A DNA stretch of 64,000 nt from Fibrobacteria bacterium (GTDB lineage: Bacteria > Fibrobacterota > Fibrobacteria > UBA11236): the NCBI GenBank assembly GCA_043745805.1, contig JAYTSD010000006.1, forward strand, positions 64,001-128,000, given 5' to 3'. The notes beneath the pieces were generated by a model. The model saw nothing but the letters and a program-made list of their open reading frames with translations, did no database searches and had not been told where the DNA came from. Each line of letters opens with the position of its first letter. Position 1 is the stretch's first letter. Positions 1 through 64,000 of this stretch are shown piece after piece. The position numbers were made by a program, and so were the translations under genes.

Positions 1-2
1 TT

Positions 3-707
3 ATTGGCAATGGCCATGTGGTGCATAAAAAAAGTATGTTGCGTTTTTTCGATGGCTTAGCTTGGCTTAGTCAAATTGGAATGTTTTTAACTTTGGGCTT
101 ATTTGTTTTCCCTTCACATTTATGGGAAGTGTTGAGTAGTAGTTTATTGGCTTCGGCGGCATTGATATTTGTGGCGCGGCCACTCAGCGTTTACTTGAGT
201 TTGGCTTTTAGCTCCTTAGGTTGGCGAGAAAAAAGTTTAATTTCTTGGGTGGGTTTGCGTGGTGCTGTGCCGGTGATTTTAGCGACCTTTCCTTTATTAG
301 CCAAATTACCCGAAGCAGAAAAACTTTTTAATATGATATTCTTCATTGTGTTAACGTCTACGTTACTGCAAGGGTGGAGCTTGCCTTATGTGGCAAAAAT
401 ATTGCGTGTTACGGCACCGGTTGAAAAAAAACGTAAATACCCTATGAAATTTGCTCCTCAAGGTGGTTCCGATACCGAGTTGATGGAGTTTTTACTGCCC
501 TTTAATGCGGCCGTAGCGGGTAAACCGGTAGTTTCACTGAATATGCCTGAAGATAGCTTATTAGCATTAATATGTAGATCGGAAAAATTTATTGTGCCCA
601 GTGGCGGAACGATGTTGGAAGACGGCGATACTTTATTGACCTTGGTGAACACAGAAAATTTACCCAAGGTAAAAGAGATTTTTTCCAAATTAAAAGATGC
701 GGGATAG
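3..707 (+). CDS. K+/H+ antiporter, NhaP2/CvrA family, 3' part (5'-truncated by window edge)
   Basis: Frame is open from base 3. Motifs SWVGLRGAVPVILATFP and FFIVLTSTLLQG, plus a C-terminal TrkA-C-like domain (IVPSGGTMLEDGD). Confidence 0.88.
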   Translation: MGNGHVVHKKSMLRFFDGLAWLSQIGMFLTLGLFVFPSHLWEVLSSSLLASAALIFVARPLSVYLSLAFSSLGWREKSLISWVGLRGAVPVILATFPLLAKLPEAEKLFNMIFFIVLTSTLLQGWSLPYVAKILRVTAPVEKKRKYPMKFAPQGGSDTELMEFLLPFNAAVAGKPVVSLNMPEDSLLALICRSEKFIVPSGGTMLEDGDTLLTLVNTENLPKVKEIFSKLKDAG

Positions 708-797
708 TCATTTTCGCAATAAGTTTTAACTTTCCGAATATAGAGTGAAATTGCTTTGTGTATAAAAGGTTATACCCTAAATTTTAAAGGACAATTC

Positions 798-1625
798 ATG
801 CGAATCCTGCTACTTACCTTTTCTTTTTTATTATTGCATTGCGCTTTTTTGCCTAAGCCAGAAATTCAATATCCAGCAAAATTCAATGGCCCCTTAGGTT
901 ATAAAAGTGAAACAGAAAATTTTGTCGCCTACTATTCAGGTGGGAAAATCGATAGTCTCTTGTCCTTGCAAACCATGGACAGCTTGCAACTTCATGCCGA
1001 TTATGAAAGAGGAAAACTAAAAGGCGATCTTATTTTCCAATTTAAAAATGGCGATAAACGATTAACGCATTTTAACAAAATAGGTGAAAAAGATTGGCCC
1101 GAAGAAAGTTGTATAGATAGCACGGGTAAGTCTTTGGAAAAGGTTAAAGAGGAAACCATAAACGAAAAGTCATTCCGTAAAAAATTCAACTATCTGTATA
1201 GTATGCAAACCGTTTCGGAAATAAAAAATAAATCAAAAGAAGGCTGGGAATTAGTCATTGCCCGCAATGGAGATACTTTATGCCGTGAAGAATTTAAAAA
1301 TGGCAAGAAAAAATCCAAAACCGATAGAGGATGTTACCGAGGAATCGAAGAAGTTAATCAAGTCATAAATGAAGGTAAAAAAGCATTAAATGCTTATTAT
1401 GAAAAATTCACATGGGAAAAGAAATTTAATGCCAAGTTAACCTTGCAGTTACTGGTCAATAAAGAAGGTAAAGTGGAAATCATTTATCCCAAAGCATTGT
1501 TTTGTAAAAATGAAATTTTTATTATCGAAGTTTTAAATAAGGTTTCGCAATGGGAGTTTAGAGCGGTGAAATATCCTGCACCACAATACCTTACTTTGCC
1601 TTTGGTATTTCACCAGGAAAAATAA
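798..1625 (+). CDS. Putative lipoprotein with C-terminal TonB-C/AgmX-like domain
   Basis: AAGGA RBS before ATG 798. Signal MRILLLTFSFLLLHC. C-terminus LTLQLLVNKEGKV...VSQWEF...LTLPLVF resembles the TonB C-terminal fold. Confidence 0.5.
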   Translation: MRILLLTFSFLLLHCAFLPKPEIQYPAKFNGPLGYKSETENFVAYYSGGKIDSLLSLQTMDSLQLHADYERGKLKGDLIFQFKNGDKRLTHFNKIGEKDWPEESCIDSTGKSLEKVKEETINEKSFRKKFNYLYSMQTVSEIKNKSKEGWELVIARNGDTLCREEFKNGKKKSKTDRGCYRGIEEVNQVINEGKKALNAYYEKFTWEKKFNAKLTLQLLVNKEGKVEIIYPKALFCKNEIFIIEVLNKVSQWEFRAVKYPAPQYLTLPLVFHQEK

Positions 1626-1803
1626 ATACTCATCAAATAATGATGGTGAGATTTAAAAATTTTCCATCCAGATTAAACATTATTGCATCTGTTTGGCCAT
1701 CTCTTCTTCGTCGCCGTCTGGGATGTGCCATGAGTTGAATTTAAAATATTGTCACATATAAATAAATGTGGCTAATAGCCCTCCCGCAAATAAATTTTTT
1801 TTA

Positions 1804-2439
1804 TTAAAAAGGGGTTTTCCGCATCCAAATTTCCCATTCTCTATCCACAAAATCCCATTCTGGATTTTGGTTTATATCACGAAGATTTTTCAATAACTCA
1901 ATAAAATCATTGTAATAAATAGCCGGAAATTCAAAGTAGGTTAAAAAGTCGACGCCGTGATTTTTTTCTAGGTAACGTGAATGATACAGTTTACGAAATA
2001 TTTTTGAAGCGAAGGGGAGGCCAATAGCAATATGCCCTATTGCTTTAGCGGAGGGCTTTAAATAGGTTAATCGCTCATCCGAAGCCATTGCCCACCAAGC
2101 TGAATTTTTACGAATGGGAATGAGTACCGCATAAGTTTCACTGCTCGATGGATATTCAGGCGTTGAAAGCGATAAAAGTTCTTCCCGTTTGGGTTGGTCG
2201 GTATATTGCAAATGTTGTGCGCAGCCAATGAGATAGGGGCAATCTATTTTTAATTCCGAAGGTAAAAGTGCGCTTGGGGTTTCTAAACGATAAATGTTGC
2301 TTTGGGGATGGGGATAATATTCGGGCTCGCCTTTAATGGAAGATATACTTTCAAAGCGACAAACACTTAGGCGCATGCCCTCTGGTAAATTACTTTGTAA
2401 AGCAAGAGGAAGTTTTTCAAAGAAAAAATAAGTCCACAT
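1804..2439 (-). CDS. Chlorite dismutase family heme protein (short, clade II-like)
   Basis: IPIRKNSAWWAM, GHIAIG (proximal His), FRKLYHS (distal Arg) and DFLTYFE match Cld family motifs. Confidence 0.8.
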   Translation of the reverse strand: MWTYFFFEKLPLALQSNLPEGMRLSVCRFESISSIKGEPEYYPHPQSNIYRLETPSALLPSELKIDCPYLIGCAQHLQYTDQPKREELLSLSTPEYPSSSETYAVLIPIRKNSAWWAMASDERLTYLKPSAKAIGHIAIGLPFASKIFRKLYHSRYLEKNHGVDFLTYFEFPAIYYNDFIELLKNLRDINQNPEWDFVDREWEIWMRKTPF

Positions 2440-2550
2440 AATTTATTCTCGCAAAAAAAGATTCACTATTTTTTATAAGGTAAAAATTTTCCATTCAAAG
2501 TGAGTTGTACTCTATCCCCTTTGGGATCGGAGATAGAGCATGTTCCTTAT

Positions 2551-3879
2551 TTAGAAATTGAATGTCGGCATAAAGTATAGGAACCAACCGGGTTGACTTG
2601 AAAAAGCCTTATTGGTTATCTTAGCTGCCGGAAGCGCTTTAGCCATATCTCCAGGTAGGAATACGGCTGCACCTAAAACAATATTGGATTTGGGATAAAG
2701 ACCAACATGTAACTCTAAGTTAAATTCCTGACCGTATGGATCGTCAAGCCCAGTTGGGGCCGCTTGTGGAGTGAAATAATGATATTGCGGTTTAATCGTA
2801 ACTCGTGGATTACCTGTAGCATTGGGGAAAAGAGCAATGTCAGCATCCAAACGATAGTCAATCACACCGTATTTAGGATTGGTTATAAAATAATCCATCC
2901 AACCATAATAAGCGTGTGCGAAATAATAATTAGCTCTATACGATTTCAGGTCGGAATCGGTTGAGTCATCATCACCACTCATCATATCAACGCCAGCATT
3001 TACTTTGATAGGTCCATTAGCATAACCAATGCGTGTGGCTAATTGAAAAGCAGCGCTGCTTAAATTGTTGTTTTTAACATAGAGTTCGCCACCTTGCCAA
3101 ATAAACTCTTCTTCAAAAGTAATCACACTTACTTTCCCTGCTACACGTTCCCCATAATATTGTAAATCATAATTACTGGAAGTTACACCTGCATAGGTTG
3201 TTCCTAAGCGTGATTGGTCGTAAAATCCATAGACATCACCGGTAATGTCAGGTGTGATTTGATGAGTATAATAAAGACCACTTAAGAGCAATCTATCTTT
3301 GGTTATCACAGCGCTAGTATCTTTTACCAAATATGCAACACCTGTTAAGTTACCTGGGTCCAAATTCAAATTAAAAGATAAACCATCAAATGCTCGGGAG
3401 GTTGGGCTCCATTCTAGTGTGCTTAAGAAGCGACCTGCACCTAAAGACATTTTTTGGCGACCCATAACGGTTTTGAAAATACCTTCTTCAATTGAGAAAT
3501 AACCTTGTAATAAATCCACGCCTTTAGCATTACCAGTAGAGGCTGTGGCTGGGTTCGCAGCAGATGCTGCGGGAGTGGGCTCACTTCCGAAGTTACGTAC
3601 ATCTTGCATTTCCACTTTAACTTCGGTATTCATCGAAGGTGAAGCCAAAAAGCCTATACGCGAACGCATTTGAGTGCTTAAAAAAGGTTTATTAGGGAGA
3701 GTATCTCTTACATCCTTACTATCATATTCCGTACGTAAACGCACTTGACCATAGAAAGGCGGTTGAGGGGTATTATAAGGCGATTCAACGGGAGGCGCTG
3801 CCTGTAAAGTGAAGGTAGCAAGTAGTAACGCCGAAGCTACCTTTCCACAATGAGAAAAATTTTGAAAATAGCTTTTCAT
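2551..3879 (-). CDS. Alginate export family outer-membrane beta-barrel (porin of the nitrate uptake operon)
   Basis: Signal peptide; GQVRLRTE, GRQKMSLGAGRF and RAFDG motifs; terminal Phe; lies downstream of the nitrate ABC genes. Confidence 0.78.
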   Translation of the reverse strand: MKSYFQNFSHCGKVASALLLATFTLQAAPPVESPYNTPQPPFYGQVRLRTEYDSKDVRDTLPNKPFLSTQMRSRIGFLASPSMNTEVKVEMQDVRNFGSEPTPAASAANPATASTGNAKGVDLLQGYFSIEEGIFKTVMGRQKMSLGAGRFLSTLEWSPTSRAFDGLSFNLNLDPGNLTGVAYLVKDTSAVITKDRLLLSGLYYTHQITPDITGDVYGFYDQSRLGTTYAGVTSSNYDLQYYGERVAGKVSVITFEEEFIWQGGELYVKNNNLSSAAFQLATRIGYANGPIKVNAGVDMMSGDDDSTDSDLKSYRANYYFAHAYYGWMDYFITNPKYGVIDYRLDADIALFPNATGNPRVTIKPQYHYFTPQAAPTGLDDPYGQEFNLELHVGLYPKSNIVLGAAVFLPGDMAKALPAAKITNKAFSSQPGWFLYFMPTFNF

Positions 3880-3988
3880 GGCAAATCCTTTGCTGTGGGG
3901 CTTTCCCCGGTGTGTGTATTCTAAATGTTAACTATGGCCACTGCTTTGTGTGCCTGGTATTTTATGACAGTTTTATATGTCCCTAAAA

Positions 3989-4801
3989 CTATGCTGCTTG
4001 ATGCAAATGCGTGCTGATTAAGTAATGCAGGAGCTCCTTTCTTAAGCGTAGATAATCCGGACTTTCCATTACGCTTTCACGTGTACGTGGTCTTGGGATA
4101 TTTACATCCACAATTTCTGCTATGCGTGCTTTAGGCCCATTCGACATTAATACAATGCGGTCGGATAGAAAAACGGCTTCATCGACATCATGTGTGATCA
4201 TAATCACAGTTTTTTTGTTTTTTTCCCAAATAGCGGTTAATTCATCTTGCATAAATCCACGCGTTAAAGCATCGAGCGCGCCGAAGGGTTCATCCAAAAG
4301 CATCACCATGGGATCCGCCGCAAAGGCGCGTGCCAAGCCTACGCGCTGTTTCATACCGCCCGAAAGCTCTCCCGGTTTTTTTTGCGCATGGCCAGAAAGA
4401 TGCACCATATCCACATACTTGCGGGTTTCCTCTAGGCGGAAGGCGCGGTTTTTATCCGCATGCACACTATCCACGGAGGTTTTAACATTATCAAAAACAG
4501 TTAACCAAGGTAAAAGAGAATGAGATTGAAATACCACAGCTCTATCTAAGCCGGGACCCGTAACTTGCTTGTCATTTACGAGAACGGCTCCAGCGCTGGG
4601 CATAGAAAGGCCGGCTACCAAATTAAGCAAAGTACTTTTTCCACATCCTGAATGGCCGATGATGCTGATAAATTCGCCCTTAGCTATTTCCAAATTCACA
4701 TCTTCTAAGGCGTAGTAACGTGAAGCACCGCTTCCGAACCATTGGTGTACGCCTTGCAGGTGTACAAATTTTTGTTCTTTTTCCGAATTAATATTTTCCA
4801 T
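3989..4801 (-). CDS. nrtD: Nitrate ABC transporter ATP-binding subunit (NrtC/NrtD type)
   Basis: Walker A GHSGCGKST, LSGGMKQR, LLDEPFGALDALTR, ITHDVDEA; operon context. Confidence 0.88.
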   Translation of the reverse strand: MENINSEKEQKFVHLQGVHQWFGSGASRYYALEDVNLEIAKGEFISIIGHSGCGKSTLLNLVAGLSMPSAGAVLVNDKQVTGPGLDRAVVFQSHSLLPWLTVFDNVKTSVDSVHADKNRAFRLEETRKYVDMVHLSGHAQKKPGELSGGMKQRVGLARAFAADPMVMLLDEPFGALDALTRGFMQDELTAIWEKNKKTVIMITHDVDEAVFLSDRIVLMSNGPKARIAEIVDVNIPRPRTRESVMESPDYLRLRKELLHYLISTHLHQAA

Positions 4802-4809
4802 ATAATCTC

Positions 4810-5715
4810 CTACGCACTCATCTCAGTACCGAATAAACGAGCAATTCCCGCCATCAAACGATCAAGTGTTAGTCCAACCAGACCAACATATACCACCGAC
4901 ACTATAATATCGCTGAGGCGGGAACTATTCCAAGAATCCCAAATGAAAAATCCAATACCCACACCACCGGTTAACATTTCGGCAGCCACAATAGCGAGCC
5001 AAGCCATACCAATAGCGATGCGCAAGCCGGTGAATATATAAGGCGCAGCCGCAGGGAGAAGGATTTTGAAAAAATAACGAGTGCCTCGGATATTATAAAC
5101 CTTAGCTACATTGTCAAAGTCTTTAGGAATGCGACGTACACCCACCGAAGTATTGATTAATATGGGCCACACTGCGGTTATGAATATCACAAATATGGAA
5201 GAAGGGTTTGCTTGATTAAATATGGCTAAAGAAATAGGCAACCATGCCAATGGGGGTATCGTGCGTAATACTTGGAAAAAAGGATCGAAAGCCTTATAAG
5301 CCATGACTGATTTTCCTAAAATAATTCCAACAATTATGCCTACAAATGCGGCCAAGGAATAACCAATACCCACGCGGGCCAAAGAAGAAAGTAATTGCCA
5401 GCCCAAACCTTTATCATTGGCGCCATTATCAAAAAACGGATGGGCTATATAACCCCAACTTTCGCGAATAGTTTTAACCGGACCGGGTAAGGTTACCCCC
5501 TGGCTTTGGCTATAAATTTCCCAGAACAAACCAATAAAAAATAAAGCGACAAGAGGAAGAATGATGGTTTGCGCCTTTTCACGACGACGCAAGGTTTTTT
5601 CGTCTTCTTCTTTTTCTGCGACACTCTCAAAACCCACATTACTGGAGGATGGCATCGAAGAGGTTCGCTTCGATGTTTCAGAGACTAATTTTGTATCAGA
5701 TGAATTGAGTAACAT
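4810..5715 (-). CDS. nrtB: Nitrate ABC transporter permease
   Basis: PFFDNGANDKGLGWQLLSSL, LRTIPPLAWLP and WLAIVAAEML are typical of NrtB/NtrB. Confidence 0.9.
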   Translation of the reverse strand: MLLNSSDTKLVSETSKRTSSMPSSSNVGFESVAEKEEDEKTLRRREKAQTIILPLVALFFIGLFWEIYSQSQGVTLPGPVKTIRESWGYIAHPFFDNGANDKGLGWQLLSSLARVGIGYSLAAFVGIIVGIILGKSVMAYKAFDPFFQVLRTIPPLAWLPISLAIFNQANPSSIFVIFITAVWPILINTSVGVRRIPKDFDNVAKVYNIRGTRYFFKILLPAAAPYIFTGLRIAIGMAWLAIVAAEMLTGGVGIGFFIWDSWNSSRLSDIIVSVVYVGLVGLTLDRLMAGIARLFGTEMSA

Positions 5716-5732
5716 ATAGCTAACAGTCCTTT

Positions 5733-7043
5733 TTATTTTTTCGCGCCAGTTTTTTTGCCATCAATATTTTTAATTTTTAATTTGGCTAAGTAAGCTTCTG
5801 GATCCTTTGGATCAAAGGTGACACCATCAAAGAAGGTTTCGATACCGCGTGAATCGGATTCGGGAATCATGGCGCTTTGACCAATTTCTTTAGCGCATTC
5901 TTTCCAAATATCGGAGCGATTAACGGCATTCACAACCTTATCATAATCTACGCCATTAGGTAAAAATCCCCAGCGACGGGTTTCCGCTAAAAACCATTTA
6001 TCATGACTCTTGTAAGGAAAGGAAGCATGATCCATCCAATACTTCATGAATTCACCGGTCTTTTTAGGACGGCCATCGCCATAGTCAGTAATTCCTTTGT
6101 TACGGGGTAACAAATCTTCTATATTGCAATTAATCCAATTTTTTTGCGCTAAAATTCTGGACATTTCTTCTTTGTTTTCTGGCTTATCACACCAGATTTG
6201 CGCTTCCATAATGGCCTTCACTATAGCTTTGGTGGCAATGGGATGCGCATCCACCCAATCTTTACGCATGGTGAAAGATTTTTCTGGATGATCTTTCCAA
6301 ATCTCTTGGGTTTGTAAAGCGGTAAATCCAATTTTTTGATTAATTAATTGTTGATTCCAAGGTTCACCTACACAGAAGGCATCCATATTACCTACGCGCA
6401 TATTCGCTACCATTTGTGGAGGTGGAATTACAATAGTGGATACATCCAGATCAGGATCAATACCTGCGGCGGCTAACCAATAACGCACCCAATAATTATG
6501 GGTTCCCGTAGGAAAAGTCATGGCAATTTTAAGTGGTACTTTTTTCTTTTTGCCATTCTCAACATAAGGCTTAAGCGGCGAAGCATCTTTGGTGATCTTT
6601 AAATCCATGTACTTGGAAGCGACGGAGATAGCTTGATTATTATAATTCAAACGACATAATATATACATGGGAATGGGAACATTACCCTTGGTGATCAAGC
6701 CCAAGCTCATGGAATAGGGCATGGGGGTTAAAATATGTGCGCCATCAATGCCACCATTGCCAGAACCCAATTCTAAATTGTCACGCGTAGCACCCCACGA
6801 CGCTTGTTTTAAAACTTCCACATCGGGCATGCCATATTTAGCAAAAAGTTTTTTTTCTTTAGCTATGGCGAGTGGTGCAAAATCGGTAAGCGCGATATAC
6901 CCTAATTTAGCTTTAGTGGTTTCGGGCGTTTGAGCAACAACGGAGGTTGACAAAGAGGTTAATATTACCGTTACCCCTAATAAGGTTTTTAAAAAAGATT
7001 TAGACGGATAAATATATCGAGGTGTTTTTTTCCATAAAGACAT
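5733..7043 (-). CDS. nrtA: CmpA/NrtA family nitrate-binding periplasmic protein
   Basis: Signal peptide; LGYIALTDFAPL, MTFPTGTH, PPPQMVANM and FCVGEPWN; RBS CAGGAG. Confidence 0.9.
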   Translation of the reverse strand: MSLWKKTPRYIYPSKSFLKTLLGVTVILTSLSTSVVAQTPETTKAKLGYIALTDFAPLAIAKEKKLFAKYGMPDVEVLKQASWGATRDNLELGSGNGGIDGAHILTPMPYSMSLGLITKGNVPIPMYILCRLNYNNQAISVASKYMDLKITKDASPLKPYVENGKKKKVPLKIAMTFPTGTHNYWVRYWLAAAGIDPDLDVSTIVIPPPQMVANMRVGNMDAFCVGEPWNQQLINQKIGFTALQTQEIWKDHPEKSFTMRKDWVDAHPIATKAIVKAIMEAQIWCDKPENKEEMSRILAQKNWINCNIEDLLPRNKGITDYGDGRPKKTGEFMKYWMDHASFPYKSHDKWFLAETRRWGFLPNGVDYDKVVNAVNRSDIWKECAKEIGQSAMIPESDSRGIETFFDGVTFDPKDPEAYLAKLKIKNIDGKKTGAKK

Positions 7044-7081
7044 TTGGCATACTCCTGCTCAGACTTAAAAGATGGCATGTA

Positions 7082-7115
7082 CGACCAAAAGCCCGGACGG
7101 ACCGGAATCAGTTGG
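7082..7115 (-). promoter_or_regulatory. Conserved structured 5'-leader element, copy 1 (nrtA leader)
   Basis: Minus-strand CCAACTGATTCCGGTCCGTCCGGGCTTTTGGTCG, 30/34 identical to 14469-14502; lies between the sigma54 promoter and the RBS. Confidence 0.75.
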
Positions 7116-7147
7116 AAAGCGCTCAATTGTGAGCTATCCATGGTTAA

Positions 7148-7163
7148 AGCAAGCGATGTGCCA
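7148..7163 (-). promoter_or_regulatory. sigma54 -24/-12 promoter of the nrtABD operon
   Basis: Minus-strand TGGCACATCGCTTGCT matches TGGCAC-N5-TTGCW. Confidence 0.85.
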
Positions 7164-7383
7164 TTCTATTAAAAAGAATATTTTGCGGCGATTACGTTGT
7201 TTTATTATGACAGAAGATGGTGTGAAAAATAAAATGCCAATAAATGTCAAATTTTTTTGTCAAGACTCTACACTTATTCACACTTATTACAATTATTGTC
7301 AGTCAATAGTAAATGTCGACCTACAGGCCATATAAACAATGGCTTATAGGGCATGACAAAAAATAATTTATTATCAAATGAAT

Positions 7384-8289
7384 TTATTTGTGGTTTTGAA
7401 ATGGTGTAAATTCGGTTTTATGTCCGTCAAGCGTAAAATAATTTTTCTCATCTTTTATTAATACCGCCGACTTTATTCCTAAATCCACCATTTTAATAGG
7501 TGTTTCGCGATGACGATTTTTAAAGGCAGTTTTTAGGGCCGTCGTGCCAGAGGCTAAATCCATAATTTCCCAATTTTTAAAATAAGTTATAGCACCTTCG
7601 GCTTGTAAGCCTAGTGATCCTTTTACCAAAGGAATTTGCGTTCCCGTTGTTCCTGCAATGCGAACCTTAGAGCAGCTCATGGTTACAAAGCTATTCACCT
7701 TAATTTCCAAACTATCGTCCCATACAAATACTTCAATGGAATTCCAGCCACTCACTTCATGTTTCGCATTTTTCACGACATGCAATCGTCCAGTTGCCGC
7801 TCCAACTGTTGCTGCCACACCGCCACTATCCTTCGACACGTAGCGCGTAAGGTCCTTAGCATCGGCGGTAATATTCACCCATGCATTGGTGGTCCACAGG
7901 CTTCCCGCATCTCCGGGCATGGTTTGAATTTCCAATCCATCGGGCCAAACTTTATCTTTAATAATGTGATAGAGTAAGCCGGTATTTCCATTGGCCTTAT
8001 ATTGTAAGCGAGTGCGATAGCGTGTGTATTGAGTTTCCGTAGCAATGTAGCCAGTTACATTATTGTTAATCATTAATTGATTAGAGTCCGGCAAGGGTTT
8101 GAAGTTTATGGAGTCCTTACGGTTTGTGCTGCCAAAGGTATATAAGCCATCTAAATTTTTCCCATTAAAAACTTTAACCCAAGTGGGTTCTGCTTGACTG
8201 GTAGTATAATATCCGCTTGCTAAGAGGAAGAAAACAAAAAATGAAAGCATTTTTTTTGAACGAGAAGTAAAATTCATAAGGTCCTCCAT
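7384..8289 (-). CDS. Secreted DUF1080 / 3-keto-disaccharide hydrolase-like protein
   Basis: Signal peptide; WVKVFNGKNLDG, GNTGLLYH, GLEIQ and GSLGLQAEG...FKN motifs. Confidence 0.75.
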   Translation of the reverse strand: MEDLMNFTSRSKKMLSFFVFFLLASGYYTTSQAEPTWVKVFNGKNLDGLYTFGSTNRKDSINFKPLPDSNQLMINNNVTGYIATETQYTRYRTRLQYKANGNTGLLYHIIKDKVWPDGLEIQTMPGDAGSLWTTNAWVNITADAKDLTRYVSKDSGGVAATVGAATGRLHVVKNAKHEVSGWNSIEVFVWDDSLEIKVNSFVTMSCSKVRIAGTTGTQIPLVKGSLGLQAEGAITYFKNWEIMDLASGTTALKTAFKNRHRETPIKMVDLGIKSAVLIKDEKNYFTLDGHKTEFTPFQNHK

Positions 8290-8431
8290 ATTTTGTTATG
8301 CACCATATTTCCCCAAAATAATGGCAACCGGTAATTAGAGGTAAATGTAAAGCGAAGCGGAATAATTTTCTGGGCGATTTGCAAAAAAAGCTCAGGCAGT
8401 AGCATAAAAACGAAATTGTTTAGTAGGAATA

Positions 8432-9469
8432 TTAAGCTTTGTCTCCTCTATTCTCTAAAGCACTTTGGTATTCGCCTTCATGACAAATAGCAGTAAGGTT
8501 TAAATTTTCCACTTCTTTTTCAGTAACATGACCAAAACGCAACATGGTTTGCAAATACCATTTCGCATGCTTAGGATTGGGATAGGAGGCGCCTTCACCT
8601 GCAAAGCGTAAAAAATTTTGTGGGAAAATTTTGCGTTTTCCACCCGCTTCTAATTCACTATTCAAAGCGTTTTCTAAAAGACTTTGGGAGGTGTTTACAT
8701 AACGCTTTCCCGATAGCAGCGTAGCCGCTTCTTTATGGTTTTCTTTTTTTTGTAACCATTGCGCTGCCGAAAAAAGTGCGCGTAATACGGCAGCATGTGC
8801 TTCTTGATTTTGTTGTAACCAAAAATTTTTTAATCCTAAAACTTTTTCGCCACAAGGAGGAGCGCAATCTTCGCTAACACCTACGATAAATCCTAATTTT
8901 GAAATAGCTGCCCTTTGATTCCAAGGTTCTCCCGCACAAAATCCATCAATGGCTCCCGTGCGTAATTGCCCGACCATTTCTTGCGGAGGTACTACTTTTA
9001 AAACAATATTATCGCCAATTGCCAAACCCGCTTTTGCTAACCATATACGCCATAAATATTCATGTGTGCTGCGCGGAAATACAATCCCTAAGCGCAAAGG
9101 CTCGGAAGCCTTTTCATTTTGCAACCAATGGGCTAAGGATAAAGCATCACTCACTCCGGCATTCCATAAACGGTTGCTCAAAGTAATGGCATTACCATAT
9201 TGACTCAATGTATAAGCGTAACCGCAAGGTTCCGCAGGACCATGATGCCCCAAGCTTATTTGTAAAGGCAATGTGATAAGCATATGAGCGGCTTGAATAT
9301 CATCGTTTAATAAGCGCTGACAAATTTGTCCCCAATTTTGAAACTTGCAAAGCTCCACCGGGATATTTTCTTTTTCAAAAAATCCCAATTCTTTAGCAAT
9401 AACTAATGGGGCGCAGTCCGCAAGCGGAATGAAGCCGATACGAAGAATGGAGGTGGTGGTAAAATTCAT
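8432..9469 (-). CDS. Cytoplasmic NrtA-like nitrate sensor (NasS-like)
   Basis: LRIGFIPLADCAPLVIA, VPPQEMV and FCAGEPWN; no signal peptide; shorter than NrtA. Confidence 0.72.
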   Translation of the reverse strand: MNFTTTSILRIGFIPLADCAPLVIAKELGFFEKENIPVELCKFQNWGQICQRLLNDDIQAAHMLITLPLQISLGHHGPAEPCGYAYTLSQYGNAITLSNRLWNAGVSDALSLAHWLQNEKASEPLRLGIVFPRSTHEYLWRIWLAKAGLAIGDNIVLKVVPPQEMVGQLRTGAIDGFCAGEPWNQRAAISKLGFIVGVSEDCAPPCGEKVLGLKNFWLQQNQEAHAAVLRALFSAAQWLQKKENHKEAATLLSGKRYVNTSQSLLENALNSELEAGGKRKIFPQNFLRFAGEGASYPNPKHAKWYLQTMLRFGHVTEKEVENLNLTAICHEGEYQSALENRGDKA

Positions 9470-9614
9470 ATAAGCTTTAAGTGAGAATTAAAGTAATTCT
9501 TGAACATCAAAATTGTGTAGCTTTTTTTTTAAAACACCGGTAAAATCGTGAAAAGGTTTAAAAAAATCGTTTGTTTAAAAACAAGTGGAAGTATTCAATA
9601 ATCTGGAGCATAAA

Positions 9615-11246
9615 ATGAGTTCTAATCAACAACCTCGCCAAAATATTTTTGCTTCTGCTTGGTCGCAAATACGGCAGGGAAATGCAACTTTGCTCGTGAT
9701 TTTGTCCATGTCCGGTTTCGTTTTGTTTTGGATATTTTCTTCACAAACATTGAATACTGTCAAGGTGAATGGTGAAATGTATAAGAATATTGTGCGCGGT
9801 AAGGATTTGATTGCCGATATTCTCCCTCCTCCTGAATATATACTCGAATCGTATTTGGTGGTTTTACAATTATGTGATGAAACGGATCCAGCAAAGCTGC
9901 AACAACTTTTCGATAAAAGTAAATCCTTGAAAAAAGATTTTTTAGATAGGCATGCTTATTGGGATGGTGATTTGCCCGCAAACGAAATGCGCACGACATT
10001 GTTAGAAACGTCATATGCACCAGCAATGGAGTTTTATAAAATTCGCGATGAGCAATTTTTACCGCTCATTCAAGCTGGAAAAAAAGCAGAAGCTAAGGCC
10101 TTAGCCGCAGGATCCATGAAAGTGGTATATGAAGCGCATCGTCAGGCAATTGATAAAGTGGTGGCCTTGTCCACCGAGCATAATTCGGCCTATGAAGCCT
10201 CAGCTAATGGCTTAATCAAAAAGCGTACACTCATGTTAACATTACTCGGGTTTTTTATTTTGGTGGTAAATGTATTTGGTTTTGTAACTATGCGTAAGGT
10301 TATTGCGCAACAATTGAAAGAATTGTTAGCCGCACTTAATGCTTTGGGTGAAGGCAATCTTACTTATAAATTAAATATGGTCGAAGGATCAGAGTTTGGT
10401 AAAATTGGAAAATCATTAAATCGCGGTATGGAAAAAGTGGCGGATACGATTAAAACTATTCGCCATAATGCGGATTTATTGTCGGGTTATGCACAAAATA
10501 TGTTGAAAGAAAATTTAGAAATTGGAAGCTCCATTCAAAAAATCTCCAGCCAAGCCAAGCATGTGTCGGACAATGCGGAACAAGTGGGACGAGACTCACA
10601 AACATTAGCCGCCGGTACTGAAGAAATGACGGCGAGTATTAAAGAAATTTCTCGTAATACGTCTTCTGCCTCTGAAGTGGTATCGGGCATGGTTTCCAAA
10701 TTACAATTAACGGATACCGGTGTGACCAAGCTCAGAGAAAGTAGTGAACAAATTGGGCAATTCATAACGGAAATTACCGCGATAGCCGAGCAAACCAATT
10801 TATTGGCTTTGAATGCCACCATTGAAGCAGCACGCGCAGGTGAGTCCGGTAAAGGCTTTGCTGTGGTGGCGAGTGAAGTAAAAGAATTGGCTAAAGCCAC
10901 GGCTAAGGCTTCGGATGAAATTATTCGTCGTATAACAGTTATTCAAAGTGATACTCAAGGTGCTGCCAATAATATTCGCGATATTCGTTTGATTGTTGGC
11001 AATGTGCATGATTACCAAAGTTCCATAGCAAGTGCCGTGGAAGAGCAAAGTGTCACGACTTCGGAAATGAGTGGTAACATTAATGCTTCGGCCCAAAATA
11101 GTATTGAAATTGCTAATACGGTAACAGCGCTTGCTGAATCGATGGGTGATACTGCCAAAGGTGCCGAAAAAAATAGTGAAGCGGCTAAAAAATTAACCGC
11201 CATGGCTACTGAATTAAAAACTTTAGTCGGCCAGTTCCAATGTTGA
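9615..11246 (+). CDS. Methyl-accepting chemotaxis protein (2 TM, helical periplasmic sensor, HAMP)
   Basis: [37 protein letters not shown] signalling hairpin; GGAG RBS before ATG 9615. Confidence 0.93.
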
Positions 11247-11251
11247 TTTTT

Positions 11252-12955
11252 TTAGCGTAATAATAACCACAGCTCAATACTTGCTGCGAGTGTCGTTAGC
11301 CCAGCAAGTAATTTCCATACCAGCAAGGGATTGCGTTCGAGTAGAGGACGGAATACCGGCGCATGGACAACTTCTTCCTGTTTTTCCAAATGAAATTGTA
11401 ATTCCGATACCGACTCATATCTTTTTTTAGGATCCGCTTCCGTAGCTTTTTGTAATGCCGCTTCCAACCAAAAAGGGGTTTCGGGACGAAAGCGTGAAGG
11501 CGGAATCCATCGAATAAAACGTGGGGAAGAAAAGGGTTCGATTTCCCCATACGGATATTTGCGGGTTAATAATTCATAAAGGGTAACTCCTAAAGCATAA
11601 ATATCCGACTGTACCGAAGTTCTATCTCCACGAAAAACCTCGGGAGCCATATAGCTTGGGGTTCCCGGGGCTGAGAAAGCTAATCCCTCGCCGGTAATGG
11701 GTTGCAAGCCATCCACTTGAATAATTCCCAAATCCATAATTTTAACTTTGCCATTACGATCGATAAAAATATTGTCGGGTTTAATATCGCGATGCACAAT
11801 ATCCTTGCTATGCAAAACATGTAAACCTTTACAAATTTGCAAACCAATTTGTACTACTTCATCCGCCGAAAAATAATGCCCACGCTTGATACGCTGGCGT
11901 AAAGTTTCGCCTTGATAAAACGGCATTGCATAATATAAACAGGATCGTCGGCCCGAAGTAATAGGTAACACGGGTATGACATATTCACTATAAATACGTT
12001 TGCCTACCCATTCCTCGCGGAGAAATCGATCGATAAACACTTTATCATCGCGAAAACGGGGATGCGGAAATTTGAGCGCCACACTTTCGCCGGTACGGGT
12101 ATCTTCCGCTTGGTAGATGGAGGCCATATAGCCCTCATGCACGGTGCGTAAAATGCGGAAATCATCTAGTATTTGCCCAGGTAACACTGTGGTTGCGAAA
12201 GGTAAATCCGAAGCTTCGCTTTGCAAATCGGCTTCTTGATGTTCTGGAAGGCTTTCAATATGTACGACTTGGGTGGTGATATTATCTTGAGAGCCGAAGC
12301 TAAAGGCGGCATGTACTAATTGATCCGCGGCAGTTTGGGGATCTATTTCTCCTAAGGCAATGGAAAGTAGTTTTTCATCGGGTAGGCATTTGTTTAAACC
12401 ATCTGTGCATAGCACAAAAATATCGCCGATTTTAAGTTCGTCTTGAAAAAAATCAGCATGAATATGACTGTCTAAACCAATTGCACGCGAAACCACATTA
12501 CGCATTTCGGGATGATCCCAAACATGATCTTGAGTTAATAATTTTATTTGTTTATTACGAATTAAATAGATGCGACTATCGCCTACATGCGAGACAAAAT
12601 AACGATGGCCCTTAATGATTAAAGCCGAAAATGTAGTGGCGGCACCCCCGCGACTTTGTTCAGCTTTTTCCGGTTGATAAATACTTTGATTGAGTTGGGT
12701 TAAAATTTGTTCAACGCATTTTTGAATACTCCATGTGTCAGGAGTACTATAATAATCAGCAAGAAAATTTTTTACCGATTTCTCGGCAGCAGCTCTGCCA
12801 CCATGGCCAATACCCACACCATCGGCTACCACAACGGCCACACCCTTTGATTGCAGGGCATCGCCTTCGGGTGTTACGCAACCATAAAAATCTTCATTGC
12901 CTTGTCGACGCCCTTGAGAGGAATGGACACCAAGAGCGACTTTTAATTTTTTCAA
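11252..12955 (-). CDS. Bifunctional PP2C-type phosphatase / Ser-Thr protein kinase with C-terminal membrane anchor
   Basis: PP2C motifs NED, VADG, HVGDSR, LCTDG and DNIT; kinase motifs VALK, HRDIKPDN, DLG and GTPSYMAPE. TTG start overlaps the MFS stop (TTGA). Confidence 0.9.
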   Translation of the reverse strand: MKKLKVALGVHSSQGRRQGNEDFYGCVTPEGDALQSKGVAVVVADGVGIGHGGRAAAEKSVKNFLADYYSTPDTWSIQKCVEQILTQLNQSIYQPEKAEQSRGGAATTFSALIIKGHRYFVSHVGDSRIYLIRNKQIKLLTQDHVWDHPEMRNVVSRAIGLDSHIHADFFQDELKIGDIFVLCTDGLNKCLPDEKLLSIALGEIDPQTAADQLVHAAFSFGSQDNITTQVVHIESLPEHQEADLQSEASDLPFATTVLPGQILDDFRILRTVHEGYMASIYQAEDTRTGESVALKFPHPRFRDDKVFIDRFLREEWVGKRIYSEYVIPVLPITSGRRSCLYYAMPFYQGETLRQRIKRGHYFSADEVVQIGLQICKGLHVLHSKDIVHRDIKPDNIFIDRNGKVKIMDLGIIQVDGLQPITGEGLAFSAPGTPSYMAPEVFRGDRTSVQSDIYALGVTLYELLTRKYPYGEIEPFSSPRFIRWIPPSRFRPETPFWLEAALQKATEADPKKRYESVSELQFHLEKQEEVVHAPVFRPLLERNPLLVWKLLAGLTTLAASIELWLLLR

Positions 12956-14166
12956 ACGCGTGCTTTTGTCACTAAGGGTGAACCCCATGTCGTGCGCCAG
13001 CGTTTTTTAACACTCATTAAACCAATGAAAGCACAAATTCCCATGCCCGCAAAAATAATAAGTCCCATACGATAATCACCGGTATATTGTTTACAAAATC
13101 CTAATGAAGTGGCTAAATAAAATCCGCCCATGCCACCAGCCATTCCGACCAGCCCAGTAAGTACGCCAATTTCACGACGAAAACGTTGGGGGATTAATTG
13201 AAATACGGCACCATTACCCATGCCAAGGCAAGTCATGCACAAAACAAAGAGTACCACAGAAATCCAAAGTATATGTGGAGCAAACGCAATTGTAAGCAAA
13301 CAAGCTGCTACACATAAATAAAGTGTTTGTAAAGATTTTATTCCACCGATTTTATCCGCTAGGTTACCTCCAAAAGGACGGGACATTGATCCCGCAAAAA
13401 CACAAGCCGCGGTTAAATAACCAGCCGTAACTGGCGAGATACCATATTGACTATTGAAATAAATCACTAAGCTCGAAGCCAATCCCACAAAGCCACCAAA
13501 AGTTACGAGATAGAAGAACATAAACCACCAAGCATCCTGGTCCCGTAAAACAGCTAAGTATTGCGAAAGTTTTTTAGGAGGAGGCGCATCAGGCGCATCT
13601 TTAGCGAGTATGGTAAAAATGATGAAAGTTATAGAGAGCGGAATTAAGGCTATTCCAAAAACGGCATTCCAACCATAATGATTGGCTAATAGCGGTGCAA
13701 ATAAAGCAGAAAATACCGTACCCGAATTTCCCGCTCCCGCAATACCCATTGCCAAACCTTGCGATTCGGGAGGATACCAACGTGAGGCCAGCGGCAAAGC
13801 AACGGCAAAGGCAGTCCCTGCTACACCTAATAAGATTCCCATGAAATACATTTCCTGCAAATTATGCAAATGAAATATCCAAGCCCATAATAAGCCAGCA
13901 ATAACTACAACTTGTGTGAGCATGCCGGTTTTTTTAGCGCCAATTTTATCCACGAAAATTCCTATGAAGAGACGCATAATAGCCCCTGCTAATACGGGGA
14001 CTGCGACCATTAAACCTTTTTGCGAAGGGGATAAGCCTAAATCGCGCGCTATGTGCACGCCTAGAGGGCCGAGTAAAACCCAAACCATAAAACTCATGTC
14101 AAAATAAAGAAATGCAGAAAATAATGTTGCCGGATGGCCCGCTTTCATAAAGCTTTTGATATTCAC
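12952..14166 (-). CDS. NarK/NasA family nitrate/nitrite MFS transporter
   Basis: FLYFDMSFMVW, GIAGAGNSG, FYLVTFGGFVG and GMGNGAVFQ nitrate-signature-like motifs. Confidence 0.92.
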   Translation of the reverse strand: MNIKSFMKAGHPATLFSAFLYFDMSFMVWVLLGPLGVHIARDLGLSPSQKGLMVAVPVLAGAIMRLFIGIFVDKIGAKKTGMLTQVVVIAGLLWAWIFHLHNLQEMYFMGILLGVAGTAFAVALPLASRWYPPESQGLAMGIAGAGNSGTVFSALFAPLLANHYGWNAVFGIALIPLSITFIIFTILAKDAPDAPPPKKLSQYLAVLRDQDAWWFMFFYLVTFGGFVGLASSLVIYFNSQYGISPVTAGYLTAACVFAGSMSRPFGGNLADKIGGIKSLQTLYLCVAACLLTIAFAPHILWISVVLFVLCMTCLGMGNGAVFQLIPQRFRREIGVLTGLVGMAGGMGGFYLATSLGFCKQYTGDYRMGLIIFAGMGICAFIGLMSVKKRWRTTWGSPLVTKARV

Positions 14167-14204
14167 GATTCAACCCCTAAAATTCATTTGTTGCTGTTTG
14201 AGAA

Positions 14205-14220
14205 AGCAAACCTTAGGCCA
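14205..14220 (-). promoter_or_regulatory. sigma54 -24/-12 promoter of the MFS/kinase operon
   Basis: Minus-strand TGGCCTAAGGTTTGCT (GG-N10-GC spacing). Confidence 0.75.
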
Positions 14221-14429
14221 TTAATTTTTCTTCTGCTTTACAAATGTCTAAATAACCTGAATAAATTGGCTTAAATTGATAATTATCGTTTAAAATTGGC
14301 CATTGTAAAAAATACCATTAGTTCTGGTAGGGTAATTTATTGTCATTTGTTGTTAAACAATAAAAGACAATTGTCGACAATCAAAGTTAATTAAAGACCA
14401 CAAACCCATGATACACGTGGTTTACAGAG

Positions 14430-14445
14430 TGGTACAAAATTTGCG
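14430..14445 (+). promoter_or_regulatory. sigma54 -24/-12 promoter of the nirA operon
   Basis: TGGTACAAAATTTGCG (GG-N10-GC spacing), 87 nt before ATG 14533. Confidence 0.72.
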
Positions 14446-14468
14446 TTACCTAATTTTGGTTTTACAAC

Positions 14469-14502
14469 CCAACCGATTCCGGTCTGCCCGGGCTTTTGGA
14501 CG
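14469..14502 (+). promoter_or_regulatory. Conserved structured 5'-leader element, copy 2 (nirA leader)
   Basis: CCAACCGATTCCGGTCTGCCCGGGCTTTTGGACG, 30/34 identical to the reverse complement of 7082-7115. Confidence 0.75.
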
Positions 14503-14532
14503 ACGACTCAATGCTTATTCAGGAGTACGCCC

Positions 14533-16404
14533 ATGGCAACGGAAAACACAACTCAAACATTTGTTTCGCCAATATCCCAAATGCATGCAAGCACGGCCAA
14601 TCAAGGCTCTCCAGTTATTGCAGGAAAAGATTTTTCGTCTGAACAAAAAGAATATCTCGATGGTTTTTTTAGGGGTTTGCTATCGACATCCCTAAATGTG
14701 AACGGGGTAAATCGCAATTCAACCACTGCCATTACGACTGCTACTATTCCTTATGGTGAAGCCGAAGCCATTGGTTATAAGGCGCAATTGGCTTGGACGG
14801 ATGCAGGTAAAAAATTAAGTAAAGAAGAACAAATAAAATTTGCAGCCAATCCTCTTGATAGCTGGGGAAAGATTCGCGCCTTATCAGTAGAAGGCCAGTT
14901 GCCGCAAGGGCCGGACATTTTCCATTTCAAATATCACGGTCTCTTCAATGTTAGCCCTGCGCAAGAAAGTATGATGTGTCGTATGCGGCTTCCAGGCGGT
15001 GTACTTAAATCCTATCAGCTCGAAGGCATTGCTAATGCTGCCGAAAATTTTGGTGGAGGCTATGCGCATATTACTACGCGCGCAAATTTTCAAATTCGTG
15101 AAATACCCGCAACCGGTATGGAACCTTTGCTTACAACCTTACATGAAGTAGGTATTGTGCCACGGGGATCGGGTGCCGATAATATTCGCAATGTAACCGG
15201 CAATCCCACGGCAGGCATTGATAAGCAAGAGTTTTATGATGTTTTGCCTTTATGCAAAGAATTGCATCATTACATTCTCAATCATCGTGAAATGTACGGT
15301 TTACCGCGCAAGTTCAATGTGGCTTTTGATGGGGGCAATTCCATTGCCGCCTTAGAAGAGACTAATGATATTGGTTTTAAAGCCGTAAAGGTATTCTCGG
15401 GGGCGGGTTCGGGACATGAGTTTGCAACAGGCGTTTATTTTCGCGTCGCGTTAGGCGGCATTACCGGCCACAAAGATTTTGCCCGTGACACAGGTCTTTT
15501 ATTAAAACCGGAAGAATGTTTGCCAGTTACAGTGGCGATGATCAAAGTATTCATTGCCAATGGTGATAGAGGACAACGCGGCAAGGCGCGCTTAAAATAT
15601 GTATTGGATAAATGGGGCTTTGCCAAATTTTTAGAGGAAACACAGAAGTTACTCCCCTTTCCCTTAAATTATTTAGCCGCCGAAAAATGTGAATTTGCTC
15701 CGGCCATTGATAAACTCGCGCATGTAGGCATACATACCCAAAAACAAAAGGGACTTAGCTATATTGGGATTCATACGCCGGTGGGTCGCTTGAGCGTTAA
15801 ACAAATGCGCGACCTCGCAAGCATTGCGCAACAATTTGGTTCGGGAACTATTCGCTTAACGGTTTGGCAGAATTTAATCCTTTCGGACATTTCAAATAGC
15901 CAAGTGCCACAAGCTCTACAGGCATTGGAAGCAGCGGGCTTTGCATATCAACCGAATATGGTGCTTGCAGGCTTAGTCTCTTGCACGGGTGCCGAAGGTT
16001 GCAAGTTTGGTATGGCTGCCACCAAAAGCACCGCAGTGGTTCTGGCGGAATATTTAAATGGTAAGGTGGATTTGGATCAACCTGTGAATATTCATTTAAC
16101 CGGTTGTCCGCATTCTTGCGCACAACATTATATCGGAGATATTGGTCTATTAGCTACTTCTGCGGAAGTGAACGGAGAAAAAGTAGGTGCCTTCCATATT
16201 TATGTGGGCGGCGGTTATGCCGCTGAAAGAGGTATCGCACGACAAATTATGAAAGCGATTCCTATTACCACACTTCCGCAAACTTTAGAATTTGTTTTGA
16301 AAACCTATTTACAAAAACGCAAAGGCTCCGAAAGTTTTGCGGCATTTACTCAACAACTCGAAGAAACAGATTTGCTCACCATGTTCACACTAGCGCAAGC
16401 ATAA
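14533..16404 (+). CDS. nirA: Siroheme/4Fe-4S nitrite reductase, NirA family
   Basis: HITTRANFQIR, GADNIRN, LPRKFN; ligand motifs CTGAEGC and GCPHSC; nitrate cluster context. Confidence 0.88.
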   Translation: MATENTTQTFVSPISQMHASTANQGSPVIAGKDFSSEQKEYLDGFFRGLLSTSLNVNGVNRNSTTAITTATIPYGEAEAIGYKAQLAWTDAGKKLSKEEQIKFAANPLDSWGKIRALSVEGQLPQGPDIFHFKYHGLFNVSPAQESMMCRMRLPGGVLKSYQLEGIANAAENFGGGYAHITTRANFQIREIPATGMEPLLTTLHEVGIVPRGSGADNIRNVTGNPTAGIDKQEFYDVLPLCKELHHYILNHREMYGLPRKFNVAFDGGNSIAALEETNDIGFKAVKVFSGAGSGHEFATGVYFRVALGGITGHKDFARDTGLLLKPEECLPVTVAMIKVFIANGDRGQRGKARLKYVLDKWGFAKFLEETQKLLPFPLNYLAAEKCEFAPAIDKLAHVGIHTQKQKGLSYIGIHTPVGRLSVKQMRDLASIAQQFGSGTIRLTVWQNLILSDISNSQVPQALQALEAAGFAYQPNMVLAGLVSCTGAEGCKFGMAATKSTAVVLAEYLNGKVDLDQPVNIHLTGCPHSCAQHYIGDIGLLATSAEVNGEKVGAFHIYVGGGYAAERGIARQIMKAIPITTLPQTLEFVLKTYLQKRKGSESFAAFTQQLEETDLLTMFTLAQA

Positions 16405-16424
16405 ATTTTATTTCAAGGATAGCG

Positions 16425-18317
16425 ATGCAATCACCTATTATTCCGGAATCCGCACCCTTTAATTTAGAACAACGTAGTTGGCTGAATGGATTTTTGGCGG
16501 GTTTACAAAATGTGCAAAACCTCAATGGTAATGCAGGATTTTCCTCACAAGAGAGTAGTATCGGACAGGGTACGAGTACCTCGAATGTTATGCGTCAACC
16601 TTTGCTTATTTTATTTGGTTCCCAAAGTGGAAATACTGAGGCTTTGGCTAATGTTATGGCCGATAAAATCAAAGCGGCCTCCTTTGCCGGTATTGCGGGT
16701 GGTCAAGCCTGGGATATTCGCATATTAGGCATGGAAAAATTCAAAGATATTATTTGGGAAAAAGAAAAAGCCATTTTGTTAATGTCAAGCACTTGGGGTG
16801 ACGGGGATATGCCCGATAATGCCATTGATTTTTGGAATTATATGGGTGGAACCGATTTGCCGAATTTAACCGCCTTACATTTTGCAGTATTAGGCTTGGG
16901 CGATAAAAACTATGCACGCTATTGCCAAGCCGGTAAAGAATGGGATAAGCGCTGGGCCGATATAGGGGCGCAACGCTTATTGCCTCTTACCGAATGCGAT
17001 ACCGATTATGAAGCTACTGCGGATACTTGGATTTTACAAGTTACCCAAGCTTTAGAGCCTTTATATGCGATGGGAATTAATACTGATAAAAAAACTAATA
17101 GTACAGCTACTTCCATTGCTTCGACATCAGCTACGGTATCCTTAAAAGGGGAGTCCGCTAAATCAGAAAGCGCGGAAATAAAGTTCGATAAAAAAAATCC
17201 TTTTCCGGCTCCCTTACTCGAGAATCATCCATTAAATGCCAAAGGTTCGGGTAAAGATACCCGTCACATTGCACTTTCCTTAATGGGTAGTGGATTAGAA
17301 TACAAAGTAGGCGATGCCTTAGGAGTTTGTCCCAATAACTGTTATGACTTAACCGATAAAATAATTATCGCACTCAATTGTATGGGTAATGAAAAGGTTA
17401 CACTAAACTCTGGTGAGTCGCTGACTTTAAGAGCCGCCTTGCTCTCCAAATTAGATTTACAAAAAACCTCCTTACCCTTAATTCATGGTTTAGCTAATTG
17501 CTCAGAAAATTCCTCGGAAAAAAAATCTTTGTCGGAATTATTAGGTTCTCAGGATTCCGAAAAAGCAGCGCAATTTTTACAAGGCAAAGATGTACTAAAT
17601 GTATTACAACTTTTCCCTCACACTAAATTGGATCCACAGTTATTAATTTCGGCTCTTGGCAAACTTGGGCCAAGGCTTTATTCAATTTCTTCTTCGCCCA
17701 AAGAAAATATTGATGAAGTGACTTTGACTATTGGCGTGGTGCGTAATATGGTGGAAAATCGTTTGCGCCGAGGTGTATGCTCTACGTTTTTGGCCGAACG
17801 CTTACCCTTAGGCATGACGGCTCCGGTATTTGTGCATAAATCCACTACTTTTGGTTTGCCAACTGAAAATGGTAAACCCATTATTATGGTGGGACCAGGA
17901 ACAGGCATAGCCCCCTTCCGTGCTTTCTTGCAAGAGAGACGTATCACGGGAGATACGGGTAAAAACTGGTTATTCTTTGGTGATCAAAAACGCAATTATG
18001 ATTTCTTATACGCCGAAGAATGTATTGCTTGGCAAGAAGAAGGTTTTTTAAATGAATTGGATTTGGCTTTCTCGCGCGATCAAGAAGAAAAAATTTATGT
18101 ACAAAGTTTAATGCTGCAAAAGTCCAAACAACTTTGGAATTGGTTAGAAGAGGGGGCTTACTTTTATGTCTGTGGCGATGCCAAGCGCATGGCTAAAGAT
18201 GTCGATCACGCTTTGCAAAGCGTGATTAGCAAAGAGGGCGGATTTTCGGAAGACAAAGCTAAAGAATATTTATCTAAGATGAAAGAACAAAAACGCTATC
18301 AGCGCGATGTTTATTAA
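16425..18317 (+). CDS. CysJ-like diflavin NADPH reductase (flavodoxin + FAD/NADPH domains)
   Basis: GSQSGNTE, STWGDGD, RLYSISS, MVGPGTGIAPFR, YVCGDAKRM and RYQRDVY. Confidence 0.9.
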   Translation: MQSPIIPESAPFNLEQRSWLNGFLAGLQNVQNLNGNAGFSSQESSIGQGTSTSNVMRQPLLILFGSQSGNTEALANVMADKIKAASFAGIAGGQAWDIRILGMEKFKDIIWEKEKAILLMSSTWGDGDMPDNAIDFWNYMGGTDLPNLTALHFAVLGLGDKNYARYCQAGKEWDKRWADIGAQRLLPLTECDTDYEATADTWILQVTQALEPLYAMGINTDKKTNSTATSIASTSATVSLKGESAKSESAEIKFDKKNPFPAPLLENHPLNAKGSGKDTRHIALSLMGSGLEYKVGDALGVCPNNCYDLTDKIIIALNCMGNEKVTLNSGESLTLRAALLSKLDLQKTSLPLIHGLANCSENSSEKKSLSELLGSQDSEKAAQFLQGKDVLNVLQLFPHTKLDPQLLISALGKLGPRLYSISSSPKENIDEVTLTIGVVRNMVENRLRRGVCSTFLAERLPLGMTAPVFVHKSTTFGLPTENGKPIIMVGPGTGIAPFRAFLQERRITGDTGKNWLFFGDQKRNYDFLYAEECIAWQEEGFLNELDLAFSRDQEEKIYVQSLMLQKSKQLWNWLEEGAYFYVCGDAKRMAKDVDHALQSVISKEGGFSEDKAKEYLSKMKEQKRYQRDVY

Positions 18318-18320
18318 TTC

Positions 18321-20048
18321 ATGAATGCCAAACCTTTACTTTCCCAGTTTGTTCCCGATGCCGAAGATTTAGTCGGATCGTATTTACAAGAACAAAAAAA
18401 TCTCACTGCTGTGGAACGCTTTTCCATAGCCCATGATAAAGGTTTGGATAAAGATTTAGTACATCCGGCTCAATCCAAATATTATTTGGATTTGTTACCG
18501 TTAGAAAAACCCAAACCCGGTGAGCAATATGCTTTTGAAGTTGATCTCGATCGCTGTTCGGGCTGTAAAGCCTGTGTTACGGCTTGCCATAATTTAAATG
18601 GCTTGGATGAAAATGAAACTTGGCGTTCTGTCGGATTAATTCATAATGTATATGGAAAGCCTCTGCAACAAACCGTAACTACCGCTTGCCATCATTGTAT
18701 TGAACCTGCTTGTGCACATGGCTGTCCGGTTAAGGCTTATGAAAAAGATCCTATTACTGGCATAGTTAAACATTTAGACGATCAATGTATCGGCTGTGAA
18801 TATTGCATTTTAAAATGCCCGTATGATGTACCTCAATATCATGAAGAAAAAGGCATTGTACGTAAATGTGATATGTGTGTTGGTCGCTTGGAAGTAGGCG
18901 AAGCGCCTGCTTGTGTACAGGCTTGCCCCACCAAAGCCATTCGCATTCAAATTGTCAATCAAGCTATTGTGCGTCAACAACCCGAAGCTTATGGAAACCT
19001 TCCTACTGCTCCCGATTCAACCTATACCCATCCGACCACGGTTTATAAATCCACAAGAGTATTTCCCGACAATATGCGCGCAGGCGATGCCTTTGTGGTG
19101 AAGCGCGAGAAGGCGCATTCGCCTTTGGCTTGGATGTTAGTACTTTCGCAAATGGCGGCAGGTCTTTTTGCTGGCCATTTATTATTACTTAAGTTTGCGC
19201 CACAAGTGTTAACTTCTGGGTTAACCTTGGCACTTTCGGGTTTGGGCTTTTTAATTATGGCGGTGGCAATTGTTGTCAGTGTTTTGCATTTGGGTCGCCC
19301 GCTCTATGCCTTTCGGGCCATTATTGGTTTTCGTCGCTCTTGGCTTTCGCGCGAGATTGTGGCTTTTGGATTAGTTTTGACTTTAGCCGGTTTTAACTTG
19401 CTCACCCTCATCTTACTGCAATTCATGCCTCAGTTTTTGTTTCAATTTTCACCCTTCAAGCTATTGCAAATTAAACAAATTTTGGAGTTAACTCGTGTGT
19501 TACTTACCATTGCAGGCGTGCTGGCGGTGTTTACTTCCGTGATGGTTTATTTTGATACGCCCAGAGTTTTATGGAAAACCCGCTTTACCTTTTTACGCTT
19601 TTATGCTACTGCAGGGTTATTAGGGGGAACATTACTAGCTCTGACGGTTTCTCTTTTTCATTTAGGTTTGGAAAATTCCAAAATAATTTTAGCCTCTCCC
19701 GCATTACATGTGGTGATGGGAATGGTTATAGTTTTGCAAATATTCAAACTGATTGGTGAAGCTGGTTTACAAAATCATGCCGATGACGAAAATCATTTGC
19801 CGCTAAAAAAAGCTTTGCACTTGATAAAGAGCGAATTGTCTTTCCATTGGAATGCGCGTCTTTATTGCGGAATTTTCGGTGGCTTATTATTACCTATTTG
19901 TTGGTTATATGGTGCGAATACATTTTCCTTAGTTGTGCAAATAGGAATTTTGACCTTAGCTTTCACATTACTTTTTTGCGGTGAATTTTTAGAACGGTCT
20001 CTCTTTTTTATGACTTGCGTACCTCCGCGTATGCCAGGAGTTGGATAA
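18321..20048 (+). CDS. Four-cluster Fe-S protein (DmsB-like) fused to a DmsC-type membrane anchor
   Basis: [35 protein letters not shown] and [12 protein letters not shown]; then about 8 hydrophobic segments with HLGRP and SWLSREI. Confidence 0.85.
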
Positions 20049-22252
20049 TGGACACAGTAAAAACCTCTCTTCTATCCTCGATATTCAGACAGCGAGAAGG
20101 CAAGCTTACGCGCGATTTGGTACGCACACCCGGAAAATTTGGCCTAGGACAAACACCCACCCGCCTGCAACCTACTAGCGTAACGTCTATGGTATGTGGT
20201 TATTGTTCCACCGGCTGCGGTTTAAATATTCATTTAAAAAACAATCAGGCAATCAATTTAACTCCCGATGCGAATTATCCCGTAAACCTAGGTATGGCTT
20301 GCCCCAAAGGCTGGGAGGCTTTGACTCCATTGGTCGCCGACGATAGAGCCTTAACGCCTTTGTTACGTAACGCACAAGGAACTTTAGCGGACGCGACTTG
20401 GGACGATGCCTTAAAAGCCTTTACGTCCAATTTCAAACGCATTATTGCGGAACATGGTCCTGAAGCCGTCGCTTTTTTAAGCACCGGACAAATTCCTACC
20501 GAAGAAATGTTTATGCTCGGTACAATTGCAAAATTCGGCATGGGTTTTATACATGGCGATGCTAATACACGTCAATGCATGGCCACTTCGCATGTGGCTT
20601 ATAAACAAGCCTTTGGTTTTGATGCCCCGCCTTTTTCATATCAAGATTTTGAAGAAAGCGATACCTTGGTTTTTGTGGGTGCTAATCCTTGCATCGCCCA
20701 CCCCATCATGTGGGAGCGAGTCTGCATGAACCCAAATCACCCTAATATTATAGTAGTGGATCCACGCCAAACTGAAACCGCCTTGGCAGCTACGCATCAT
20801 TATGCTTTACAACCGAAATCGGATCTTACCTTGCTTTATGGGTTAGCGCATATTTTGATTCGTAATGATTGGATTGATAAAACTTATATCGCCGATCATG
20901 TGAATGACTTTGATGCTTTCAAAAATCATGTCGCGGAATTTACGCCACAAATGGTCAGTTATAAAACCGGCTTAAGTGAAGAACAAATTTATGAATTTGT
21001 AGATCTCATTCGTTTAAGCAAGCGCGTTTCTTTTTGGTGGACTATGGGCGTGAATCAAAGTCATGAAGGTGTGCGTGCTGCGCAAGCCATTATTAATTTG
21101 GCTTTGATCACGGGGAATATGGGACGGCCTGGCACAGGGGCCAATTCTATTACGGGGCAAGTCAATGCCATGGGTTCGCGTTTGTATAGTAATACCACAT
21201 CATTAGTCGGTGGACATGATTTTTTAAATGCCGAACATCGACAAAAAATTGCCACTCTTATGGATATGGATGTGAATTTAATTCCCCAAAAAAACACTTT
21301 GGCTTATGATCAAATCATAGAGAAGGTTCGCACAGGCGAAATTAAAGGACTGTGGGTTATCGCCACCAATCCCGTGCATTCATGGGTGGATCAAAATAAT
21401 TTGCGTAAAGCCTTTGCTAATCTCGAATTTTTAGCGGTGCAAGATATGTATACCACTAGTGATACAGCGAAATTAGCGCATGTAGTTTTTCCCGCTGCTG
21501 GCTGGGGTGAAAAAGAAGGTTCAGTAATTAATTCGGAACGCCGCATCGGTTTATTTAAAAAGGTGAGCGCGGCTCCCGGACAGGCCTTAGCAGATTTTTA
21601 CATCTTTAAACTTTTGGCAAAATATTGGGGTTGCGATAAACTTTTTGCAAACTATACTAAGCCGGAAGATGCTTTTCAAATGATGAAAAAAATATCCGCG
21701 GCGCAACCTTGCGACATTACCGGTATTGAAGATTATCAGCATATTGATAAACAGGGTGGCATTCAATGGCCTTATCCTTTAGGCAAAGAACCGAAGGAAA
21801 AACAAAGACGACTTTTTGAAAACGGAAAATATTATCATGCCGATGGGAAGGCCAAATTACTTTTCGATCCAATCAAACCCTTACCCGAAGAGGTAACTCC
21901 CGAGTTTCCCTTTGCCTTGCTTACCGGTCGCGCTAGTTCGGCTCAGTGGCATACCAATACGCGCACGGCTAAATCTGCGGTCTTACGAAAACTTTATGTA
22001 CAAAATTGTTATGTGGAAATTCATCCTGAAGATGCCAAAGAATTAGGTGTTAACTCCGGCGATACGGTGAATGTAAGCTCGAAACGCGGCTCGATAGAAG
22101 CCAAGGTTTTTGTGGCCTCTACGATGCAAAGAGGGCAAGTTTATATTCCCATGCATTATGATGGACTCAATCAATTAACTTTTCCTGCTTTTGATGCATA
22201 TTCACGGCAACCCTCGTATAAGCACTGTGCGGTGAGGGTGGATAAGGTTTAA
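20048..22252 (+). CDS. Mo-bisPGD nitrate reductase catalytic subunit (assimilatory NasA/NarB type)
   Basis: [12 protein letters not shown] Fe-S motif, NTRQCM Mo-ligand region, [16 protein letters not shown] and LTGR..QWHT; no Tat signal; ATG overlaps the upstream TAA. Confidence 0.87.
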
Positions 22253-22297
22253 TCTCAAAAACCTCATACAATAGCCTATTTCAGCTTTAAAATCAGC

Positions 22298-22326
22298 TTG
22301 CTTTTAGGTATAACAAAAGTTATACT
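22298..22326 (+). promoter_or_regulatory. sigma70-type promoter with overlapping operator palindrome of the TA operon
   Basis: TTGCTT-17 nt-TATACT; inverted repeat GTATAAC-AAAA-GTTATAC at 22308-22325. Confidence 0.7.
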
Positions 22327-22332
22327 TTTACC

Positions 22333-22569
22333 ATGAAAACGGCAATATCCATTCCTGATAAAATTTACCATAATGCGGACCTTGTTGCCGAGCGTTTAGG
22401 CGTCTCGCGTAGTGAATTATATGTAACAGCTTTACAAGAATTTCTATTGCAACACTCTTCTGATAAAGTGACTGAAAAATTAAATGAAGTTTATCAAGCC
22501 ATTGGGAGCAAACTGGATTCTTCATTAAAAACCATGCAATTTAAATCATTGCCTAGAGAAAAATGGTAA
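22333..22569 (+). CDS. Ribbon-helix-helix antitoxin (ChpI-like)
   Basis: MKTAISIPD...LGVSRSELY; overlaps the downstream toxin gene. Confidence 0.8.
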   Translation: MKTAISIPDKIYHNADLVAERLGVSRSELYVTALQEFLLQHSSDKVTEKLNEVYQAIGSKLDSSLKTMQFKSLPREKW

Positions 22570-22913
22570 TTAAGCGCGGTGAAATTTGGTGGGCGGATTT
22601 ACCCGATCCGATTGGATCTGAGCCAGGTTATGCACGACCAGTACTAATTATACAATCTGATGAATTTAATCGTAGCGTCATTGATACCATTATTGTTGCT
22701 GCCTTAACCAGTAATTTAAAACTTGCTCGTGCTCCAGGTAACGTAGAAGTTTCTGCAAAAAAAACCGGATTATCTAAAAACTCAATTATTAATATCTCGC
22801 AACTTTTAACGCTGGATAAAACATTTTTAACGAAAAAAGTTAGAGCCTTAGATAAGGAAAGTTTTGTGCAGGTTGAAGATGGTTTACGTTTGGTATTGGG
22901 ATTAATGTATTAA
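22563..22913 (+). CDS. PemK/MazF family endoribonuclease toxin
   Basis: KRGEIWWADL..GSEPGYARPVLIIQSD.FN, LTS and SQLLTLDK. Confidence 0.92.
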   Translation: MVIKRGEIWWADLPDPIGSEPGYARPVLIIQSDEFNRSVIDTIIVAALTSNLKLARAPGNVEVSAKKTGLSKNSIINISQLLTLDKTFLTKKVRALDKESFVQVEDGLRLVLGLMY

Positions 22914-23657
22914 ACTTGCAGCCTTCCTAGCCACTCCTATATAAGATAACAGTAGCGAGGGTGTAAATTTAAACGTAAAATCCTCCGGTACAATTCCTGT
23001 TCGCAGCATTTCCCAAAAAGCTTTTTTCTGGAAGTCGGGACGTAACCCTAAAATTTCCTCTACCTGCATTTCATTCTGCAAACAATATTTTTTCATTTCC
23101 TTAGGCTTTATAAAGAGAGGAAGTATATGCATATGCTTGGGCGTGTTTTTTACAAACCATTCCAAGCCTTTGATAATAATCAGCCAAGCCAAAAAATTGC
23201 GATTAAAAGTATGAAAGAAAAACAATCCTCGCGGCTTAAGCAAGCGTGCAGCTTCAGCTACAATCAATGTAGGGTATTCCACATGCTCCAAAAAATCCAT
23301 CGCAGATACGAAGTCGAAAGAGGAATCACGATAGGGCAAATGATAGGCATCGGCCTGTTGATAGGTAATATTTATTTCGCTGATTTGTGTATTAGCCAAT
23401 TTCAAAGTGGACAATGAAAAATCACAACCGATAGATTTAATATTTTGTTTAGCCAACTCTCTTGACAAAAAGCCTGCTCCGCAGCCTATGTCCAACACCA
23501 AAGGTGACGAGTTAAAATTTTCGGCTTTAATTTTTTCAATGATCCAGGCCTGTTTTAATTTTCCTTCAGCCCGTAATAAAGCCACGGGATCATTTTGGGC
23601 ATTTAACCAGCGAACGCCAAGCGAATCATAAAAACTATTGTTGATTTTTGCGGACAC
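22902..23657 (-). CDS. UbiG-like SAM-dependent O-methyltransferase
   Basis: VLDIGCGAGFL, MDFLEHV, LKPRGLFFFHTFNR and FIKPKE. Confidence 0.82.
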   Translation of the reverse strand: MSAKINNSFYDSLGVRWLNAQNDPVALLRAEGKLKQAWIIEKIKAENFNSSPLVLDIGCGAGFLSRELAKQNIKSIGCDFSLSTLKLANTQISEINITYQQADAYHLPYRDSSFDFVSAMDFLEHVEYPTLIVAEAARLLKPRGLFFFHTFNRNFLAWLIIIKGLEWFVKNTPKHMHILPLFIKPKEMKKYCLQNEMQVEEILGLRPDFQKKAFWEMLRTGIVPEDFTFKFTPSLLLSYIGVARKAASLIH

Positions 23658-24123
23658 GAGTTTTCCAAAAATTCCAATATCCTATTTGATAAAGTAAAAA
23701 TAGGCTTCCTAAAATTATTTGTGTTTGCAGAAAGGCGTAAAGAATATTTTTTTGGGCAAGAGAAAAAATATTTGCATACTGTACAAGTCCGGCCAAAACT
23801 AGTTGCATCACGTGTAGGGAATATAAAACACCATGCAATTGCTTTTCACCTTGGTTACAAAAGCGTGCATGGATGTGCATATCTTTGAATACAAAAATTA
23901 TGGAAAAAATTGCTGCGGTCCAATAAAATCCTGAGTGTTGAGGGCCTGAGTCAAGAAGGATAAAAGCCAAACAAAATAAATAAGTTACCGTATCCGCAGG
24001 GTGACCTAAGCGTTCCCATGTAGGCAAATGGCGCTGATGATGAAAATGAAACTCATCCCAAGCCATAGCCACATTATGTAAAAGAAATGGTAACAGTATC
24101 CAATAGGTATAGAAAAAACTCAT
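23635..24123 (-). CDS. His-rich integral membrane protein of unknown function in the PKS operon
   Basis: Four to five hydrophobic segments; DEFHFHHQR, GHPADT, DMHIH and E..LH motifs; overlaps the methyltransferase start. Confidence 0.6.
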   Translation of the reverse strand: MSFFYTYWILLPFLLHNVAMAWDEFHFHHQRHLPTWERLGHPADTVTYLFCLAFILLDSGPQHSGFYWTAAIFSIIFVFKDMHIHARFCNQGEKQLHGVLYSLHVMQLVLAGLVQYANIFSLAQKNILYAFLQTQIILGSLFLLYQIGYWNFWKTRVRKNQQ

Positions 24124-24134
24124 TCTACATTAAA

Positions 24135-25271
24135 TTAATATTTGCGTAACAAGCAACCATATACCGTTAAGCCTGGTCCAAAGGCTAAGCTCACAATAGG
24201 CGTTCCTGAAGGGATGGACGAATCTTCAGCAATTAATTGCCAAACATGTGGTAGTGTTGCGGAAGACATATTGCCATATTGAAATAATACAGCCTTACTG
24301 GCAGAGACTTGTTCGGGTTTTAAATTTAAGGTTTCGGCGACTTTGTCGATGATTCTTGGACCGCCGGGATGAATAGCAAATAAGGCACGAGCTAAAAGCT
24401 CTTTGGGCAATGCAGACTGTGCCCACAAATTATTTACAAAAGCTTCAATGGTTTTAGCAATAATATCCGGCACTTCGCGGGATAAGAGCATTTCAAAACC
24501 CGCAGCACCTAGGCCCCAGCCAATTGCGGAAATGGAATTGGGAATAATTTCCTCCGATAAGGCCAATATTTCTAAAGATTGTGCGCTAGGCTGCGCATGC
24601 AAAGAATATTTGATGAAGCCATCGGCAAAAAGACTTTGTACCACCAATTGTTCCGGCGTATGCAAGCTAGGGTTTAAATGTAATGTGCAAAGTTCCGTAT
24701 GCACAATATCAATATGCGGCTCCGTGGTGGAGAGTAAGCCTACACCCATTCGAATGGCTGGCATAGAGGCATAGCAACCCATGTGATAGGCATGCAATAC
24801 GCCCGTAATTGCTCCCCAACCGCGTTGCATTACAGTTTTTTGCACCGCGCTGGGCGAAACATATCCGGTACAGGTAACATGAATGATACGATTAACTGGC
24901 GAGGCATTGTCGGGATAAAATTTTTGCAAAATATCTTCGGTTACTTCTGCAAAAACTTGCATACGTTGCGCCATATCCATGCCCGTAGCATTTTCACGCA
25001 AACGGAAAATCCGCATTTCATCCCAATTCGTATGTAAAAAATCATCTAGGTCGGCGCCACGACTGCCTAAGGCTAAAGGATTGGGACCAAAGCGCGCAAT
25101 GTAGCGGCGCATTTTCTTAAGAAACTCTTCACGATCGAACGTTACGCCTTGCAAGCGGGTTTCTTCAGCTTGAGTATGAGCTTGCGCTAGCCATTCTGCA
25201 CATTGTGCATAATCGCCTTCATGTTGTGGGCGTAGTCTATGAAAGCCGGAGAGGTAGGTAGATGTTTGCAT
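24135..25271 (-). CDS. Type III polyketide synthase (chalcone/stilbene synthase-like)
   Basis: Catalytic triad HMGCYA (Cys), IHPGG (His) and GNMSSA (Asn); LFADG; AFGPGL. Confidence 0.92.
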   Translation of the reverse strand: MQTSTYLSGFHRLRPQHEGDYAQCAEWLAQAHTQAEETRLQGVTFDREEFLKKMRRYIARFGPNPLALGSRGADLDDFLHTNWDEMRIFRLRENATGMDMAQRMQVFAEVTEDILQKFYPDNASPVNRIIHVTCTGYVSPSAVQKTVMQRGWGAITGVLHAYHMGCYASMPAIRMGVGLLSTTEPHIDIVHTELCTLHLNPSLHTPEQLVVQSLFADGFIKYSLHAQPSAQSLEILALSEEIIPNSISAIGWGLGAAGFEMLLSREVPDIIAKTIEAFVNNLWAQSALPKELLARALFAIHPGGPRIIDKVAETLNLKPEQVSASKAVLFQYGNMSSATLPHVWQLIAEDSSIPSGTPIVSLAFGPGLTVYGCLLRKY

Positions 25272-25360
25272 ATGAAGTAAGATACTTTTCTACACGCTAA
25301 ATAAAAAGAAAATTAAGAGTGTAGTAAAAGAAAAAGGCCTTGCTAAAAAAAGCGAAGCTT

Positions 25361-26329
25361 TTAATTTTTGCGCGAGTAGAAAAATTTGCCTATCAGTTTA
25401 TTTTCTTGTTGAAGAAAATAAATACCGGAAGAGGCATTCATCTGAGCGGAGTTTTTTCCATTCCAAGCATACGTATAACCGATAGGATAAAGCATACTCA
25501 CCTTATGTCCAAATATATCGAGCAATACCAGAGGCGCTAAGGATTTTTGATTTTCAGCTAAACGAATATTAATGAACTCACCAGATTGTGCAGCGGAGAA
25601 ATTATTTGCATGAAGTGATTTGAATGAATTTGCATGGTTGTGAATAGAAACCGCTGGAGTGGGTAGCGTATCGAATTCGGCTTTGATCAATTGATATTTA
25701 ATTTGACCCTTGACATTTGCATTAAAAACTCGGCTATCCCAAGCGCCCTTTAATAAACCCATTAAAGAAGCAGAATCGGGGCTGGTAATAATGTAGGACA
25801 AGTAAGAACCACTTTCCGAAGTTAAGCCACTAGTGGGATTAGTAGTAATGGTTTTTAATGTGGTGGTACCTTGCCATCGCGTAAAATACTTTGATCCCGA
25901 GTCCCGTCCGATGATTTCATCACTCGTTAAATTGCCGCTAGGTGTATGGGTTAAGCGAAACCAAAATTCATAATGCGTATCGGCCAAGCGCATGACGCTT
26001 CCATCATTTAAAACCACCTTTACGCCGGGATCCAATACGGTTTTTAAAACATCATGTTTTAGGCGCATTTTGTAATAAACATTTTTTTGAGTTTCGGAGC
26101 ATGCTCCCTCCCAATTACTTAAAATTTGATAGTTGATACTATCGGATAGCAATGCCATATTGCTTAAATCGGAGTTTAATAACTTACTTTCATCTAAAAC
26201 GGGAGTGTTGTGATCCGTTCCGGTTAAAATCATTTGCTTGGCAGTTTGTAGATTAAAAGTTTTGTCGCATAGAAAAGCAGCACCCCATTGGGTAAACGTT
26301 AAAACGATTAAAAGGGATACTAATTTCAT
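25361..26329 (-). CDS. Secreted hypothetical protein with C-terminal FlgD-Ig/T9SS-CTD-like tail
   Basis: Signal peptide; tail LDIFGHKV..WNGKN...SSGIYFL. Confidence 0.55.
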   Translation of the reverse strand: MKLVSLLIVLTFTQWGAAFLCDKTFNLQTAKQMILTGTDHNTPVLDESKLLNSDLSNMALLSDSINYQILSNWEGACSETQKNVYYKMRLKHDVLKTVLDPGVKVVLNDGSVMRLADTHYEFWFRLTHTPSGNLTSDEIIGRDSGSKYFTRWQGTTTLKTITTNPTSGLTSESGSYLSYIITSPDSASLMGLLKGAWDSRVFNANVKGQIKYQLIKAEFDTLPTPAVSIHNHANSFKSLHANNFSAAQSGEFINIRLAENQKSLAPLVLLDIFGHKVSMLYPIGYTYAWNGKNSAQMNASSGIYFLQQENKLIGKFFYSRKN

Positions 26330-26423
26330 AATGCCTCTTTGTCCGGGAAATACTCCACAGTTAATTTAAGTCGAGGTGGAATAAAAGCAATGCATTTTAC
26401 AGAGATTTTGTAGATTCTTCGGG

Positions 26424-27527
26424 GTGAAAACGCATTTTTTATCCTCAGCAAAATCCAAAAAAACCTTGATCTTTTGTCCTATTGGACTTGGCAATTTTAT
26501 TATGGCGACGCCGGCATTCCTTTTTTTAAGTGAAAATTTAGGGCGCAAAAACCTTTATCTATTAGCTTTAAAGCCCTCAATCGAAGCTTTGGCTAAAGAA
26601 AGCGGTTGCTTTCAAGAAGTTTTTTGTTGGGATCCCGATAAACAAGGATTAGCGATGGGTTTGCAAACTTTGCATAAAATTCGGGCGGAAAAATTTGCTT
26701 ATTCTTTGGCTTTATTTCCTAGTTCACATTGGAAATTTTCGCTCTTTGCTTTTATGGCAGGCATTCGGCAGAGATGGGGTTTTGGCTATGCGCATACACA
26801 ATGGCCGCGCTATTTGCAGCAAGTTTCTTTAAAGCTTGACGTTGACGCGCATGATACCCTACAAAATATGCATTTGGCCGAAACTTTTTTAGGGACCAAG
26901 AATTTGACTCCCGCAAAATTATTTTTTCCTCTTAAGCCCAGCCCTATAAGCCTATCTTCCGCAGCAAGCGAAATTTATTTTGTATGTCATCCTGGATCGA
27001 GTGCCGAACGGGGAATGGATGAAAAGCGTTTGCCTGCCGAACAATATGGTCAATTAATTTTGAAATTACATTCAGAATTAGGATTTAAATGTTTATTAAT
27101 CGGTGGACTGGAAGAGGAGAATTTACGTGCGGAAGTGAAGAAAATCGCCGCTTCAGCTCTAGTGGAATGGCCCTCGAAAAACCTTTCAGAATTAGCATGG
27201 CTAATACAAAACAGTCAGTTTTTTCTCGGCAATGATTCTGGGCTTATGCATATGGCCGTGGCTTTGGATAAGCGCTGCGTAGTTTTCTTTGGGCCTACGG
27301 ATGAAAAACGCACCGGTCCTTTTGAATACTGGGTGACACAAAATGGTTTACCTAAACATCTAATAATACGTCGCGAGGATTTGCAATGTGCTCCGTGTTG
27401 GACTATTCGAACCATAGGAAAAAATCCACCTTGTATACACAACGACACCCGTTGTCTACAGAACTTTCCTTTGCAAGCTTATTGGCCGCGGCTAAAATTA
27501 TTTTTACAAAATCTAAACAAGACTTAG
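26424..27527 (+). CDS. Glycosyltransferase family 9 (heptosyltransferase-like)
   Basis: GLGNFIMATP, HPGS, GNDSGLMHMAVAL, FGPT and C.PC...C...C tail. Confidence 0.88.
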   Translation: MKTHFLSSAKSKKTLIFCPIGLGNFIMATPAFLFLSENLGRKNLYLLALKPSIEALAKESGCFQEVFCWDPDKQGLAMGLQTLHKIRAEKFAYSLALFPSSHWKFSLFAFMAGIRQRWGFGYAHTQWPRYLQQVSLKLDVDAHDTLQNMHLAETFLGTKNLTPAKLFFPLKPSPISLSSAASEIYFVCHPGSSAERGMDEKRLPAEQYGQLILKLHSELGFKCLLIGGLEEENLRAEVKKIAASALVEWPSKNLSELAWLIQNSQFFLGNDSGLMHMAVALDKRCVVFFGPTDEKRTGPFEYWVTQNGLPKHLIIRREDLQCAPCWTIRTIGKNPPCIHNDTRCLQNFPLQAYWPRLKLFLQNLNKT

Positions 27528-27688
27528 TTAAATAAAATCTTAAAGTACTTTCAACCGCTTGCTTGCAACTGAAAATAAAAAAGAGTCAAAAAGAGAGATT
27601 CTCTTTGCAGGTAAATGCTATTATTCTAATGCCTGATTAATTATGATTCATTTTCCTGTATCAATCTTAAAATAGTCTTAGAAAGAAC

Positions 27689-28879
27689 TTGATGAACGTA
27701 TTGCCTCCAAGGAAAAATTTTTGCTTTTTAATTCCTTCTTTGACCAGGCTTTTTTATGGATTATTGCTGGGCCTAATTATTTTTACATCGCAAGTTGTGG
27801 CTGCGGATCTTGGAACCGATATCATTACGGTTACCGATACCTCTTTGATACGTAGACTTTGGCAACATGCTTATCCCGATTCAACTCCTCCGACGGGGGA
27901 CTATCGGGTATGGTTCATTGCAGCGGACAGTAATCAAGAAAATGAAGCCGTTGCTTTTTTGCATAACGGCACCGAAATTTATCGCGATGATGGCACATAT
28001 GATGAATTTCAAAATGCGCGCGCGCGCGCTGGAGTCGAAGGGGAAAATGGAATACATGATCCCTTTGCGGCCTCTGCTTCCTTTTCCATTTGGGATGAAT
28101 TAAAAGCTACACCTAAAAAATGGGAAAGCTGGATGATTTGGCCCGCGGGATTAAAAATGTCCGCTGGAATGGCATTGGGTGGAATGCGTGGCGCCGATCC
28201 TGAAATGGAAAGACATTATGCCGCGACTTGGGAAGAAAATCTCTTTCATTATTTTTTATGTGGTGCGGGATTTCGTTGGGATGAATATGGTGGTGGATTA
28301 AATCGTAGCTTGCATTTATACGATACCTCAAGTAATGCCGATTGGTTTACCAGTTATGCTGGCTTTACTTTTGAACTTGGCGCTCCAGGCATACTTTATC
28401 AATTGGAAACAGCAGGACATCCCTTTCCTGAATATTATTGGTTGGAAAAACCCTTACCAATTATTCGTAGTCATAGCAAAGGTGTCGCTATAAGTGCTTG
28501 GGATGATAGCAGCTATGATAGCAATTGGCGACAAAAAATTACTTTGCGTTTAGGAGCCATACGCTATACCCTGCTTTTTGATTTTGATAGTTATCGCTCT
28601 TTAGTACAGCATTTTGGATTAGAGGATTTGTCGATTGGTAGCGGACACTATGGCATAGGACTTTTGGTCGCTCGGCATATTCTAGCACCTACCCTGTATT
28701 TGGAGTTATTTCCCACCGCATTTCTTTTCGCAAAATCAACCGCTTATCCGGTGGCACTCAAAACCGCCTCCGTACATTTTGATTTTCAATTTGCCGGACC
28801 CAGCACTTTATATTTAGGCCTGTCTTTACGATTACATATTGATAATCCCATTATGCATTTTTCCGGAGAAAAATTATGA
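27689..28879 (+). CDS. Exported hypothetical protein, probable outer-membrane beta-strand-rich protein; first gene of a 4-gene operon
   Basis: Signal-like segment ending VVA-A; Trp/Tyr-rich alternating strands; stop overlaps the next ATG (ATGA). Start uncertain. Confidence 0.5.
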   Translation: MMNVLPPRKNFCFLIPSLTRLFYGLLLGLIIFTSQVVAADLGTDIITVTDTSLIRRLWQHAYPDSTPPTGDYRVWFIAADSNQENEAVAFLHNGTEIYRDDGTYDEFQNARARAGVEGENGIHDPFAASASFSIWDELKATPKKWESWMIWPAGLKMSAGMALGGMRGADPEMERHYAATWEENLFHYFLCGAGFRWDEYGGGLNRSLHLYDTSSNADWFTSYAGFTFELGAPGILYQLETAGHPFPEYYWLEKPLPIIRSHSKGVAISAWDDSSYDSNWRQKITLRLGAIRYTLLFDFDSYRSLVQHFGLEDLSIGSGHYGIGLLVARHILAPTLYLELFPTAFLFAKSTAYPVALKTASVHFDFQFAGPSTLYLGLSLRLHIDNPIMHFSGEKL

Positions 28880-29952
28880 GTCCCGAAGCCCTTTATCGAC
28901 TATCCGAAGATCCTCTTAAGCAAGGTGAACGTGCATTAGATAAAATTCGTCGTCTAGCTTTTATTGCGACTTTCTTCCCCATACCTATAGTAAGCATGTC
29001 CGTAATTGGATTTTTTTGGTTTCAACCCCATTGGTATATGGATCCCTTTATGGTTTTGTTACTGGGTGTATTTACGATTGGCCAAACTTTAATTTTCACG
29101 CAACTTAGAGGCGTGATAAAAGGAGTTAAGAATACCGCTAAAGTTATTTTGGTTTTGCAAAATGCGGGAGATGAGCCTGACTTAGAAAAATTACGTGGAG
29201 AACTCAGAGAAAAAGTATCTCCCGGACATTTGCGTGATTTAGTATTGCGCTGGATTGATTTGGGATTACGCGGAGAAATAAAAGGCTCCGAAGCTTTGAT
29301 GGATAACTCTTCCGATCGACGCTCGTTAACGGATTTGCGAAATATGTCGGTACATGTTTCCCTCAATCGCACCACCCTAAAGCTCGGATTTTTAGGCACT
29401 TTAATTGGTTTAGTGATGACTTTCCCGCCAATGAAAAGAGCCATTTTAGGTTTAGGCAGCAGTGATGGGGAGTTGCGTTTTATTCATGATATTGCCGAAG
29501 CTATTGATGGCGATCAATATGCCATCATCGCTACTTTAGTAGCCACGGCACTTTCCGTTTTAATTGAATTGGTTACCGTACAGATTTTAGAAAGAGCTTT
29601 GGGTGGATTTGATTTAGTAAATAGCCATATTATCGATTGGAATTTAACGCGCTTGCAGCCTTGGATTCGTAAAAAATATGGTCCCGATGCTAAAGAGAGT
29701 CATTTAAAATCTGGCCAATTGCATTTGGAAGAGCGCCTATTGCAAGCGCAAGCAGAGATGGATAAAAATATTGGGCATATGCTCGATGCCATGGCGCGTA
29801 CTAGTAAACATTTAGAGTCCATCACCGAAGCTCAAAAAACCATTGGTCGCCGCGTTTTGGAATTAACGGAGTTTGAAAAACAATATCGCAGTTTTATACA
29901 GACTAAGCAAGAAGCTGCGGCTCCCACAACTATGCGGACGGAGAAGGGTTAA
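28876..29952 (+). CDS. MotA/TolQ/ExbB-type ion-channel subunit with C-terminal coiled-coil tail
   Basis: Two N-terminal TMs; LGFLGTLIGLVMTF and AIIATLVATALSV channel helices; helical tail of about 120 aa. Confidence 0.75.
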   Translation: MSPEALYRLSEDPLKQGERALDKIRRLAFIATFFPIPIVSMSVIGFFWFQPHWYMDPFMVLLLGVFTIGQTLIFTQLRGVIKGVKNTAKVILVLQNAGDEPDLEKLRGELREKVSPGHLRDLVLRWIDLGLRGEIKGSEALMDNSSDRRSLTDLRNMSVHVSLNRTTLKLGFLGTLIGLVMTFPPMKRAILGLGSSDGELRFIHDIAEAIDGDQYAIIATLVATALSVLIELVTVQILERALGGFDLVNSHIIDWNLTRLQPWIRKKYGPDAKESHLKSGQLHLEERLLQAQAEMDKNIGHMLDAMARTSKHLESITEAQKTIGRRVLELTEFEKQYRSFIQTKQEAAAPTTMRTEKG

Positions 29953-30500
29953 TGAGTCGCTATCGCAGGGCTCGTCTCGATTTGGGCGAAGCGCTTTCCT
30001 TTGAAGATGTGCTCACGGTAATTACCGTATTATTGGTGTTACGTATGGTATTTATGGTGCCATTAGTGAATATTGACAAAGCGAAAACTGTGTCGGCTCG
30101 TCGCGACAGCTATTGGCCGCAAGAAGCCGGTTGGGTGCTTAGTCATCCCAAAGATTCCATCGAGATTCAGGCTTATCGCTCCGCTTTTGATTTAGATGGA
30201 CGCACGGTAAAGATTTCCAAAGAAATTAATAATGGACGAGAGGATATTTACCTAGAAGCTGTTAGCCCCGATAGTAGTTTGTTTATTCTCAAACAATATC
30301 CAACGACTTCACAGTTTATCGCGATGAATGTGCAAGGGCCAGGTCACGCCTTAAGTTTCCGTCGTGGCAAATTATTGTGGAGTGAGGTAGAAAAGGAATG
30401 GTTTGTCGCTGCCGATAGCATTGATTATGGCAATCATGCGCCGAGTAAAGCGATGGAAAATGAATTTCGCGCTTGGACAAAGAAACATCGGGGTTACTAA
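29952..30500 (+). CDS. ExbD/TolR/MotB-like single-TM partner
   Basis: Basic N-terminus, then LSFEDVLTVITVLLVL with Asp19 at the TM start; translationally coupled (TAATG) to the channel gene. Confidence 0.6.
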   Translation: MSRYRRARLDLGEALSFEDVLTVITVLLVLRMVFMVPLVNIDKAKTVSARRDSYWPQEAGWVLSHPKDSIEIQAYRSAFDLDGRTVKISKEINNGREDIYLEAVSPDSSLFILKQYPTTSQFIAMNVQGPGHALSFRRGKLLWSEVEKEWFVAADSIDYGNHAPSKAMENEFRAWTKKHRGY

Positions 30501-30510
30501 GGTGCGAGGC

Positions 30511-32916
30511 GTGAAAAAACATTTACTTAATCCCATGCATCGATTTATTGCTTTTAGCTTATTTATGCTAAATGTTTTTTGTTCCCTGAGTAGTGCAAAA
30601 AATGGCAATGAACCTTTAAATCATTTTGGATTAGCTGCCTTAACCGATGAGACTATTGCGGGACGTATTACGACACGTTTCAAAGCGCATGGCAAGCCGA
30701 TATTTATGATTCAAGACCTTAATGTGGGTTTGAGTCAAGGGGATATTATGCGCTTTCAAGACAAGGCTGTGTTAATTGATGCCGATGTATGGCAAACTTT
30801 ACAAGATGAAAATGCTTTACAGCATTTGAATCCTGCGCCCTTGCTGCGCGTGCAAGCGAAGGCCAGTGGAGTGGCTTGGGAAAATCGCGCCAAAATGGTA
30901 AGTTCACCGCGCGAAAAAAAAGCTTATTTATTGGGTTCAGAATTAATAAAAATTTTGGAAGACAATTTTGGCGGCGCTCCCGCACGAGAACAAATGGTCA
31001 TGACTTTTGATGGCCCTAATTTAGTGCTCATGGCGCCGGTTGAGTTTTATGATCAATTACGTTATACGCCGGTTAAACGCATTCCTTCTTCGGGCACGCC
31101 AAATTTTATTTCCCTTCCTCCCCAAGGCGCTTTTGTCGATCAAGATTTTTACTGGCAAGCTTGGGCGATAGATCCCACTGAGCCGGCAGGTAACTTGCGA
31201 TATACTATAACCGGAGAGTTACCTAAGGGCCTAGTGTGGGACGCTTCCTCTCATTCCTTAAGAGGAAAACCCTCGGTGGAAGGTCGTTTCAAATTAGTGG
31301 TTGAAGTGCGAAACAAAGGAAATGCCAATGATACACAAGGCATAATCATTGCGATACAAAATAATCATGCCCCATATTTAGCCCAAAGCCCAAAGGCTCT
31401 GGCGGTGGTGGGACAAAAGTGGTTTTATCATGCTGATGCGGTGGATAGAGATCATGCCGGTGAAACCATAAAAATACTCACACAACCTTTACCACCAGGC
31501 ATGGAATACGATTCCATTGCTCGAATTTTTACTTGGATACCGGCAGATACCTTAAGCGGCAAAGAATTTCCCTTTGCCTTGAGATTAATGGATCCTTTGA
31601 ATGCGCATACTGATCAACGCTTTACTTTAAAAGTTATTCCTGCCAAGGACTTGGCCTATACCAAAGATATTCACATCAATATTCCTTGGGATACCTTACA
31701 AGAAGGCCATAGTTATACTTGGGAAGCCGGAACTTCGGCAGCGGCTTGGTCGGAACAGGGGATAAGTCTTGTACAAGTTACAGGTGATGATAGTACCGAT
31801 TATACTGAAGGGACGGTGCATTTAAAGCCCATGCAAAGCGGTCAAATGAAATTGCAATTTCACTTTGAAGTATTGGGACAACCCTTATTGCAAGCTTTGA
31901 CTATTCCAGTAAAAAGAAATTTATCGCCTTATTTTGCAAGTACTTTAGGCGTCGGTGAATTTTTAACCGATCAAACGGCCATGTATAGGCCTGTGGCGGT
32001 AGATCCGGAAAATGATCCCATTACTTTAAATGTAAGACTTCCTGAAAATAGCCCTCTGTTTTGGAATGGCGTGGATTTGGAATTATATACCAAAAAGCCC
32101 GGTCTATATGCCGCTGAATTTTCCGCTATTGATAATCAAGGACATGGAGCAAGGCAGGCTATTGTTTATCGCGTGAATGCACGAGAAAGAAAAACGGCAT
32201 GGGCTTTGGAAAATCGACTGCAAGCCGGTTTAAGCACTTGGACTTTAAGTGCTGATTTTGGAACTGGTCGATTGGGCTTATTCACTCCCGATTTATCGCA
32301 TGTCGTATCTTGGTCGAATTGGAAGAATCAAGAATGGCCTTATATATTTTTTGGAGGAAATCTATTAGGTTCGGAAGCCGAGAAAAAAGGCAATCGTTTA
32401 TGGATGGACTTAGGATTTACGCTGAGAGTACCGAATGGAAAAATTGCAACTGGTGGTTTATACGGGCGATTCTTAGGCGAATGGACTTTTCCTGGCAAGC
32501 TGCTCACTAAAGTGGAAAGTGAATTACAAGGTTTTGTTCATCAAGGTTTATTACTCGTAGATTCCTCAGGTGTGCATTTAACGTTTGGCTCGGGAATATT
32601 GGAATTTGGCGACAAATATGGTCCGCTCATCGATCAAATTTTACGCGATGCGACCGCGCCTAAAAATGCCGTATTCTTTACGCGTATTGAAGGATGGTGT
32701 TGGTTGGGATCGGGCTTTTGGGCAGGTCCTGGACTGTGGCGCGAAGACTTTCCTATGGCACGTCGTTTCGATGAAAGAGTGGGTGGTGGCTTACGCTTTC
32801 AAGGGAAGGCCGACAAAGCTTTGGCCTCCAATAGTTTCCGTGTAGGATGGGGTCCGGCAGGTGCGGGTTGGTCCATGTATTGGTCGGCGCGCATTTCTTT
32901 GAACTCGCCTTTTTAA
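30511..32916 (+). CDS. Large exported protein with He_PIG/cadherin-like Ig repeats and a barrel-like C-terminus
   Basis: Signal peptide; repeats LPKGLVWD..LRGKP, LPPGMEYD..FTWIP and AVDPENDPI; amphipathic strands ending WSARISLNSPF. Start is GTG 30511 or ATG 30535. Confidence 0.65.
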   Translation: MKKHLLNPMHRFIAFSLFMLNVFCSLSSAKNGNEPLNHFGLAALTDETIAGRITTRFKAHGKPIFMIQDLNVGLSQGDIMRFQDKAVLIDADVWQTLQDENALQHLNPAPLLRVQAKASGVAWENRAKMVSSPREKKAYLLGSELIKILEDNFGGAPAREQMVMTFDGPNLVLMAPVEFYDQLRYTPVKRIPSSGTPNFISLPPQGAFVDQDFYWQAWAIDPTEPAGNLRYTITGELPKGLVWDASSHSLRGKPSVEGRFKLVVEVRNKGNANDTQGIIIAIQNNHAPYLAQSPKALAVVGQKWFYHADAVDRDHAGETIKILTQPLPPGMEYDSIARIFTWIPADTLSGKEFPFALRLMDPLNAHTDQRFTLKVIPAKDLAYTKDIHINIPWDTLQEGHSYTWEAGTSAAAWSEQGISLVQVTGDDSTDYTEGTVHLKPMQSGQMKLQFHFEVLGQPLLQALTIPVKRNLSPYFASTLGVGEFLTDQTAMYRPVAVDPENDPITLNVRLPENSPLFWNGVDLELYTKKPGLYAAEFSAIDNQGHGARQAIVYRVNARERKTAWALENRLQAGLSTWTLSADFGTGRLGLFTPDLSHVVSWSNWKNQEWPYIFFGGNLLGSEAEKKGNRLWMDLGFTLRVPNGKIATGGLYGRFLGEWTFPGKLLTKVESELQGFVHQGLLLVDSSGVHLTFGSGILEFGDKYGPLIDQILRDATAPKNAVFFTRIEGWCWLGSGFWAGPGLWREDFPMARRFDERVGGGLRFQGKADKALASNSFRVGWGPAGAGWSMYWSARISLNSPF

Positions 32917-32928
32917 AGCTTAGAGGCG

Positions 32929-34287
32929 TTAATCTACCTTAGCTTCTAATTGCATAGAGATACCATTTTTTTTGAGCATATCGTAAAGCGTGGGGCGCGT
33001 AAGTCCTGAGACCTTTGCAGCTAAGCTGATATTGCCTTTACTTTGGCGCAAAGCATTGAGTAAAAATTTACGATCGAACATTTCTCGCGCTTCTTTATAC
33101 GACATGGTACGGAAGGATGTTTCCGATAATTGCAAATCTTCGGATTCAATAACTTGATTAACACAAGTAATAGCAGCGCGATTTAATTTGTTTTCGAGTT
33201 CACGTACATTTCCGGGCCAAGTATAATTTTGAATTTGTTGTTCGGCGCGGCGACTGAGACGCAATTTACTTTTGTTGAATTTAATGCGATTGGTTTCCAA
33301 AATTCTTTTGGCAATTAATAACACATCGCCGGAACGTTCACGTAAGGGAGGTAAATGAATTTCAAATTCACTGAGACGATAGTACAAATCCGTACGCATA
33401 GACGTATTGTCTTTTTCCGATAAATTCAATTTATTAGTAGCGGCAATGATACGTACATCTAAAGGACGAAAGAGCGTATCGCCCACTCTTTGTAATTTTT
33501 TGTCTTGTAAGAAGCGTAATAGTTTTACTTGCAAATTCAGTGGCATATCGCCAATTTCATCTAAAAACAAGGTGCCTTTATGGGAGGATTCAATCAATCC
33601 GATTTTATCATTATTCGCGCCGGTAAATGCACCGCGCACATAACCAAATAGTTCACTTTCCATAAGGCTTTCGGGAATGGAACCGCAATTAATGGGTACA
33701 AAAATTTCATTGCGTCGTAGACTATGATAATGTATAGCACGCGCACACAATTCTTTGCCCGTTCCACTTTCACCCGTTAACAAAACCGACACATCCGTAG
33801 GCGCTAATTTTTGAATATGATCAAAAATAATTTTCATGGGATCGGAATTACCGATCATTAAATAATCCTTATTCCCGACGGGACCCTGCACGGGTGTTGT
33901 CGTTTCCGGAGGACGCTCCAAGGCATTTAAACGAGCCGCACGGCCTAAAACAACTTTGAGTTCCTCAATATCAATAGGTTTTTGCAAATAGTCAAAAGCG
34001 CCTCTATCCACCGCTTGATGACCTAAGGACAAATTGGTATTAGAAGTGATAATTACAATTTTTGCTTGTCGACTTTCCGTTAAAATTGCATCGATGATTT
34101 CTAATCCGCGGTCGGGTTTATTTTCTAGGCCTAAATCGAGGCAGAGTAACAAAATTTGTTCGCGCCGCAGAGTGCGCATGCAACTGTCTAAACTATCGGC
34201 TTCAAAAATTTCATAGTCGCTATTTAATGCCCATTTCATTTGCTCCCGCAAGCCGACATTGTCTTCAACAAGTAATAATTTTCTCAT
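32929..34287 (-). CDS. prsR: sigma54-dependent response regulator, PrsR (PEP-CTERM box) type
   Basis: Receiver LDLGL; GESGTGKE, GAFTGA, WPGNVRELEN; Fis HTH ending RPTLYDML; adjacent to a PrsK-like kinase. Confidence 0.75.
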   Translation of the reverse strand: MRKLLLVEDNVGLREQMKWALNSDYEIFEADSLDSCMRTLRREQILLLCLDLGLENKPDRGLEIIDAILTESRQAKIVIITSNTNLSLGHQAVDRGAFDYLQKPIDIEELKVVLGRAARLNALERPPETTTPVQGPVGNKDYLMIGNSDPMKIIFDHIQKLAPTDVSVLLTGESGTGKELCARAIHYHSLRRNEIFVPINCGSIPESLMESELFGYVRGAFTGANNDKIGLIESSHKGTLFLDEIGDMPLNLQVKLLRFLQDKKLQRVGDTLFRPLDVRIIAATNKLNLSEKDNTSMRTDLYYRLSEFEIHLPPLRERSGDVLLIAKRILETNRIKFNKSKLRLSRRAEQQIQNYTWPGNVRELENKLNRAAITCVNQVIESEDLQLSETSFRTMSYKEAREMFDRKFLLNALRQSKGNISLAAKVSGLTRPTLYDMLKKNGISMQLEAKVD

Positions 34288-36464
34288 GGTAGAATGGCCT
34301 TTAACTGCTCTGGCTTTTGACTAAAAAGTAAAATAATAAAGGTGGTTCCCTTATTTAATTCGGATTGACATAAAAGTCGTCCGCCCATTTTTTCAATTAA
34401 GGTTTTGCTTTGATATAAACCAATGCCTACCCCTTTTTCTTTAGTTGTGGCAAAGGGTTGAAAAAGTTTTTCGCGGACAAAATTAGCATCCATACCTCCA
34501 CCATTATCCTGCACTAAAATATAAGCATCGAAGGTGGAAAAAAATTGATCAGCTCCTCCAAAGATGGTTTTTAATTGTGGGCGCGTAAGGGCATCGAGTG
34601 GTCCATAGTTGATATGTAATTCCCCTTTGTATTGCATGGCATCGAGAGCATTTTGGAATAAATTTTTTATAACAAAAAATAAGGCTTGCCTATCCATCAG
34701 GGCCTGCACGGAATTTTTAGCAGAAAATGCTAATTGCAATTCAGGAATTTCTTTGACACTTGAGCTATTGATCACGTCTTCTAAAAGATTTTGCAGAGGA
34801 AAAGAGGTTAAAATTAAATCCTCAGATTTAGGGGCCATGGAAAATTTATCAATTAAAATTTGTAAACTGGTGGCGCAACTTTTAATGGACATGAGCATGC
34901 TGATTTGAAAGGAAGGATTGTTTATATTGCGCTCGGCATTTTTAACTAATAGTGAAAGCGTAGCGATTTGGTTTTTAATATCATGAATAATAAATGAAGC
35001 TACATGCAAAAAAGATTCAAATTGTTTTTGCTCGATACGTTCTTTTAATACTCGATTTTTAAATAAAGCGTCGCCGATAGAACTGGTAAAGACCGCAATT
35101 AAAGTTAAGTCTTCGCTATCGAAGGATATTTTACGACCTCCCTTTGAGGCTAATAGACCTACTAATAAATCATCGTGGAAAATAGGGAATAAAGCGTCGA
35201 CGCCTAAAGTTTTTAAAAGACGATCATGGCGTATTTTTTCGGTTGCCTCGGTGCGGAAAGAATCAACATGAAAAAAATCTAAGGGCTGGGGATTTTTTCT
35301 AAAAAATTCAACGACTAAGCTATCTCCCGATAAAACCACATCATGTAAAGAATCTGCTTCTTTATTTTCATGCAAATAAAAATTTCCATCTTGCCAATTT
35401 AAAATGAAAAAATACGCATCATCTACTGTTACCGAATATTTCATATTTTCCACAAGTTCAGTTAAAGCCCCATCTACATTGGCTTCCGACATCATAGTTT
35501 TATGCAATCGAAAAAACTGCTCTTGATAATCATATTTGCGAGAATAGAATTGTTCATTTACAAAGCGAATAATATGGCGACGCATAGTTCCGGAACCTAT
35601 GCCGAGTAGAGAAAAAAAACAAACAGAAAAAATGATCAAGGAATTTTCGAAATAATTGAAATCGATTTGTAGCCAGCGAAATAATGCAGCAGTAATGGCC
35701 ACACCCAAAAAAATGGCTCCAGTAAGTAACATGGTTGCGGAAGTATATACCGTGTTGCGAGGAATAGAAATGCGCTCTGATCCTAAGCGATAACGCAATA
35801 GCCCTAATAAGAAAACGGGATAACAAATGCCTTGAATTATCGCAGTAACTTCAATGAAACGTGGATATAGACTAGTATAGAGCAGGCTTCCTGCGAATAA
35901 GAAATTATGTGCTATGGCCATACAGGCGAGTGAAGAAAAACATAGCCGCGCAATTTTACGCTGATAGGGCTGAGCAAAATGATATAGTGTTTCGAGGCGA
36001 TACAGTAAGTAAATACCTAATAGTAGTAGCGTCGTGGGAACGAATAATCCAAAACTGTGAAAATAAAAACGATAAACTCCTTCATGCTCGGCTAAGGCAA
36101 ATTGACGAGGTAAAAATGATATTATGGCAGCGAGTAATGCCAACAACTGTAAAAATGTAAGGGCTGAAAAAACCGGTTTATGACTTTTCTCGCCCCCGAA
36201 AAAATTACGTAATACTTGTAATAATCCAGCATAAATGCAGCACTGCAAAACTAAGAAAATTCGAAAGCAAAAATATTGCGAAGAAAAAGAAGTGCTGGAA
36301 AGATAAGCTTTATCCACCCATAACTGAGCGCTTAAAACAATACCTAAAAACAATAGTAAGCGTCTTTGCCTACCGGTCGAAGACTTGATTTGAACTAAAT
36401 ATGCCAAGCTCATATTGAGTATGGTGATTAGACTAATAAAAAGGGTAAACGTTATCAAAGCCAT
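34284..36464 (-). CDS. prsK: Multi-TM sensor histidine kinase, PrsK type
   Basis: About 9 TMs, FYSRKYDY, GAF-like region, H-box FIIHDIKN, NALDAM, DNGGGM and GVGIGLYQ. Confidence 0.78.
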   Translation of the reverse strand: MALITFTLFISLITILNMSLAYLVQIKSSTGRQRRLLLFLGIVLSAQLWVDKAYLSSTSFSSQYFCFRIFLVLQCCIYAGLLQVLRNFFGGEKSHKPVFSALTFLQLLALLAAIISFLPRQFALAEHEGVYRFYFHSFGLFVPTTLLLLGIYLLYRLETLYHFAQPYQRKIARLCFSSLACMAIAHNFLFAGSLLYTSLYPRFIEVTAIIQGICYPVFLLGLLRYRLGSERISIPRNTVYTSATMLLTGAIFLGVAITAALFRWLQIDFNYFENSLIIFSVCFFSLLGIGSGTMRRHIIRFVNEQFYSRKYDYQEQFFRLHKTMMSEANVDGALTELVENMKYSVTVDDAYFFILNWQDGNFYLHENKEADSLHDVVLSGDSLVVEFFRKNPQPLDFFHVDSFRTEATEKIRHDRLLKTLGVDALFPIFHDDLLVGLLASKGGRKISFDSEDLTLIAVFTSSIGDALFKNRVLKERIEQKQFESFLHVASFIIHDIKNQIATLSLLVKNAERNINNPSFQISMLMSIKSCATSLQILIDKFSMAPKSEDLILTSFPLQNLLEDVINSSSVKEIPELQLAFSAKNSVQALMDRQALFFVIKNLFQNALDAMQYKGELHINYGPLDALTRPQLKTIFGGADQFFSTFDAYILVQDNGGGMDANFVREKLFQPFATTKEKGVGIGLYQSKTLIEKMGGRLLCQSELNKGTTFIILLFSQKPEQLKAILP

Positions 36465-36522
36465 TCTTTCTAATCAAAAGGAGGATAACTGTTACGGCAA
36501 TATAAAAACAACATGCCGGGTA

Positions 36523-38931
36523 TTAAGGCTTAGGTTGAACCTGATAATAATAAGAATATTTTTTGTAACGATTTGGTTCAAATGGAGAGGTTTGCACGCA
36601 ATTTAAAATACTGGCTATTTTAATGTCTCTTTCGCGCATGATACTCAATCCTTCGCGCGCTTCTGAAACGGAGGTGTGACCGGAACGGCAAACATATACC
36701 ACGCCATCAGCTACTTCGATTAAAGCAAAAGGCTCAGGCGTAATCATCACGGGTGGGGTATCTAAAATCACCACATCAAATTGTTCGCGACACATTTTTA
36801 CAAAGGCTTTAAACTTGGTGGAGCTTACTAATTCACCGGCATTCGGATTAGAGGCTTTGCGAGCAACAATAACGAGATCTTTTTGAACAGTAGTTTGGAA
36901 TAGTAATGTTGAGGCCTCTAAGAATTGATTTTCATTCAATTCCGATTGACTGAGTAATTCGTCAATTCCAGTATGCACATTTAAGGCAAAGATGCGATGA
37001 ATGCGGCCTAAGCGAAAATCGGCATCGATCAATAATGTTTTTTTCCCTTTGCGAGCAAAGGCCATCGCTAAGTTACTCGCGCAAGTGGATTTTCCATCGT
37101 GAGGTTGCGTGGACGTTACAATCAGGCAGAGTTTATCGGGATCCTCGGGATTACGGAAAAAATTTTCACATTCTTCACGAATCAATCTAAAAGACTCCAC
37201 ATCTTCTAAGCTATTTGCTTTACCATAAAACAATAATAGCGGATCCACTTCACCAGTTAAGCGACGGTATCCGCGGGCCGTTTTGCGCTCTCCTACTGAA
37301 CCCAAAGGCTTGAGATCAAGGAATTTTTTCAAATCATTTTTTGACCAAATTTTTTGGAAAAGTAATTGCGACAAAGCAAAAAAAGCAAGCACTACAAAAA
37401 ATAGAATCCCAACTGATGCGCCAGCTATAATTATTCTGTTTTTGAAAGAGGGGGATTCGTAAAAAGCAGGTCTAGCTTCATCAACAATCGTAACTTTAAA
37501 AAACTCGGATCCCGTGGTTAATTTTGCACGACTATAACTGGCTTGTAATTTGTCATATATATCTTGATTGTTTTTGTTTGCGGTATTTAAACGATCGAGC
37601 TCAAGCTCAACCTTCACTGAAGGGCGAAAGGTTCGGCCAGAAGAAGCTGTGCTGGCCTTCACGGAGGCATCCACTTCTTTTTGCGACATGGATCGCAATA
37701 AGGAGTTGTAGGTTAGTTGAATATCGGCGTAAATGGATTCTCTTTGCTTTTGTATTTCAGTGATTTTGGGATGGGTAGGACCTAATGACGCTTTAAATTC
37801 ATTTTCTTTTCTATCGAGTCCCGCAAGCGAAGCGCGCATGATACCTGCTTTAGATTCTCCTGCTTCCACCATAGCGCCAAGCATTTCTTGTGCCCAAAAG
37901 CCTTTGTCTTCACCGCTGCTATTTGGCATTGCCGCCATAATATTCTGTAATTTTTGTTGTGCCGATTTTATGCGGTCGCGTTCGCCGCGTAATTCCAAGT
38001 AAGCTAGGTTATCGCCTGTTGAGGGTGTTTCACCACGATGCAAAAGTTCTGGATGAAGGCTATAGAATTGGCTAAGCTCATCTTGACTTTTGTCGAGTTT
38101 ACTTTTTGCAACATCTAAATCTTTTTCCATCTGTGCAAGAATGCTTACATCTTGAACTTCGGTAGTTCCATAATAAATTTGCAAGAAATCTTCGCGCAAT
38201 TGATTCAAAATATCGGCAACCATCCAAGGGTCACTGTCTTTGTAACTCACTAAATAATTATCCTCACCTAAAGCTTTCACCATGAGATTTTTTTTCATAT
38301 TCTCAATCAAGCGGTTAGACTCTCGCATTACCAATTCCAATTTAAAATTGCGTGCGGTATTCAAAAAACTTTCTGTGAATTCGAGTTTTAAATCTTTAAG
38401 CTCTAAAATATTATTGGCATGGATGGGCCCTTTGAAGAGACGGTAACCCTTGTTCTGTCCAGGGGGTGCGAAAATGACTTCTACGTTGCGATAATTATCG
38501 AAATTAAGGGTATAGACTCCACGACTGAGGTTTTCCCCGTAGGAGATGTTTTTAAAAGTTTGTTTGCGAAAAACATCTGTGGTATTGATACGTATAAGCA
38601 ACCCTAATTTTTTAGCCGTTGATTCGAGTACTTGATAACTCCCAAAAATACTGATGATACTCGAACTTTTATTGATAGCAATATCGCGCATCATATTTGT
38701 TTGCGCACCCACCACATTGGGAAAACGTAAAATGGTTTGTGCAGTATAACTTTTGGGTAAATTAAAAAGCGATAAGAGTACACCTGTAGGAATAGCGACA
38801 ATTAACCAGGTGATTAAAAAAGTTATTCGCCTTAACCATAGCACATGGAAAATGGTAGAAAGGCCATACATTTTTCCGGCTGTGGGTGTTTCAAAATCAT
38901 CGGATGGGAAAGAGGAGCGATTAGCCTTCAT
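36523..38931 (-). CDS. Polysaccharide co-polymerase / BY-kinase (Wzc-like)
   Basis: Two TMs around a coiled-coil region; Walker A STQPHDGKST, IDADFR, ILDTPP; C-terminal Tyr cluster YKKYSYYY. Confidence 0.9.
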   Translation of the reverse strand: MKANRSSFPSDDFETPTAGKMYGLSTIFHVLWLRRITFLITWLIVAIPTGVLLSLFNLPKSYTAQTILRFPNVVGAQTNMMRDIAINKSSSIISIFGSYQVLESTAKKLGLLIRINTTDVFRKQTFKNISYGENLSRGVYTLNFDNYRNVEVIFAPPGQNKGYRLFKGPIHANNILELKDLKLEFTESFLNTARNFKLELVMRESNRLIENMKKNLMVKALGEDNYLVSYKDSDPWMVADILNQLREDFLQIYYGTTEVQDVSILAQMEKDLDVAKSKLDKSQDELSQFYSLHPELLHRGETPSTGDNLAYLELRGERDRIKSAQQKLQNIMAAMPNSSGEDKGFWAQEMLGAMVEAGESKAGIMRASLAGLDRKENEFKASLGPTHPKITEIQKQRESIYADIQLTYNSLLRSMSQKEVDASVKASTASSGRTFRPSVKVELELDRLNTANKNNQDIYDKLQASYSRAKLTTGSEFFKVTIVDEARPAFYESPSFKNRIIIAGASVGILFFVVLAFFALSQLLFQKIWSKNDLKKFLDLKPLGSVGERKTARGYRRLTGEVDPLLLFYGKANSLEDVESFRLIREECENFFRNPEDPDKLCLIVTSTQPHDGKSTCASNLAMAFARKGKKTLLIDADFRLGRIHRIFALNVHTGIDELLSQSELNENQFLEASTLLFQTTVQKDLVIVARKASNPNAGELVSSTKFKAFVKMCREQFDVVILDTPPVMITPEPFALIEVADGVVYVCRSGHTSVSEAREGLSIMRERDIKIASILNCVQTSPFEPNRYKKYSYYYQVQPKP

Positions 38932-39099
38932 TAATTCTCGACATAAAGTTTAATTCAAAAGAGTTTAACCTTTTGTGGGTAAGATGGGAAGGATTCTTCA
39001 TAGGAGCAAAATACTTTTTACTAAAGGAAGACGCAATGCTTACTCAATGTTTAGTTGGATTTCCCAAAATTTAATAGGAGTAAGTTACTTTTATCTTAA

Positions 39100-39987
39100 A
39101 TGCTCAATAAAGTTAAAGCCGTTAATTGGCCATCGCATCGAAACCTCATGATATCTCTCATTATTTTTACCGGATTATTTGTTGTGAATTATTGGTCCAC
39201 CTTGGGCTGGATGATTGCACGTTGGGATGAAGAGGGTTCCTATTCTTCCCATGGCTGGTTAATTCCATTCGTAACCCTTTACTTAATTTATTCCCAACCA
39301 CAAAAAATTTCGAGCACACTCGATCCTACGCTATGGCAAACAGCCATGGCTTGTGGATTAATTGTCATGGCTTTATTATTTCATTTGGTGGCAGGCCTTG
39401 CTGATGTATCCTCGCTTTCAGGTTTTTCCATGATCCCTTTATTGGCCGGATTTATGGCTTTACATTGGGGTTGGGCATGGTTGCGTAAGCATTTTTTTGC
39501 AATAGGGTTTTTGATTTTTATGATCCCTCCACCGGAATTTATTATCAGTGGTTTGAATTTCAAATTAAAACTTTGGGCTGCGGATTTAGCCGCAGGCATG
39601 ATGAATGCAACGGGACTTCCCGCTATTCGTGAAGGTTCATTCATGCTTTTCGGAGAAGAAAAATTGGCCATTGGCGATGTGTGCTCTGGATTGCGCAGCC
39701 TCATTGCCCTATTAGCCATAGGCGTTTTATTTGCTTGGTTGATGCGTTATAAGGGAAAGAGCCTTACTGCTTTATTAGTATTGGCTTTGATTCCAGCGGC
39801 GGTTTTTGGCAATGGTTTACGTATCGGTTTAGTGTCGTATTTGGTTTATGGGCTGGGTGGCAAGGTAGTATTTAAACCTTTGTTTTTTGGGGTGGATTTG
39901 CATTTACTCACAGGCTTTTTCATTTTTGCGGGAGCCTTAGGATTTTTATATACCCTTACTTGGCTGCATGGATTGATTCGCAAATGA
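39100..39987 (+). CDS. Exosortase (EpsH family)
   Basis: YSSHGWLIP; catalytic-type Cys (VCSGLRSL), Arg (NGLRI) and His (LHLLTG); about 8 TMs. Confidence 0.9.
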   Translation: MLNKVKAVNWPSHRNLMISLIIFTGLFVVNYWSTLGWMIARWDEEGSYSSHGWLIPFVTLYLIYSQPQKISSTLDPTLWQTAMACGLIVMALLFHLVAGLADVSSLSGFSMIPLLAGFMALHWGWAWLRKHFFAIGFLIFMIPPPEFIISGLNFKLKLWAADLAAGMMNATGLPAIREGSFMLFGEEKLAIGDVCSGLRSLIALLAIGVLFAWLMRYKGKSLTALLVLALIPAAVFGNGLRIGLVSYLVYGLGGKVVFKPLFFGVDLHLLTGFFIFAGALGFLYTLTWLHGLIRK

Positions 39988-40619
39988 AGCGAGAAAACTT
40001 TTTCATTTATTTCGCATGGATTTTTTTTGGCATAGTTGCCTTGCTTTCCCATTATTTTTTATTTCAACAAACGATTACCGTCGAGAGTAATAGAACCGTA
40101 AGTATTTCTAAACAACTAGGGGCTTTTTATTTGGTGAGTGAAAACAAACCTTCCGCTTCCGAAATTAGAGGCCTTGAGACTTCGGATATTTTAAAACGAA
40201 TTTACAGCGATGGTAATCATGAAATTGAACTTATTGTGGCTTATATTGCGCATAGTAGTCGTAAATCGGCACATGCCCAAGAGGCCTGTTTACGGGGCTC
40301 TGGAGCTTTGGTAGGATCGATAGAAAAAATTCATTTACAGCATTCTCCGGTTTTGGCCACCTCTATTTCTATCGATATTTCTAATCGGCGTTCACGCGTT
40401 TATTATTGGTATAAAATTGGACCTATTTATACTTCGGATTATTTACGCTCCAGTTTAAAAATGTTTTTAGGCGGATTAATTGGTCAACCCAATCACGGGG
40501 CTGCTTTGGTGCGTTTACTGATTCCCGAAAAAAAAGGGGAAGGGGAAAATAATAGTTTAGCCATTGCCGAAGAATTCACGTCCAAGCTATTACCCGAATT
40601 AGAAAGATGTTTACCTTAA
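39984..40619 (+). CDS. EpsI family exosortase-associated protein
   Basis: N-terminal TM; ILKRIY, HAQEACLRGSG, YYWY and ALVRL; ATGA overlap with the exosortase stop. Confidence 0.8.
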   Translation: MKRENFFIYFAWIFFGIVALLSHYFLFQQTITVESNRTVSISKQLGAFYLVSENKPSASEIRGLETSDILKRIYSDGNHEIELIVAYIAHSSRKSAHAQEACLRGSGALVGSIEKIHLQHSPVLATSISIDISNRRSRVYYWYKIGPIYTSDYLRSSLKMFLGGLIGQPNHGAALVRLLIPEKKGEGENNSLAIAEEFTSKLLPELERCLP

Positions 40620-40632
40620 AAAAGAGAAACGC

Positions 40633-41121
40633 ATGAAAATCTCCCCGATTTATTATACCCTCTGCAAATCGCCATTAGGGCCTTTATTACTCGCTGCGGA
40701 TGATAAAGGGTTGATTGCCTTAAGCATGCAAGATGGAGAGGATCCACTAGAGCCTGAAGCTACATGGATTAAAGACGCCACTCGATTTAAAACTGAAATA
40801 GAATCTTTGAATAAATATCTCTCGGGCAAAGGGGATTTATTTCCTTCGGCGCAAGGAAATTTACAAGGCACGGATTTTCAAAAAAAAGTTTGGGCTCAAC
40901 TGCGAAAAATTCCTTTGGGGAAAACCAAAACTTATGGTGATTTAGCTAAAGCCTTGGGAATGCCTTTAGCTGCGCGTGCAGTGGGCATGGCTTGTGGAAA
41001 AAATCCTTTGCCTTTATATAATCCTTGCCATCGCGTGATAGGAAAGAATGGTTCTCTAACGGGATTTTCTTGTGGATTGCATTTTAAAAAGAAATTACTG
41101 GAATTAGAAAAAGCATTGTAG
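40633..41121 (+). CDS. ogt: Methylated-DNA--protein-cysteine methyltransferase
   Basis: GTDFQKKVW, ARAVG and active-site PCHRV. Confidence 0.93.
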   Translation: MKISPIYYTLCKSPLGPLLLAADDKGLIALSMQDGEDPLEPEATWIKDATRFKTEIESLNKYLSGKGDLFPSAQGNLQGTDFQKKVWAQLRKIPLGKTKTYGDLAKALGMPLAARAVGMACGKNPLPLYNPCHRVIGKNGSLTGFSCGLHFKKKLLELEKAL

Positions 41122-41123
41122 AG

Positions 41124-41156
41124 TTCTTGCTACTGCACATTGAGAAGTAGCAAGAA
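41124..41156. terminator. Hairpin between convergent ogt and porin genes
   Basis: TTCTTGCTACT-N11-AGTAGCAAGAA perfect 11-bp inverted repeat. Confidence 0.6.
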
Positions 41157-41166
41157 AGAATTTTAA

Positions 41167-42258
41167 TTAAAAACCAACGCTAAGGCCGATAGAAGCGAAA
41201 AGTCCGGGAGCTCCGCCACCAATGAATTGTGGGCCATTGGACAAGAGAGCTTCTCTAACTAAACCTTCTATTGCAAAATTATCTTTGGTCCAGCGTAAAC
41301 CTAAAGACATGTCGGCACCATCGGTAAGGGCTGCATTATTGTCTTCTTGTGTTACATAGGCAATTGTAACTCCAGCACCTGCTTGGGTATCAAATCCCCA
41401 ACCTAATTTTTTTTGAAATGAAATATTGGGTGTCGAAGCGATAGTATATCCTGAGGCATCCGGTCCTGGATCGGCACTTGCGGAATTGTAAATAAAGGAA
41501 TTATTAGACCCTAAAAATACGGAAAAGTCATCCGATGCTTGCAAGATATAGCCGTGGTAAAAGGATAAATTGATGTTCGTTAAGCCATTTTTGGCGGCAC
41601 CCGCTTTATTACTGGAAAAATTCATGTTCAATTCAACATTAAGCGCATGTTCGCCTGCTTGAGAGGCATCTTTTTTCCATCCGGCCATGAAGTTAAGTAA
41701 ATGATTTTCAGTGGTAACTGTGGGGCCAGCTACAGGAATAACTTCTATAGCATTGTTATTGCCTATCGTTAGATCGTCAAAACCTGCATAGTAGGCCACT
41801 TGCCCATAAACATCACCGACACTCCCAAGGTTAAAGCTACCAAAACCACCAAGACCTTGACCTTCAAAATTGGTAGTGGTTTTGCCCGCAATTGGATCTT
41901 CCGTATGGGTACGATGTAAAGAAACAATTAATCCACCACCCCAGGCACCAGTTGAGCCTACACCAGTTCGAATTTCAGCTTCACCTGGATTGCTTCTAGC
42001 CGTTCCAAACCAATTCAAATTCCCACCTTTAAAGGAATAGGCTGCATTGGTTAATTGCGCGTTGCCCCAGCCGGCAATGTATTGCTGATTGATTAAATGG
42101 GGTCTTTTGGTTAAATCATCAACCGTATTGTCGGATGCAGCATTGCCTTTCACAACCTCGCTGTACAAGCCCGTCCGTGGGGCGGTTGCAGCTGCAAGAG
42201 CTGAACCGTATAGGCCGGTTAAAATTAGGGTTGATAATGCACTTTTAGTTAATCTCAT
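41167..42258 (-). CDS. Outer-membrane beta-barrel protein (porin-like), unknown family
   Basis: Signal peptide ending ALA; Gly/Asn-rich amphipathic strands; ends FASIGLSVGF; strong AAGGAG RBS. Confidence 0.65.
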   Translation of the reverse strand: MRLTKSALSTLILTGLYGSALAAATAPRTGLYSEVVKGNAASDNTVDDLTKRPHLINQQYIAGWGNAQLTNAAYSFKGGNLNWFGTARSNPGEAEIRTGVGSTGAWGGGLIVSLHRTHTEDPIAGKTTTNFEGQGLGGFGSFNLGSVGDVYGQVAYYAGFDDLTIGNNNAIEVIPVAGPTVTTENHLLNFMAGWKKDASQAGEHALNVELNMNFSSNKAGAAKNGLTNINLSFYHGYILQASDDFSVFLGSNNSFIYNSASADPGPDASGYTIASTPNISFQKKLGWGFDTQAGAGVTIAYVTQEDNNAALTDGADMSLGLRWTKDNFAIEGLVREALLSNGPQFIGGGAPGLFASIGLSVGF

Positions 42259-42407
42259 TGATTTACTCCTTTATATGATTTCAAGAAAAGAAACCTCACA
42301 AAACTTACAAATTTTAACAAAAAGCCAATATCCCCTAGAAAAATATATTGTTAACAATTGTTGATAGACTGTGGGTACTTTATACAGAAAAGCAAAAAAT
42401 TCGTGTT

Positions 42408-43385
42408 TTAAGTGATTTCGGTAATGATGATGCTCTCAAACTGATTGAGTTCTTTTTCATGATATTGCAAAAAAATTGTTTCGGTGCGCACGCCTCTTAA
42501 AATATTTACAATGAATCGACTATATCGATGTACCAAAGACATGCCTCTTCCACTTTCATCCCATATTCCTGGTGGAAGTTTTTCATCGCCAATACACGAT
42601 TGTCGACGGAGTTTTTCTAATAAACGCAGCATGCTTAAATTACCGCTGGAGTCTTGAATGGAGAAACCAATTTTTTCATGATCTACAGCGAAGCTTACCT
42701 TGATGGCTTTGCGTTCGGGTATAAAAATTTCGGGTGAAGCGGTTAATAAATATTTATCACGATTTTCGGGAGTGATGCCTTCAATAGCATATGAAAAAGT
42801 ATTGAGGAGTAACTCATGTAAGAACATTCTAAAATTTGCTTTTTCTTCTTCATGCACATACGTATGAAAAAAATCGAAACCTTCTTGAATAACTTTTTGT
42901 ACTTCTACTTGTCCGGCATAGGTTTTATAAAGTGGGCCAACTTCAAAGCCATGCGGAAAATAAGGATCGAAACCAAATATATTTCCGGTTAAAAGCCTAA
43001 TAGTTAAGGCGCGAATTATAGCCGGATCAAATTGTTTTTTACGAATAATATTACTCACCAAACAATTTTGCGCTACGCGAAAATAATCCATGTCGGGCTC
43101 TACGACTAAAACAATTTGTAAACGAGTATTAAATTTGCGAATAGAGGCTATTAATAAGGACTCTATGTCTACAGCTTCACTTTCCATTTCAATAAATACC
43201 AAACCTGGACTTTGTGCAGGAAGTGATTTTTGCCAAGTGAGGCGCGGTGAAAAAAAGAATTCAGGCGCTAATCGATAACCCTCTTCCCAACTAATTTGGG
43301 CATAGCATTCACCTAATCGATTTGCTAATTCCACATTACTGCTAAGCAGTATAATGGGAAGAGTATGCGGTTTTAGAGTAGTCAT
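42408..43385 (-). CDS. Degenerate receiver-like domain fused to a HATPase_c-like (anti-sigma kinase-type) domain
   Basis: HELLLN (N box), IQDSSG (G1) and DESGRGMSLV (G2); N-terminal alpha/beta receiver-like region lacking the canonical Asp. Confidence 0.55.
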   Translation of the reverse strand: MTTLKPHTLPIILLSSNVELANRLGECYAQISWEEGYRLAPEFFFSPRLTWQKSLPAQSPGLVFIEMESEAVDIESLLIASIRKFNTRLQIVLVVEPDMDYFRVAQNCLVSNIIRKKQFDPAIIRALTIRLLTGNIFGFDPYFPHGFEVGPLYKTYAGQVEVQKVIQEGFDFFHTYVHEEEKANFRMFLHELLLNTFSYAIEGITPENRDKYLLTASPEIFIPERKAIKVSFAVDHEKIGFSIQDSSGNLSMLRLLEKLRRQSCIGDEKLPPGIWDESGRGMSLVHRYSRFIVNILRGVRTETIFLQYHEKELNQFESIIITEIT

Positions 43386-43600
43386 AAGTTGTGTTATTTC
43401 CTGTGATTATAACATTTTCTCATTTAACTCTAACAGACAAAGTTTCCTTAATGCAATATTTTCGCTACTTGTGCGATTAGTGTTTTTAAGTCTAAAAAAG
43501 AAAGTCATTGAAATATCTCTAGAAAAGGTTGATAATAAATTGACCATAAAAACTAACCCGCTCCGCATGGCGGGTTGAAAATGAGTGTAGGAGCCCAGTA

Positions 43601-44149
43601 ATGTTAACCACAGGAGAAGTTGCAAAATTATTCCACGTGTCCGCCCAAACCGTCATCAATTGGCTCGATCAAGGTCGCATGCCTTTCGAAAGAATTGGTC
43701 GCGGACCTCGGCGTTTGACGGAAGAAAGTGTGATGCGTTATGTTGAGGAAATTGGTATTTCCCCCGAAGCATTAGACGAAGAAATTTATGCTCGCGCTAC
43801 AAAAGCGGCCGCTGCCTATCGTAATAGCACCGGTCCCGCCGTAGTTGTAACGGATATTGATTTAAAAATAGTCGCTTGGAATGATGCTGCTCGCAATTTA
43901 TACGGTCACACCCAAGTTGAAATGTTGGGTAAACCGATTGCCAAGTTCGTAACGAAATTAAGCAATAATGAGAGTTCAATTGAAAATTTAATGCGTTCTC
44001 CATGGCAAGATAAATCTCTCGTGGTGGAAGCCATGCAAGATACTCGCTTTGGAAAAAGTATTTTTGGTTCGATCACAATTTCACGCTATTTCATGGATGG
44101 CCAATTGGCTGGCTATGTTTTGGCTTGTCATGAAAAAATCAAAAAATAA
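43601..44149 (+). CDS. Excisionase-like HTH (HTH_17/MerR-like) plus PAS domain regulator
   Basis: MLTTGEVAKLFHVSAQTVINW; AVVVTD...IVAWNDAARNLYGH..EMLGK PAS motif. Confidence 0.8.
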   Translation: MLTTGEVAKLFHVSAQTVINWLDQGRMPFERIGRGPRRLTEESVMRYVEEIGISPEALDEEIYARATKAAAAYRNSTGPAVVVTDIDLKIVAWNDAARNLYGHTQVEMLGKPIAKFVTKLSNNESSIENLMRSPWQDKSLVVEAMQDTRFGKSIFGSITISRYFMDGQLAGYVLACHEKIKK

Positions 44150-44170
44150 ACTTTAGGCTTAGCATTTTTT

Positions 44171-44200
44171 AAAAAGGCTGCTTTAAAAAGCGGCCTTTTT
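44171..44200. terminator. Bidirectional intrinsic terminator
   Basis: AAAAAGGCTGCTTT-AA-AAAGCGGCCTTTTT between convergent genes. Confidence 0.78.
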
Positions 44201-44519
44201 ATTTTGTCGAATCGATTTTTGATTTTGCGGGTAAATAGCGAAAAACTTTTTCATTATGTTTTATCATGCCTAATTCTTTACGGGCAATAATTTCGATATA
44301 AGACGTGTCATTTTTTAAGCGCGTACTTTCGGCTACTAATTCTTCTTTACGGAATTGTAAGCTATCCATAGCTTGTTGTTGTTGTTTTTGTTGGCGATTA
44401 AGCGCATTAACGTTTAATATTCCGCTAGGTCCAGTTAAAACAGAATAAAGAGTGAGGCAAAGAAAGGCAAGAATTACATAACGAAGCCATTTAATTTTTT
44501 TCTTTGCTGTATTTGCCAT
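44199..44519 (-). CDS. ftsB: Septum formation initiator, FtsB/DivIC family
   Basis: TM, GPSG, coiled coil and YIEIIARKELGMIKHNE. Confidence 0.82.
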   Translation of the reverse strand: MANTAKKKIKWLRYVILAFLCLTLYSVLTGPSGILNVNALNRQQKQQQQAMDSLQFRKEELVAESTRLKNDTSYIEIIARKELGMIKHNEKVFRYLPAKSKIDSTK

Positions 44520-44554
44520 GATTATGTGGCAAAGTATAGCAAAATGAAAGGTTA

Positions 44555-45829
44555 TTAGGCCAGCTGATAACAGGGTCCAGGCGTTTTACGCACCCAGCCT
44601 TTAAGTTCCAAACGCAATAATACCGAAAGCATTTGCGATAAGGGTGCCGCACTCCAATCGGTATTGAGTTTGGTATGGTGATAAATAAAATCAACCGGTA
44701 AGGGTTCTTTTTTTAAGGTGGAAAGTAAACACTTTTCACCAAGATTAAGGGAATCTAAATTATGTGAGGAGGATAAGGTAAGGGTTTTTGTTTTATAGGC
44801 TAATGATGGAGAAGCATTGTTAGCATTAGGTACATTAGGAATTTTGGAGTCAATAGAAATAGTATTGAACTTGGTTGTATGCATAGGTCCAGGAGCATAT
44901 ACAATATGTACAGGAACCTTAATTGCTTGAGAAGAAGTGGATGATGCGGTTAAGGGTTCGTTAAAGTGACGTAACACATCGATGGCATTGCAAACCAAAT
45001 GTGCCCCTTCCTTAATTAAGAGATTCGTGCCGGAAGAATTAATATTTTCAATTGAACCCGGTAAAGCAAAGATTTTTTTGTTTTGCGCTAAAGCGTAACG
45101 GGCAGTAATTAAAGCGCCGCTATCTTCACCGGCTTCAATGACTAAAGTACCTTTGGATAAAGCACTAATAATGCGATTGCGTTGTGGAAAGTGACTGGCT
45201 TGGGGCCGCGTCCCAAAGGGGAATTCGGAAATCACTGCGCCTTGCTTGGTGATTAAATGGAAAAGCCCTGCATTTTCACGCGGATAAATATGATCCAAGC
45301 CGCTGCCAATTACGGCTATGGTGCGAGCGCCCACTTTAAGCGCCGCTTGATGGGCATAGGTGTCCACTCCCTTGGCCAATCCGGAGACAATGGTATGCGT
45401 AGCACCTAAATCAGCAGCCATACGAACCGTATGCGAGGCTCCATAAGCTGAAGGGCAGCGTGTTCCCACAATGGCGATACTTTGCGCATCTTTAGCTTCC
45501 CAATGTCCCAGCATATAAATGAATGGTGGAGGATACACTAAGGACTCCCTCAATGAGGCAGGATATTGTGGGGCATGCCAAGGCACTATGGACGCTCCAT
45601 ACTTCACACAATGGTCAAATTGACGATCAACTTCGCGTAAATTGGGGCCTTGCAAAATTCGATTAAGAGTGGGGGTTTTGATTTTGAGCGGAATTGATTT
45701 TAGCTCTTTCTCGGTCGCGCTGAAAATGCGTTGGCAGGATCCGAAATGCCCTAAAAGCCGGTGAAAAGACACCGGACCCATGCCGTCGACCAGAGAAAGA
45801 GCCAAAGCGAGTTTGAATTCCATAAGCAA
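44555..45829 (-). CDS. dprA: DNA-processing protein DprA
   Basis: AIVGTR, IVSGLAKGVD, FPQRNRIIS and EAGEDSGALITA; C-terminal winged helix. Confidence 0.93.
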   Translation of the reverse strand: MLMEFKLALALSLVDGMGPVSFHRLLGHFGSCQRIFSATEKELKSIPLKIKTPTLNRILQGPNLREVDRQFDHCVKYGASIVPWHAPQYPASLRESLVYPPPFIYMLGHWEAKDAQSIAIVGTRCPSAYGASHTVRMAADLGATHTIVSGLAKGVDTYAHQAALKVGARTIAVIGSGLDHIYPRENAGLFHLITKQGAVISEFPFGTRPQASHFPQRNRIISALSKGTLVIEAGEDSGALITARYALAQNKKIFALPGSIENINSSGTNLLIKEGAHLVCNAIDVLRHFNEPLTASSTSSQAIKVPVHIVYAPGPMHTTKFNTISIDSKIPNVPNANNASPSLAYKTKTLTLSSSHNLDSLNLGEKCLLSTLKKEPLPVDFIYHHTKLNTDWSAAPLSQMLSVLLRLELKGWVRKTPGPCYQLA

Positions 45830-45938
45830 ATCCCTCTAATATCTATTTCATAAATATACTGCACATAAAAGCACTATGCAAGGAGAATATTAAAAAATAT
45901 GCAATTATTTGATTTTGGGATTTTGTTATCGTTGCATC

Positions 45939-46727
45939 ATGTCAAAAAAAAATATCGCCGATCTATTAGTCATTATGGAAAAACTCCGCAGTCCCGAAGG
46001 TTGTCCTTGGGATAAAGAACAAAATCATTCCAGCATACTTTCATGCCTCATTGAAGAAACCTATGAGTTTATTGATGCCGTGGAAAATTCCGATTTGGAA
46101 AATATGCAAGAGGAATTGGGTGATTTGCTTTTGCAAGTGGTGTTCCATGCGCAAATGGCCAATGAAAAAGGTCATTTTAATTTTGAAGATGTGGCCGATG
46201 GTATTAGCGAAAAGTTAATTCGCCGCCATCCGCATGTATTTGGGGAAGTGCAATTGCAAGGCTCGGATGCAGTAGTGGTGCAATGGGAAGAAATTAAAAA
46301 ACAAGAAAAACAAAATTCGCCAACCCAAGCTCCTAGTGCTTTAAATGGCATTCCTAAACATTTACCGGCTTTGCTTAAAGCGCAAAAAATTCAGAAGAAG
46401 GCCGCGCAAGTTGGATTTGATTGGCCGGATAGCAAAGGCTCTGCGGAAAAAATTCGTGAAGAGCTAAGTGAATTTGAAAAAGAAATTCAGGCGGGTGATA
46501 CGGAAAAAATGGAACAAGAATTTGGTGACTTGCTTTTTTCCGTAGTTAACCTAGGACGTAAACTTAAAATCGATCCGGAAAAAGCATTAGGCTTGACCAA
46601 TCAAAAATTTACCCGTCGCTTTCAGCATGTAGAAAGTTTATTACTCAGCGAAGGCAAGCAGGCGAAGGATCTAGACCTCGCTGCACTTGACCACTATTGG
46701 GAGCAAGCTAAAAAACACCTTGGATGA
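45939..46727 (+). CDS. mazG: Nucleoside triphosphate pyrophosphohydrolase
   Basis: GCPWD.EQ, EETYE, EELGDLLLQ, KLIRRHPHVF, GFDW and EFGDLLF. Confidence 0.95.
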   Translation: MSKKNIADLLVIMEKLRSPEGCPWDKEQNHSSILSCLIEETYEFIDAVENSDLENMQEELGDLLLQVVFHAQMANEKGHFNFEDVADGISEKLIRRHPHVFGEVQLQGSDAVVVQWEEIKKQEKQNSPTQAPSALNGIPKHLPALLKAQKIQKKAAQVGFDWPDSKGSAEKIREELSEFEKEIQAGDTEKMEQEFGDLLFSVVNLGRKLKIDPEKALGLTNQKFTRRFQHVESLLLSEGKQAKDLDLAALDHYWEQAKKHLG

Positions 46728-46745
46728 ATCCTCGGAACATTTTTT

Positions 46746-47615
46746 TTATTGACGTATAGCTGCCAGCATGAGCATGGCTTCGCGCGTTTCGGCTACATCA
46801 TGCACGCGTAATATGGCCGCGCCTTTGAGGGCCGCATAGAGAGCGGTAGCAATGCTGGGAATAAGACGGTTGGAGTTTTCTAAACCTAGCGTTTTGCCGA
46901 CAAAGGATTTGCGCGAAGCGCCCAATAAAATGGGGCATCCCAAGGTGTCGAAGCTTTCCAACTCTTCAATCAAGCGATAATTATGTTGCGGAGTTTTTCC
47001 AAAACCAATGCCTGGATCTACTGCGATGAATTCTTTGCTGAGGCCCAATGCTGCCAAGGTTTGGATTTGCTTTTGCAAAAAGGCATGTACCTCGCGAGTT
47101 ACGTCTTTGTATTCCGGATCCTTTTGCATATTTTGGGGTTGGCCGCGCATATGATTTAATACCACACCCGCTTGATAAGCCTGCGGCAATTCGAGCATCA
47201 TGGGATCAAAAGTCATGGCGCTAATATCATTGATAATCATGGCTCCCGCATCTAAGGCTGTGCGGGCGACTTCGGATTTTACGGTGTCAATGGAAAGGGG
47301 GATCGTAAAGCGTTTGGATAAAGCCGCGATTAAAGGAATGGTGCGGGCGATTTCATCTTGTGTGGAAACTGGCTGCGCGCCTGGTCGTGAGGACTCTCCC
47401 CCAATGTCGAGAATATCTGCGCCTTCGGCAATAAGCTTTTCGGCATGAGCGATGGCTTTATCAAGTTGTTGGTATTGATTACCATCGAAAAAAGAATCGG
47501 GAGTAACATTAAGGATACCCATAAGGAGAGGGCGATCCCCTCCTAAGGTTTTATTTCCGACTCGCCAAGGACGAGGTTTAACGGTTTGGATGGGCTTACC
47601 CCAAGGTGAGGTCAT
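46746..47615 (-). CDS. folP: Dihydropteroate synthase
   Basis: MGILNVTPDSF, DIGGESSRPG, DPGIGFGK, SRKSF and RVHDV. Confidence 0.96.
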   Translation of the reverse strand: MTSPWGKPIQTVKPRPWRVGNKTLGGDRPLLMGILNVTPDSFFDGNQYQQLDKAIAHAEKLIAEGADILDIGGESSRPGAQPVSTQDEIARTIPLIAALSKRFTIPLSIDTVKSEVARTALDAGAMIINDISAMTFDPMMLELPQAYQAGVVLNHMRGQPQNMQKDPEYKDVTREVHAFLQKQIQTLAALGLSKEFIAVDPGIGFGKTPQHNYRLIEELESFDTLGCPILLGASRKSFVGKTLGLENSNRLIPSIATALYAALKGAAILRVHDVAETREAMLMLAAIRQ

Positions 47616-47620
47616 GCTGT

Positions 47621-48007
47621 TTATATTGTTTTGGGAGGTTTAGGAAAATAACGGACATCAGCGAGTCCTTTAAAGTCATCGTCCTGTGTCCAAAGAATAG
47701 CTTGAAAGCGATAAGCTGTAGCTAAAATAATACTATCCGCTAAGGGGAGTTTATGGGTAACACCTAATTTCGCCGCACTTAAAGACAAGTTCATATCCAA
47801 ATCTTCAATTTTACCTTGGCGCATTTGGGCGATAGCTTGTAAGGCAACATTTTCATTGCGTTGCTGAAGAATGCGTTTAAAAACTTCCAGTATAGTTATC
47901 GATGGAACGATGAGATTTTCTGTGTCTTCAATGGGGTTTGCAAACACTTGAGCATTATGGCCATTGGAAAAGTATTCCAGCCAAGCAGAAGAATCGACAA
48001 CATTCAT
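47621..48007 (-). CDS. VapC family PIN-domain toxin
   Basis: VVDSSAWLE, ILEV, LADSIILATA and TQDDDF. Confidence 0.9.
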   Translation of the reverse strand: MNVVDSSAWLEYFSNGHNAQVFANPIEDTENLIVPSITILEVFKRILQQRNENVALQAIAQMRQGKIEDLDMNLSLSAAKLGVTHKLPLADSIILATAYRFQAILWTQDDDFKGLADVRYFPKPPKTI

Positions 48008-48210
48008 AAACGATCTTTATCTCTTTTTATTTCCGTATCTATGCCTTTCAAAAATCCTCGCATGCTTTTCATGGGCCGGACAGGAATAAATTCAATGCGG
48101 TTTTCATATTGAAATAGTTGTACCTTTTCGCCAGCTTTTAAATCCATGCTGTCTCTCACTTCCTTGGGAATGACAACTTGAAATTTTGGAGATATGGTTA
48201 AAGTTTGCAT
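48004..48210 (-). CDS. AbrB/MazE-type antitoxin (VapB-like)
   Basis: ISPKFQVVIPKEVR; ATGA overlap with the PIN gene. Confidence 0.88.
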   Translation of the reverse strand: MQTLTISPKFQVVIPKEVRDSMDLKAGEKVQLFQYENRIEFIPVRPMKSMRGFLKGIDTEIKRDKDRL

Positions 48211-48241
48211 TAGGGCTCCTTATCGATAAGCTATTCGTTAA

Positions 48242-48270
48242 ACGATACAGAGATCGATAGAGAATGTCAA
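48242..48270 (-). promoter_or_regulatory. sigma70-type promoter of the vapBC pair
   Basis: Minus-strand TTGACA-17 nt-TATCGT, with ATCGAT palindromes in the spacer and near the RBS. Confidence 0.65.
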
Positions 48271-48311
48271 GTAAACTTAGAGACGGTAGAGATTTTAGCG
48301 AGAAATAGGAG

Positions 48312-48336
48312 TTAAGTGGCTATTTAAGCCACTTAA
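48312..48336 (-). terminator. Hairpin downstream of ftsH
   Basis: TTAAGTGGCT-N5-AGCCACTTAA perfect 10-bp inverted repeat. Confidence 0.55.
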
Positions 48337-48348
48337 AATAGGGGTATA

Positions 48349-50481
48349 TTAAGCCACCCCATCGAATTTTTTGCCTTTGTCCTCGGTCTCTGGCTTGGCA
48401 TCCGTTGCGGTATCCGCAGGAGTGACTACACCTTGCACGGCACTGGGTGCTTCGGGCTGCGCACGATGGCGAACATAAGCGCGGCTTTTACGCGTGCTGC
48501 CTTGTAATTCACCATCCACGGCTTTGGCAATTTCATCTGCTTCCAAAACTTCATGTTCTAGTAGAGCTTCCGCGAGATTAATCAATTTTTGTTTATTCTC
48601 GGTTAACATATTGGTTACCCGTTCCATCTGGGTTTCGATGATTTTTCTTACTTCACGGTCAATAAGCACGGCTGTGGTTTCGGAATAGTCACGATGCTGG
48701 CTGATTTCTCGGCCCAAGAAAATTTCTTCTTGTTTTTTGCCATACGAAATCGGCCCTAATTCCGACATACCCCATTCGGTAACATATTTACGTGCAAGCT
48801 CGGAGGCTCTTTCGATATCGTTGGAAGCACCAGTATTCATTTGATTGAATATCATAAGTTCCGCAGCCCGACCGCCCATAAGAATGGCGATTTTATCGAG
48901 TACCGAACGTGAATCCATGGTATAGCTGTCTTTAACGGGTAACTGGAAGGTTATCCCTAAAGCGCGTCCACGAGGAATAATGGTGATTTTATGGAGAGGA
49001 TCACTATGTTTTACATTAAGCGAAACAATAGCATGCCCAGCTTCATGATAGGCTGTAGTTCGCTTTTCTTCTTCGGTAATAATCCGCGAGAGGCGTTCGG
49101 TACCGATCATGATTTTGTCTTTGGCTTCTTCAAAATCGACCATACTCACTTTGTCGAGACCAAAACGTGCCGCTAATAAACAAGCTTCATTAACCAAGTT
49201 TTCCAAGTCGGCACCCGACAAGCCTGGTGTGCCGCGAGCAATAGTGGCTACATCAATACCTTCCGACAAGGGTACCTTGCGTTTTTCTAAATGCACTCTT
49301 AAAATACCTTCGCGACCTTTCGCATCGGGCAAATCCACCACTATTTGACGATCAAAGCGACCTGGACGCAAGAGCGCAGGATCAAGTACATCGGCACGAT
49401 TGGTAGCCGCGATTAATATCACGCCATCATTACTATTAAAGCCGTCCATTTCCACCAGTAACTGATTAAGCGTTTGTTCACGTTCATCATGGCCACCACC
49501 TACACCGGCACCGCGATGACGTCCTACCGCATCAATTTCATCGATGAATACAATACAGGGCGCATGTTTTTTGCCTTGTTCAAAAAGATCGCGTACACGA
49601 GAGGCACCCACGCCAACAAACATTTCTACGAAATCCGAACCGGACATGCTGAAAAAAGGAACTTCGGCTTCACCGGCAACCGCTTTAGCTAAAAGCGTTT
49701 TACCAGTTCCTGGAGGGCCTAAAAGTAAAACACCCTTTGGAATGCGTCCCCCAATTTTGGTGAAGCGTAGTGGGTCTTTTAAGAAGTCAATAATTTCATG
49801 TAATTCTTGTTTGGCTTCGTCCGCACCCGCCACATCTTTAAAAGTGATTTTGGGACGATTTTCATCCATCAGCTTGGCACGACTTTTACCGAAATTAAAT
49901 ATGCCGCGTGAACCGCCCATTTGGCCTTGGCGGGCCATCATAAACCAGAAAAAGGCAATTAATAAAAAGAGTGGGAAAAGTGTACTGAGATAACCGAACC
50001 AACGGGTTTCTTTAACAAACTCTACTTTTATTCCTTTTGCAGCTAATTGATCCACTAAGGATTGAACTGCCACTTCGCCTTCGGGCAAAAGCGTTTTGAA
50101 CTTGACAGTCTTAGCCGAAAAGGCACTATGCTTCTGCTTATGGTCTAGTTGTTCTTGCGGAGTGAGTTGGCGTTCACCTACTAAACTGTAGCCTTCCGCA
50201 ATGCGTTGTAATTCCACCGAAGTAACCACCAAGGTTGTGTCGGCAATGATTTTTTTGAACTCACTATAATTTTTATCCTCAAGCGGATTTTGCGAATCCA
50301 AAACTTGAATCAATAGCATAGTGACTAAAACCATGCCTAAAATGATGGTTAAATTCTTTTTTTTCCATTTATTTCCTGGCGGCATGCCGGATTTGGAATC
50401 GGGAATTTTATTCCGATTGAAGGAGGTATTTTTTTTCTCTTGAACCAAATTGTTCTTCTTATCTTCTAGAGGATCTCGCAT
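48349..50481 (-). CDS. ftsH: ATP-dependent zinc metalloprotease FtsH
   Basis: Two TMs, [22 protein letters not shown] and HEAGH. Confidence 0.97.
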
Positions 50482-51923
50482 TGCAGGACCAATTTTAAAA
50501 TGTTACGGGTGTCTTCTCCCACTTTGAAAAAATCGGAATTACCATAGCCTGGAATCCAAGCGATTATATCCTGAGACATAATCAATGGTAAAGCTTCTCT
50601 TTTTTCGAGTGGAATTTTCTTTTCATTTAAAAATACCTTAAGCTTGCGATGATGACTAGAAACGCCAAATGGCGAAAATCGATCACCTGCATGCTTTGTT
50701 CTAATATTCAATGTACTTGAAAATACATCGGCATCAAAGAGTGCGACAGAATCGCTACTAAGTGGATAGTTTATTTCCATCGGTTTGGGAAACTTTTCCA
50801 TCATTAAATGATACTTAATCCTTCCCCATTGCCAAATAAACTCTTGCTTAGTAAACGAAGCATTTAGAACCGTCGTTTCATTCTGATACTGCTCGGCTTT
50901 TATGGTAGCATTATTTTTTATGCAAAGCACTTTTCCATGCTCTTCCTTTAAACTCCAATAGGGACTTAAGGGTAAATGCAATGTTCCTTTTTTTAGCAGC
51001 CATTGGCGACAAAATTCTTCTAAAAGGCGATGGCTCAAAGCAAAAACATCCGTATTTGATGCTGTTTTATAAAGTTTTTCAATTCCCAAGGCTAAATAGT
51101 CGAATTCTTGATTGGCTATTAATTCATCAATCGTCTTAGAGGAAAGGGTGGCTTTTTCAAATGTTTCAAATTGTATCAAGGTATTACTTAAAAGGTTTTC
51201 CATCTTAGGCCATATCTCACGCAAAGAACAGGCCATATTCCAAATGCGATTTTTTAAATCCGCATTTTCTTTTTCCAAGGACGGTATAAATTGATGACGA
51301 TACCAATTTCGGTCGATGCGAATATCTTGATTACTGTGATCTTCTTTCCACCTTAAATTAAAATATTGGGCATAGGCTTGTATCTCCACTTTACTCCAAG
51401 ACAAGAGTGGCCGCACAATATTCGGCTTGCGCTGAAAAGGAATCGCGCATAAACCTCGAAGGGTAGAGCCGCGTCCAAGGCGTTGAAAAAAAGTTTCGAT
51501 TACATCATCGCGATGATGCGCAGTGAGTACAAAATCAAAATGATGGGCTTGCGACAATTCGGCAAAAAAACCATAACGTGCTTTGCGCGCCCACATTTCT
51601 AAAGATTGGCGAGGAAGTTTAGTTTTAGGGTTTAAGGCTTTCGTGTAAAATGGAATTTTTGCTTTTTCACAATAGGTCTGCAAAAAAACTTCTTCGGCAG
51701 ATGATTCTTGGCGCAAATGATGATTAATATGCGCTACGCTTAATTTGACAGGCAGAGAAATGGCAATGAAGTGCTGAAAAAAGTGCAACATCACCATGGA
51801 GTCGAGGCCGCTAGAAACAGCTAACAATAAGCTTTTATTTTGCGGATCAAAATTTTTACTTTGCCAAAAATTTTGCAGCGAATTTATTTGGGAGCGAAGC
51901 GCTAGAGGCAAATTTTCTAGCAT
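50466..51923 (-). CDS. tilS: tRNA(Ile)-lysidine synthase
   Basis: [27 protein letters not shown] and EDHSN; directly upstream of ftsH. Confidence 0.93.
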
Positions 51924-51949
51924 AGGATTAGCAGAGAGGGGATGAAAAA

Positions 51950-52351
51950 TTATTCGTTGGACGCCTCAAGCGGTTTACCTTGAATTTCCCATTGTCCGTT
52001 TTTTAAAGTGCGAAAAAAACAAGAGCGATACCCTTCATGGCAGGCGGCGCCTAAGCCTTCGGGTTTTACTTTAAAGACTAAAGCATCGCCATCACAATCG
52101 ATTTGGGCGGAAATTACGGTTTGAAAATTGCCGGAAGTTTTCCCTTTCACCCAAATTTCTTGGCGGGAACGCGACCAATAAGTCATGATGCCGGTTTCCA
52201 AAGTGAGTTGTAAGGCTTCGCGATTCATATGCGCTAACATCAACACTTCGCCATTTTGATCATCAATAGCCACAGCTGTAGCCAAGCCTTTATCATCAAA
52301 TTTAATGGCGGAAAGGATGGTTTCAAAATCTTGTGAATTATTTACGAACAT
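51950..52351 (-). CDS. hisI: Phosphoribosyl-AMP cyclohydrolase
   Basis: YWSRSRQEIWVKGKTSG, DCDGD and ACHEGYRSCF. Confidence 0.95.
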   Translation of the reverse strand: MFVNNSQDFETILSAIKFDDKGLATAVAIDDQNGEVLMLAHMNREALQLTLETGIMTYWSRSRQEIWVKGKTSGNFQTVISAQIDCDGDALVFKVKPEGLGAACHEGYRSCFFRTLKNGQWEIQGKPLEASNE

Positions 52352-53600
52352 GACCTTTGCCTGTGACTATCCATTGATAGGTGGTTAAGCTTTCCACGCC
52401 CATGGGGCCGCGCGCATGAAGTTTATCGGTACTAATCCCTACTTCGGCTCCTAGGCCATATTCATACCCATCGGCAAAGCGTGTGGACGCATTAATCATT
52501 AATGATGAACTATCGACATCGGCCAAAAAGGCTTTTTGCACTTTAACGGATTGCGCCAAAACGGCATCGGTATGTCCCGTACCATGCAGGTTAATATGTT
52601 CAATCGCTCCTTGTATGCCATCCACGGTTTTTACCGCAAGGCGTAAATCCAAATACTCTTCATCCCAATCTTCGGGAGTGGCCGAAATGACTTGAGTATT
52701 TAAAGAGGCAATAGTTTCATCGCCATGAATTTCTACCCCTTGGGCGAGTAGGCTATTAATGATTTCAATTAGTTTTTTCTTCGGCAAATGTTTATCAAGT
52801 AATAAAGTTTCCATGGCATTGCAGGCGCTTGGCCTTTGCACTTTGGCATTGATTAATAAAGCAGCCACTTTTTTCCAGTCCGCCGTATTGTCTACATAAA
52901 TATGGCAAACCCCTTTATAATGCTTAATCACAGGGATGCGGGATTTTTCCACCACCGCGCGAATTAAGCTTTCACCACCGCGAGGAATCACCAAATCAAT
53001 ATGCTTGGTGTCGGATAGTAAATAATCCACTAATTGACGATCTACTACATTTACTAATTGTACCGCATCGGCAGTAACCTTTTCACTTTGTAAAGCCTCA
53101 GTAAAAAGTTTAGCGAAAATAGCATTGCTATAGGCCGCTTCTTTACCGCCGCGCAAAATTACCGCATTCCCGCTTTTTAAACATAAGGCGCCGCCATCTA
53201 CAGTAACATTGGGGCGCGCTTCAAAAATGAAAAATACGGTTCCAATCGGCACGGAGACACGTGCAATTTTTAGTCCATCTTTACGCGTATGCTTACCCAA
53301 GGTTTTGCCGAGCGGATCTTTAATGGCGATAATATCTTTTAAGCTGGAAATAATTCCGGCTAATCTTTTTTCATTGAGCAGTAGCCTATCCAACATAGGA
53401 GCGGGTAATCCAGCTTTTTTTCCCGCTTCAATATCTTTGGCATTTTCTTTTAAAATTTCCACATTGGCCGAATTGATTTTACTAATCAGTTTTTTTAGTA
53501 CGGCATTGCGTTTGGCCACGGGGAGCTGACGTAAAGCACGCGAAGCCTTGCGCGCCTTCTCGCCTAATTCCTTGGCATATTGTTCTATCGAATTATTCAT
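52338..53600 (-). CDS. proA: Gamma-glutamyl phosphate reductase
   Basis: FEARPNV, IPRGG, CNAMETLL, NASTRF and KLHARGPMG. Confidence 0.96.
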   Translation of the reverse strand: MNNSIEQYAKELGEKARKASRALRQLPVAKRNAVLKKLISKINSANVEILKENAKDIEAGKKAGLPAPMLDRLLLNEKRLAGIISSLKDIIAIKDPLGKTLGKHTRKDGLKIARVSVPIGTVFFIFEARPNVTVDGGALCLKSGNAVILRGGKEAAYSNAIFAKLFTEALQSEKVTADAVQLVNVVDRQLVDYLLSDTKHIDLVIPRGGESLIRAVVEKSRIPVIKHYKGVCHIYVDNTADWKKVAALLINAKVQRPSACNAMETLLLDKHLPKKKLIEIINSLLAQGVEIHGDETIASLNTQVISATPEDWDEEYLDLRLAVKTVDGIQGAIEHINLHGTGHTDAVLAQSVKVQKAFLADVDSSSLMINASTRFADGYEYGLGAEVGISTDKLHARGPMGVESLTTYQWIVTGKGHVRK

Positions 53601-53655
53601 AAGCTAAAGGTAAAATAATTAATATGGGCATTGGGTCACGGTATTTGTAATGTCC

Positions 53656-54786
53656 TTAATACATCACTAAATTATCGCGATGCACCACTTCGTCGGGACC
53701 GCGACGACCTAGGATTTCGGCGATACGTTGACTTTTTTCGCCTTTAATGCATGCCGTTTCCTCCGAATTGTAGGAGATTTTTCCGCGGCCAATTACCTCT
53801 CCGTCTTGGTCACAAATTTCCACAAAGTCACCGGCCTTAAAGTTGCCTTTTACTTTGCGAATACCTGCTGGTAACAAACTTGACTTGCCTTTGCGCAAAA
53901 CCTTGGTGCCGCCTTCATCCAAAATCAATTGCCCTTTGGCTTTGGAAACAAAGGCCAGCCAACGTTTAGTATGTTGAATTTTTTCCGGATTAGGCAAAAA
54001 TAAAGTGCCCACATTTTGACCTTTGACTAGAGCAATTAAAGGCGCAAAATGGCCGCGCGTGAGTACGGCAGGTGTTCCGGCTTCCACCGCCTGGCGAATA
54101 GCTTTGAGCTTGGCTTGCATACCGCCTACGCTCACTTTGGATCCTGGGCCTCCTTCGCCCATGCGTAAAATTTCCGGCGTGATTTTAGGCACCACGGCAA
54201 TAAGCTGCGCATCGGGTGATGTTTTGGGATTTTTATTGTATAACCCTTGTTCATCGGAAAGAATGATCAATAAGTCGGCTTCTAAAAAGTGAGCTACATC
54301 GGCACTGAGCTTATCATTATCGCCAACTTTAATTTCATCTGTAGTAATAGAATCATTTTCATTAATAATCGGCAATACACCGCGGCTCAATAGCGTATTC
54401 ACCGTATTACGAATATTATTGTAGCGAGTTTTGTTTTGAAAATCGTCACCCGATAAAAGAATTTGCGCAACCACTTTTTTCTTTTGAGCAAAAAGTTCCG
54501 AATACAAATGCATTAAACGTATTTGCCCAATGGCCGCGCAAGCCTGCTTCTCAGCAAGCATAGTGGGACGCGAGGCGTAATTCAATGCGCCCATGCCTGC
54601 GCCTACGGCGCCCGAAGTGACGAGTACCACTTCATAACCTAAATCTTTAAGTCCACAAATTTCATGCACTAAATGTTCGAATTGCGGGCGGCTTAAATTG
54701 TTTTGCTCATCGCATAAAATGCGACTACCTACTTTAATCACTAACTTTTTTAGGCCTTGAAAGACCTGCTTACGAATTTCATCCAT
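53656..54786 (-). CDS. proB: Glutamate 5-kinase with PUA domain
   Basis: VIKVGS, SGAV, INEND, GDNDKLSA, GGM..K and SLLPAGI. Confidence 0.96.
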   Translation of the reverse strand: MDEIRKQVFQGLKKLVIKVGSRILCDEQNNLSRPQFEHLVHEICGLKDLGYEVVLVTSGAVGAGMGALNYASRPTMLAEKQACAAIGQIRLMHLYSELFAQKKKVVAQILLSGDDFQNKTRYNNIRNTVNTLLSRGVLPIINENDSITTDEIKVGDNDKLSADVAHFLEADLLIILSDEQGLYNKNPKTSPDAQLIAVVPKITPEILRMGEGGPGSKVSVGGMQAKLKAIRQAVEAGTPAVLTRGHFAPLIALVKGQNVGTLFLPNPEKIQHTKRWLAFVSKAKGQLILDEGGTKVLRKGKSSLLPAGIRKVKGNFKAGDFVEICDQDGEVIGRGKISYNSEETACIKGEKSQRIAEILGRRGPDEVVHRDNLVMY

Positions 54787-54850
54787 ATAGAGAATGTAAA
54801 TACTCTGGAAAGGCTATACAAATTTTGACGGGAGGTTAAGACGTTTAAAT

Positions 54851-55522
54851 TCAAGCGCTTTCGCTTGGAAAATTAATCGCCGCGGATTTTACAAACGGGG
54901 CTTTATTTGACTGTAAAAGTTCCTCAACCACAGTTCCAAATTCCGTAACGATTTGTGATTCTCTTATTATTGCTAAATCGAAAAACATGAGTACATGATC
55001 CGAACCCTCAATTCCAGCTGTTGATTCAAACTTCGAATCTTCTTTTGGATTTTTTTCAACTTTTTTAAATCCAACTTTTTCATAAAAGCCAATGGCCGCA
55101 GGATAAGCGTCAACGGTAAGAAATCGACATCCCGTTTTGTTTTTCAAGATAAAGAGAACTTGAATAAATGAGACTATTGATGTTCCGATACCCTTTTTCT
55201 GAATACCATTCTTTACTGCCAAGCGAGCTATTTTGACGGCTGGAAAGTTTTTAAAATTTCGTTTAGGATGTGGAATGTCATTTGCGGCATGTTTAAGTTT
55301 TTTTCGATCTTCGCCGAAATCATGAATGTCAAGGCGATCATTGCACAGGCTAAACATGGCAACAATTTCTTCTTGAAATTCTATGGCATAGGTAACCGCA
55401 AGAAATTGTTTTAAATAGTTACGACAATCATCTCGAAAAAATGAGGTTAAATCATCATCTCCACACTCAAATTCAATTTCTTCGTTCTGGTCAATTCTCC
55501 GAACGAAAATTTCCGAAGGCAT
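54851..55522 (-). CDS. GNAT acetyltransferase, TA-toxin-like
   Basis: FECGDDDLTSF, FPAVKIARLAV, QKKGIG and FLTVDAY..AIGFYEKVGF. Confidence 0.8.
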   Translation of the reverse strand: MPSEIFVRRIDQNEEIEFECGDDDLTSFFRDDCRNYLKQFLAVTYAIEFQEEIVAMFSLCNDRLDIHDFGEDRKKLKHAANDIPHPKRNFKNFPAVKIARLAVKNGIQKKGIGTSIVSFIQVLFILKNKTGCRFLTVDAYPAAIGFYEKVGFKKVEKNPKEDSKFESTAGIEGSDHVLMFFDLAIIRESQIVTEFGTVVEELLQSNKAPFVKSAAINFPSESA

Positions 55523-55707
55523 TATTTTTTATTAGAGAGAATAGATTCTGCGTTATGAAAAAAATACAGAGCCTTTTTCATATTACTTTCTACAATATTT
55601 TTTTGAATAAAATTGACTTCACCTTGATTGGTACGTTCAATTTCCTGTATCAATTCTTTTGCTTGTAGCCCAGTTACGGGATAGCTATTTGATATTGGTT
55701 TGGCCAT
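55522..55707 (-). CDS. Small protein translationally coupled to the GNAT; putative antitoxin
   Basis: AAGGAG RBS; TAATG overlap with the GNAT start; 61 aa. Confidence 0.6.
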   Translation of the reverse strand: MAKPISNSYPVTGLQAKELIQEIERTNQGEVNFIQKNIVESNMKKALYFFHNAESILSNKK

Positions 55708-55895
55708 TCCACGGCTCCTTTACAGAAAATCAAGCGAAAACCCAAATAATAATAAATCTATCACAATTATACAGTGATTTAGCAGTAGAAATATTATTAC
55801 ATAATCAAGGGGAAATATCGCGTCTAGGTGCCTTTGAGCTAACGAAAAACCGTAAATACTCTGGAAACCCCATTAAAACCTTTAAACAAAAACCC

Positions 55896-56387
55896 TTAGC
55901 GGATTTTTTCTAGCTCTTTTAACACTTTTTCGTATTTCTTTTTTTCTGATTGTAGCTGCACTATCATGGTGCGTAATTCTGCTGTTTCTTTGGCCAACTG
56001 ATCAATTTTTTCATCTTGGTTTTTTTGCTGGGAATTTTTTTTAAGGGTATTTAATTGGCGCAAAAAAACTTCCGCATGTACCGCACGCGTGGGTTTGCTC
56101 CAGAGGCCAGTCTGATTATTCAAAAGTATTTGTGCCGAGTCTCGATTAGAACTTTCTAGAAAGTAAATAATTTTCCAGTACGCCCCTAATTCTTGATCTT
56201 CGAGATTATCACTTTGAATAAGCTTATTCGTTTCGGCCAAAGCAAGATCCATTTTTTTTAATAATAAAAATTCCGCTATATTTATAGAGGACGTCGATTT
56301 GAATTCGTCTTTGATCACGATTTTATTTGCTGGAGCGGTGGCACAACTCATAAATAAAAGGAAAATTACTAGGTACATGGATTTCAT
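55896..56387 (-). CDS. Lipoprotein with helical body and C-terminal coiled coil
   Basis: Lipobox-like LFMSC; tail LQSEKKKYEKVLKELEKIR; overlaps the upstream gene's stop. Confidence 0.6.
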   Translation of the reverse strand: MKSMYLVIFLLFMSCATAPANKIVIKDEFKSTSSINIAEFLLLKKMDLALAETNKLIQSDNLEDQELGAYWKIIYFLESSNRDSAQILLNNQTGLWSKPTRAVHAEVFLRQLNTLKKNSQQKNQDEKIDQLAKETAELRTMIVQLQSEKKKYEKVLKELEKIR

Positions 56388-57616
56388 GCCACATTCCAGT
56401 CTCTTTTGAGAACTTGGCTGGATCGCAGTATATCTATCATTTTATCGCGTTCATCAATATAATTTTCGGTTACGGGCTCGCGAATTTCTTTAAGCCTTTG
56501 GGTAACGGTAAAGATACGTTGTGTTTCATTAATAATGGAGGTTAATTTATTGCGAGTCATTTCATCCGCATGCGGCCAAACCGCTAAAAGAAATTCGGCA
56601 TTCCCACTAATAATCATTAAAGGATTATTGATTTCATGGTTCACACTACGAACTATTTGATCAATGGTTTCCAGTCTTTTTAAACGCACTTCGGAATTTT
56701 GATTTTTGTCGAGTTGACTAGACATGTGATTAAAATCCCGAGCCAATTCTCCAATTTCATTTTTGGAATTGACATGAATTTGATAACCCAAATTTCCTTC
56801 CGCAATTTGAAAGGCTCCGCGCTCAACTACTTTTAAAGGATCAAGAATCTTCCATTTTAAAATAAAACCTAAATACCCAATGAGTCCCAATAGGAGCAGT
56901 AAGGAATAAAAGCCTCTATCGCGTGCCAGTCCAATGGAATTTTTTAAACTATTCATTTTCTCTTGGCGCTCACTACCCATAATCGCTTGCGCTCTGGTCA
57001 AACCTTCACGCAAATCCGATTCATAATTTTTAAACAAGGTATTTTTTGATTCATCGATGAAGGATATGGGTGTAGGAGGAAGAAGCAAGCTTTTATCTTG
57101 AAGACTAATTTTTAAGGGTTTATTTTTTCTCATCGCTTTAGATAAAAATTTTTTCTTCAATTTTGCTTTAGGCGCAGCGGCAACAGGAATAATTGATACA
57201 CTGCTTTGTGTTTGATGATATTCGATAGAAAACTTATCCAATATTTGCGCATAAACAATATTCTTTTCATGCAAAATCTTTAAGGCCCGAGCAGAAGGCA
57301 GTACTTCATTAATCCCGATATTTTGTATTTGATCAAATAGTTCATTAGCTTGCATCAAGGCATTACGGTAACTGACAAGATAACTTTCCTCTCCTAAGGC
57401 CATAAATTTTGTCCGCTCTCGAGCGCTGGTAGATATTCGTGTATTCCAGCTCGTCACACAATCATTAACTTCCGCACTTTGTGCCAATTCATGCGTTTTA
57501 ATAGCAATGCTGGAAATTTCGTGGAAAAGTAAAACGAGGAAAAATAAAATACCCCAGAATACAGCGAGCACCACAGCGGACAATTGAAATTGTAAACTAT
57601 GAATAAATTTTTCCAC
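56384..57616 (-). CDS. Membrane sensor with HAMP and HisKA domains but no ATPase domain
   Basis: Two TMs; HAMP (EIGELARDFNHM); H-box VNHEINNPL; protein ends about 80 aa later with no N/G boxes. Confidence 0.75.
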   Translation of the reverse strand: MEKFIHSLQFQLSAVVLAVFWGILFFLVLLFHEISSIAIKTHELAQSAEVNDCVTSWNTRISTSARERTKFMALGEESYLVSYRNALMQANELFDQIQNIGINEVLPSARALKILHEKNIVYAQILDKFSIEYHQTQSSVSIIPVAAAPKAKLKKKFLSKAMRKNKPLKISLQDKSLLLPPTPISFIDESKNTLFKNYESDLREGLTRAQAIMGSERQEKMNSLKNSIGLARDRGFYSLLLLLGLIGYLGFILKWKILDPLKVVERGAFQIAEGNLGYQIHVNSKNEIGELARDFNHMSSQLDKNQNSEVRLKRLETIDQIVRSVNHEINNPLMIISGNAEFLLAVWPHADEMTRNKLTSIINETQRIFTVTQRLKEIREPVTENYIDERDKMIDILRSSQVLKRDWNVA

Positions 57617-57735
57617 AAAACTACACTTGTTGAGGTTTCACTTATCCTTTACATTTTAAGGGCTGGCTAAATTCGGTACAAGTTATAAACGATAATGACA
57701 TCACAAAAAAGTATATTAAGCGATGAAGGGCATTA

Positions 57736-59316
57736 ATGCAAAAAACTAAGATTTGGGCCATTAGTCTTTGCATGGTTTTTTGGGCTCCCATCAGTCTTTG
57801 TGCTTTCAATCCAGAATTGGCGCATGTACTAGCGGCTTTGCGGGATGAAGTGGAGCAGGGTCGTTTAACCTCAACAGAATACACCTCTTTTTATGAGGAA
57901 TTAACTGAGGATATGGAATGTAAGGATTTATTTTCCTCCCATGAAATTATTCAAAACAGGATTCAAGAAATTTGCAGTAAAGCTAAAAATCAAAAGCCTT
58001 CCACTTTAAAGTTTAGCTTACAACAAGCTATTTATCCTCAACAAGAGATTTACCCGCCGACACTTCTTCAGGCAAAATGGAATGCCATGCTGAGCAAGGG
58101 GGAGATAAATTTTTTAGATCAAACACTTTTTAGACGTAACGCCAATGTTTCCCTTGGTGATTTTACTGTATCCCTAGGCCATTTGCATTCCTCCCAAAAA
58201 ACTCACCTTTCTTTTATACAAGGCCGTAATTTTTTCCCCCAACAAAAAAGTTTAAACGTAGCCGAAGGTTGGCTTTCTTCCTCCTATCCCCATTTGAACG
58301 GTTTGGGTTTACAGTGGGAGCACGGAAGTTTTGCAGCGGCAAGTCACGCAACTTGGAATCCGGTTTTGGGAGCCGATTCTACGCGTAATACTATTCAACA
58401 ATACTCGGGATTTGTTTTAGTACAAAAACCTCTTTGGGAATTATCTTGGCAAAGTGAATATTCGGATTTTAATTTCTCCCAAAGCGTCACAAATTTGCGC
58501 TCTCGAGATTTTTTATTGAATGGAATTAAAGCATGTTTGCCCGAGCAAGGCCTGAGTATCGGATTAGGGCATAGTTTGGAGGGACGAGTAAATCGTCAAG
58601 GCTTGTACGGCGAATCACAATTTAAAGAAGGTGACTCTTCGGCATATTTTTCTCTTCACATCGATCAATCCTCTTTAGCTTGGTATAATCCTTTGCCGGT
58701 TACTGCGGTTTATAGTTTAGACACTTTGGATGGAAATGTGATTGTAGGTGCAGCAGGACAGGGCTCTTTGGGATTGACTACACTTTTTCCTTTGCTGACA
58801 TTTTCTTTTTTCGAGGATTCATCCAAGGTATTGGTTAAAACGCAAACTCTGGCTACGTGGTCCATAACGGAAAAAAACTTTTCCCGACGCTTAGCTGATT
58901 TTGCTTTGCAAGAAAAACTAGGACACTATTGGCAGAGTGCGGAATATTCCCTAAATGCTTTGGAAAACTTGGAAACCAAATCCATAATATGGAGCATTTA
59001 TTATCGCGCTTATTATACATGGTTTTGGCAAAAAGTCGGGTATTCTCTAGGTTACAAAGGAGATTCGTATCATGGTAGTTACTCCCATCCTGGAGAAATA
59101 AATTGGACGGCGAATACGGATTATCTGGAAACCTTGACTTTAAGTGTCCTAACCGGAAATGTTTTTTTACCAAACAAAAATCTTTATTTTACGCTTTGGC
59201 AAAGTTGGGGTTTGCTGTATGGTATTCGTTTAGGCGGAGGGTTTAGGCTTCCATGGATTTCAGGTGAATTATCCAAGGAAGCCTATTTTCAAATGCGTAC
59301 CGATTGGGCTTATTAG
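57736..59316 (+). CDS. Exported hypothetical protein, probable outer-membrane beta-barrel
   Basis: Signal peptide; short helical N-domain, then aromatic amphipathic strands ending FQMRTDWAY. Confidence 0.5.
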   Translation: MQKTKIWAISLCMVFWAPISLCAFNPELAHVLAALRDEVEQGRLTSTEYTSFYEELTEDMECKDLFSSHEIIQNRIQEICSKAKNQKPSTLKFSLQQAIYPQQEIYPPTLLQAKWNAMLSKGEINFLDQTLFRRNANVSLGDFTVSLGHLHSSQKTHLSFIQGRNFFPQQKSLNVAEGWLSSSYPHLNGLGLQWEHGSFAAASHATWNPVLGADSTRNTIQQYSGFVLVQKPLWELSWQSEYSDFNFSQSVTNLRSRDFLLNGIKACLPEQGLSIGLGHSLEGRVNRQGLYGESQFKEGDSSAYFSLHIDQSSLAWYNPLPVTAVYSLDTLDGNVIVGAAGQGSLGLTTLFPLLTFSFFEDSSKVLVKTQTLATWSITEKNFSRRLADFALQEKLGHYWQSAEYSLNALENLETKSIIWSIYYRAYYTWFWQKVGYSLGYKGDSYHGSYSHPGEINWTANTDYLETLTLSVLTGNVFLPNKNLYFTLWQSWGLLYGIRLGGGFRLPWISGELSKEAYFQMRTDWAY

Positions 59317-60578
59317 TTTTTTAAAGAAGCGGGTACGGTTTCGAATTGCAAAATAGCTTCGAAAGTTTGGCGAGCGCGAATGGTTTCGGGTTTGCCTTGA
59401 TGAATCAAAACTTCAGTAGCGAGTCGACGGGTATTATAATTGGAAGCCATTGCGGCACCATAGGCTCCAGCATCATGCAAAATCAAATAATCCCCTATGC
59501 GTGCTTCGGGTAACTTGCGTGTAACTACAAATCCACCTTCTTCCTGAGTAAACACATCGCCCGATTCACAAAGTGGACCGGCTACAATGGCTTCTTGGGT
59601 TTGGGTTAATTCACGGCCATCGGCAGAGGCAATGGAAATTTCATGATAAGCGCCATACATGGCGGGACGGATTAAAGTATCAAAGCCTGCATCTATCAAA
59701 TAAAACACATTTCCGCCGGTATTTTTAATGGAGCGGATTTGTGTTAATAAGGAACATGATTCAGCTACGAGGTAACGTCCAGGTTCTACTTCCAAAGAAA
59801 TAGGATGTCCCAAATTGGCCTCGATGGTTTTGCGCGTTTTGTCCCAAAGTTCAAAATAGGCTTGCACATTAATACGCGGTTGATCTTTATGATAAGGAAT
59901 GGGTAATCCACCACCGGCACTAATCACTTGTAATTGTGGACCCATTTTATGCGCGGCATTAATCATCGCTTGGCAAACTTGCGCTAAATGTTCAAAGTCG
60001 CTGCCCGAACCAATGTGCATATGTAAGCCTTGAATATTTACTCCGGCCGCTTTTCCTAAGCGCAAACATTCTTCCAAATCATCATGCCAAATGCCATGCT
60101 TGGAAAGGTTACCGCCGGTATTTACTTTGCGTGAATGCCCGTGACCAAAGCCAGGATTGAGGCGCAGGGTAACCGCAGCACCCGGATAAAAACTACCCAA
60201 TTGCGCCAACATATCGGGTGAGCCTACATTCACGGGGATTTTATGTTCACGAATTAAAGCAATAGCATCCTCATCAAAAAGATCGGCGGTAAAAACAATA
60301 CCCGGATGTTTACCCGCAGTATTATATCCCACTTTAAGCGCACGATAAATTTCACCCGCAGAAACTGCATCCACGACAACGCCATTATTTTTCATCAAGG
60401 TCAAGATGGCCAAATTAGAACAGGCTTTTTGTGCAAAGCGAATCACTTCAAAAGATTTTAATTCTTCAATACGTTTTTCGATAATGCCGCGATCATAAAT
60501 ATAGGAGGGTGTGCCAAATTCGGTGGCCAAAGCTTTTATGGAAACACCGGCAATATCTTTAACAAAATTCTTTATCAC
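59313..60578 (-). CDS. lysA: Diaminopimelate decarboxylase
   Basis: FAQKAC (PLP Lys), HMHIGSG, EPGRYLV, GPLCESGD and GAYGAAMASNYN. Confidence 0.96.
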   Translation of the reverse strand: MIKNFVKDIAGVSIKALATEFGTPSYIYDRGIIEKRIEELKSFEVIRFAQKACSNLAILTLMKNNGVVVDAVSAGEIYRALKVGYNTAGKHPGIVFTADLFDEDAIALIREHKIPVNVGSPDMLAQLGSFYPGAAVTLRLNPGFGHGHSRKVNTGGNLSKHGIWHDDLEECLRLGKAAGVNIQGLHMHIGSGSDFEHLAQVCQAMINAAHKMGPQLQVISAGGGLPIPYHKDQPRINVQAYFELWDKTRKTIEANLGHPISLEVEPGRYLVAESCSLLTQIRSIKNTGGNVFYLIDAGFDTLIRPAMYGAYHEISIASADGRELTQTQEAIVAGPLCESGDVFTQEEGGFVVTRKLPEARIGDYLILHDAGAYGAAMASNYNTRRLATEVLIHQGKPETIRARQTFEAILQFETVPASLKN

Positions 60579-60760
60579 TTTTTATCCTCTTGATTTTCCG
60601 TGGCGATAGGCTTTTCTGTTATGCCATAACGCAATTTTAGAAATGTCTCCAACTCATTAACCGTTTCGGTCAAAGCCTTTTCGAGGCGACTCATTTGAAA
60701 AAATATATGGAGAAAATAGGCTCCGAGGCAAACAACAAGCAAACCTAGGAAAATGGCCAT
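60575..60760 (-). CDS. Small single-TM protein between asd and lysA
   Basis: Overlaps both neighbours (TAATG, GTGA); N-terminal hydrophobic helix. Confidence 0.6.
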   Translation of the reverse strand: MAIFLGLLVVCLGAYFLHIFFQMSRLEKALTETVNELETFLKLRYGITEKPIATENQEDKK

Positions 60761-61758
60761 TAAGTAAAAATTTTCTCAGCGATTTGAACCGCATTTAAAG
60801 CCGCGCCTTTGCGAATTTGATCACCCACCACCCAAATATCAAAAGTGTTGGCTTGGCTTTGATCTACGCGGACACGACCTACTAATACAGGGTCTTTGGT
60901 GGAGGCATCGATAGGCATAGGCCAGCGATTTTCGGCACGGTTTTCTAAAACCTGTACGCCAGGTGCGCTATTGAGCACTGCATAAATTTCAGCCACACTA
61001 GTCGGTTTTTCGAACTCCACATTTAAGGCTTCGGAATGGGCGCGTAACACTGGCACGCGCACGCAAGTGGCGGTTAAGCGAATTTCCATATCATGAAAAA
61101 TCTTTTGCGTTTCCTTCAACATTTTAATTTCTTCTTCACAATAACCCGATTCGGTCATAGGGGAATTATGCGGGAATAAATTAAAAGCATAAGGATGAGG
61201 AATGACTGTGCGATTAAATGGTTTGCCAGCTATAGTGGCTAAGGTTTCTTGCATCAATTCATCCATAGCAATGGCGCCGGCACCACTTGCAGCTTGGTAA
61301 GTAGCTGCCACTAAACGTTTAACCTTAAACTTTTTATGCAAAGGAAAAATAGGCAAGGCCATGATGATAGTAGAGCAATTGGGATTGGCGATAATACCTT
61401 TATGTTTGGCAATATCTTCGGGATTAATTTCCGGTATCACTAACGGGACATCTTCGGACATACGATAATACGAAGTATTGTCTACTACCACAGCGCCTGC
61501 TTTAACAGCTGAAGGCGCAAACTCTTTACTCAGTTTTCCACCTGCTGAAGCAAGTACTAAATCAATACCCGCAAAAGAATTGTGTGTGAGTTCTTGTACT
61601 TTTATTTTCTCCCCTTTAAAGAGAAGTTCTTTTCCCGCCGAACGTGCAGATGCCAAAAGGCGTAGTTCGGAAATTGGAAATTGACGTTCTTCCAAGATGC
61701 TGAGCAACTCCGTGCCGACAGCGCCTGTTGCGCCCATGATTGCGACTTTAATACCCAT
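60760..61758 (-). CDS. asd: Aspartate-semialdehyde dehydrogenase
   Basis: GATGAVG, NPNCST, TYQAASGAG, CVRVPV..HS and KGAALNAVQ. Confidence 0.97.
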   Translation of the reverse strand: MGIKVAIMGATGAVGTELLSILEERQFPISELRLLASARSAGKELLFKGEKIKVQELTHNSFAGIDLVLASAGGKLSKEFAPSAVKAGAVVVDNTSYYRMSEDVPLVIPEINPEDIAKHKGIIANPNCSTIIMALPIFPLHKKFKVKRLVAATYQAASGAGAIAMDELMQETLATIAGKPFNRTVIPHPYAFNLFPHNSPMTESGYCEEEIKMLKETQKIFHDMEIRLTATCVRVPVLRAHSEALNVEFEKPTSVAEIYAVLNSAPGVQVLENRAENRWPMPIDASTKDPVLVGRVRVDQSQANTFDIWVVGDQIRKGAALNAVQIAEKIFT

Positions 61759-61902
61759 AAAAAATCCTTTGTTCAGGCCCCAAATTTAGTAAAAACTCAG
61801 CCCTTCAAAAGCCGGCAGATATAGCTAATTTTGAAAATTAATGGATTGGGAATCTCTTTTCTAGTCCAGTAAGTATTCACAGCTTTAACCTAAAGAGACC
61901 TT

Positions 61903-64000
61903 ATGCCTTTGAATCTCGGCCCCAGTGAAGTTTTTGCCTCTCGTCACATTGGCCCAAATCCGTCCGAAACTCAGGCCATGTTGGCTGCTATTGGTTGTGA
62001 TAGCGTGGAGCAATTGATTCAAAAAACCGTTCCTGCCAGCATTAAATTGCCTAAGGCTTTAAATATCCCTGCATTAGAAAGCGAAGCCATTTTTTTGGAG
62101 GAGTTAAAAGGCATTGCTAAAAAAAATCTGCTTTTCAAATCCTATATCGGCACAGGTTATTATCCCTGTTTAACTCCCCATGTGATATTGCGTAACATTT
62201 TGGAAAATCCAGGATGGTATACAGCCTATACACCTTATCAAGCGGAAATTGCTCAAGGTCGTTTGGAAGCATTGATTAATTTTCAAACCGTAGTCACCGA
62301 TTTAACGGGATTAGAAATTGCGAATGCCTCATTACTCGATGAAGCCACCGCAGCGGCCGAAGCCATGGCTATGCTGTATACTTTGACTCGCGACGATAAA
62401 CCCGAGGCGCAAGTTTTTTTCGCTTCGGATAAATGTCATCCGCAAACTTTAGATGTTTTACGCACGCGCTCCACACCACTGGGAATTACTCTGGAAATAG
62501 GGGAAGTGAAAAACTTTGCTTTCGGAAAAAATATTTTTGGGGTGTTATTACAATATCCTGATACCGAAGGCATGATTTTTGACGCACATGATTTTTGTAA
62601 CAAGGCACATGCGGAAGGAATTAAAGTAGGCTTTGCTTGCGATTTATTAAGTCTCACGATGTTGAAGTCTCCTGGCGAAATGGGCGCTGATGTGGCTATT
62701 GGCTCTGCGCAACGCTTTGGAGTCCCCATGGGATATGGCGGGCCGCATGCTGCATTCTTTGCAACCCGTTTAGATTTCCGCCGCTTTATGCCTGGACGTA
62801 TCATTGGTGTTTCGGTAGATGTACATGGCCATAGAGCTTATCGCATGGCTTTACAAACGCGCGAACAGCATATTCGTCGTGACAAAGCTACTAGTAATAT
62901 TTGTACTTCGCAAGTGCTCTTAGCTGTGATGGCTGGCATGTATGCCGTATACCATGGCCCGCAGGGCTTGCTTGCCAAAGCTGAGCGCGTGCATGGATTG
63001 ACGCGTGCATTGGCTGCCGAAGTGGAGAAGCTTGGCTGCCAAGTGATGCATGCCATTTATTTTGACACCTTAAAAATTATTTTGCCTGCGGGTAAGCAAG
63101 TGCAGTTCTTACAAATAACCGCCTTGAATGCGGAAATGAATTTCCGTTATTATGCCGATGGTGCAGTGGGCATAAGTTTGGATGAAACGAGCAGCCTTGA
63201 GGACATTGTTGCCATTGTAGAGGTTTTTGCCAAAGCTTTAGAGCATAAAGCCGTGGTGGCTGACGAGGTCAAAAAACACATCGCTAGTATTCGTTTGGAA
63301 TTAAATTGGCCAAAGACTTTATGCCGTCAAAGTACTTATTTAACGCATAGGGTATTTAATAGCTTTCATAGCGAAACCGAAATGTTACGTTATATCAAAC
63401 GCTTAGAAAATAAAGATTTGTCTTTGAATACGTCGATGATACCTTTAGGTTCCTGTACCATGAAATTAAATGCCACGGCAGAGATGTTACCCGTAACCTG
63501 GCCGGAATTTGGTGCCTTGCATCCTTTTGTACCCGCCAATCAAGCTTTAGGCTATCGCGATATTTTTGACAGCCTTGAAAATGCTTTAGCCGAAATCACC
63601 GGATTGCCTGGTGTTTCGTTACAGCCTAATGCCGGTTCCCAAGGAGAATATGCAGGGCTTATGGTGATTCGCGCCTATCACCATAATCGTAATGAAGCGC
63701 ATCGTGATGTGGTATTGATTCCCTCTTCTGCTCATGGAACTAATCCTGCCACGGCCTCAATGGTTGGATTAAAAGTGGTAGTGGTTAAATGCGATGTGAT
63801 GGGTAATATAGATGTTACGGACTTGGAAGCAAAAGTCTCCGAGTACGCGTCGCGTCTCTGCGCTTTAATGGTCACTTACCCTTCAACGCATGGAGTATTT
63901 GAGGAAGCCATTGTGGGAATTTGCAAAACCATACATGAAAAGGGTGGCCAAGTTTATATGGATGGGGCAAATATGAATGCACAGGTAGGGCTTTGCAGTC
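61903..64000 (+). CDS. gcvP: Glycine dehydrogenase (decarboxylating), 3'-truncated by window edge; absent from the supplied ORF track
   Basis: Translated by hand from ATG 61903: [66 protein letters not shown] and [10 protein letters not shown]. Confidence 0.96.

Follow-up and report, generated by a model that had tools for sequence, protein, structure and literature searches.

A lineage-specific leader RNA motif of the nitrate/nitrite assimilation regulon in Fibrobacterota

To our knowledge, the known cases of RNA-level, pathway-specific control of bacterial nitrate assimilation act via ANTAR proteins (NasR and NasT). Small translational riboswitches, of which preQ1-I, guanidine-II/III and SAM-II are examples, are also among the described systems closest to the locus considered here. 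As described in PMC3369931, ANTAR targets comprise two neighbouring stem-loops with hexanucleotide loops carrying A1 and G4, and bioRxiv 10.1101/660928 reports that actinobacterial ANTAR-target RNAs overlap start sites and repress translation. Here we describe a short leader element that occurs twice in a 64-kb stretch of Fibrobacterota DNA (the window) and recurs in related genomes as a lineage-specific motif, confined to leaders of the genes with which one group of Fibrobacterota assimilates nitrate and nitrite.

An earlier note, made from the sequence of the window, had proposed that a 34-nt structured leader shared by the nrtA and nirA operons is a new cis-regulatory RNA. The nrtA-leader copy (7115..7082, minus strand) and the nirA-leader copy (14469..14502, plus strand) both match its consensus with 0 mismatches, against 0.00 matches in 100 dinucleotide-preserving shuffles, and they are identical at 30 of 34 positions, the differences (positions 6, 17, 19 and 32) all falling outside the proposed stems. 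The 31-nt element is GC-rich, as had been claimed, at 61–65% G+C compared with 40% for the genome, and the two leaders do end alike, with CAGGAGTATGCCAAATG at 7057..7041 (minus) and CAGGAGTACGCCCATG at 14520..14535 (plus). Each copy precedes the start codon and follows a sigma54-type promoter, which stands 33 nt (nrtA) or 24 nt (nirA) upstream of the CCAAC box; rpoN is found in the same genome. The nrtA copy reads as box CCAAC, a 5-nt joiner, the hairpin UCCGG-UCCGU-CCGGG and then CUUUUGG. Scans of the 3.95-Mb genome with a 25-nt core pattern (up to 3 mismatches) and with a covariance model (E<=10; 150 of ~800 first-look candidates scored) returned only these two copies, so the element is not scattered at unrelated loci. 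The leader of about 35 nt behind the third promoter, that of the MFS gene, carries no copy, as the note had remarked and in line with the covariance model giving no third genome match.

Table 1. Coordinates of the leader elements, promoters, start regions and genes in the window
Feature	Position	Strand	Basis
nrtA-leader element	7085..7115	-	covariance model 52.2 bits; centroid fold P1 plus P2
nirA-leader element	14469..14499	+	covariance model 46.4 bits; centroid fold P1 plus P2
sigma54-type promoter, nrtA operon, TGGCAC-N5-TTGC	7149..7163	-	read directly from sequence
sigma54-type promoter, nirA operon, TGGTAC-N5-TTGC	14430..14444	+	read directly; regex match
sigma54-like promoter, MFS nitrate transporter gene, TGGCCT-N5-TTGC	14206..14220	-	
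nrtA translation-initiation region (GGAG 7055-7052, AUG 7043-7041)	7032..7057	-	RNAfold
nirA translation-initiation region (GGAG, AUG 14533-14535, first codons)	14520..14547	+	RNAfold
nrtA operon, regulated	2551..7043	-	Pfam
nrtA	5733-7043	-	Pfam
permease, nrtA operon	4810-5715	-	Pfam
ATPase, nrtA operon	3989-4801	-	Pfam
porin, Alginate_exp family, nrtA operon	2551-3879	-	Pfam
nirA operon, regulated	14533..22252	+	Pfam
nirA	14533-16404	+	Pfam
CysJ-like flavoprotein, nirA operon	16425-18317	+	Pfam
Fer4-DmsC fusion, nirA operon	18321-20048	+	Pfam
assimilatory nitrate reductase, nirA operon	20015-22252	+	Pfam
cytoplasmic NrtA-like (NasS-like) protein	8432..9469	-	Pfam NMT1_2

From Fibrobacterota metagenome-assembled genomes (MAGs) and metagenomes we collected 60 distinct copies, selected for a sigma54 promoter upstream, and every identifiable downstream gene in this set is nirA, nrtA, a nitrate MFS transporter, an FNT transporter, a porin or a nitrate-reductase subunit. 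The window together with 17 relatives' loci contributes 30 copies, of which 11 precede nrtA, 10 nirA, 4 a nitrate MFS transporter gene and one each an FNT, a porin and a Fer4-DmsC gene, with two lacking an assignment; TGGYAY-N5-TTGC lies upstream of 29 of them and TGGCCC-N5-TTGC upstream of the thirtieth. The core pattern occurs in 23 of 31 genomes of one family (f1) plus the window's own and in 0 of 264 genomes of other families, and the reversed pattern, used as a control, has 0 matches in f1. The covariance model finds the element in 25 of the 31 f1 genomes (25 of the 27 with a nirA orthologue and none of the 4 without one), counts that are non-independent because all genomes are MAGs and related to each other; diverged copies are present in the sister families f4 and f2. 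MFS genes of relatives do carry the element. The window's own MFS gene and a nirA gene of f1 genome G008 have sigma54 promoters that lack it, a point against the reading favoured below.

The fold proposed earlier, an outer CCAA/UUGG stem (P1) around an inner UCCGG/CCGGG stem (P2), was recovered as the centroid of the isolated 37-nt RNAs, which have no extra stability relative to shuffles (z = -0.5 and -0.3). Across the copies, the motif consists of a box CCAAYYG, either a joiner of 5–6 nt or a structured insert of 63–130 nt, the hairpin CCGG-UCYGN-CCGG and YUUUGG. The CCAAY box is present in 60 of 60 copies even though it was absent from every search pattern, standing 5–6 nt before the core in 39 and before the insert in 21. 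The 34-nt form in the window is the motif at its smallest; relatives extend it with the structured insert, whose stems show compensatory changes in 17 of 42 predicted pairs. In the sister families P1 becomes GCAA/UUGC, CCCA/UGGG or CCAG/UUGG, and P2 becomes GCGG/CCGU.

Covariation inside the core is modest. At (-1,14), 49 of 60 copies have a canonical or G-U pair, and five pair types are seen there (permutation p = 0.004, uncorrected for relatedness), and a model-fitted alignment has double changes in 4 pairs compared with 1.4 in shuffles, with a covariation score that a control slid by -1 equals. The P2 stem and loop are the most conserved part and the 5' joiner is variable; P2 is nearly invariant, with uncompensated changes (C-A in 11 of 60 copies, A-G in 1 of 60), an apparent invariance of the core that is in large part a product of finding copies by pattern. 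Covarying inserts at one fixed site, complementary outer stems in the sister families and G-U pairs together argue for a function at the RNA level. High primary-sequence conservation that includes the stems, little covariation and the partly palindromic CCGG-N5-CCGG would also suit a DNA operator bound by a transcription factor downstream of the sigma54 promoter. We regard such an operator as highly improbable: the element is always oriented along transcription and always lies within the leader at a variable distance (17–148 nt) from the -12 element, inserts of 63–130 nt with covarying stems split the box from the core, P1 changes in the sister families stay complementary, both G-U and U-G occur at (-1,14), and no transcription factor gene is linked to the element-bearing loci.

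When either window leader is folded in full, the element's 3' half is predicted to prefer the ribosome-binding region over the hairpin. At nrtA, the lowest-energy RNAfold prediction (-30.0 and -34.4 kcal/mol) joins the start region to 7100-7079, with a duplex energy in the best 0.2% relative to 400 control start regions of the same genome, and the nirA start region likewise pairs with the element (RNAfold, -22.9 kcal/mol; best 0.5% relative to 400 controls). Across copies, the 3' half scored against its own start region falls in the best 5% of controls in 21 of 57 and in the best 10% in 28 of 57. Consensus folding of the nrtA long forms gives a helix, UUGGACAUAC/GUAUGCCCAA, that is invariant in 16 of 16 and encloses a covarying hairpin, and one nirA leader type gives GGGCC.UUGG/CCAA.GGCCC, again the start-region helix. 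Tested over whole leaders, duplex formation did not reach significance (median z = -0.15; 3 of 60 below -2), and complementarity to the start region is weak for MFS-type, second nirA type and FNT leaders. The second nirA type has its hairpin and start-codon helix adjacent rather than mutually exclusive, so a simple either/or switch misfits some operons, and the constant core is found with three different downstream arrangements across operons.

Such pairing could in principle be a fixed cis structure that needs no dedicated sensor and holds the translation rate low, stabilizes the mRNA or ties its folding to transcription, in which case the need to match several different start regions would explain its conservation. 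In agreement with a structure of this kind, both window leaders have their start site masked in the predicted default fold, regulation could come from the sigma54 promoter by itself, and we identified no trans-acting factor. It nevertheless seems improbable to us: the core sequence, loop included, is constant before at least four unrelated genes in six genera of 40–66% G+C, which is hard to explain without a common reader, and different parts of the core pair with start regions in different operons. A transcriptional attenuator, in which P2 and the U run form an intrinsic terminator relieved by an antiterminator, has the precedent of proteobacterial nas leaders that act by attenuation, as PMC3369931 relates, and the nrtA copy passes a loose terminator scan (a 5-pair stem followed by CTTTTGGT). 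We still judge it very unlikely, given that the nirA copy fails the same scan, the stem has just 5 pairs, the U run is down to three U (CCUUUGG) in 29 of 60 copies and itself supplies the 3' side of either P1 or the start-site helix, and an ANTAR protein was not found in f1.

As for known RNA families, the window gave 0 matches at gathering score to any Rfam 15 family, narK and NMT1 included, with none on the element at E<=10, and in 18 relatives' loci the sole row of Rfam 15 at E<=1 was an unrelated rydB match. The only nitrogen-related sub-threshold row is the narK RNA motif (RF03032; 13.7 bits where the gathering score is 43.2; E = 5), like our element a candidate cis-regulatory RNA and named for a nitrate/nitrite transporter gene; we rejected it as the identity of the element, the row lying on the promoter (7162-7119), and it is absent from the nirA leader and the 18 relatives' loci. 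The ANTAR domain (PF03861) occurs in 38 of 296 genomes of the phylum, the four loci examined encoding GAF-ANTAR proteins, and in 0 of 32 f1 genomes, including the window's own at 99.2% completeness. The earlier note had remarked that twin hexaloops are missing, and the sole conserved hairpin indeed has a 5-nt loop, UCYGN; an extra hairpin in the nrtA leader, GCUCA-CAAU-UGAGC, lacks G at loop position 4 and is unconserved in relatives. The pentaloop, the single hairpin and the PF03861 count in f1 together rule out a NasR/NasT target. A NasS-NasT sensor, in which leader read-through requires both NasS and its ANTAR response-regulator partner, was also set aside: the NasS-like gene is present, whereas a NasT partner (by PF03861, in the same 32 genomes) was not found. 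The NasS-like protein, which among solved structures is closest to the C-terminal regulatory domains of NrtC/CmpC, probably does not serve as the reader of the RNA; its gene travels with clusters that hold nrtABC, and no NasS-like or NrtA gene was found (E<=1e-20) in two element-bearing genomes, G023 (86% complete) and G021 (unpublished; 95% complete). The proposal of a new cis-regulatory leader RNA is supported by every check run, with no Rfam match, copies confined to nitrate/nitrite leaders and some pairing evidence at the RNA level.

A regulon with sigma54 promoters and a conserved leader in which no ANTAR protein was found therefore points to a different reader, either a protein or the RNA itself. 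The leader RNA probably gates translation of the nitrate/nitrite assimilation operons, and our best reading, offered tentatively and at slightly under even chances, is a translational leader switch read by a trans-acting factor. The transcript would start at the sigma54 promoter, which, judging from other bacteria, would bring in the nitrogen-limitation signal. The module may then fold on itself, with P1 around P2, or it may use its 3' half and the adjoining downstream bases to pair with the Shine-Dalgarno/AUG of the next gene; since the start-region fold is the more stable of the two in both window leaders, their translation is predicted to be off by default. In the presence of nitrate or nitrite, the trans-acting factor would recognize the hairpin, shift the balance and open the start site. 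It is possible, though somewhat short of an even bet, that this reader is an RNA-binding protein encoded outside the cluster, for which we found no candidate. A trans-acting small RNA pairing with the hairpin loop and stem appears exceedingly improbable. The stems are conserved in sequence, and an insert hairpin of the long nrtA forms carries ACGGA(CC), which complements the P2 loop UCCGU, so that the loop can be engaged by RNA; against a small RNA, the window's genome holds no second complementary site of at least 10 nt besides the element's own antisense, and the 8–9-nt matches are scattered, with no RNA-gene context seen.

We slightly favour an RNA-binding protein over direct small-molecule binding, the alternative in which the P1-joiner-P2 module is itself a small riboswitch for nitrate, nitrite or a nitrogen-status signal. 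Once stabilized by its ligand, P1 would draw UUGG and the adjacent bases away from the start region, switching translation on. This rather unlikely arrangement would fit a single pathway with several operons per genome, a constant core on varied downstream platforms, a P1 3' strand common to the start-site-masking helix, a structured insert of variable length at one junction, the lack of a regulator gene common to all clusters or of any ANTAR protein found in f1, and the presence of the element in the two genomes where the NasS-like gene was not found. Conversely, the module is just 31 nt, covariation is modest, the distribution is very narrow, and a variable joiner that tolerates a 100-nt insert beside a highly conserved P2 stem and loop is more in keeping with a hairpin that a protein or another RNA recognizes than with a ligand pocket in the internal loop. 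The only precedent we know of for RNA binding of small anions is fluoride. A full-text phrase search, matched only by a plant review, turned up no natural riboswitch reported for nitrate or nitrite, and that the 31-nt module is the putative aptamer of the first natural riboswitch for these inorganic nitrogen oxyanions strikes us as quite unlikely.

Whether the reader is a protein or the RNA, it would constitute a new nitrate/nitrite-sensing mechanism. A nitrate/nitrite riboswitch would respond to the substrate itself, expose the start sites of the uptake and reduction operons, and take the place of the protein-based NasR/NasST sensors in this lineage. At 31–37 nt, the element is short enough for direct in vitro work, an advantage given that it comes from uncultured Fibrobacterota of sediment and soil, and it provides a compact marker of nitrate-assimilation operons in these MAGs.

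Like the NasR-nasF and NasS-NasT leaders, the element belongs to the leader RNA that separates the promoter from the first nitrate/nitrite assimilation gene, and it would add a pathway-specific layer of control after initiation of the kind described in PMC3369931. As in NasS-NasT, a cytoplasmic NrtA-like homologue of the sensor is present in most clusters here (PMC3369931, PMC3795266). ANTAR-target leaders have an intrinsic terminator whose 5' base overlaps the second hairpin; ours show no convincing terminator, the loose scan flagging the nrtA copy but not the nirA copy, and the predicted target is the ribosome-binding region. The actinobacterial ANTAR-target RNAs, as portrayed in bioRxiv 10.1101/660928, resemble it as short structured start-site RNAs through which a recruited factor affects translation, whereas they are dual-hairpin substrates, and both fold and protein family differ here. 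Our element differs from small translational riboswitches in having no Rfam match and in combining varying junction bases with a conserved hairpin, but it shares with them a size of ~30–35 nt, a place just upstream of the Shine-Dalgarno sequence, variable platforms on a constant core and a P1 3' strand that doubles as part of the start-site-masking helix.

Among the genes identified downstream, no copy of the conserved leader element (a CCAAC box, a joiner and a hairpin core) was found before anything other than nitrate or nitrite uptake and reduction genes. In the window, both 34-nt copies lie where the earlier note had placed them and match its consensus exactly, against zero matches in shuffles of the window; as it had also described, four of the 34 positions are not the same in both, every difference falling outside the proposed stems, and each has a sigma54-type promoter upstream and a similar Shine-Dalgarno/AUG block downstream. 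The third promoter, that of the MFS gene, is indeed sigma54-like and opens a short leader that lacks the element. Nor are copies scattered as a generic repeat would be, since a genome scan found none besides the window's two in 3.95 Mb: a 25-nt core pattern allowing up to three mismatches returned these two sites only, and so did a covariance model at E<=10 (150 of about 800 first-look candidates scored). The same genome encodes a single rpoN and gives roughly 15 strong hits to the sigma54-activator family. Four public sequencing runs, all DNA and all from one study, cover window positions 6900-14700, and no RNA run is listed for that interval.

Features of the window and of related loci, with coordinates and strand
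Feature	Position	Strand	Remark
Element, nrtA leader	7115..7082	minus	exact consensus match
Element, nirA leader	14469..14502	plus	exact consensus match
Sigma54-type promoter of nrtA copy	7163..7149	minus	TGGCAC-N5-TTGC
Sigma54-type promoter of nirA copy	14430..14444	plus	TGGTAC-N5-TTGC
Sigma54-like promoter of MFS gene	14220..14206	minus	short leader without element
Operon under minus-strand copy: nrtA, permease, ATPase, porin	7043..2551	minus	Pfam
Operon under plus-strand copy: nirA, CysJ-like flavoprotein, Fer4-DmsC fusion, assimilatory nitrate reductase	14533..22252	plus	Pfam
PP2C phosphatase/Ser-Thr kinase fusion	11252-12988	minus	
MFS nitrate transporter	12952-14166	minus	
Extended nrtA frames, genus g3	L086:8120-9811, L091:7144-8739, L084:8364-9998, L082:6431-8092		
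Metagenome contigs with an unrelated conserved stretch	L107-L109, L114, L116, L118, L120, L122, L123, L125 and others		

Between the two operons lie, by Pfam, a NasS-like (cytoplasmic NrtA-like) gene, a chemoreceptor, a PP2C-Ser/Thr-kinase fusion and an MFS transporter. The fusion gene overlaps the end of the MFS gene by 37 nt and the pair recurs in relatives of two other genera (loci L076 and L079), an arrangement that suggests phosphorylation control of the nitrate transporter. The methyl-accepting chemotaxis protein (9585-11246, plus strand), whose gene is divergent from the NasS-like gene, has an N-terminal sensor region, some 230 residues long, without a Pfam assignment and could be a chemoreceptor for nitrate. 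A 211-residue protein encoded immediately after the nrt-porin operon (1804-2439, minus strand) gives a weak match to chlorite dismutase (21.7 bits, below the Pfam cut-off of 25). In relatives of genus g3, which are GC-rich, the nrtA frame opens at a conserved GGAGUAUGCCCAAUG and its NMT1_2 domain does not begin until residue 130-165, compared with residue 39 in the window NrtA; the Pro/Arg/Gly-rich extension, with its conserved PQRTPEAALPSNRGKAFP stretch, could be a true N-terminal extension or additional leader RNA.

Across public data, the element follows the window's Fibrobacterota family (f1). Sixteen of 19 contigs with the 21-nt core are labelled as Fibrobacterota MAGs, and the other three (Phycisphaerae, Xanthobacteraceae and Rhodospirillaceae), which have no upstream box, were taken as chance. 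Among 296 phylum genomes searched, the core (at most one mismatch) is present in 23 of 31 f1 genomes plus the window's own and in none of the 264 genomes from other families, and a reversed-pattern control gave 0 matches in f1. The covariance model places the element in 25 of the 31 and NirA orthologues (E<1e-150) occur in 27 (both counts include the unpublished genome G021); the element is found in 25 of the 27 genomes with nirA and in none of the four without, counts that are not independent because every genome is a MAG and the organisms are related. In one exception, G029, nirA is cut by a contig end. In the other, G008, the nirA orthologue (L204:3150-3600, minus strand; 49% identity) follows a sigma54-type promoter and a roughly 45-nt leader from which the element is absent, as it is from the leader of the window's MFS gene, which makes the element an optional layer on such promoters.

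We assembled 60 distinct copies, for which a sigma54 promoter within 260 nt upstream was a selection criterion. For 30 of them (the window and 17 long loci), 28 next genes were assigned: nrtA (11), nirA (10), MFS nitrate transporter (4), and FNT, porin and Fer4-DmsC (one each); TGGYAY-N5-TTGC lies upstream of 29 and TGGCCC-N5-TTGC upstream of the 30th. Diverged copies in the sister family f4 precede nirA, nrtA and Fer4-DmsC in clusters of like make-up. The metagenome scan returned 77 stretches, 22 with a sigma54 promoter and 55 without, and an unrelated repeated sequence among the 55 was set aside. An unrelated conserved stretch containing CCGGTCTGCCCGAGCCTTTGG then GATGGAAACGGATGCAA recurs in about 25 metagenome contigs, with neither a CCAAC box nor nitrate genes in the flanks shown and with a sigma54-type match in two loci only, about 260 nt upstream; this stretch may be another conserved non-coding element.

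The collection shows how the element is built. Conservation statistics for the core are inflated because copies were found by pattern; the CCAAY box, which lay outside every search pattern, is present in 60 of 60. It sits 5-6 nt before the core in 39 copies and 63-130 nt before it in 21, all checked ones of which precede nrtA or porin genes. An RNAalifold consensus of 16 long nrtA leaders folds the insert into a multi-stem domain with at least one compensatory change in 17 of 42 predicted pairs, so the window's 34-nt form is the minimal version of a larger motif. Free variation is seen in the joiner (YYGNNN), at the last loop base and at positions 13-14 and 16. Because MAFFT did not put the gap that separates 5-nt from 6-nt joiners at an internal position, 19 gap-free copies were used to build the model.

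Evidence for pairing within the element is modest. Core position 14 forms a canonical or G-U pair with the base preceding the core in 49 of 60 copies, compared with 43 expected, through five pair types (U-G, C-G, U-A, A-U and G-U; permutation p = 0.004, a statistic that ignores relatedness). In 48 copies the outermost pair of the inner stem P2 (CCGG/CCGG) is C-G; the remainder are uncompensated, with C-A in 11 and A-G in one. In a model-fitted alignment of 48 distinct rows, 92.0% of pairing cells pair versus 89.5% in shuffles and double changes occur in 4 pairs versus 1.4, with a covariation score that is equalled by a control slid by -1; isolated hairpins are not more stable than shuffled sequence. 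The clearest signal comes from the sister families: in f4 the outer stem P1 (CCAA/UUGG) becomes GCAA/UUGC, CCCA/UGGG or CCAG/UUGG, one P2 is GCGG/CCGU around the loop UCCGG, and in f2 UUGC...GCAA flanks CGG-UCCGC-CCG. In the window leaders (at 7140-7113, minus strand, and 14456-14476, plus strand), short upstream segments, UGGA and UUGGUU respectively, are predicted to pair with the CCAAC box, which would be a third alternative pairing. A DNA operator site, the reading in which the conserved sequence acts as DNA, is very improbable because of the fixed orientation, the variable promoter distance, the structured inserts and the G-U pairs.

A second set of predicted pairings involves the start region. 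In the lowest-energy fold of both window leaders, the 3' half of the element pairs with the stretch that spans the Shine-Dalgarno sequence and the first codons (7100-7079 with 7052-7032 in the nrtA leader, and likewise in the nirA leader), duplexes that rank in the best 0.2% (nrtA) and 0.5% (nirA) when compared with 400 start regions from that genome. Of 57 copies with an assigned start, by context in GC-rich relatives, 21 rank within the top 5% of controls and 28 within the top 10%. This start-region-restricted test was adopted in place of a whole-leader duplex test, which was not significant against shuffled downstream sequence. The effect is strong in nrtA leaders of genera g3 and g4 and in one nirA leader type, and weak for MFS, FNT and a second nirA type. 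In consensus folds, which agree with this picture, UUGGACAUAC pairs with GUAUGCCCAA in the long nrtA leaders, invariant in 16 of 16 around a covarying hairpin; GGGCC.UUGG pairs with CCAA.GGCCC in the first nirA type; and the second nirA type keeps the P1-P2 hairpin with an adjoining GCCAU/AUGGC across the start codon. What these predictions share would be masking of the start site by sequence at, or adjoining, the element's 3' edge. Geometry varies among operons, so a strict either/or switch does not fit them all; that the element is simply a fixed structure we consider improbable. Transcriptional attenuation, in which the element would act as a terminator, is more doubtful still: a loose terminator scan is passed by one window copy and failed by the other, 29 of 60 copies have no more than three U, and as a terminator the element is weak.

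As the reader of the element we tentatively propose an RNA-binding protein. The NasS-like protein (8432-9469, minus strand), an obvious candidate at first, is unlikely to be that reader: among solved structures it is closest to the C-terminal regulatory domains of the NrtC/CmpC ATPases of cyanobacteria (E about 5e-53), and it may, by this homology, be a split-off transporter regulatory subunit rather than a NasS-type gene regulator. The window's own ABC ATPase (3989-4801) has no such C-terminal domain. The NasS-like query detects NasS-like and NrtA genes alike and the genomes it matches are the same for both, so the NasS-like protein occurs only where NrtA-type genes do. In G023 and G021 the element precedes nirA-to-nasA operons and a search at E<=1e-20 turned up neither a NasS-like nor an NrtA gene, an absence not proven because the genomes are 86% and 95% complete. 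Long open frames around f4 NasS-like genes were dismissed as G+C artefacts, not fusions.

The clusters compared share no other regulator gene. This lack of a linked regulator, together with a constant core on varied platforms, would suit a riboswitch that binds a small molecule directly, but the invariant hairpin stem and loop and the variable, insert-tolerant joiner fit protein or RNA recognition somewhat better than a ligand pocket, and we regard a riboswitch as rather unlikely. Recognition by a small RNA is the least credible reading, as the window's genome holds no long complement to the core elsewhere.

No Rfam family matches the element, in line with the novelty that the earlier note had suggested: nothing in the window reaches gathering score, long-form relatives match nothing relevant, and a sub-threshold narK row sits on the promoter and was taken as chance. 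Searches of full-text literature turned up work on ANTAR, no description of the element, which supplementary motif tables could still list, and no natural nitrate or nitrite riboswitch; the main text of a 2017 motif catalogue (PMC5737381), as far as it was available, is without the words narK, nitrate and nitrite. ANTAR proteins elsewhere in the phylum (those examined, L170-L175) are GAF-ANTAR proteins of about 230-240 residues, and four examined loci lie beside unrelated genes (MTHFR or aspartate decarboxylase), not nitrate genes. ANTAR substrates are described, in the accessible part of PMC3369931, as dual hairpins whose hexaloops carry A1 and G4, whereas the element is not of that type; ANTAR domains occur in 38 of 296 phylum genomes and, in the same profile search, in 0 of 32 f1 genomes, so an ANTAR substrate is ruled out and the earlier exclusion of NasT/NasR targets stands. 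We rate the element as belonging with the known leader-RNA control of nas operons, as a new variant; if the RNA itself binds nitrate or nitrite, it would be categorically new.

Follow-up and report, generated by a model that had tools for sequence, protein, structure and literature searches.

The four-gene locus and its predicted products

The window, a stretch of 64,000 nucleotides of fibrobacterial DNA, contains four open reading frames on the same strand, which we call g1 to g4 and which the ORF list places at the coordinates of the initial annotation. All are read on the forward strand: g1 (27692..28879; 395 aa from ATG at 27692, with an in-frame alternative start TTG at 27689), g2 (28876..29952; 358 aa), g3 (29952..30500; 182 aa) and g4 (30511..32916; 801 aa from GTG at 30511, with in-frame alternatives GTG at 30502 and ATG at 30535). 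Direct reading of the DNA confirms the tight coupling that had been proposed: g1 and g2 overlap in ATGA, g2 and g3 overlap in TAATG, and a gap of 10 nt precedes the GTG of g4. The four genes are translationally coupled. On one side the module is flanked by a GT9 gene (26424-27527), and on the other by genes for PrsR-like, PrsK-like, tyrosine-kinase and exosortase proteins (32929-40619). Gene calls on both sides thus agree with the reported position between a GT9 gene and an exosortase locus; a link of the module to these neighbours is not borne out, as the flanks vary among related loci.

The product of g2 is predicted to be the inner-membrane A subunit of the module and a remote relative of the MotA/ExbB/TolQ family. 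Two pairs of transmembrane (TM) segments are separated by a cytoplasmic loop of some 85 aa and followed by a cytoplasmic tail of 114 aa; in a hydropathy scan the strong hydrophobic segments are residues 27-45, 57-75 and 217-235, with TM3 weaker. The most conserved stretch of the whole module is formed by TM3, a periplasmic loop and TM4 of this protein (residues 166-240, 29371..29595, forward strand), with the sequence GFLGTLIGL at residues 171-179. In alignment A1, T175, T220 and E231 of this region are invariant and T224 nearly so, and the mean majority-residue fraction is 0.89 in TM3, 0.83 in the loop and 0.76 in TM4. The initial annotation had described a four-TM channel with this signature; the signature and the MotA/ExbB likeness at TM3 stand, but the protein from the window itself stays below the Pfam cut-off for PF01618 (E 0.94, 9.7 bits; cut-off 22.9). 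The same profile is matched at E<=1 by 19 of 22 homologs, the best at 1.6e-7, and its gathering score is exceeded by two of the ten homologs scanned; every match of the scanned homologs covers positions 14-77 of the 127 in the profile, that is, the TM3 segment only. Comparison by hhalign with the ExbB/MotA set of the same genome gives probabilities of 21% and 46% over 36-39 TM3 columns, and among PDB sequences profile A1 retrieves no MotA, ExbB, TolQ or ZorA chain at E<=10. On this evidence g2 is probably a very divergent MotA/ExbB relative, with remote similarity centred on the TM3 signature.

The g2 tail (residues 245-358, 29608..29949, forward strand) terminates in a conserved motif, in which Q320, R326, E334, Y337, R338 and F340 are invariant in alignment A1. 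Its length among 96 homologs ranges from 106 to 169 aa and is bimodal, with clusters at about 110-135 and about 160-169. The coiled-coil tail of about 120 aa that had been reported is about right as to length, and the coiled coil finds no clear support: a crude heptad score is reached by 56 of 300 shuffles and is not significant, and matches to coiled-coil proteins are weak.

The single-pass partner g3, a putative inner-membrane B subunit by hydropathy and alignment A2, has a basic N-terminus, one TM helix and a periplasmic domain of about 140 aa that belongs to no known family. Gly12, ahead of the hydrophobic helix, is conserved. The helix does contain Asp19, which had been equated with the Asp typical of MotB/ExbD; across 24 homologs, however, this position varies among D, E, S, T and N, and the conserved acidic residue is Glu18 (codon 30003..30005, forward strand), nearly invariant as E or D in the 24 sequences and placed at the cytoplasmic end of the helix. 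Glu18 is a candidate ion-binding site. Homology of g3 to ExbD, MotB or TolR, on the other hand, was detected neither by profile searches nor by hhalign. Pfam, NCBIfam and PADLOC give no match; profile A2, run against 1.84 billion representative proteins, finds 57 matches at E<=0.001, of which 56 are at E<=1e-10, with no link to ExbD or MotB, and it finds nothing among PDB sequences; hhalign against the ExbD set of the same genome gives a probability of 5% over 32 TM columns. A language-model search with a g3 homolog places TadE-like clusters nearest, with a weak score of 0.85, in a range which shuffled proteins reach one third of the time. By these searches g3 is an orphan protein, a partner of no known family.

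The first and the last genes encode predicted outer-membrane proteins. The g1 model (AF2, mean pLDDT 80.4, pTM 0.68) consists of a signal peptide, a small N-terminal alpha/beta domain, a helical linker and a 12-strand barrel, and bears out the barrel-like exported protein recognized earlier; searches of Pfam, NCBIfam and PADLOC gave no match. The N-terminal domain (27818..28027, forward strand; residues 44-113 when numbered on the 396-aa reading) is modelled in the order strand-helix-strand-strand-strand-helix and holds G94 and T95, the sole invariant residues of the family in alignment A6. The barrel (residues 151-386, 28139..28846, forward strand), which directly follows the linker, itself modelled with low confidence, is matched by VIA-align to AIDA-I (4mee, Z 15.1, rmsd 3.0, 190 aligned), KdgM (4pr7, Z 15.0), BrkA (14.8), FapF (14.7), Hbp (14.6), NalP (14.4) and the COG4313 channel (14.0); Foldseek matches of the model also include porins, OmpG and FapF. 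By its predicted fold, g1 is an outer-membrane protein.

For g4 (mean pLDDT 81.5) the AF2 model gives a signal peptide, an N-terminal alpha/beta domain, four Ig-like domains and, again, a 12-strand barrel; its 801 residues, a Pfam He_PIG match (E 8.8e-8) and the four modelled Ig-like domains agree with the earlier description as an Ig-repeat protein of about 800 aa. The N-terminal domain (residues 38-185, 30622..31065, forward strand) holds most of the invariant or nearly invariant columns of alignment A5, with conservation of 0.60, compared to 0.41-0.54 in the Ig domains and 0.44 in the barrel, and is a candidate docking site for an inner-membrane partner. The stalk (31093..32184, forward strand) is made up of four Ig/cadherin-like domains, at about residues 195-558, and in Foldseek and VIA it matches SraP (4m00, Z 12.8) as well as domains of the cadherin and dystroglycan types; among PDB sequences, profile A5 finds SraP at E 3.1e-12 and, faintly, 2yn3 at E 0.074, which we take to be a fragment of SiiE. 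The C-terminal barrel (residues 560-801, 32188..32913, forward strand) was missing from the initial annotation and was revealed by the model. Its strands 7 and 8 are joined by a helix-bearing loop of 36 residues; it has Phe as its last residue (F or Y is C-terminal in 13 of 33 homologs) and is matched by VIA to BrkA (3qq2, Z 13.0, rmsd 5.0, 192 aligned), KdgM (12.8), FapF (12.4), the COG4313 channel (12.0) and AIDA-I (11.7). Thus g4, too, is an outer-membrane protein by predicted fold. In both models long loops alternate with short turns, the pattern that is expected, by the general rule for barrels, if the N-termini are periplasmic.

Conservation and genomic context

The same gene order recurs in 47 related loci in other genomes, all of them metagenome-assembled genomes (MAGs). 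The neighbourhood survey that had been proposed as a check finds the four genes syntenic in 45 of the 47, while the flanking genes differ and the most widely shared flank gene occurs in no more than 17. g2 is present in every locus; g3 and g4 are each found in 45, both misses being at contig ends; g1 was found by tblastn in 38 and by position and profile (E 1e-64 to 7e-25) in a further seven, making 45. Four MAGs contain two loci each, with the gene set complete as far as each contig extends, which suggests duplication as a unit. By sequence comparison, g1 to g4 form a conserved unit in many uncultured Fibrobacterota.

Ton, Tol and flagellar sets, including FliG, are encoded in the genome of the window away from the module. 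There are ten matches to PF01618 and nine to PF02472 elsewhere in the genome, and one of the PF01618 matches is canonical and has the size of MotA; TonB_C matches lie near ExbB/ExbD clusters, and one Tol-like cluster combines adjacent ExbB/TolQ, ExbD/TolR, TonB_C and TolB_N matches. The module is therefore no replacement of a standard system, and since it is also kept in nine genomes of a single genus in which FliG has no match, it is independent of the flagellum. Profile searches of its four proteins detect no TonB_C, TonB-dependent receptor, OmpA-like, GldL/M or Zorya match, in agreement with the absence of an OmpA-like motif, TonB/TolA, TonB-dependent receptor and Zorya parts that had been noted at the outset.

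A possible ion-driven machine and its alternatives

Our best reading, to which we give about an even chance, is that the module is an undescribed ion-driven envelope machine that acts on outer-membrane barrels. From what is known of the family, g2 and g3 would together conduct ions, in the way of a MotA/ExbB subunit paired with MotB/ExbD, in a unit in which g2 surrounds the TM helices of g3, and Glu18 of g3, lying beside the Thr-rich TM3 and TM4 of g2, may be protonated and deprotonated during ion flow, so that g3 moves relative to g2. This scheme contains neither an adaptor like TonB or TolA nor a peptidoglycan anchor. The operon supplies two predicted 12-strand barrel proteins, g1 and g4, whose N-terminal domains would face the periplasm by the usual barrel topology, and the four Ig domains of g4 may form a stalk that hangs from the outer membrane and carries the conserved head domain. 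At about 4 nm for each Ig domain, the length of such a stalk should bring it close to the inner membrane. In the most likely mechanism, g3 would engage, by its periplasmic domain, the N-terminal domain of g4, of g1, or of both, and pass motor force to the barrels, in the manner of an outer-membrane-anchored TonB in reverse. As to the output, our rough estimates favour, tentatively, transport across the outer membrane through the narrow barrels, which would be gated or unplugged; movement or tensioning of a surface-linked protein for adhesion or gliding and tethering of the outer membrane are each rather unlikely. The outputs suggested at the outset, among them surface-protein display and polymer export, are likewise candidates only. 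With all its parts, the explanation of the locus as a self-contained envelope module specific to Fibrobacterota seems to us evenly balanced between belief and doubt.

The periplasmic placement of the stalk, which we infer, is the point at which the best reading meets its strongest competitor. He_PIG and cadherin-like domains are typical of surface proteins, which counts against a periplasmic stalk, and the best barrel matches of g1 and g4 include the beta-domains of autotransporters (AIDA-I, BrkA, Hbp, NalP and EstA, Z 11-15), whose N-terminal parts are surface-exposed. It is conceivable, if not likely, that both barrel proteins are of an autotransporter-like (type V) kind and lie at the surface, with g4 an adhesin that displays its Ig domains and head outside, and that g2 and g3 control its retention, release or conformation, much as has been reported for the MotAB-like pair SiiAB of Salmonella and SiiE, a giant adhesin with Ig repeats. 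The order of an N-terminal passenger and a C-terminal 12-strand barrel is that of type Va proteins, the poorly modelled helix of g1 is placed directly ahead of its barrel, and the Ig domains of g4 resemble the adhesin SraP and, faintly, 2yn3. However, no Pfam autotransporter profile matches at E<=1; the barrels of KdgM, FapF and COG4313 score as high as those of autotransporters; the g4 model has no pore-spanning linker, because the last Ig strand ends six residues before strand 1 of the barrel; conservation within g4 peaks in the distal N-domain, an unusual pattern for the exposed tip of an adhesin; and the type I secretion genes of the Sii system are absent.

By composition the module spans both membranes, which would also suit a Tol-Pal-like role in envelope integrity, with the motor pulling on g4, anchored in the outer membrane, and so holding or constricting that membrane without transport. 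Its near-core status in certain lineages (the family of the window genome, with 27 of 31 genomes, and another with 10 of 12) and its retention in genomes as small as 1.9-2.6 Mb (listed sizes, rounded) are consistent with such a role. We nevertheless consider it quite unlikely: a Tol-like cluster already exists in the same genome, no peptidoglycan-binding domain is found in the module, and 241 of 296 genomes of the phylum have no module match, including all 101 of the largest genus.

Slightly less probable still is that g2 and g3 serve the barrels as a static scaffold in the membrane or as an assembly factor, the TM3 likeness being convergent or a remnant and g3 perhaps pseudopilin-like. The restriction of PF01618 similarity to about 50 residues of g2, the lack of ExbD/MotB homology in g3, its conserved Gly12 and the proximity of its homolog to TadE-like clusters all lean this way. 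Yet the language-model score is one that shuffled proteins often attain, g3 has no TadE match in Pfam, and Glu18 stands six residues past Gly12, compared to a spacing of five in the Flp/TadE motif. Overlapping genes in the order A-then-B, the invariant Thr/Gly pattern of TM3 and a conserved acidic TM residue are, in combination, the hallmark of the motor families. Finally, anti-phage defence built on a MotAB-like sensor, as in Zorya, is very improbable: the variable-length tail after a MotA-like core of g2 loosely recalls ZorA, but PADLOC yields no match at E<=1 for any of the four proteins, genes for a nuclease, a helicase or another effector are absent, g3 lacks a peptidoglycan-binding domain, and the partners are outer-membrane barrels. 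The distribution, patchy across the phylum and dense within certain families, and the neighbours that related genomes have in common, such as the PfkB kinase gene found upstream of the module at 17 of the 47 loci, both point to vertical inheritance and not to a defence island.

Comparison with known systems

None of the described systems fits the module in the searches that were run, as had been proposed. ZorA and g2 share a MotA-like core with a cytoplasmic tail that varies in length between relatives; the ZorA tail, however, has several hundred residues, far beyond that of g2, and in place of ZorC/D/E-type effectors and a peptidoglycan-binding B subunit the module has barrel partners. With MotA-MotB and PomA-PomB it shares the 2+2 arrangement of TM segments, the cytoplasmic TM2-TM3 loop, the A-then-B gene order and an acidic residue where the TM helix of the B subunit begins, but not the OmpA-like domain of the B subunit or dependence on FliG-containing genomes. 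In both g1 and g4 the C-terminal domain has a predicted fold (Z about 12-15) that resembles autotransporter beta-domains, KdgM/NanC porins, FapF and COG4313, with no sequence-level membership in these 12-strand families in Pfam or among PDB sequences; we know of none of them encoded with a MotA/ExbB-like pair.

Motors with comparable partners are, as generally described, the Myxococcus Agl-Glt system, in which a MotA/TolQ-like motor works with outer-membrane beta-barrel proteins (Glt), and SiiAB-SiiE of Salmonella, where such a motor works with an Ig-repeat surface protein. The module differs from the former by the absence of TonB-like GltG/J, TPR and cytoplasmic Glt components, and from the latter by having no type I secretion genes. 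Compared to Ton and Tol-Pal, it lacks a TonB/TolA adaptor, a TonB-dependent 22-strand receptor, TolB and Pal. Its A subunit, g2, crosses the membrane four times in the 2+2 manner of MotA and continues into a long tail at the C-terminus; no homology to ExbD was detected for the periplasmic domain of g3; the barrels on the outer-membrane side have 12 strands; and the periplasm-spanning element, the Ig stalk of g4, appears to be anchored in the outer and not in the inner membrane. What the module shares with them is an A subunit, here g2, with a TM signature of the G-x-L-G-T-x-x-G type, whose gene directly precedes that of a B subunit which spans the membrane once and has an acidic residue in its TM helix, and, as the operon is tied to outer-membrane barrels, probably also the logic by which ion flow at the inner membrane does work at the outer one.

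The four-gene module and its distribution

The module is a conserved unit of four genes, all on the same strand. The first, g1 (27689/27692-28879; 395-396 aa), has its most probable start at ATG 27692, which directly follows an in-frame TTG codon. It is followed by g2 (28876-29952; 358 aa), g3 (29952-30500; 182 aa) and g4 (801 aa), which runs from GTG 30511 to 32916 and has in-frame alternative starts at GTG 30502 and ATG 30535. The initial annotation had described the four genes as tightly coupled, and every element of that description is seen on reading the DNA directly: an ATGA overlap joins g1 and g2; the stop codon of g2 and the start codon of g3, the gene immediately downstream, overlap as TAATG; and a 10-nt gap lies ahead of the g4 start codon. 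Simple scans against shuffled expectation show no enrichment of sigma-70-like promoter sites (11 found vs 15.5 expected) or of terminator-like sites (8 vs 8.1), and the gap upstream of g1 contains no sigma-54-like site. Four DNA sequencing runs, all from one sediment-metagenome study, contain the stretch.

When prokaryotes were scanned with one genome for each species, 47 loci were obtained, 43 of them labelled as Fibrobacterota lineages, three as Bifidobacterium or Bifidobacteriales, and one only as 'bacterium'. The survey of these neighbourhoods bears out the earlier expectation that the four genes are syntenic in other genomes. By tblastn, g2 is found in 47/47 loci and g3 and g4 in 45/47 each, the two misses in either case being contigs that end first, while g1 is found in 38/47. 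At seven of the nine loci without a tblastn match to g1, a same-strand ORF of 352-472 aa ends at the g2 start and matches the g1 profile (E 1e-64 to 7e-25); in a set of 282 flanking ORFs that includes these seven, no other entry matched this profile. Of the remaining two loci, one is at the edge of its contig and the other yielded no g1. Four MAGs have a pair of loci apiece, and at every one of these the gene set is present as far as the contig extends. All 47 loci come from MAGs, so bench work would require a cultivable carrier or expression in a heterologous host.

The three loci with Bifidobacterium or Bifidobacteriales labels (L014, L022 and L027) contain the full module in syntenic order, with 40-54% identity to g2 of the window; these labels seem to reflect a wrong taxonomic assignment, not transfer. 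At four of the 47 loci, a 513-aa ORF without a Pfam match is located closely 3' of g4 on the same strand (for instance L036:10921-12462, 2 nt after g4; median gap 252 nt); in that version of the module it may be the fifth gene.

Within Fibrobacterota, the g2 family is present in 55/296 genomes at E≤1e-20 and in 36/172 high-quality genomes, tallies that include one unpublished genome (G254). It occurs in 27/31 genomes of the family to which the window genome belongs, in 10/12 genomes of another family, and in 7/46 and 2/151 genomes of two large families. A passage of Raut et al. (2019; PMC6851124) gives F. succinogenes FSU_0286 as annotated with an ExbB/MotA motif; this lead was dropped because the g2 family is found in 0/101 genomes of the largest genus of the phylum.

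The genes that flank the module in the window are not at equivalent positions in the other loci, and no flanking gene family is common to more than 17/47 loci, the commonest being PfkB kinase, IMPDH and rhomboid. In the window, the left neighbour is a GT9 glycosyltransferase gene, and on the right (32929-40619) there are genes for an exosortase and EpsI and, on the opposite strand, for PrsR-like and PrsK-like proteins and a tyrosine autokinase. Since these neighbours are not conserved together with the module, we draw no functional link between it and the GT9 or exosortase genes. The right-hand region is a PEP-CTERM/exosortase locus: the exosortase matches 8TM_EpsH above cut-off, and the autokinase is Wzc-like. 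The PrsR-like sigma-54 response regulator (TIGR02915, 454.6 bits vs cut-off 502.6) and the PrsK-like histidine kinase (TIGR02916, 292.4 bits vs cut-off 300) both score slightly under the equivalog cut-offs. Further to the left, a type III polyketide synthase-like gene (24135-25271, minus strand; Chal_sti_synt_C, E 5.6e-24) adjoins small membrane-protein ORFs (22902-24123), possibly forming with them an alkylresorcinol-type lipid cluster. A 322-aa exported protein without Pfam or NCBIfam match is encoded between the polyketide synthase-like and GT9 genes (25361-26329, minus strand).

The candidate motor pair, g2 and g3

The g2 protein contains a MotA/ExbB-like ion-path helix. Taken alone, g2 of the window scores under the cut-off of the MotA_ExbB family in Pfam (PF01618; 9.7 bits, E 0.94, cut-off 22.9), while 19 of 22 g2 homologs match this family at E≤1, with a best E of 1.6e-7. 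Ten homologs were scanned singly; seven match PF01618 at E≤0.01, two of them above the curated cut-off (31.5 and 24.1 bits). Every match is confined to profile positions 14-77 of 127, i.e., the part that corresponds to the penultimate transmembrane helix (TM3). In the alignment of 22 diverse relatives, this Gly/Thr-rich helix and a last transmembrane helix with conserved Thr are both present. The invariant residues include G171, F172, G174, T175, L176, G178, T182 and T220, and T224 varies very little; the segment that contains GFLGTLIGL, the next loop and the last helix are all almost invariant, with conservation of 0.89, 0.83 and 0.76, respectively. When the g2 profile is compared by hhalign with seven canonical ExbB/MotA proteins that the window genome itself encodes, TM3 alone aligns, and it does so with the equivalent helix, at a probability of 21% for the 22-sequence alignment and 46% for a 113-sequence alignment. 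The MotA/ExbB likeness proposed in the initial annotation thus holds at the TM3 signature.

Among 5.8 billion proteins there are 162 relatives of g2, some of them named ExbB/TolQ by JGI, and all those with an organism name are from Fibrobacterota; when the search was broadened by use of the g2 alignment, it led back to the same set (137 proteins), again with Fibrobacterota only. The 22-sequence profile found no MotA, ExbB or ZorA chain among PDB sequences. A weak match to an arginine/agmatine antiporter (20.6 bits vs cut-off 574) was put down to the composition of transmembrane helices.

Hydropathy gives g2 a 2+2 arrangement of transmembrane helices, with a cytoplasmic loop of ~85 aa and a C-terminal tail of 114 aa. 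On the strength of this layout and of the homology evidence limited to TM3, we regard g2 as either a very distant MotA/ExbB family member or a sister to that family; the relationship is shown at the ion-path helix and presumably extends to the remainder of the protein. A conserved motif ends the tail, whose length among relatives (106-169 aa) is distributed bimodally. The tail had been described as a coiled coil, but a crude heptad score did not confirm this, with 56/300 shuffles reaching the same value.

The adjacent g3 protein is single-pass, with a basic N-terminus and one N-terminal hydrophobic segment (residues 11-44). A conserved acidic residue sits near the cytoplasmic end of its transmembrane helix. 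This is not Asp19, the residue originally put forward, which varies as D/E/S/T/N among 24 homologs, but Glu18, which is nearly invariant as E or D. At E≤1, g3 has no match of any kind in Pfam, NCBIfam or PADLOC, which includes PF02472, MotB and GldM families (Pfam, NCBIfam) and the OmpA-like domain (PF00691). A HMMER search of 1.84 billion representative proteins with the profile of the 24-sequence alignment finds only 57 at E≤0.001, of which 56 also reach E≤1e-10. Against the ExbD set of the same genome, hhalign gives a probability of 5% over 32 columns, covering the transmembrane helix only, and nothing relevant was found among PDB sequences with the g3 profile. Judged by these searches, the g3 family is small and closed, without a bridge to ExbD, TolR or MotB. 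The ESM Atlas returned no usable match for g3; for one homolog (P0121) it gave 0.85 to TadE-like clusters, a weak lead only.

The predicted barrel proteins, g1 and g4

Both outer genes of the module are predicted to encode outer-membrane proteins with 12-strand barrels, and in the g4 model the barrel is joined by an Ig stalk and a head that is conserved. As modelled by AF2 (mean pLDDT 81.5), g4 consists of a signal peptide, an alpha/beta N-domain (~38-185), four Ig-like domains (~195-558) and the barrel (560-801). The N-domain is the best-conserved part of the protein (0.60). Pfam recognizes one He_PIG Ig domain (E 8.8e-8), and the Ig domains resemble those of SraP both in structure (VIA-align Z 12.8) and in sequence (E 3.1e-12 with the profile of the g4-family alignment). 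The closest barrels by VIA-align are those of BrkA (Z 13.0), KdgM (12.8), FapF (12.4), the COG4313 channel (12.0) and AIDA-I (11.7).

In the AF2 model of g1 (pLDDT 80.4, pTM 0.68), the signal peptide is followed by a small N-domain (44-113), a helical linker of low confidence and, at residues 151-386, the barrel, for which the structural matches are AIDA-I (Z 15.1, rmsd 3.0, 190 aligned), KdgM (15.0), BrkA (14.8) and FapF (14.7), as well as Hbp, NalP and COG4313. There are no matches to g1 in Pfam, NCBIfam or PADLOC, and a single-sequence search returned only g1 itself.

With regard to type Va autotransporters, the barrel folds of g1 and g4 score at Z 11-15, and neither protein has a Pfam autotransporter match at E≤1. 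Ahead of the barrel, the g4 model has six residues between the last Ig strand and barrel strand 1, with no pore-spanning linker, and that of g1 has the low-confidence helical segment.

In known outer-membrane barrels, strand 1 begins in the periplasm. Since long loops alternate with short turns in both models, the N-terminal parts of g1 and g4 would be periplasmic if the same rule applies to them. The two N-domains have the same order of secondary structure elements in the models, which does not establish homology; between g1 and g4, hhalign gives a probability of 0.3%, with no profile-level relation.

Possible working and comparison with known systems

The genome of the window has its own sets of related machinery, all on other contigs: ten canonical PF01618 matches and nine PF02472 matches; nine TonB_C matches, with such matches adjoining the ExbB/ExbD clusters; four TonB-dependent-receptor barrel matches; a Tol-like cluster with TolB_N; and FliG. 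In nine genomes of one genus, the module is present with no FliG match. The module is therefore an additional system, independent of the flagellum. The window genome also has, on contigs C43, C1 and C38, three ExbB-like genes whose products (502-520 aa) are extended far at the N-terminus; each adjoins an ExbB-like gene of normal size and an ExbD match, with a TonB_C match nearby.

The mechanism may be pictured as follows. The g2 and g3 proteins would assemble into an ion-driven unit of the 5:2 type; the periplasmic domain of g3 would contact the N-domain of g4, of g1, or of both; and the force of the motor would be passed to the barrels, the output being gating or transport, adhesion or gliding, or tethering. 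Complex prediction for the g3 periplasmic domain with the N-domains of g4 and g1 gave scores of 0.15 and 0.04 (mark 0.32), which say neither for nor against such contacts. In its most specific form, which we hold only tentatively and consider rather doubtful, the proposal is that the module represents a new class of machine spanning the envelope. Its ion motor, of the MotA/ExbB type, would have no TonB/TolA-like adaptor, and its orphan B subunit would directly grip the conserved g4 head and/or the g1 N-domain, so that ion flow opens, unplugs or moves the 12-stranded barrels. This would in effect be an inverted Ton system, in which the force-transmitting rod hangs from the outer membrane. If the coupling is real, it would add a third way to energise the outer membrane to those that use TonB/TolA rods or GldM/PorM rods, and would give 12-strand barrels an energised role.

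MotA/ExbB-type ion motors power flagella, Ton uptake, Tol-Pal, gliding, type IX secretion and Zorya defence, and every new set of motor partners so far has revealed a new way to energise the cell envelope. In the module, the motor-like pair is accompanied by two predicted outer-membrane barrels and no known adaptor. Literature searches on Fibrobacter/Fibrobacterota and MotAB/ExbBD/TolQR/GldLM/ZorAB/stator found no description of such a module. The word 'Fibrobacter' appears 0 times in the main texts of two 2025 surveys, of MotAB (PMC12505986) and of force transducers (PMC12204202), the supplements of which may list such homologs.

None of the described systems fits the module, as the initial annotation had supposed. 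With regard to MotAB, g3 has no match at E≤1 to an OmpA-like domain, the peptidoglycan-binding part of that system. In the GldLM/PorLM motor of type IX secretion, the comparison fails at both subunits, with no GldL or GldM match for g2 and g3 at E≤1 (Pfam, NCBIfam). Unlike Zorya, the module has no effector genes beside it, the flanks being GT9, PrsR/PrsK-like and other genes, and none of the four proteins matches a PADLOC defence-system profile at E≤1. Unlike Ton, it has neither TonB_C nor a TonB-dependent receptor among g1-g4 (Pfam). In its proposed working, the module is most like a system of the Ton/Tol type, and we rate it as a putative ion-driven envelope motor with a new set of partners.
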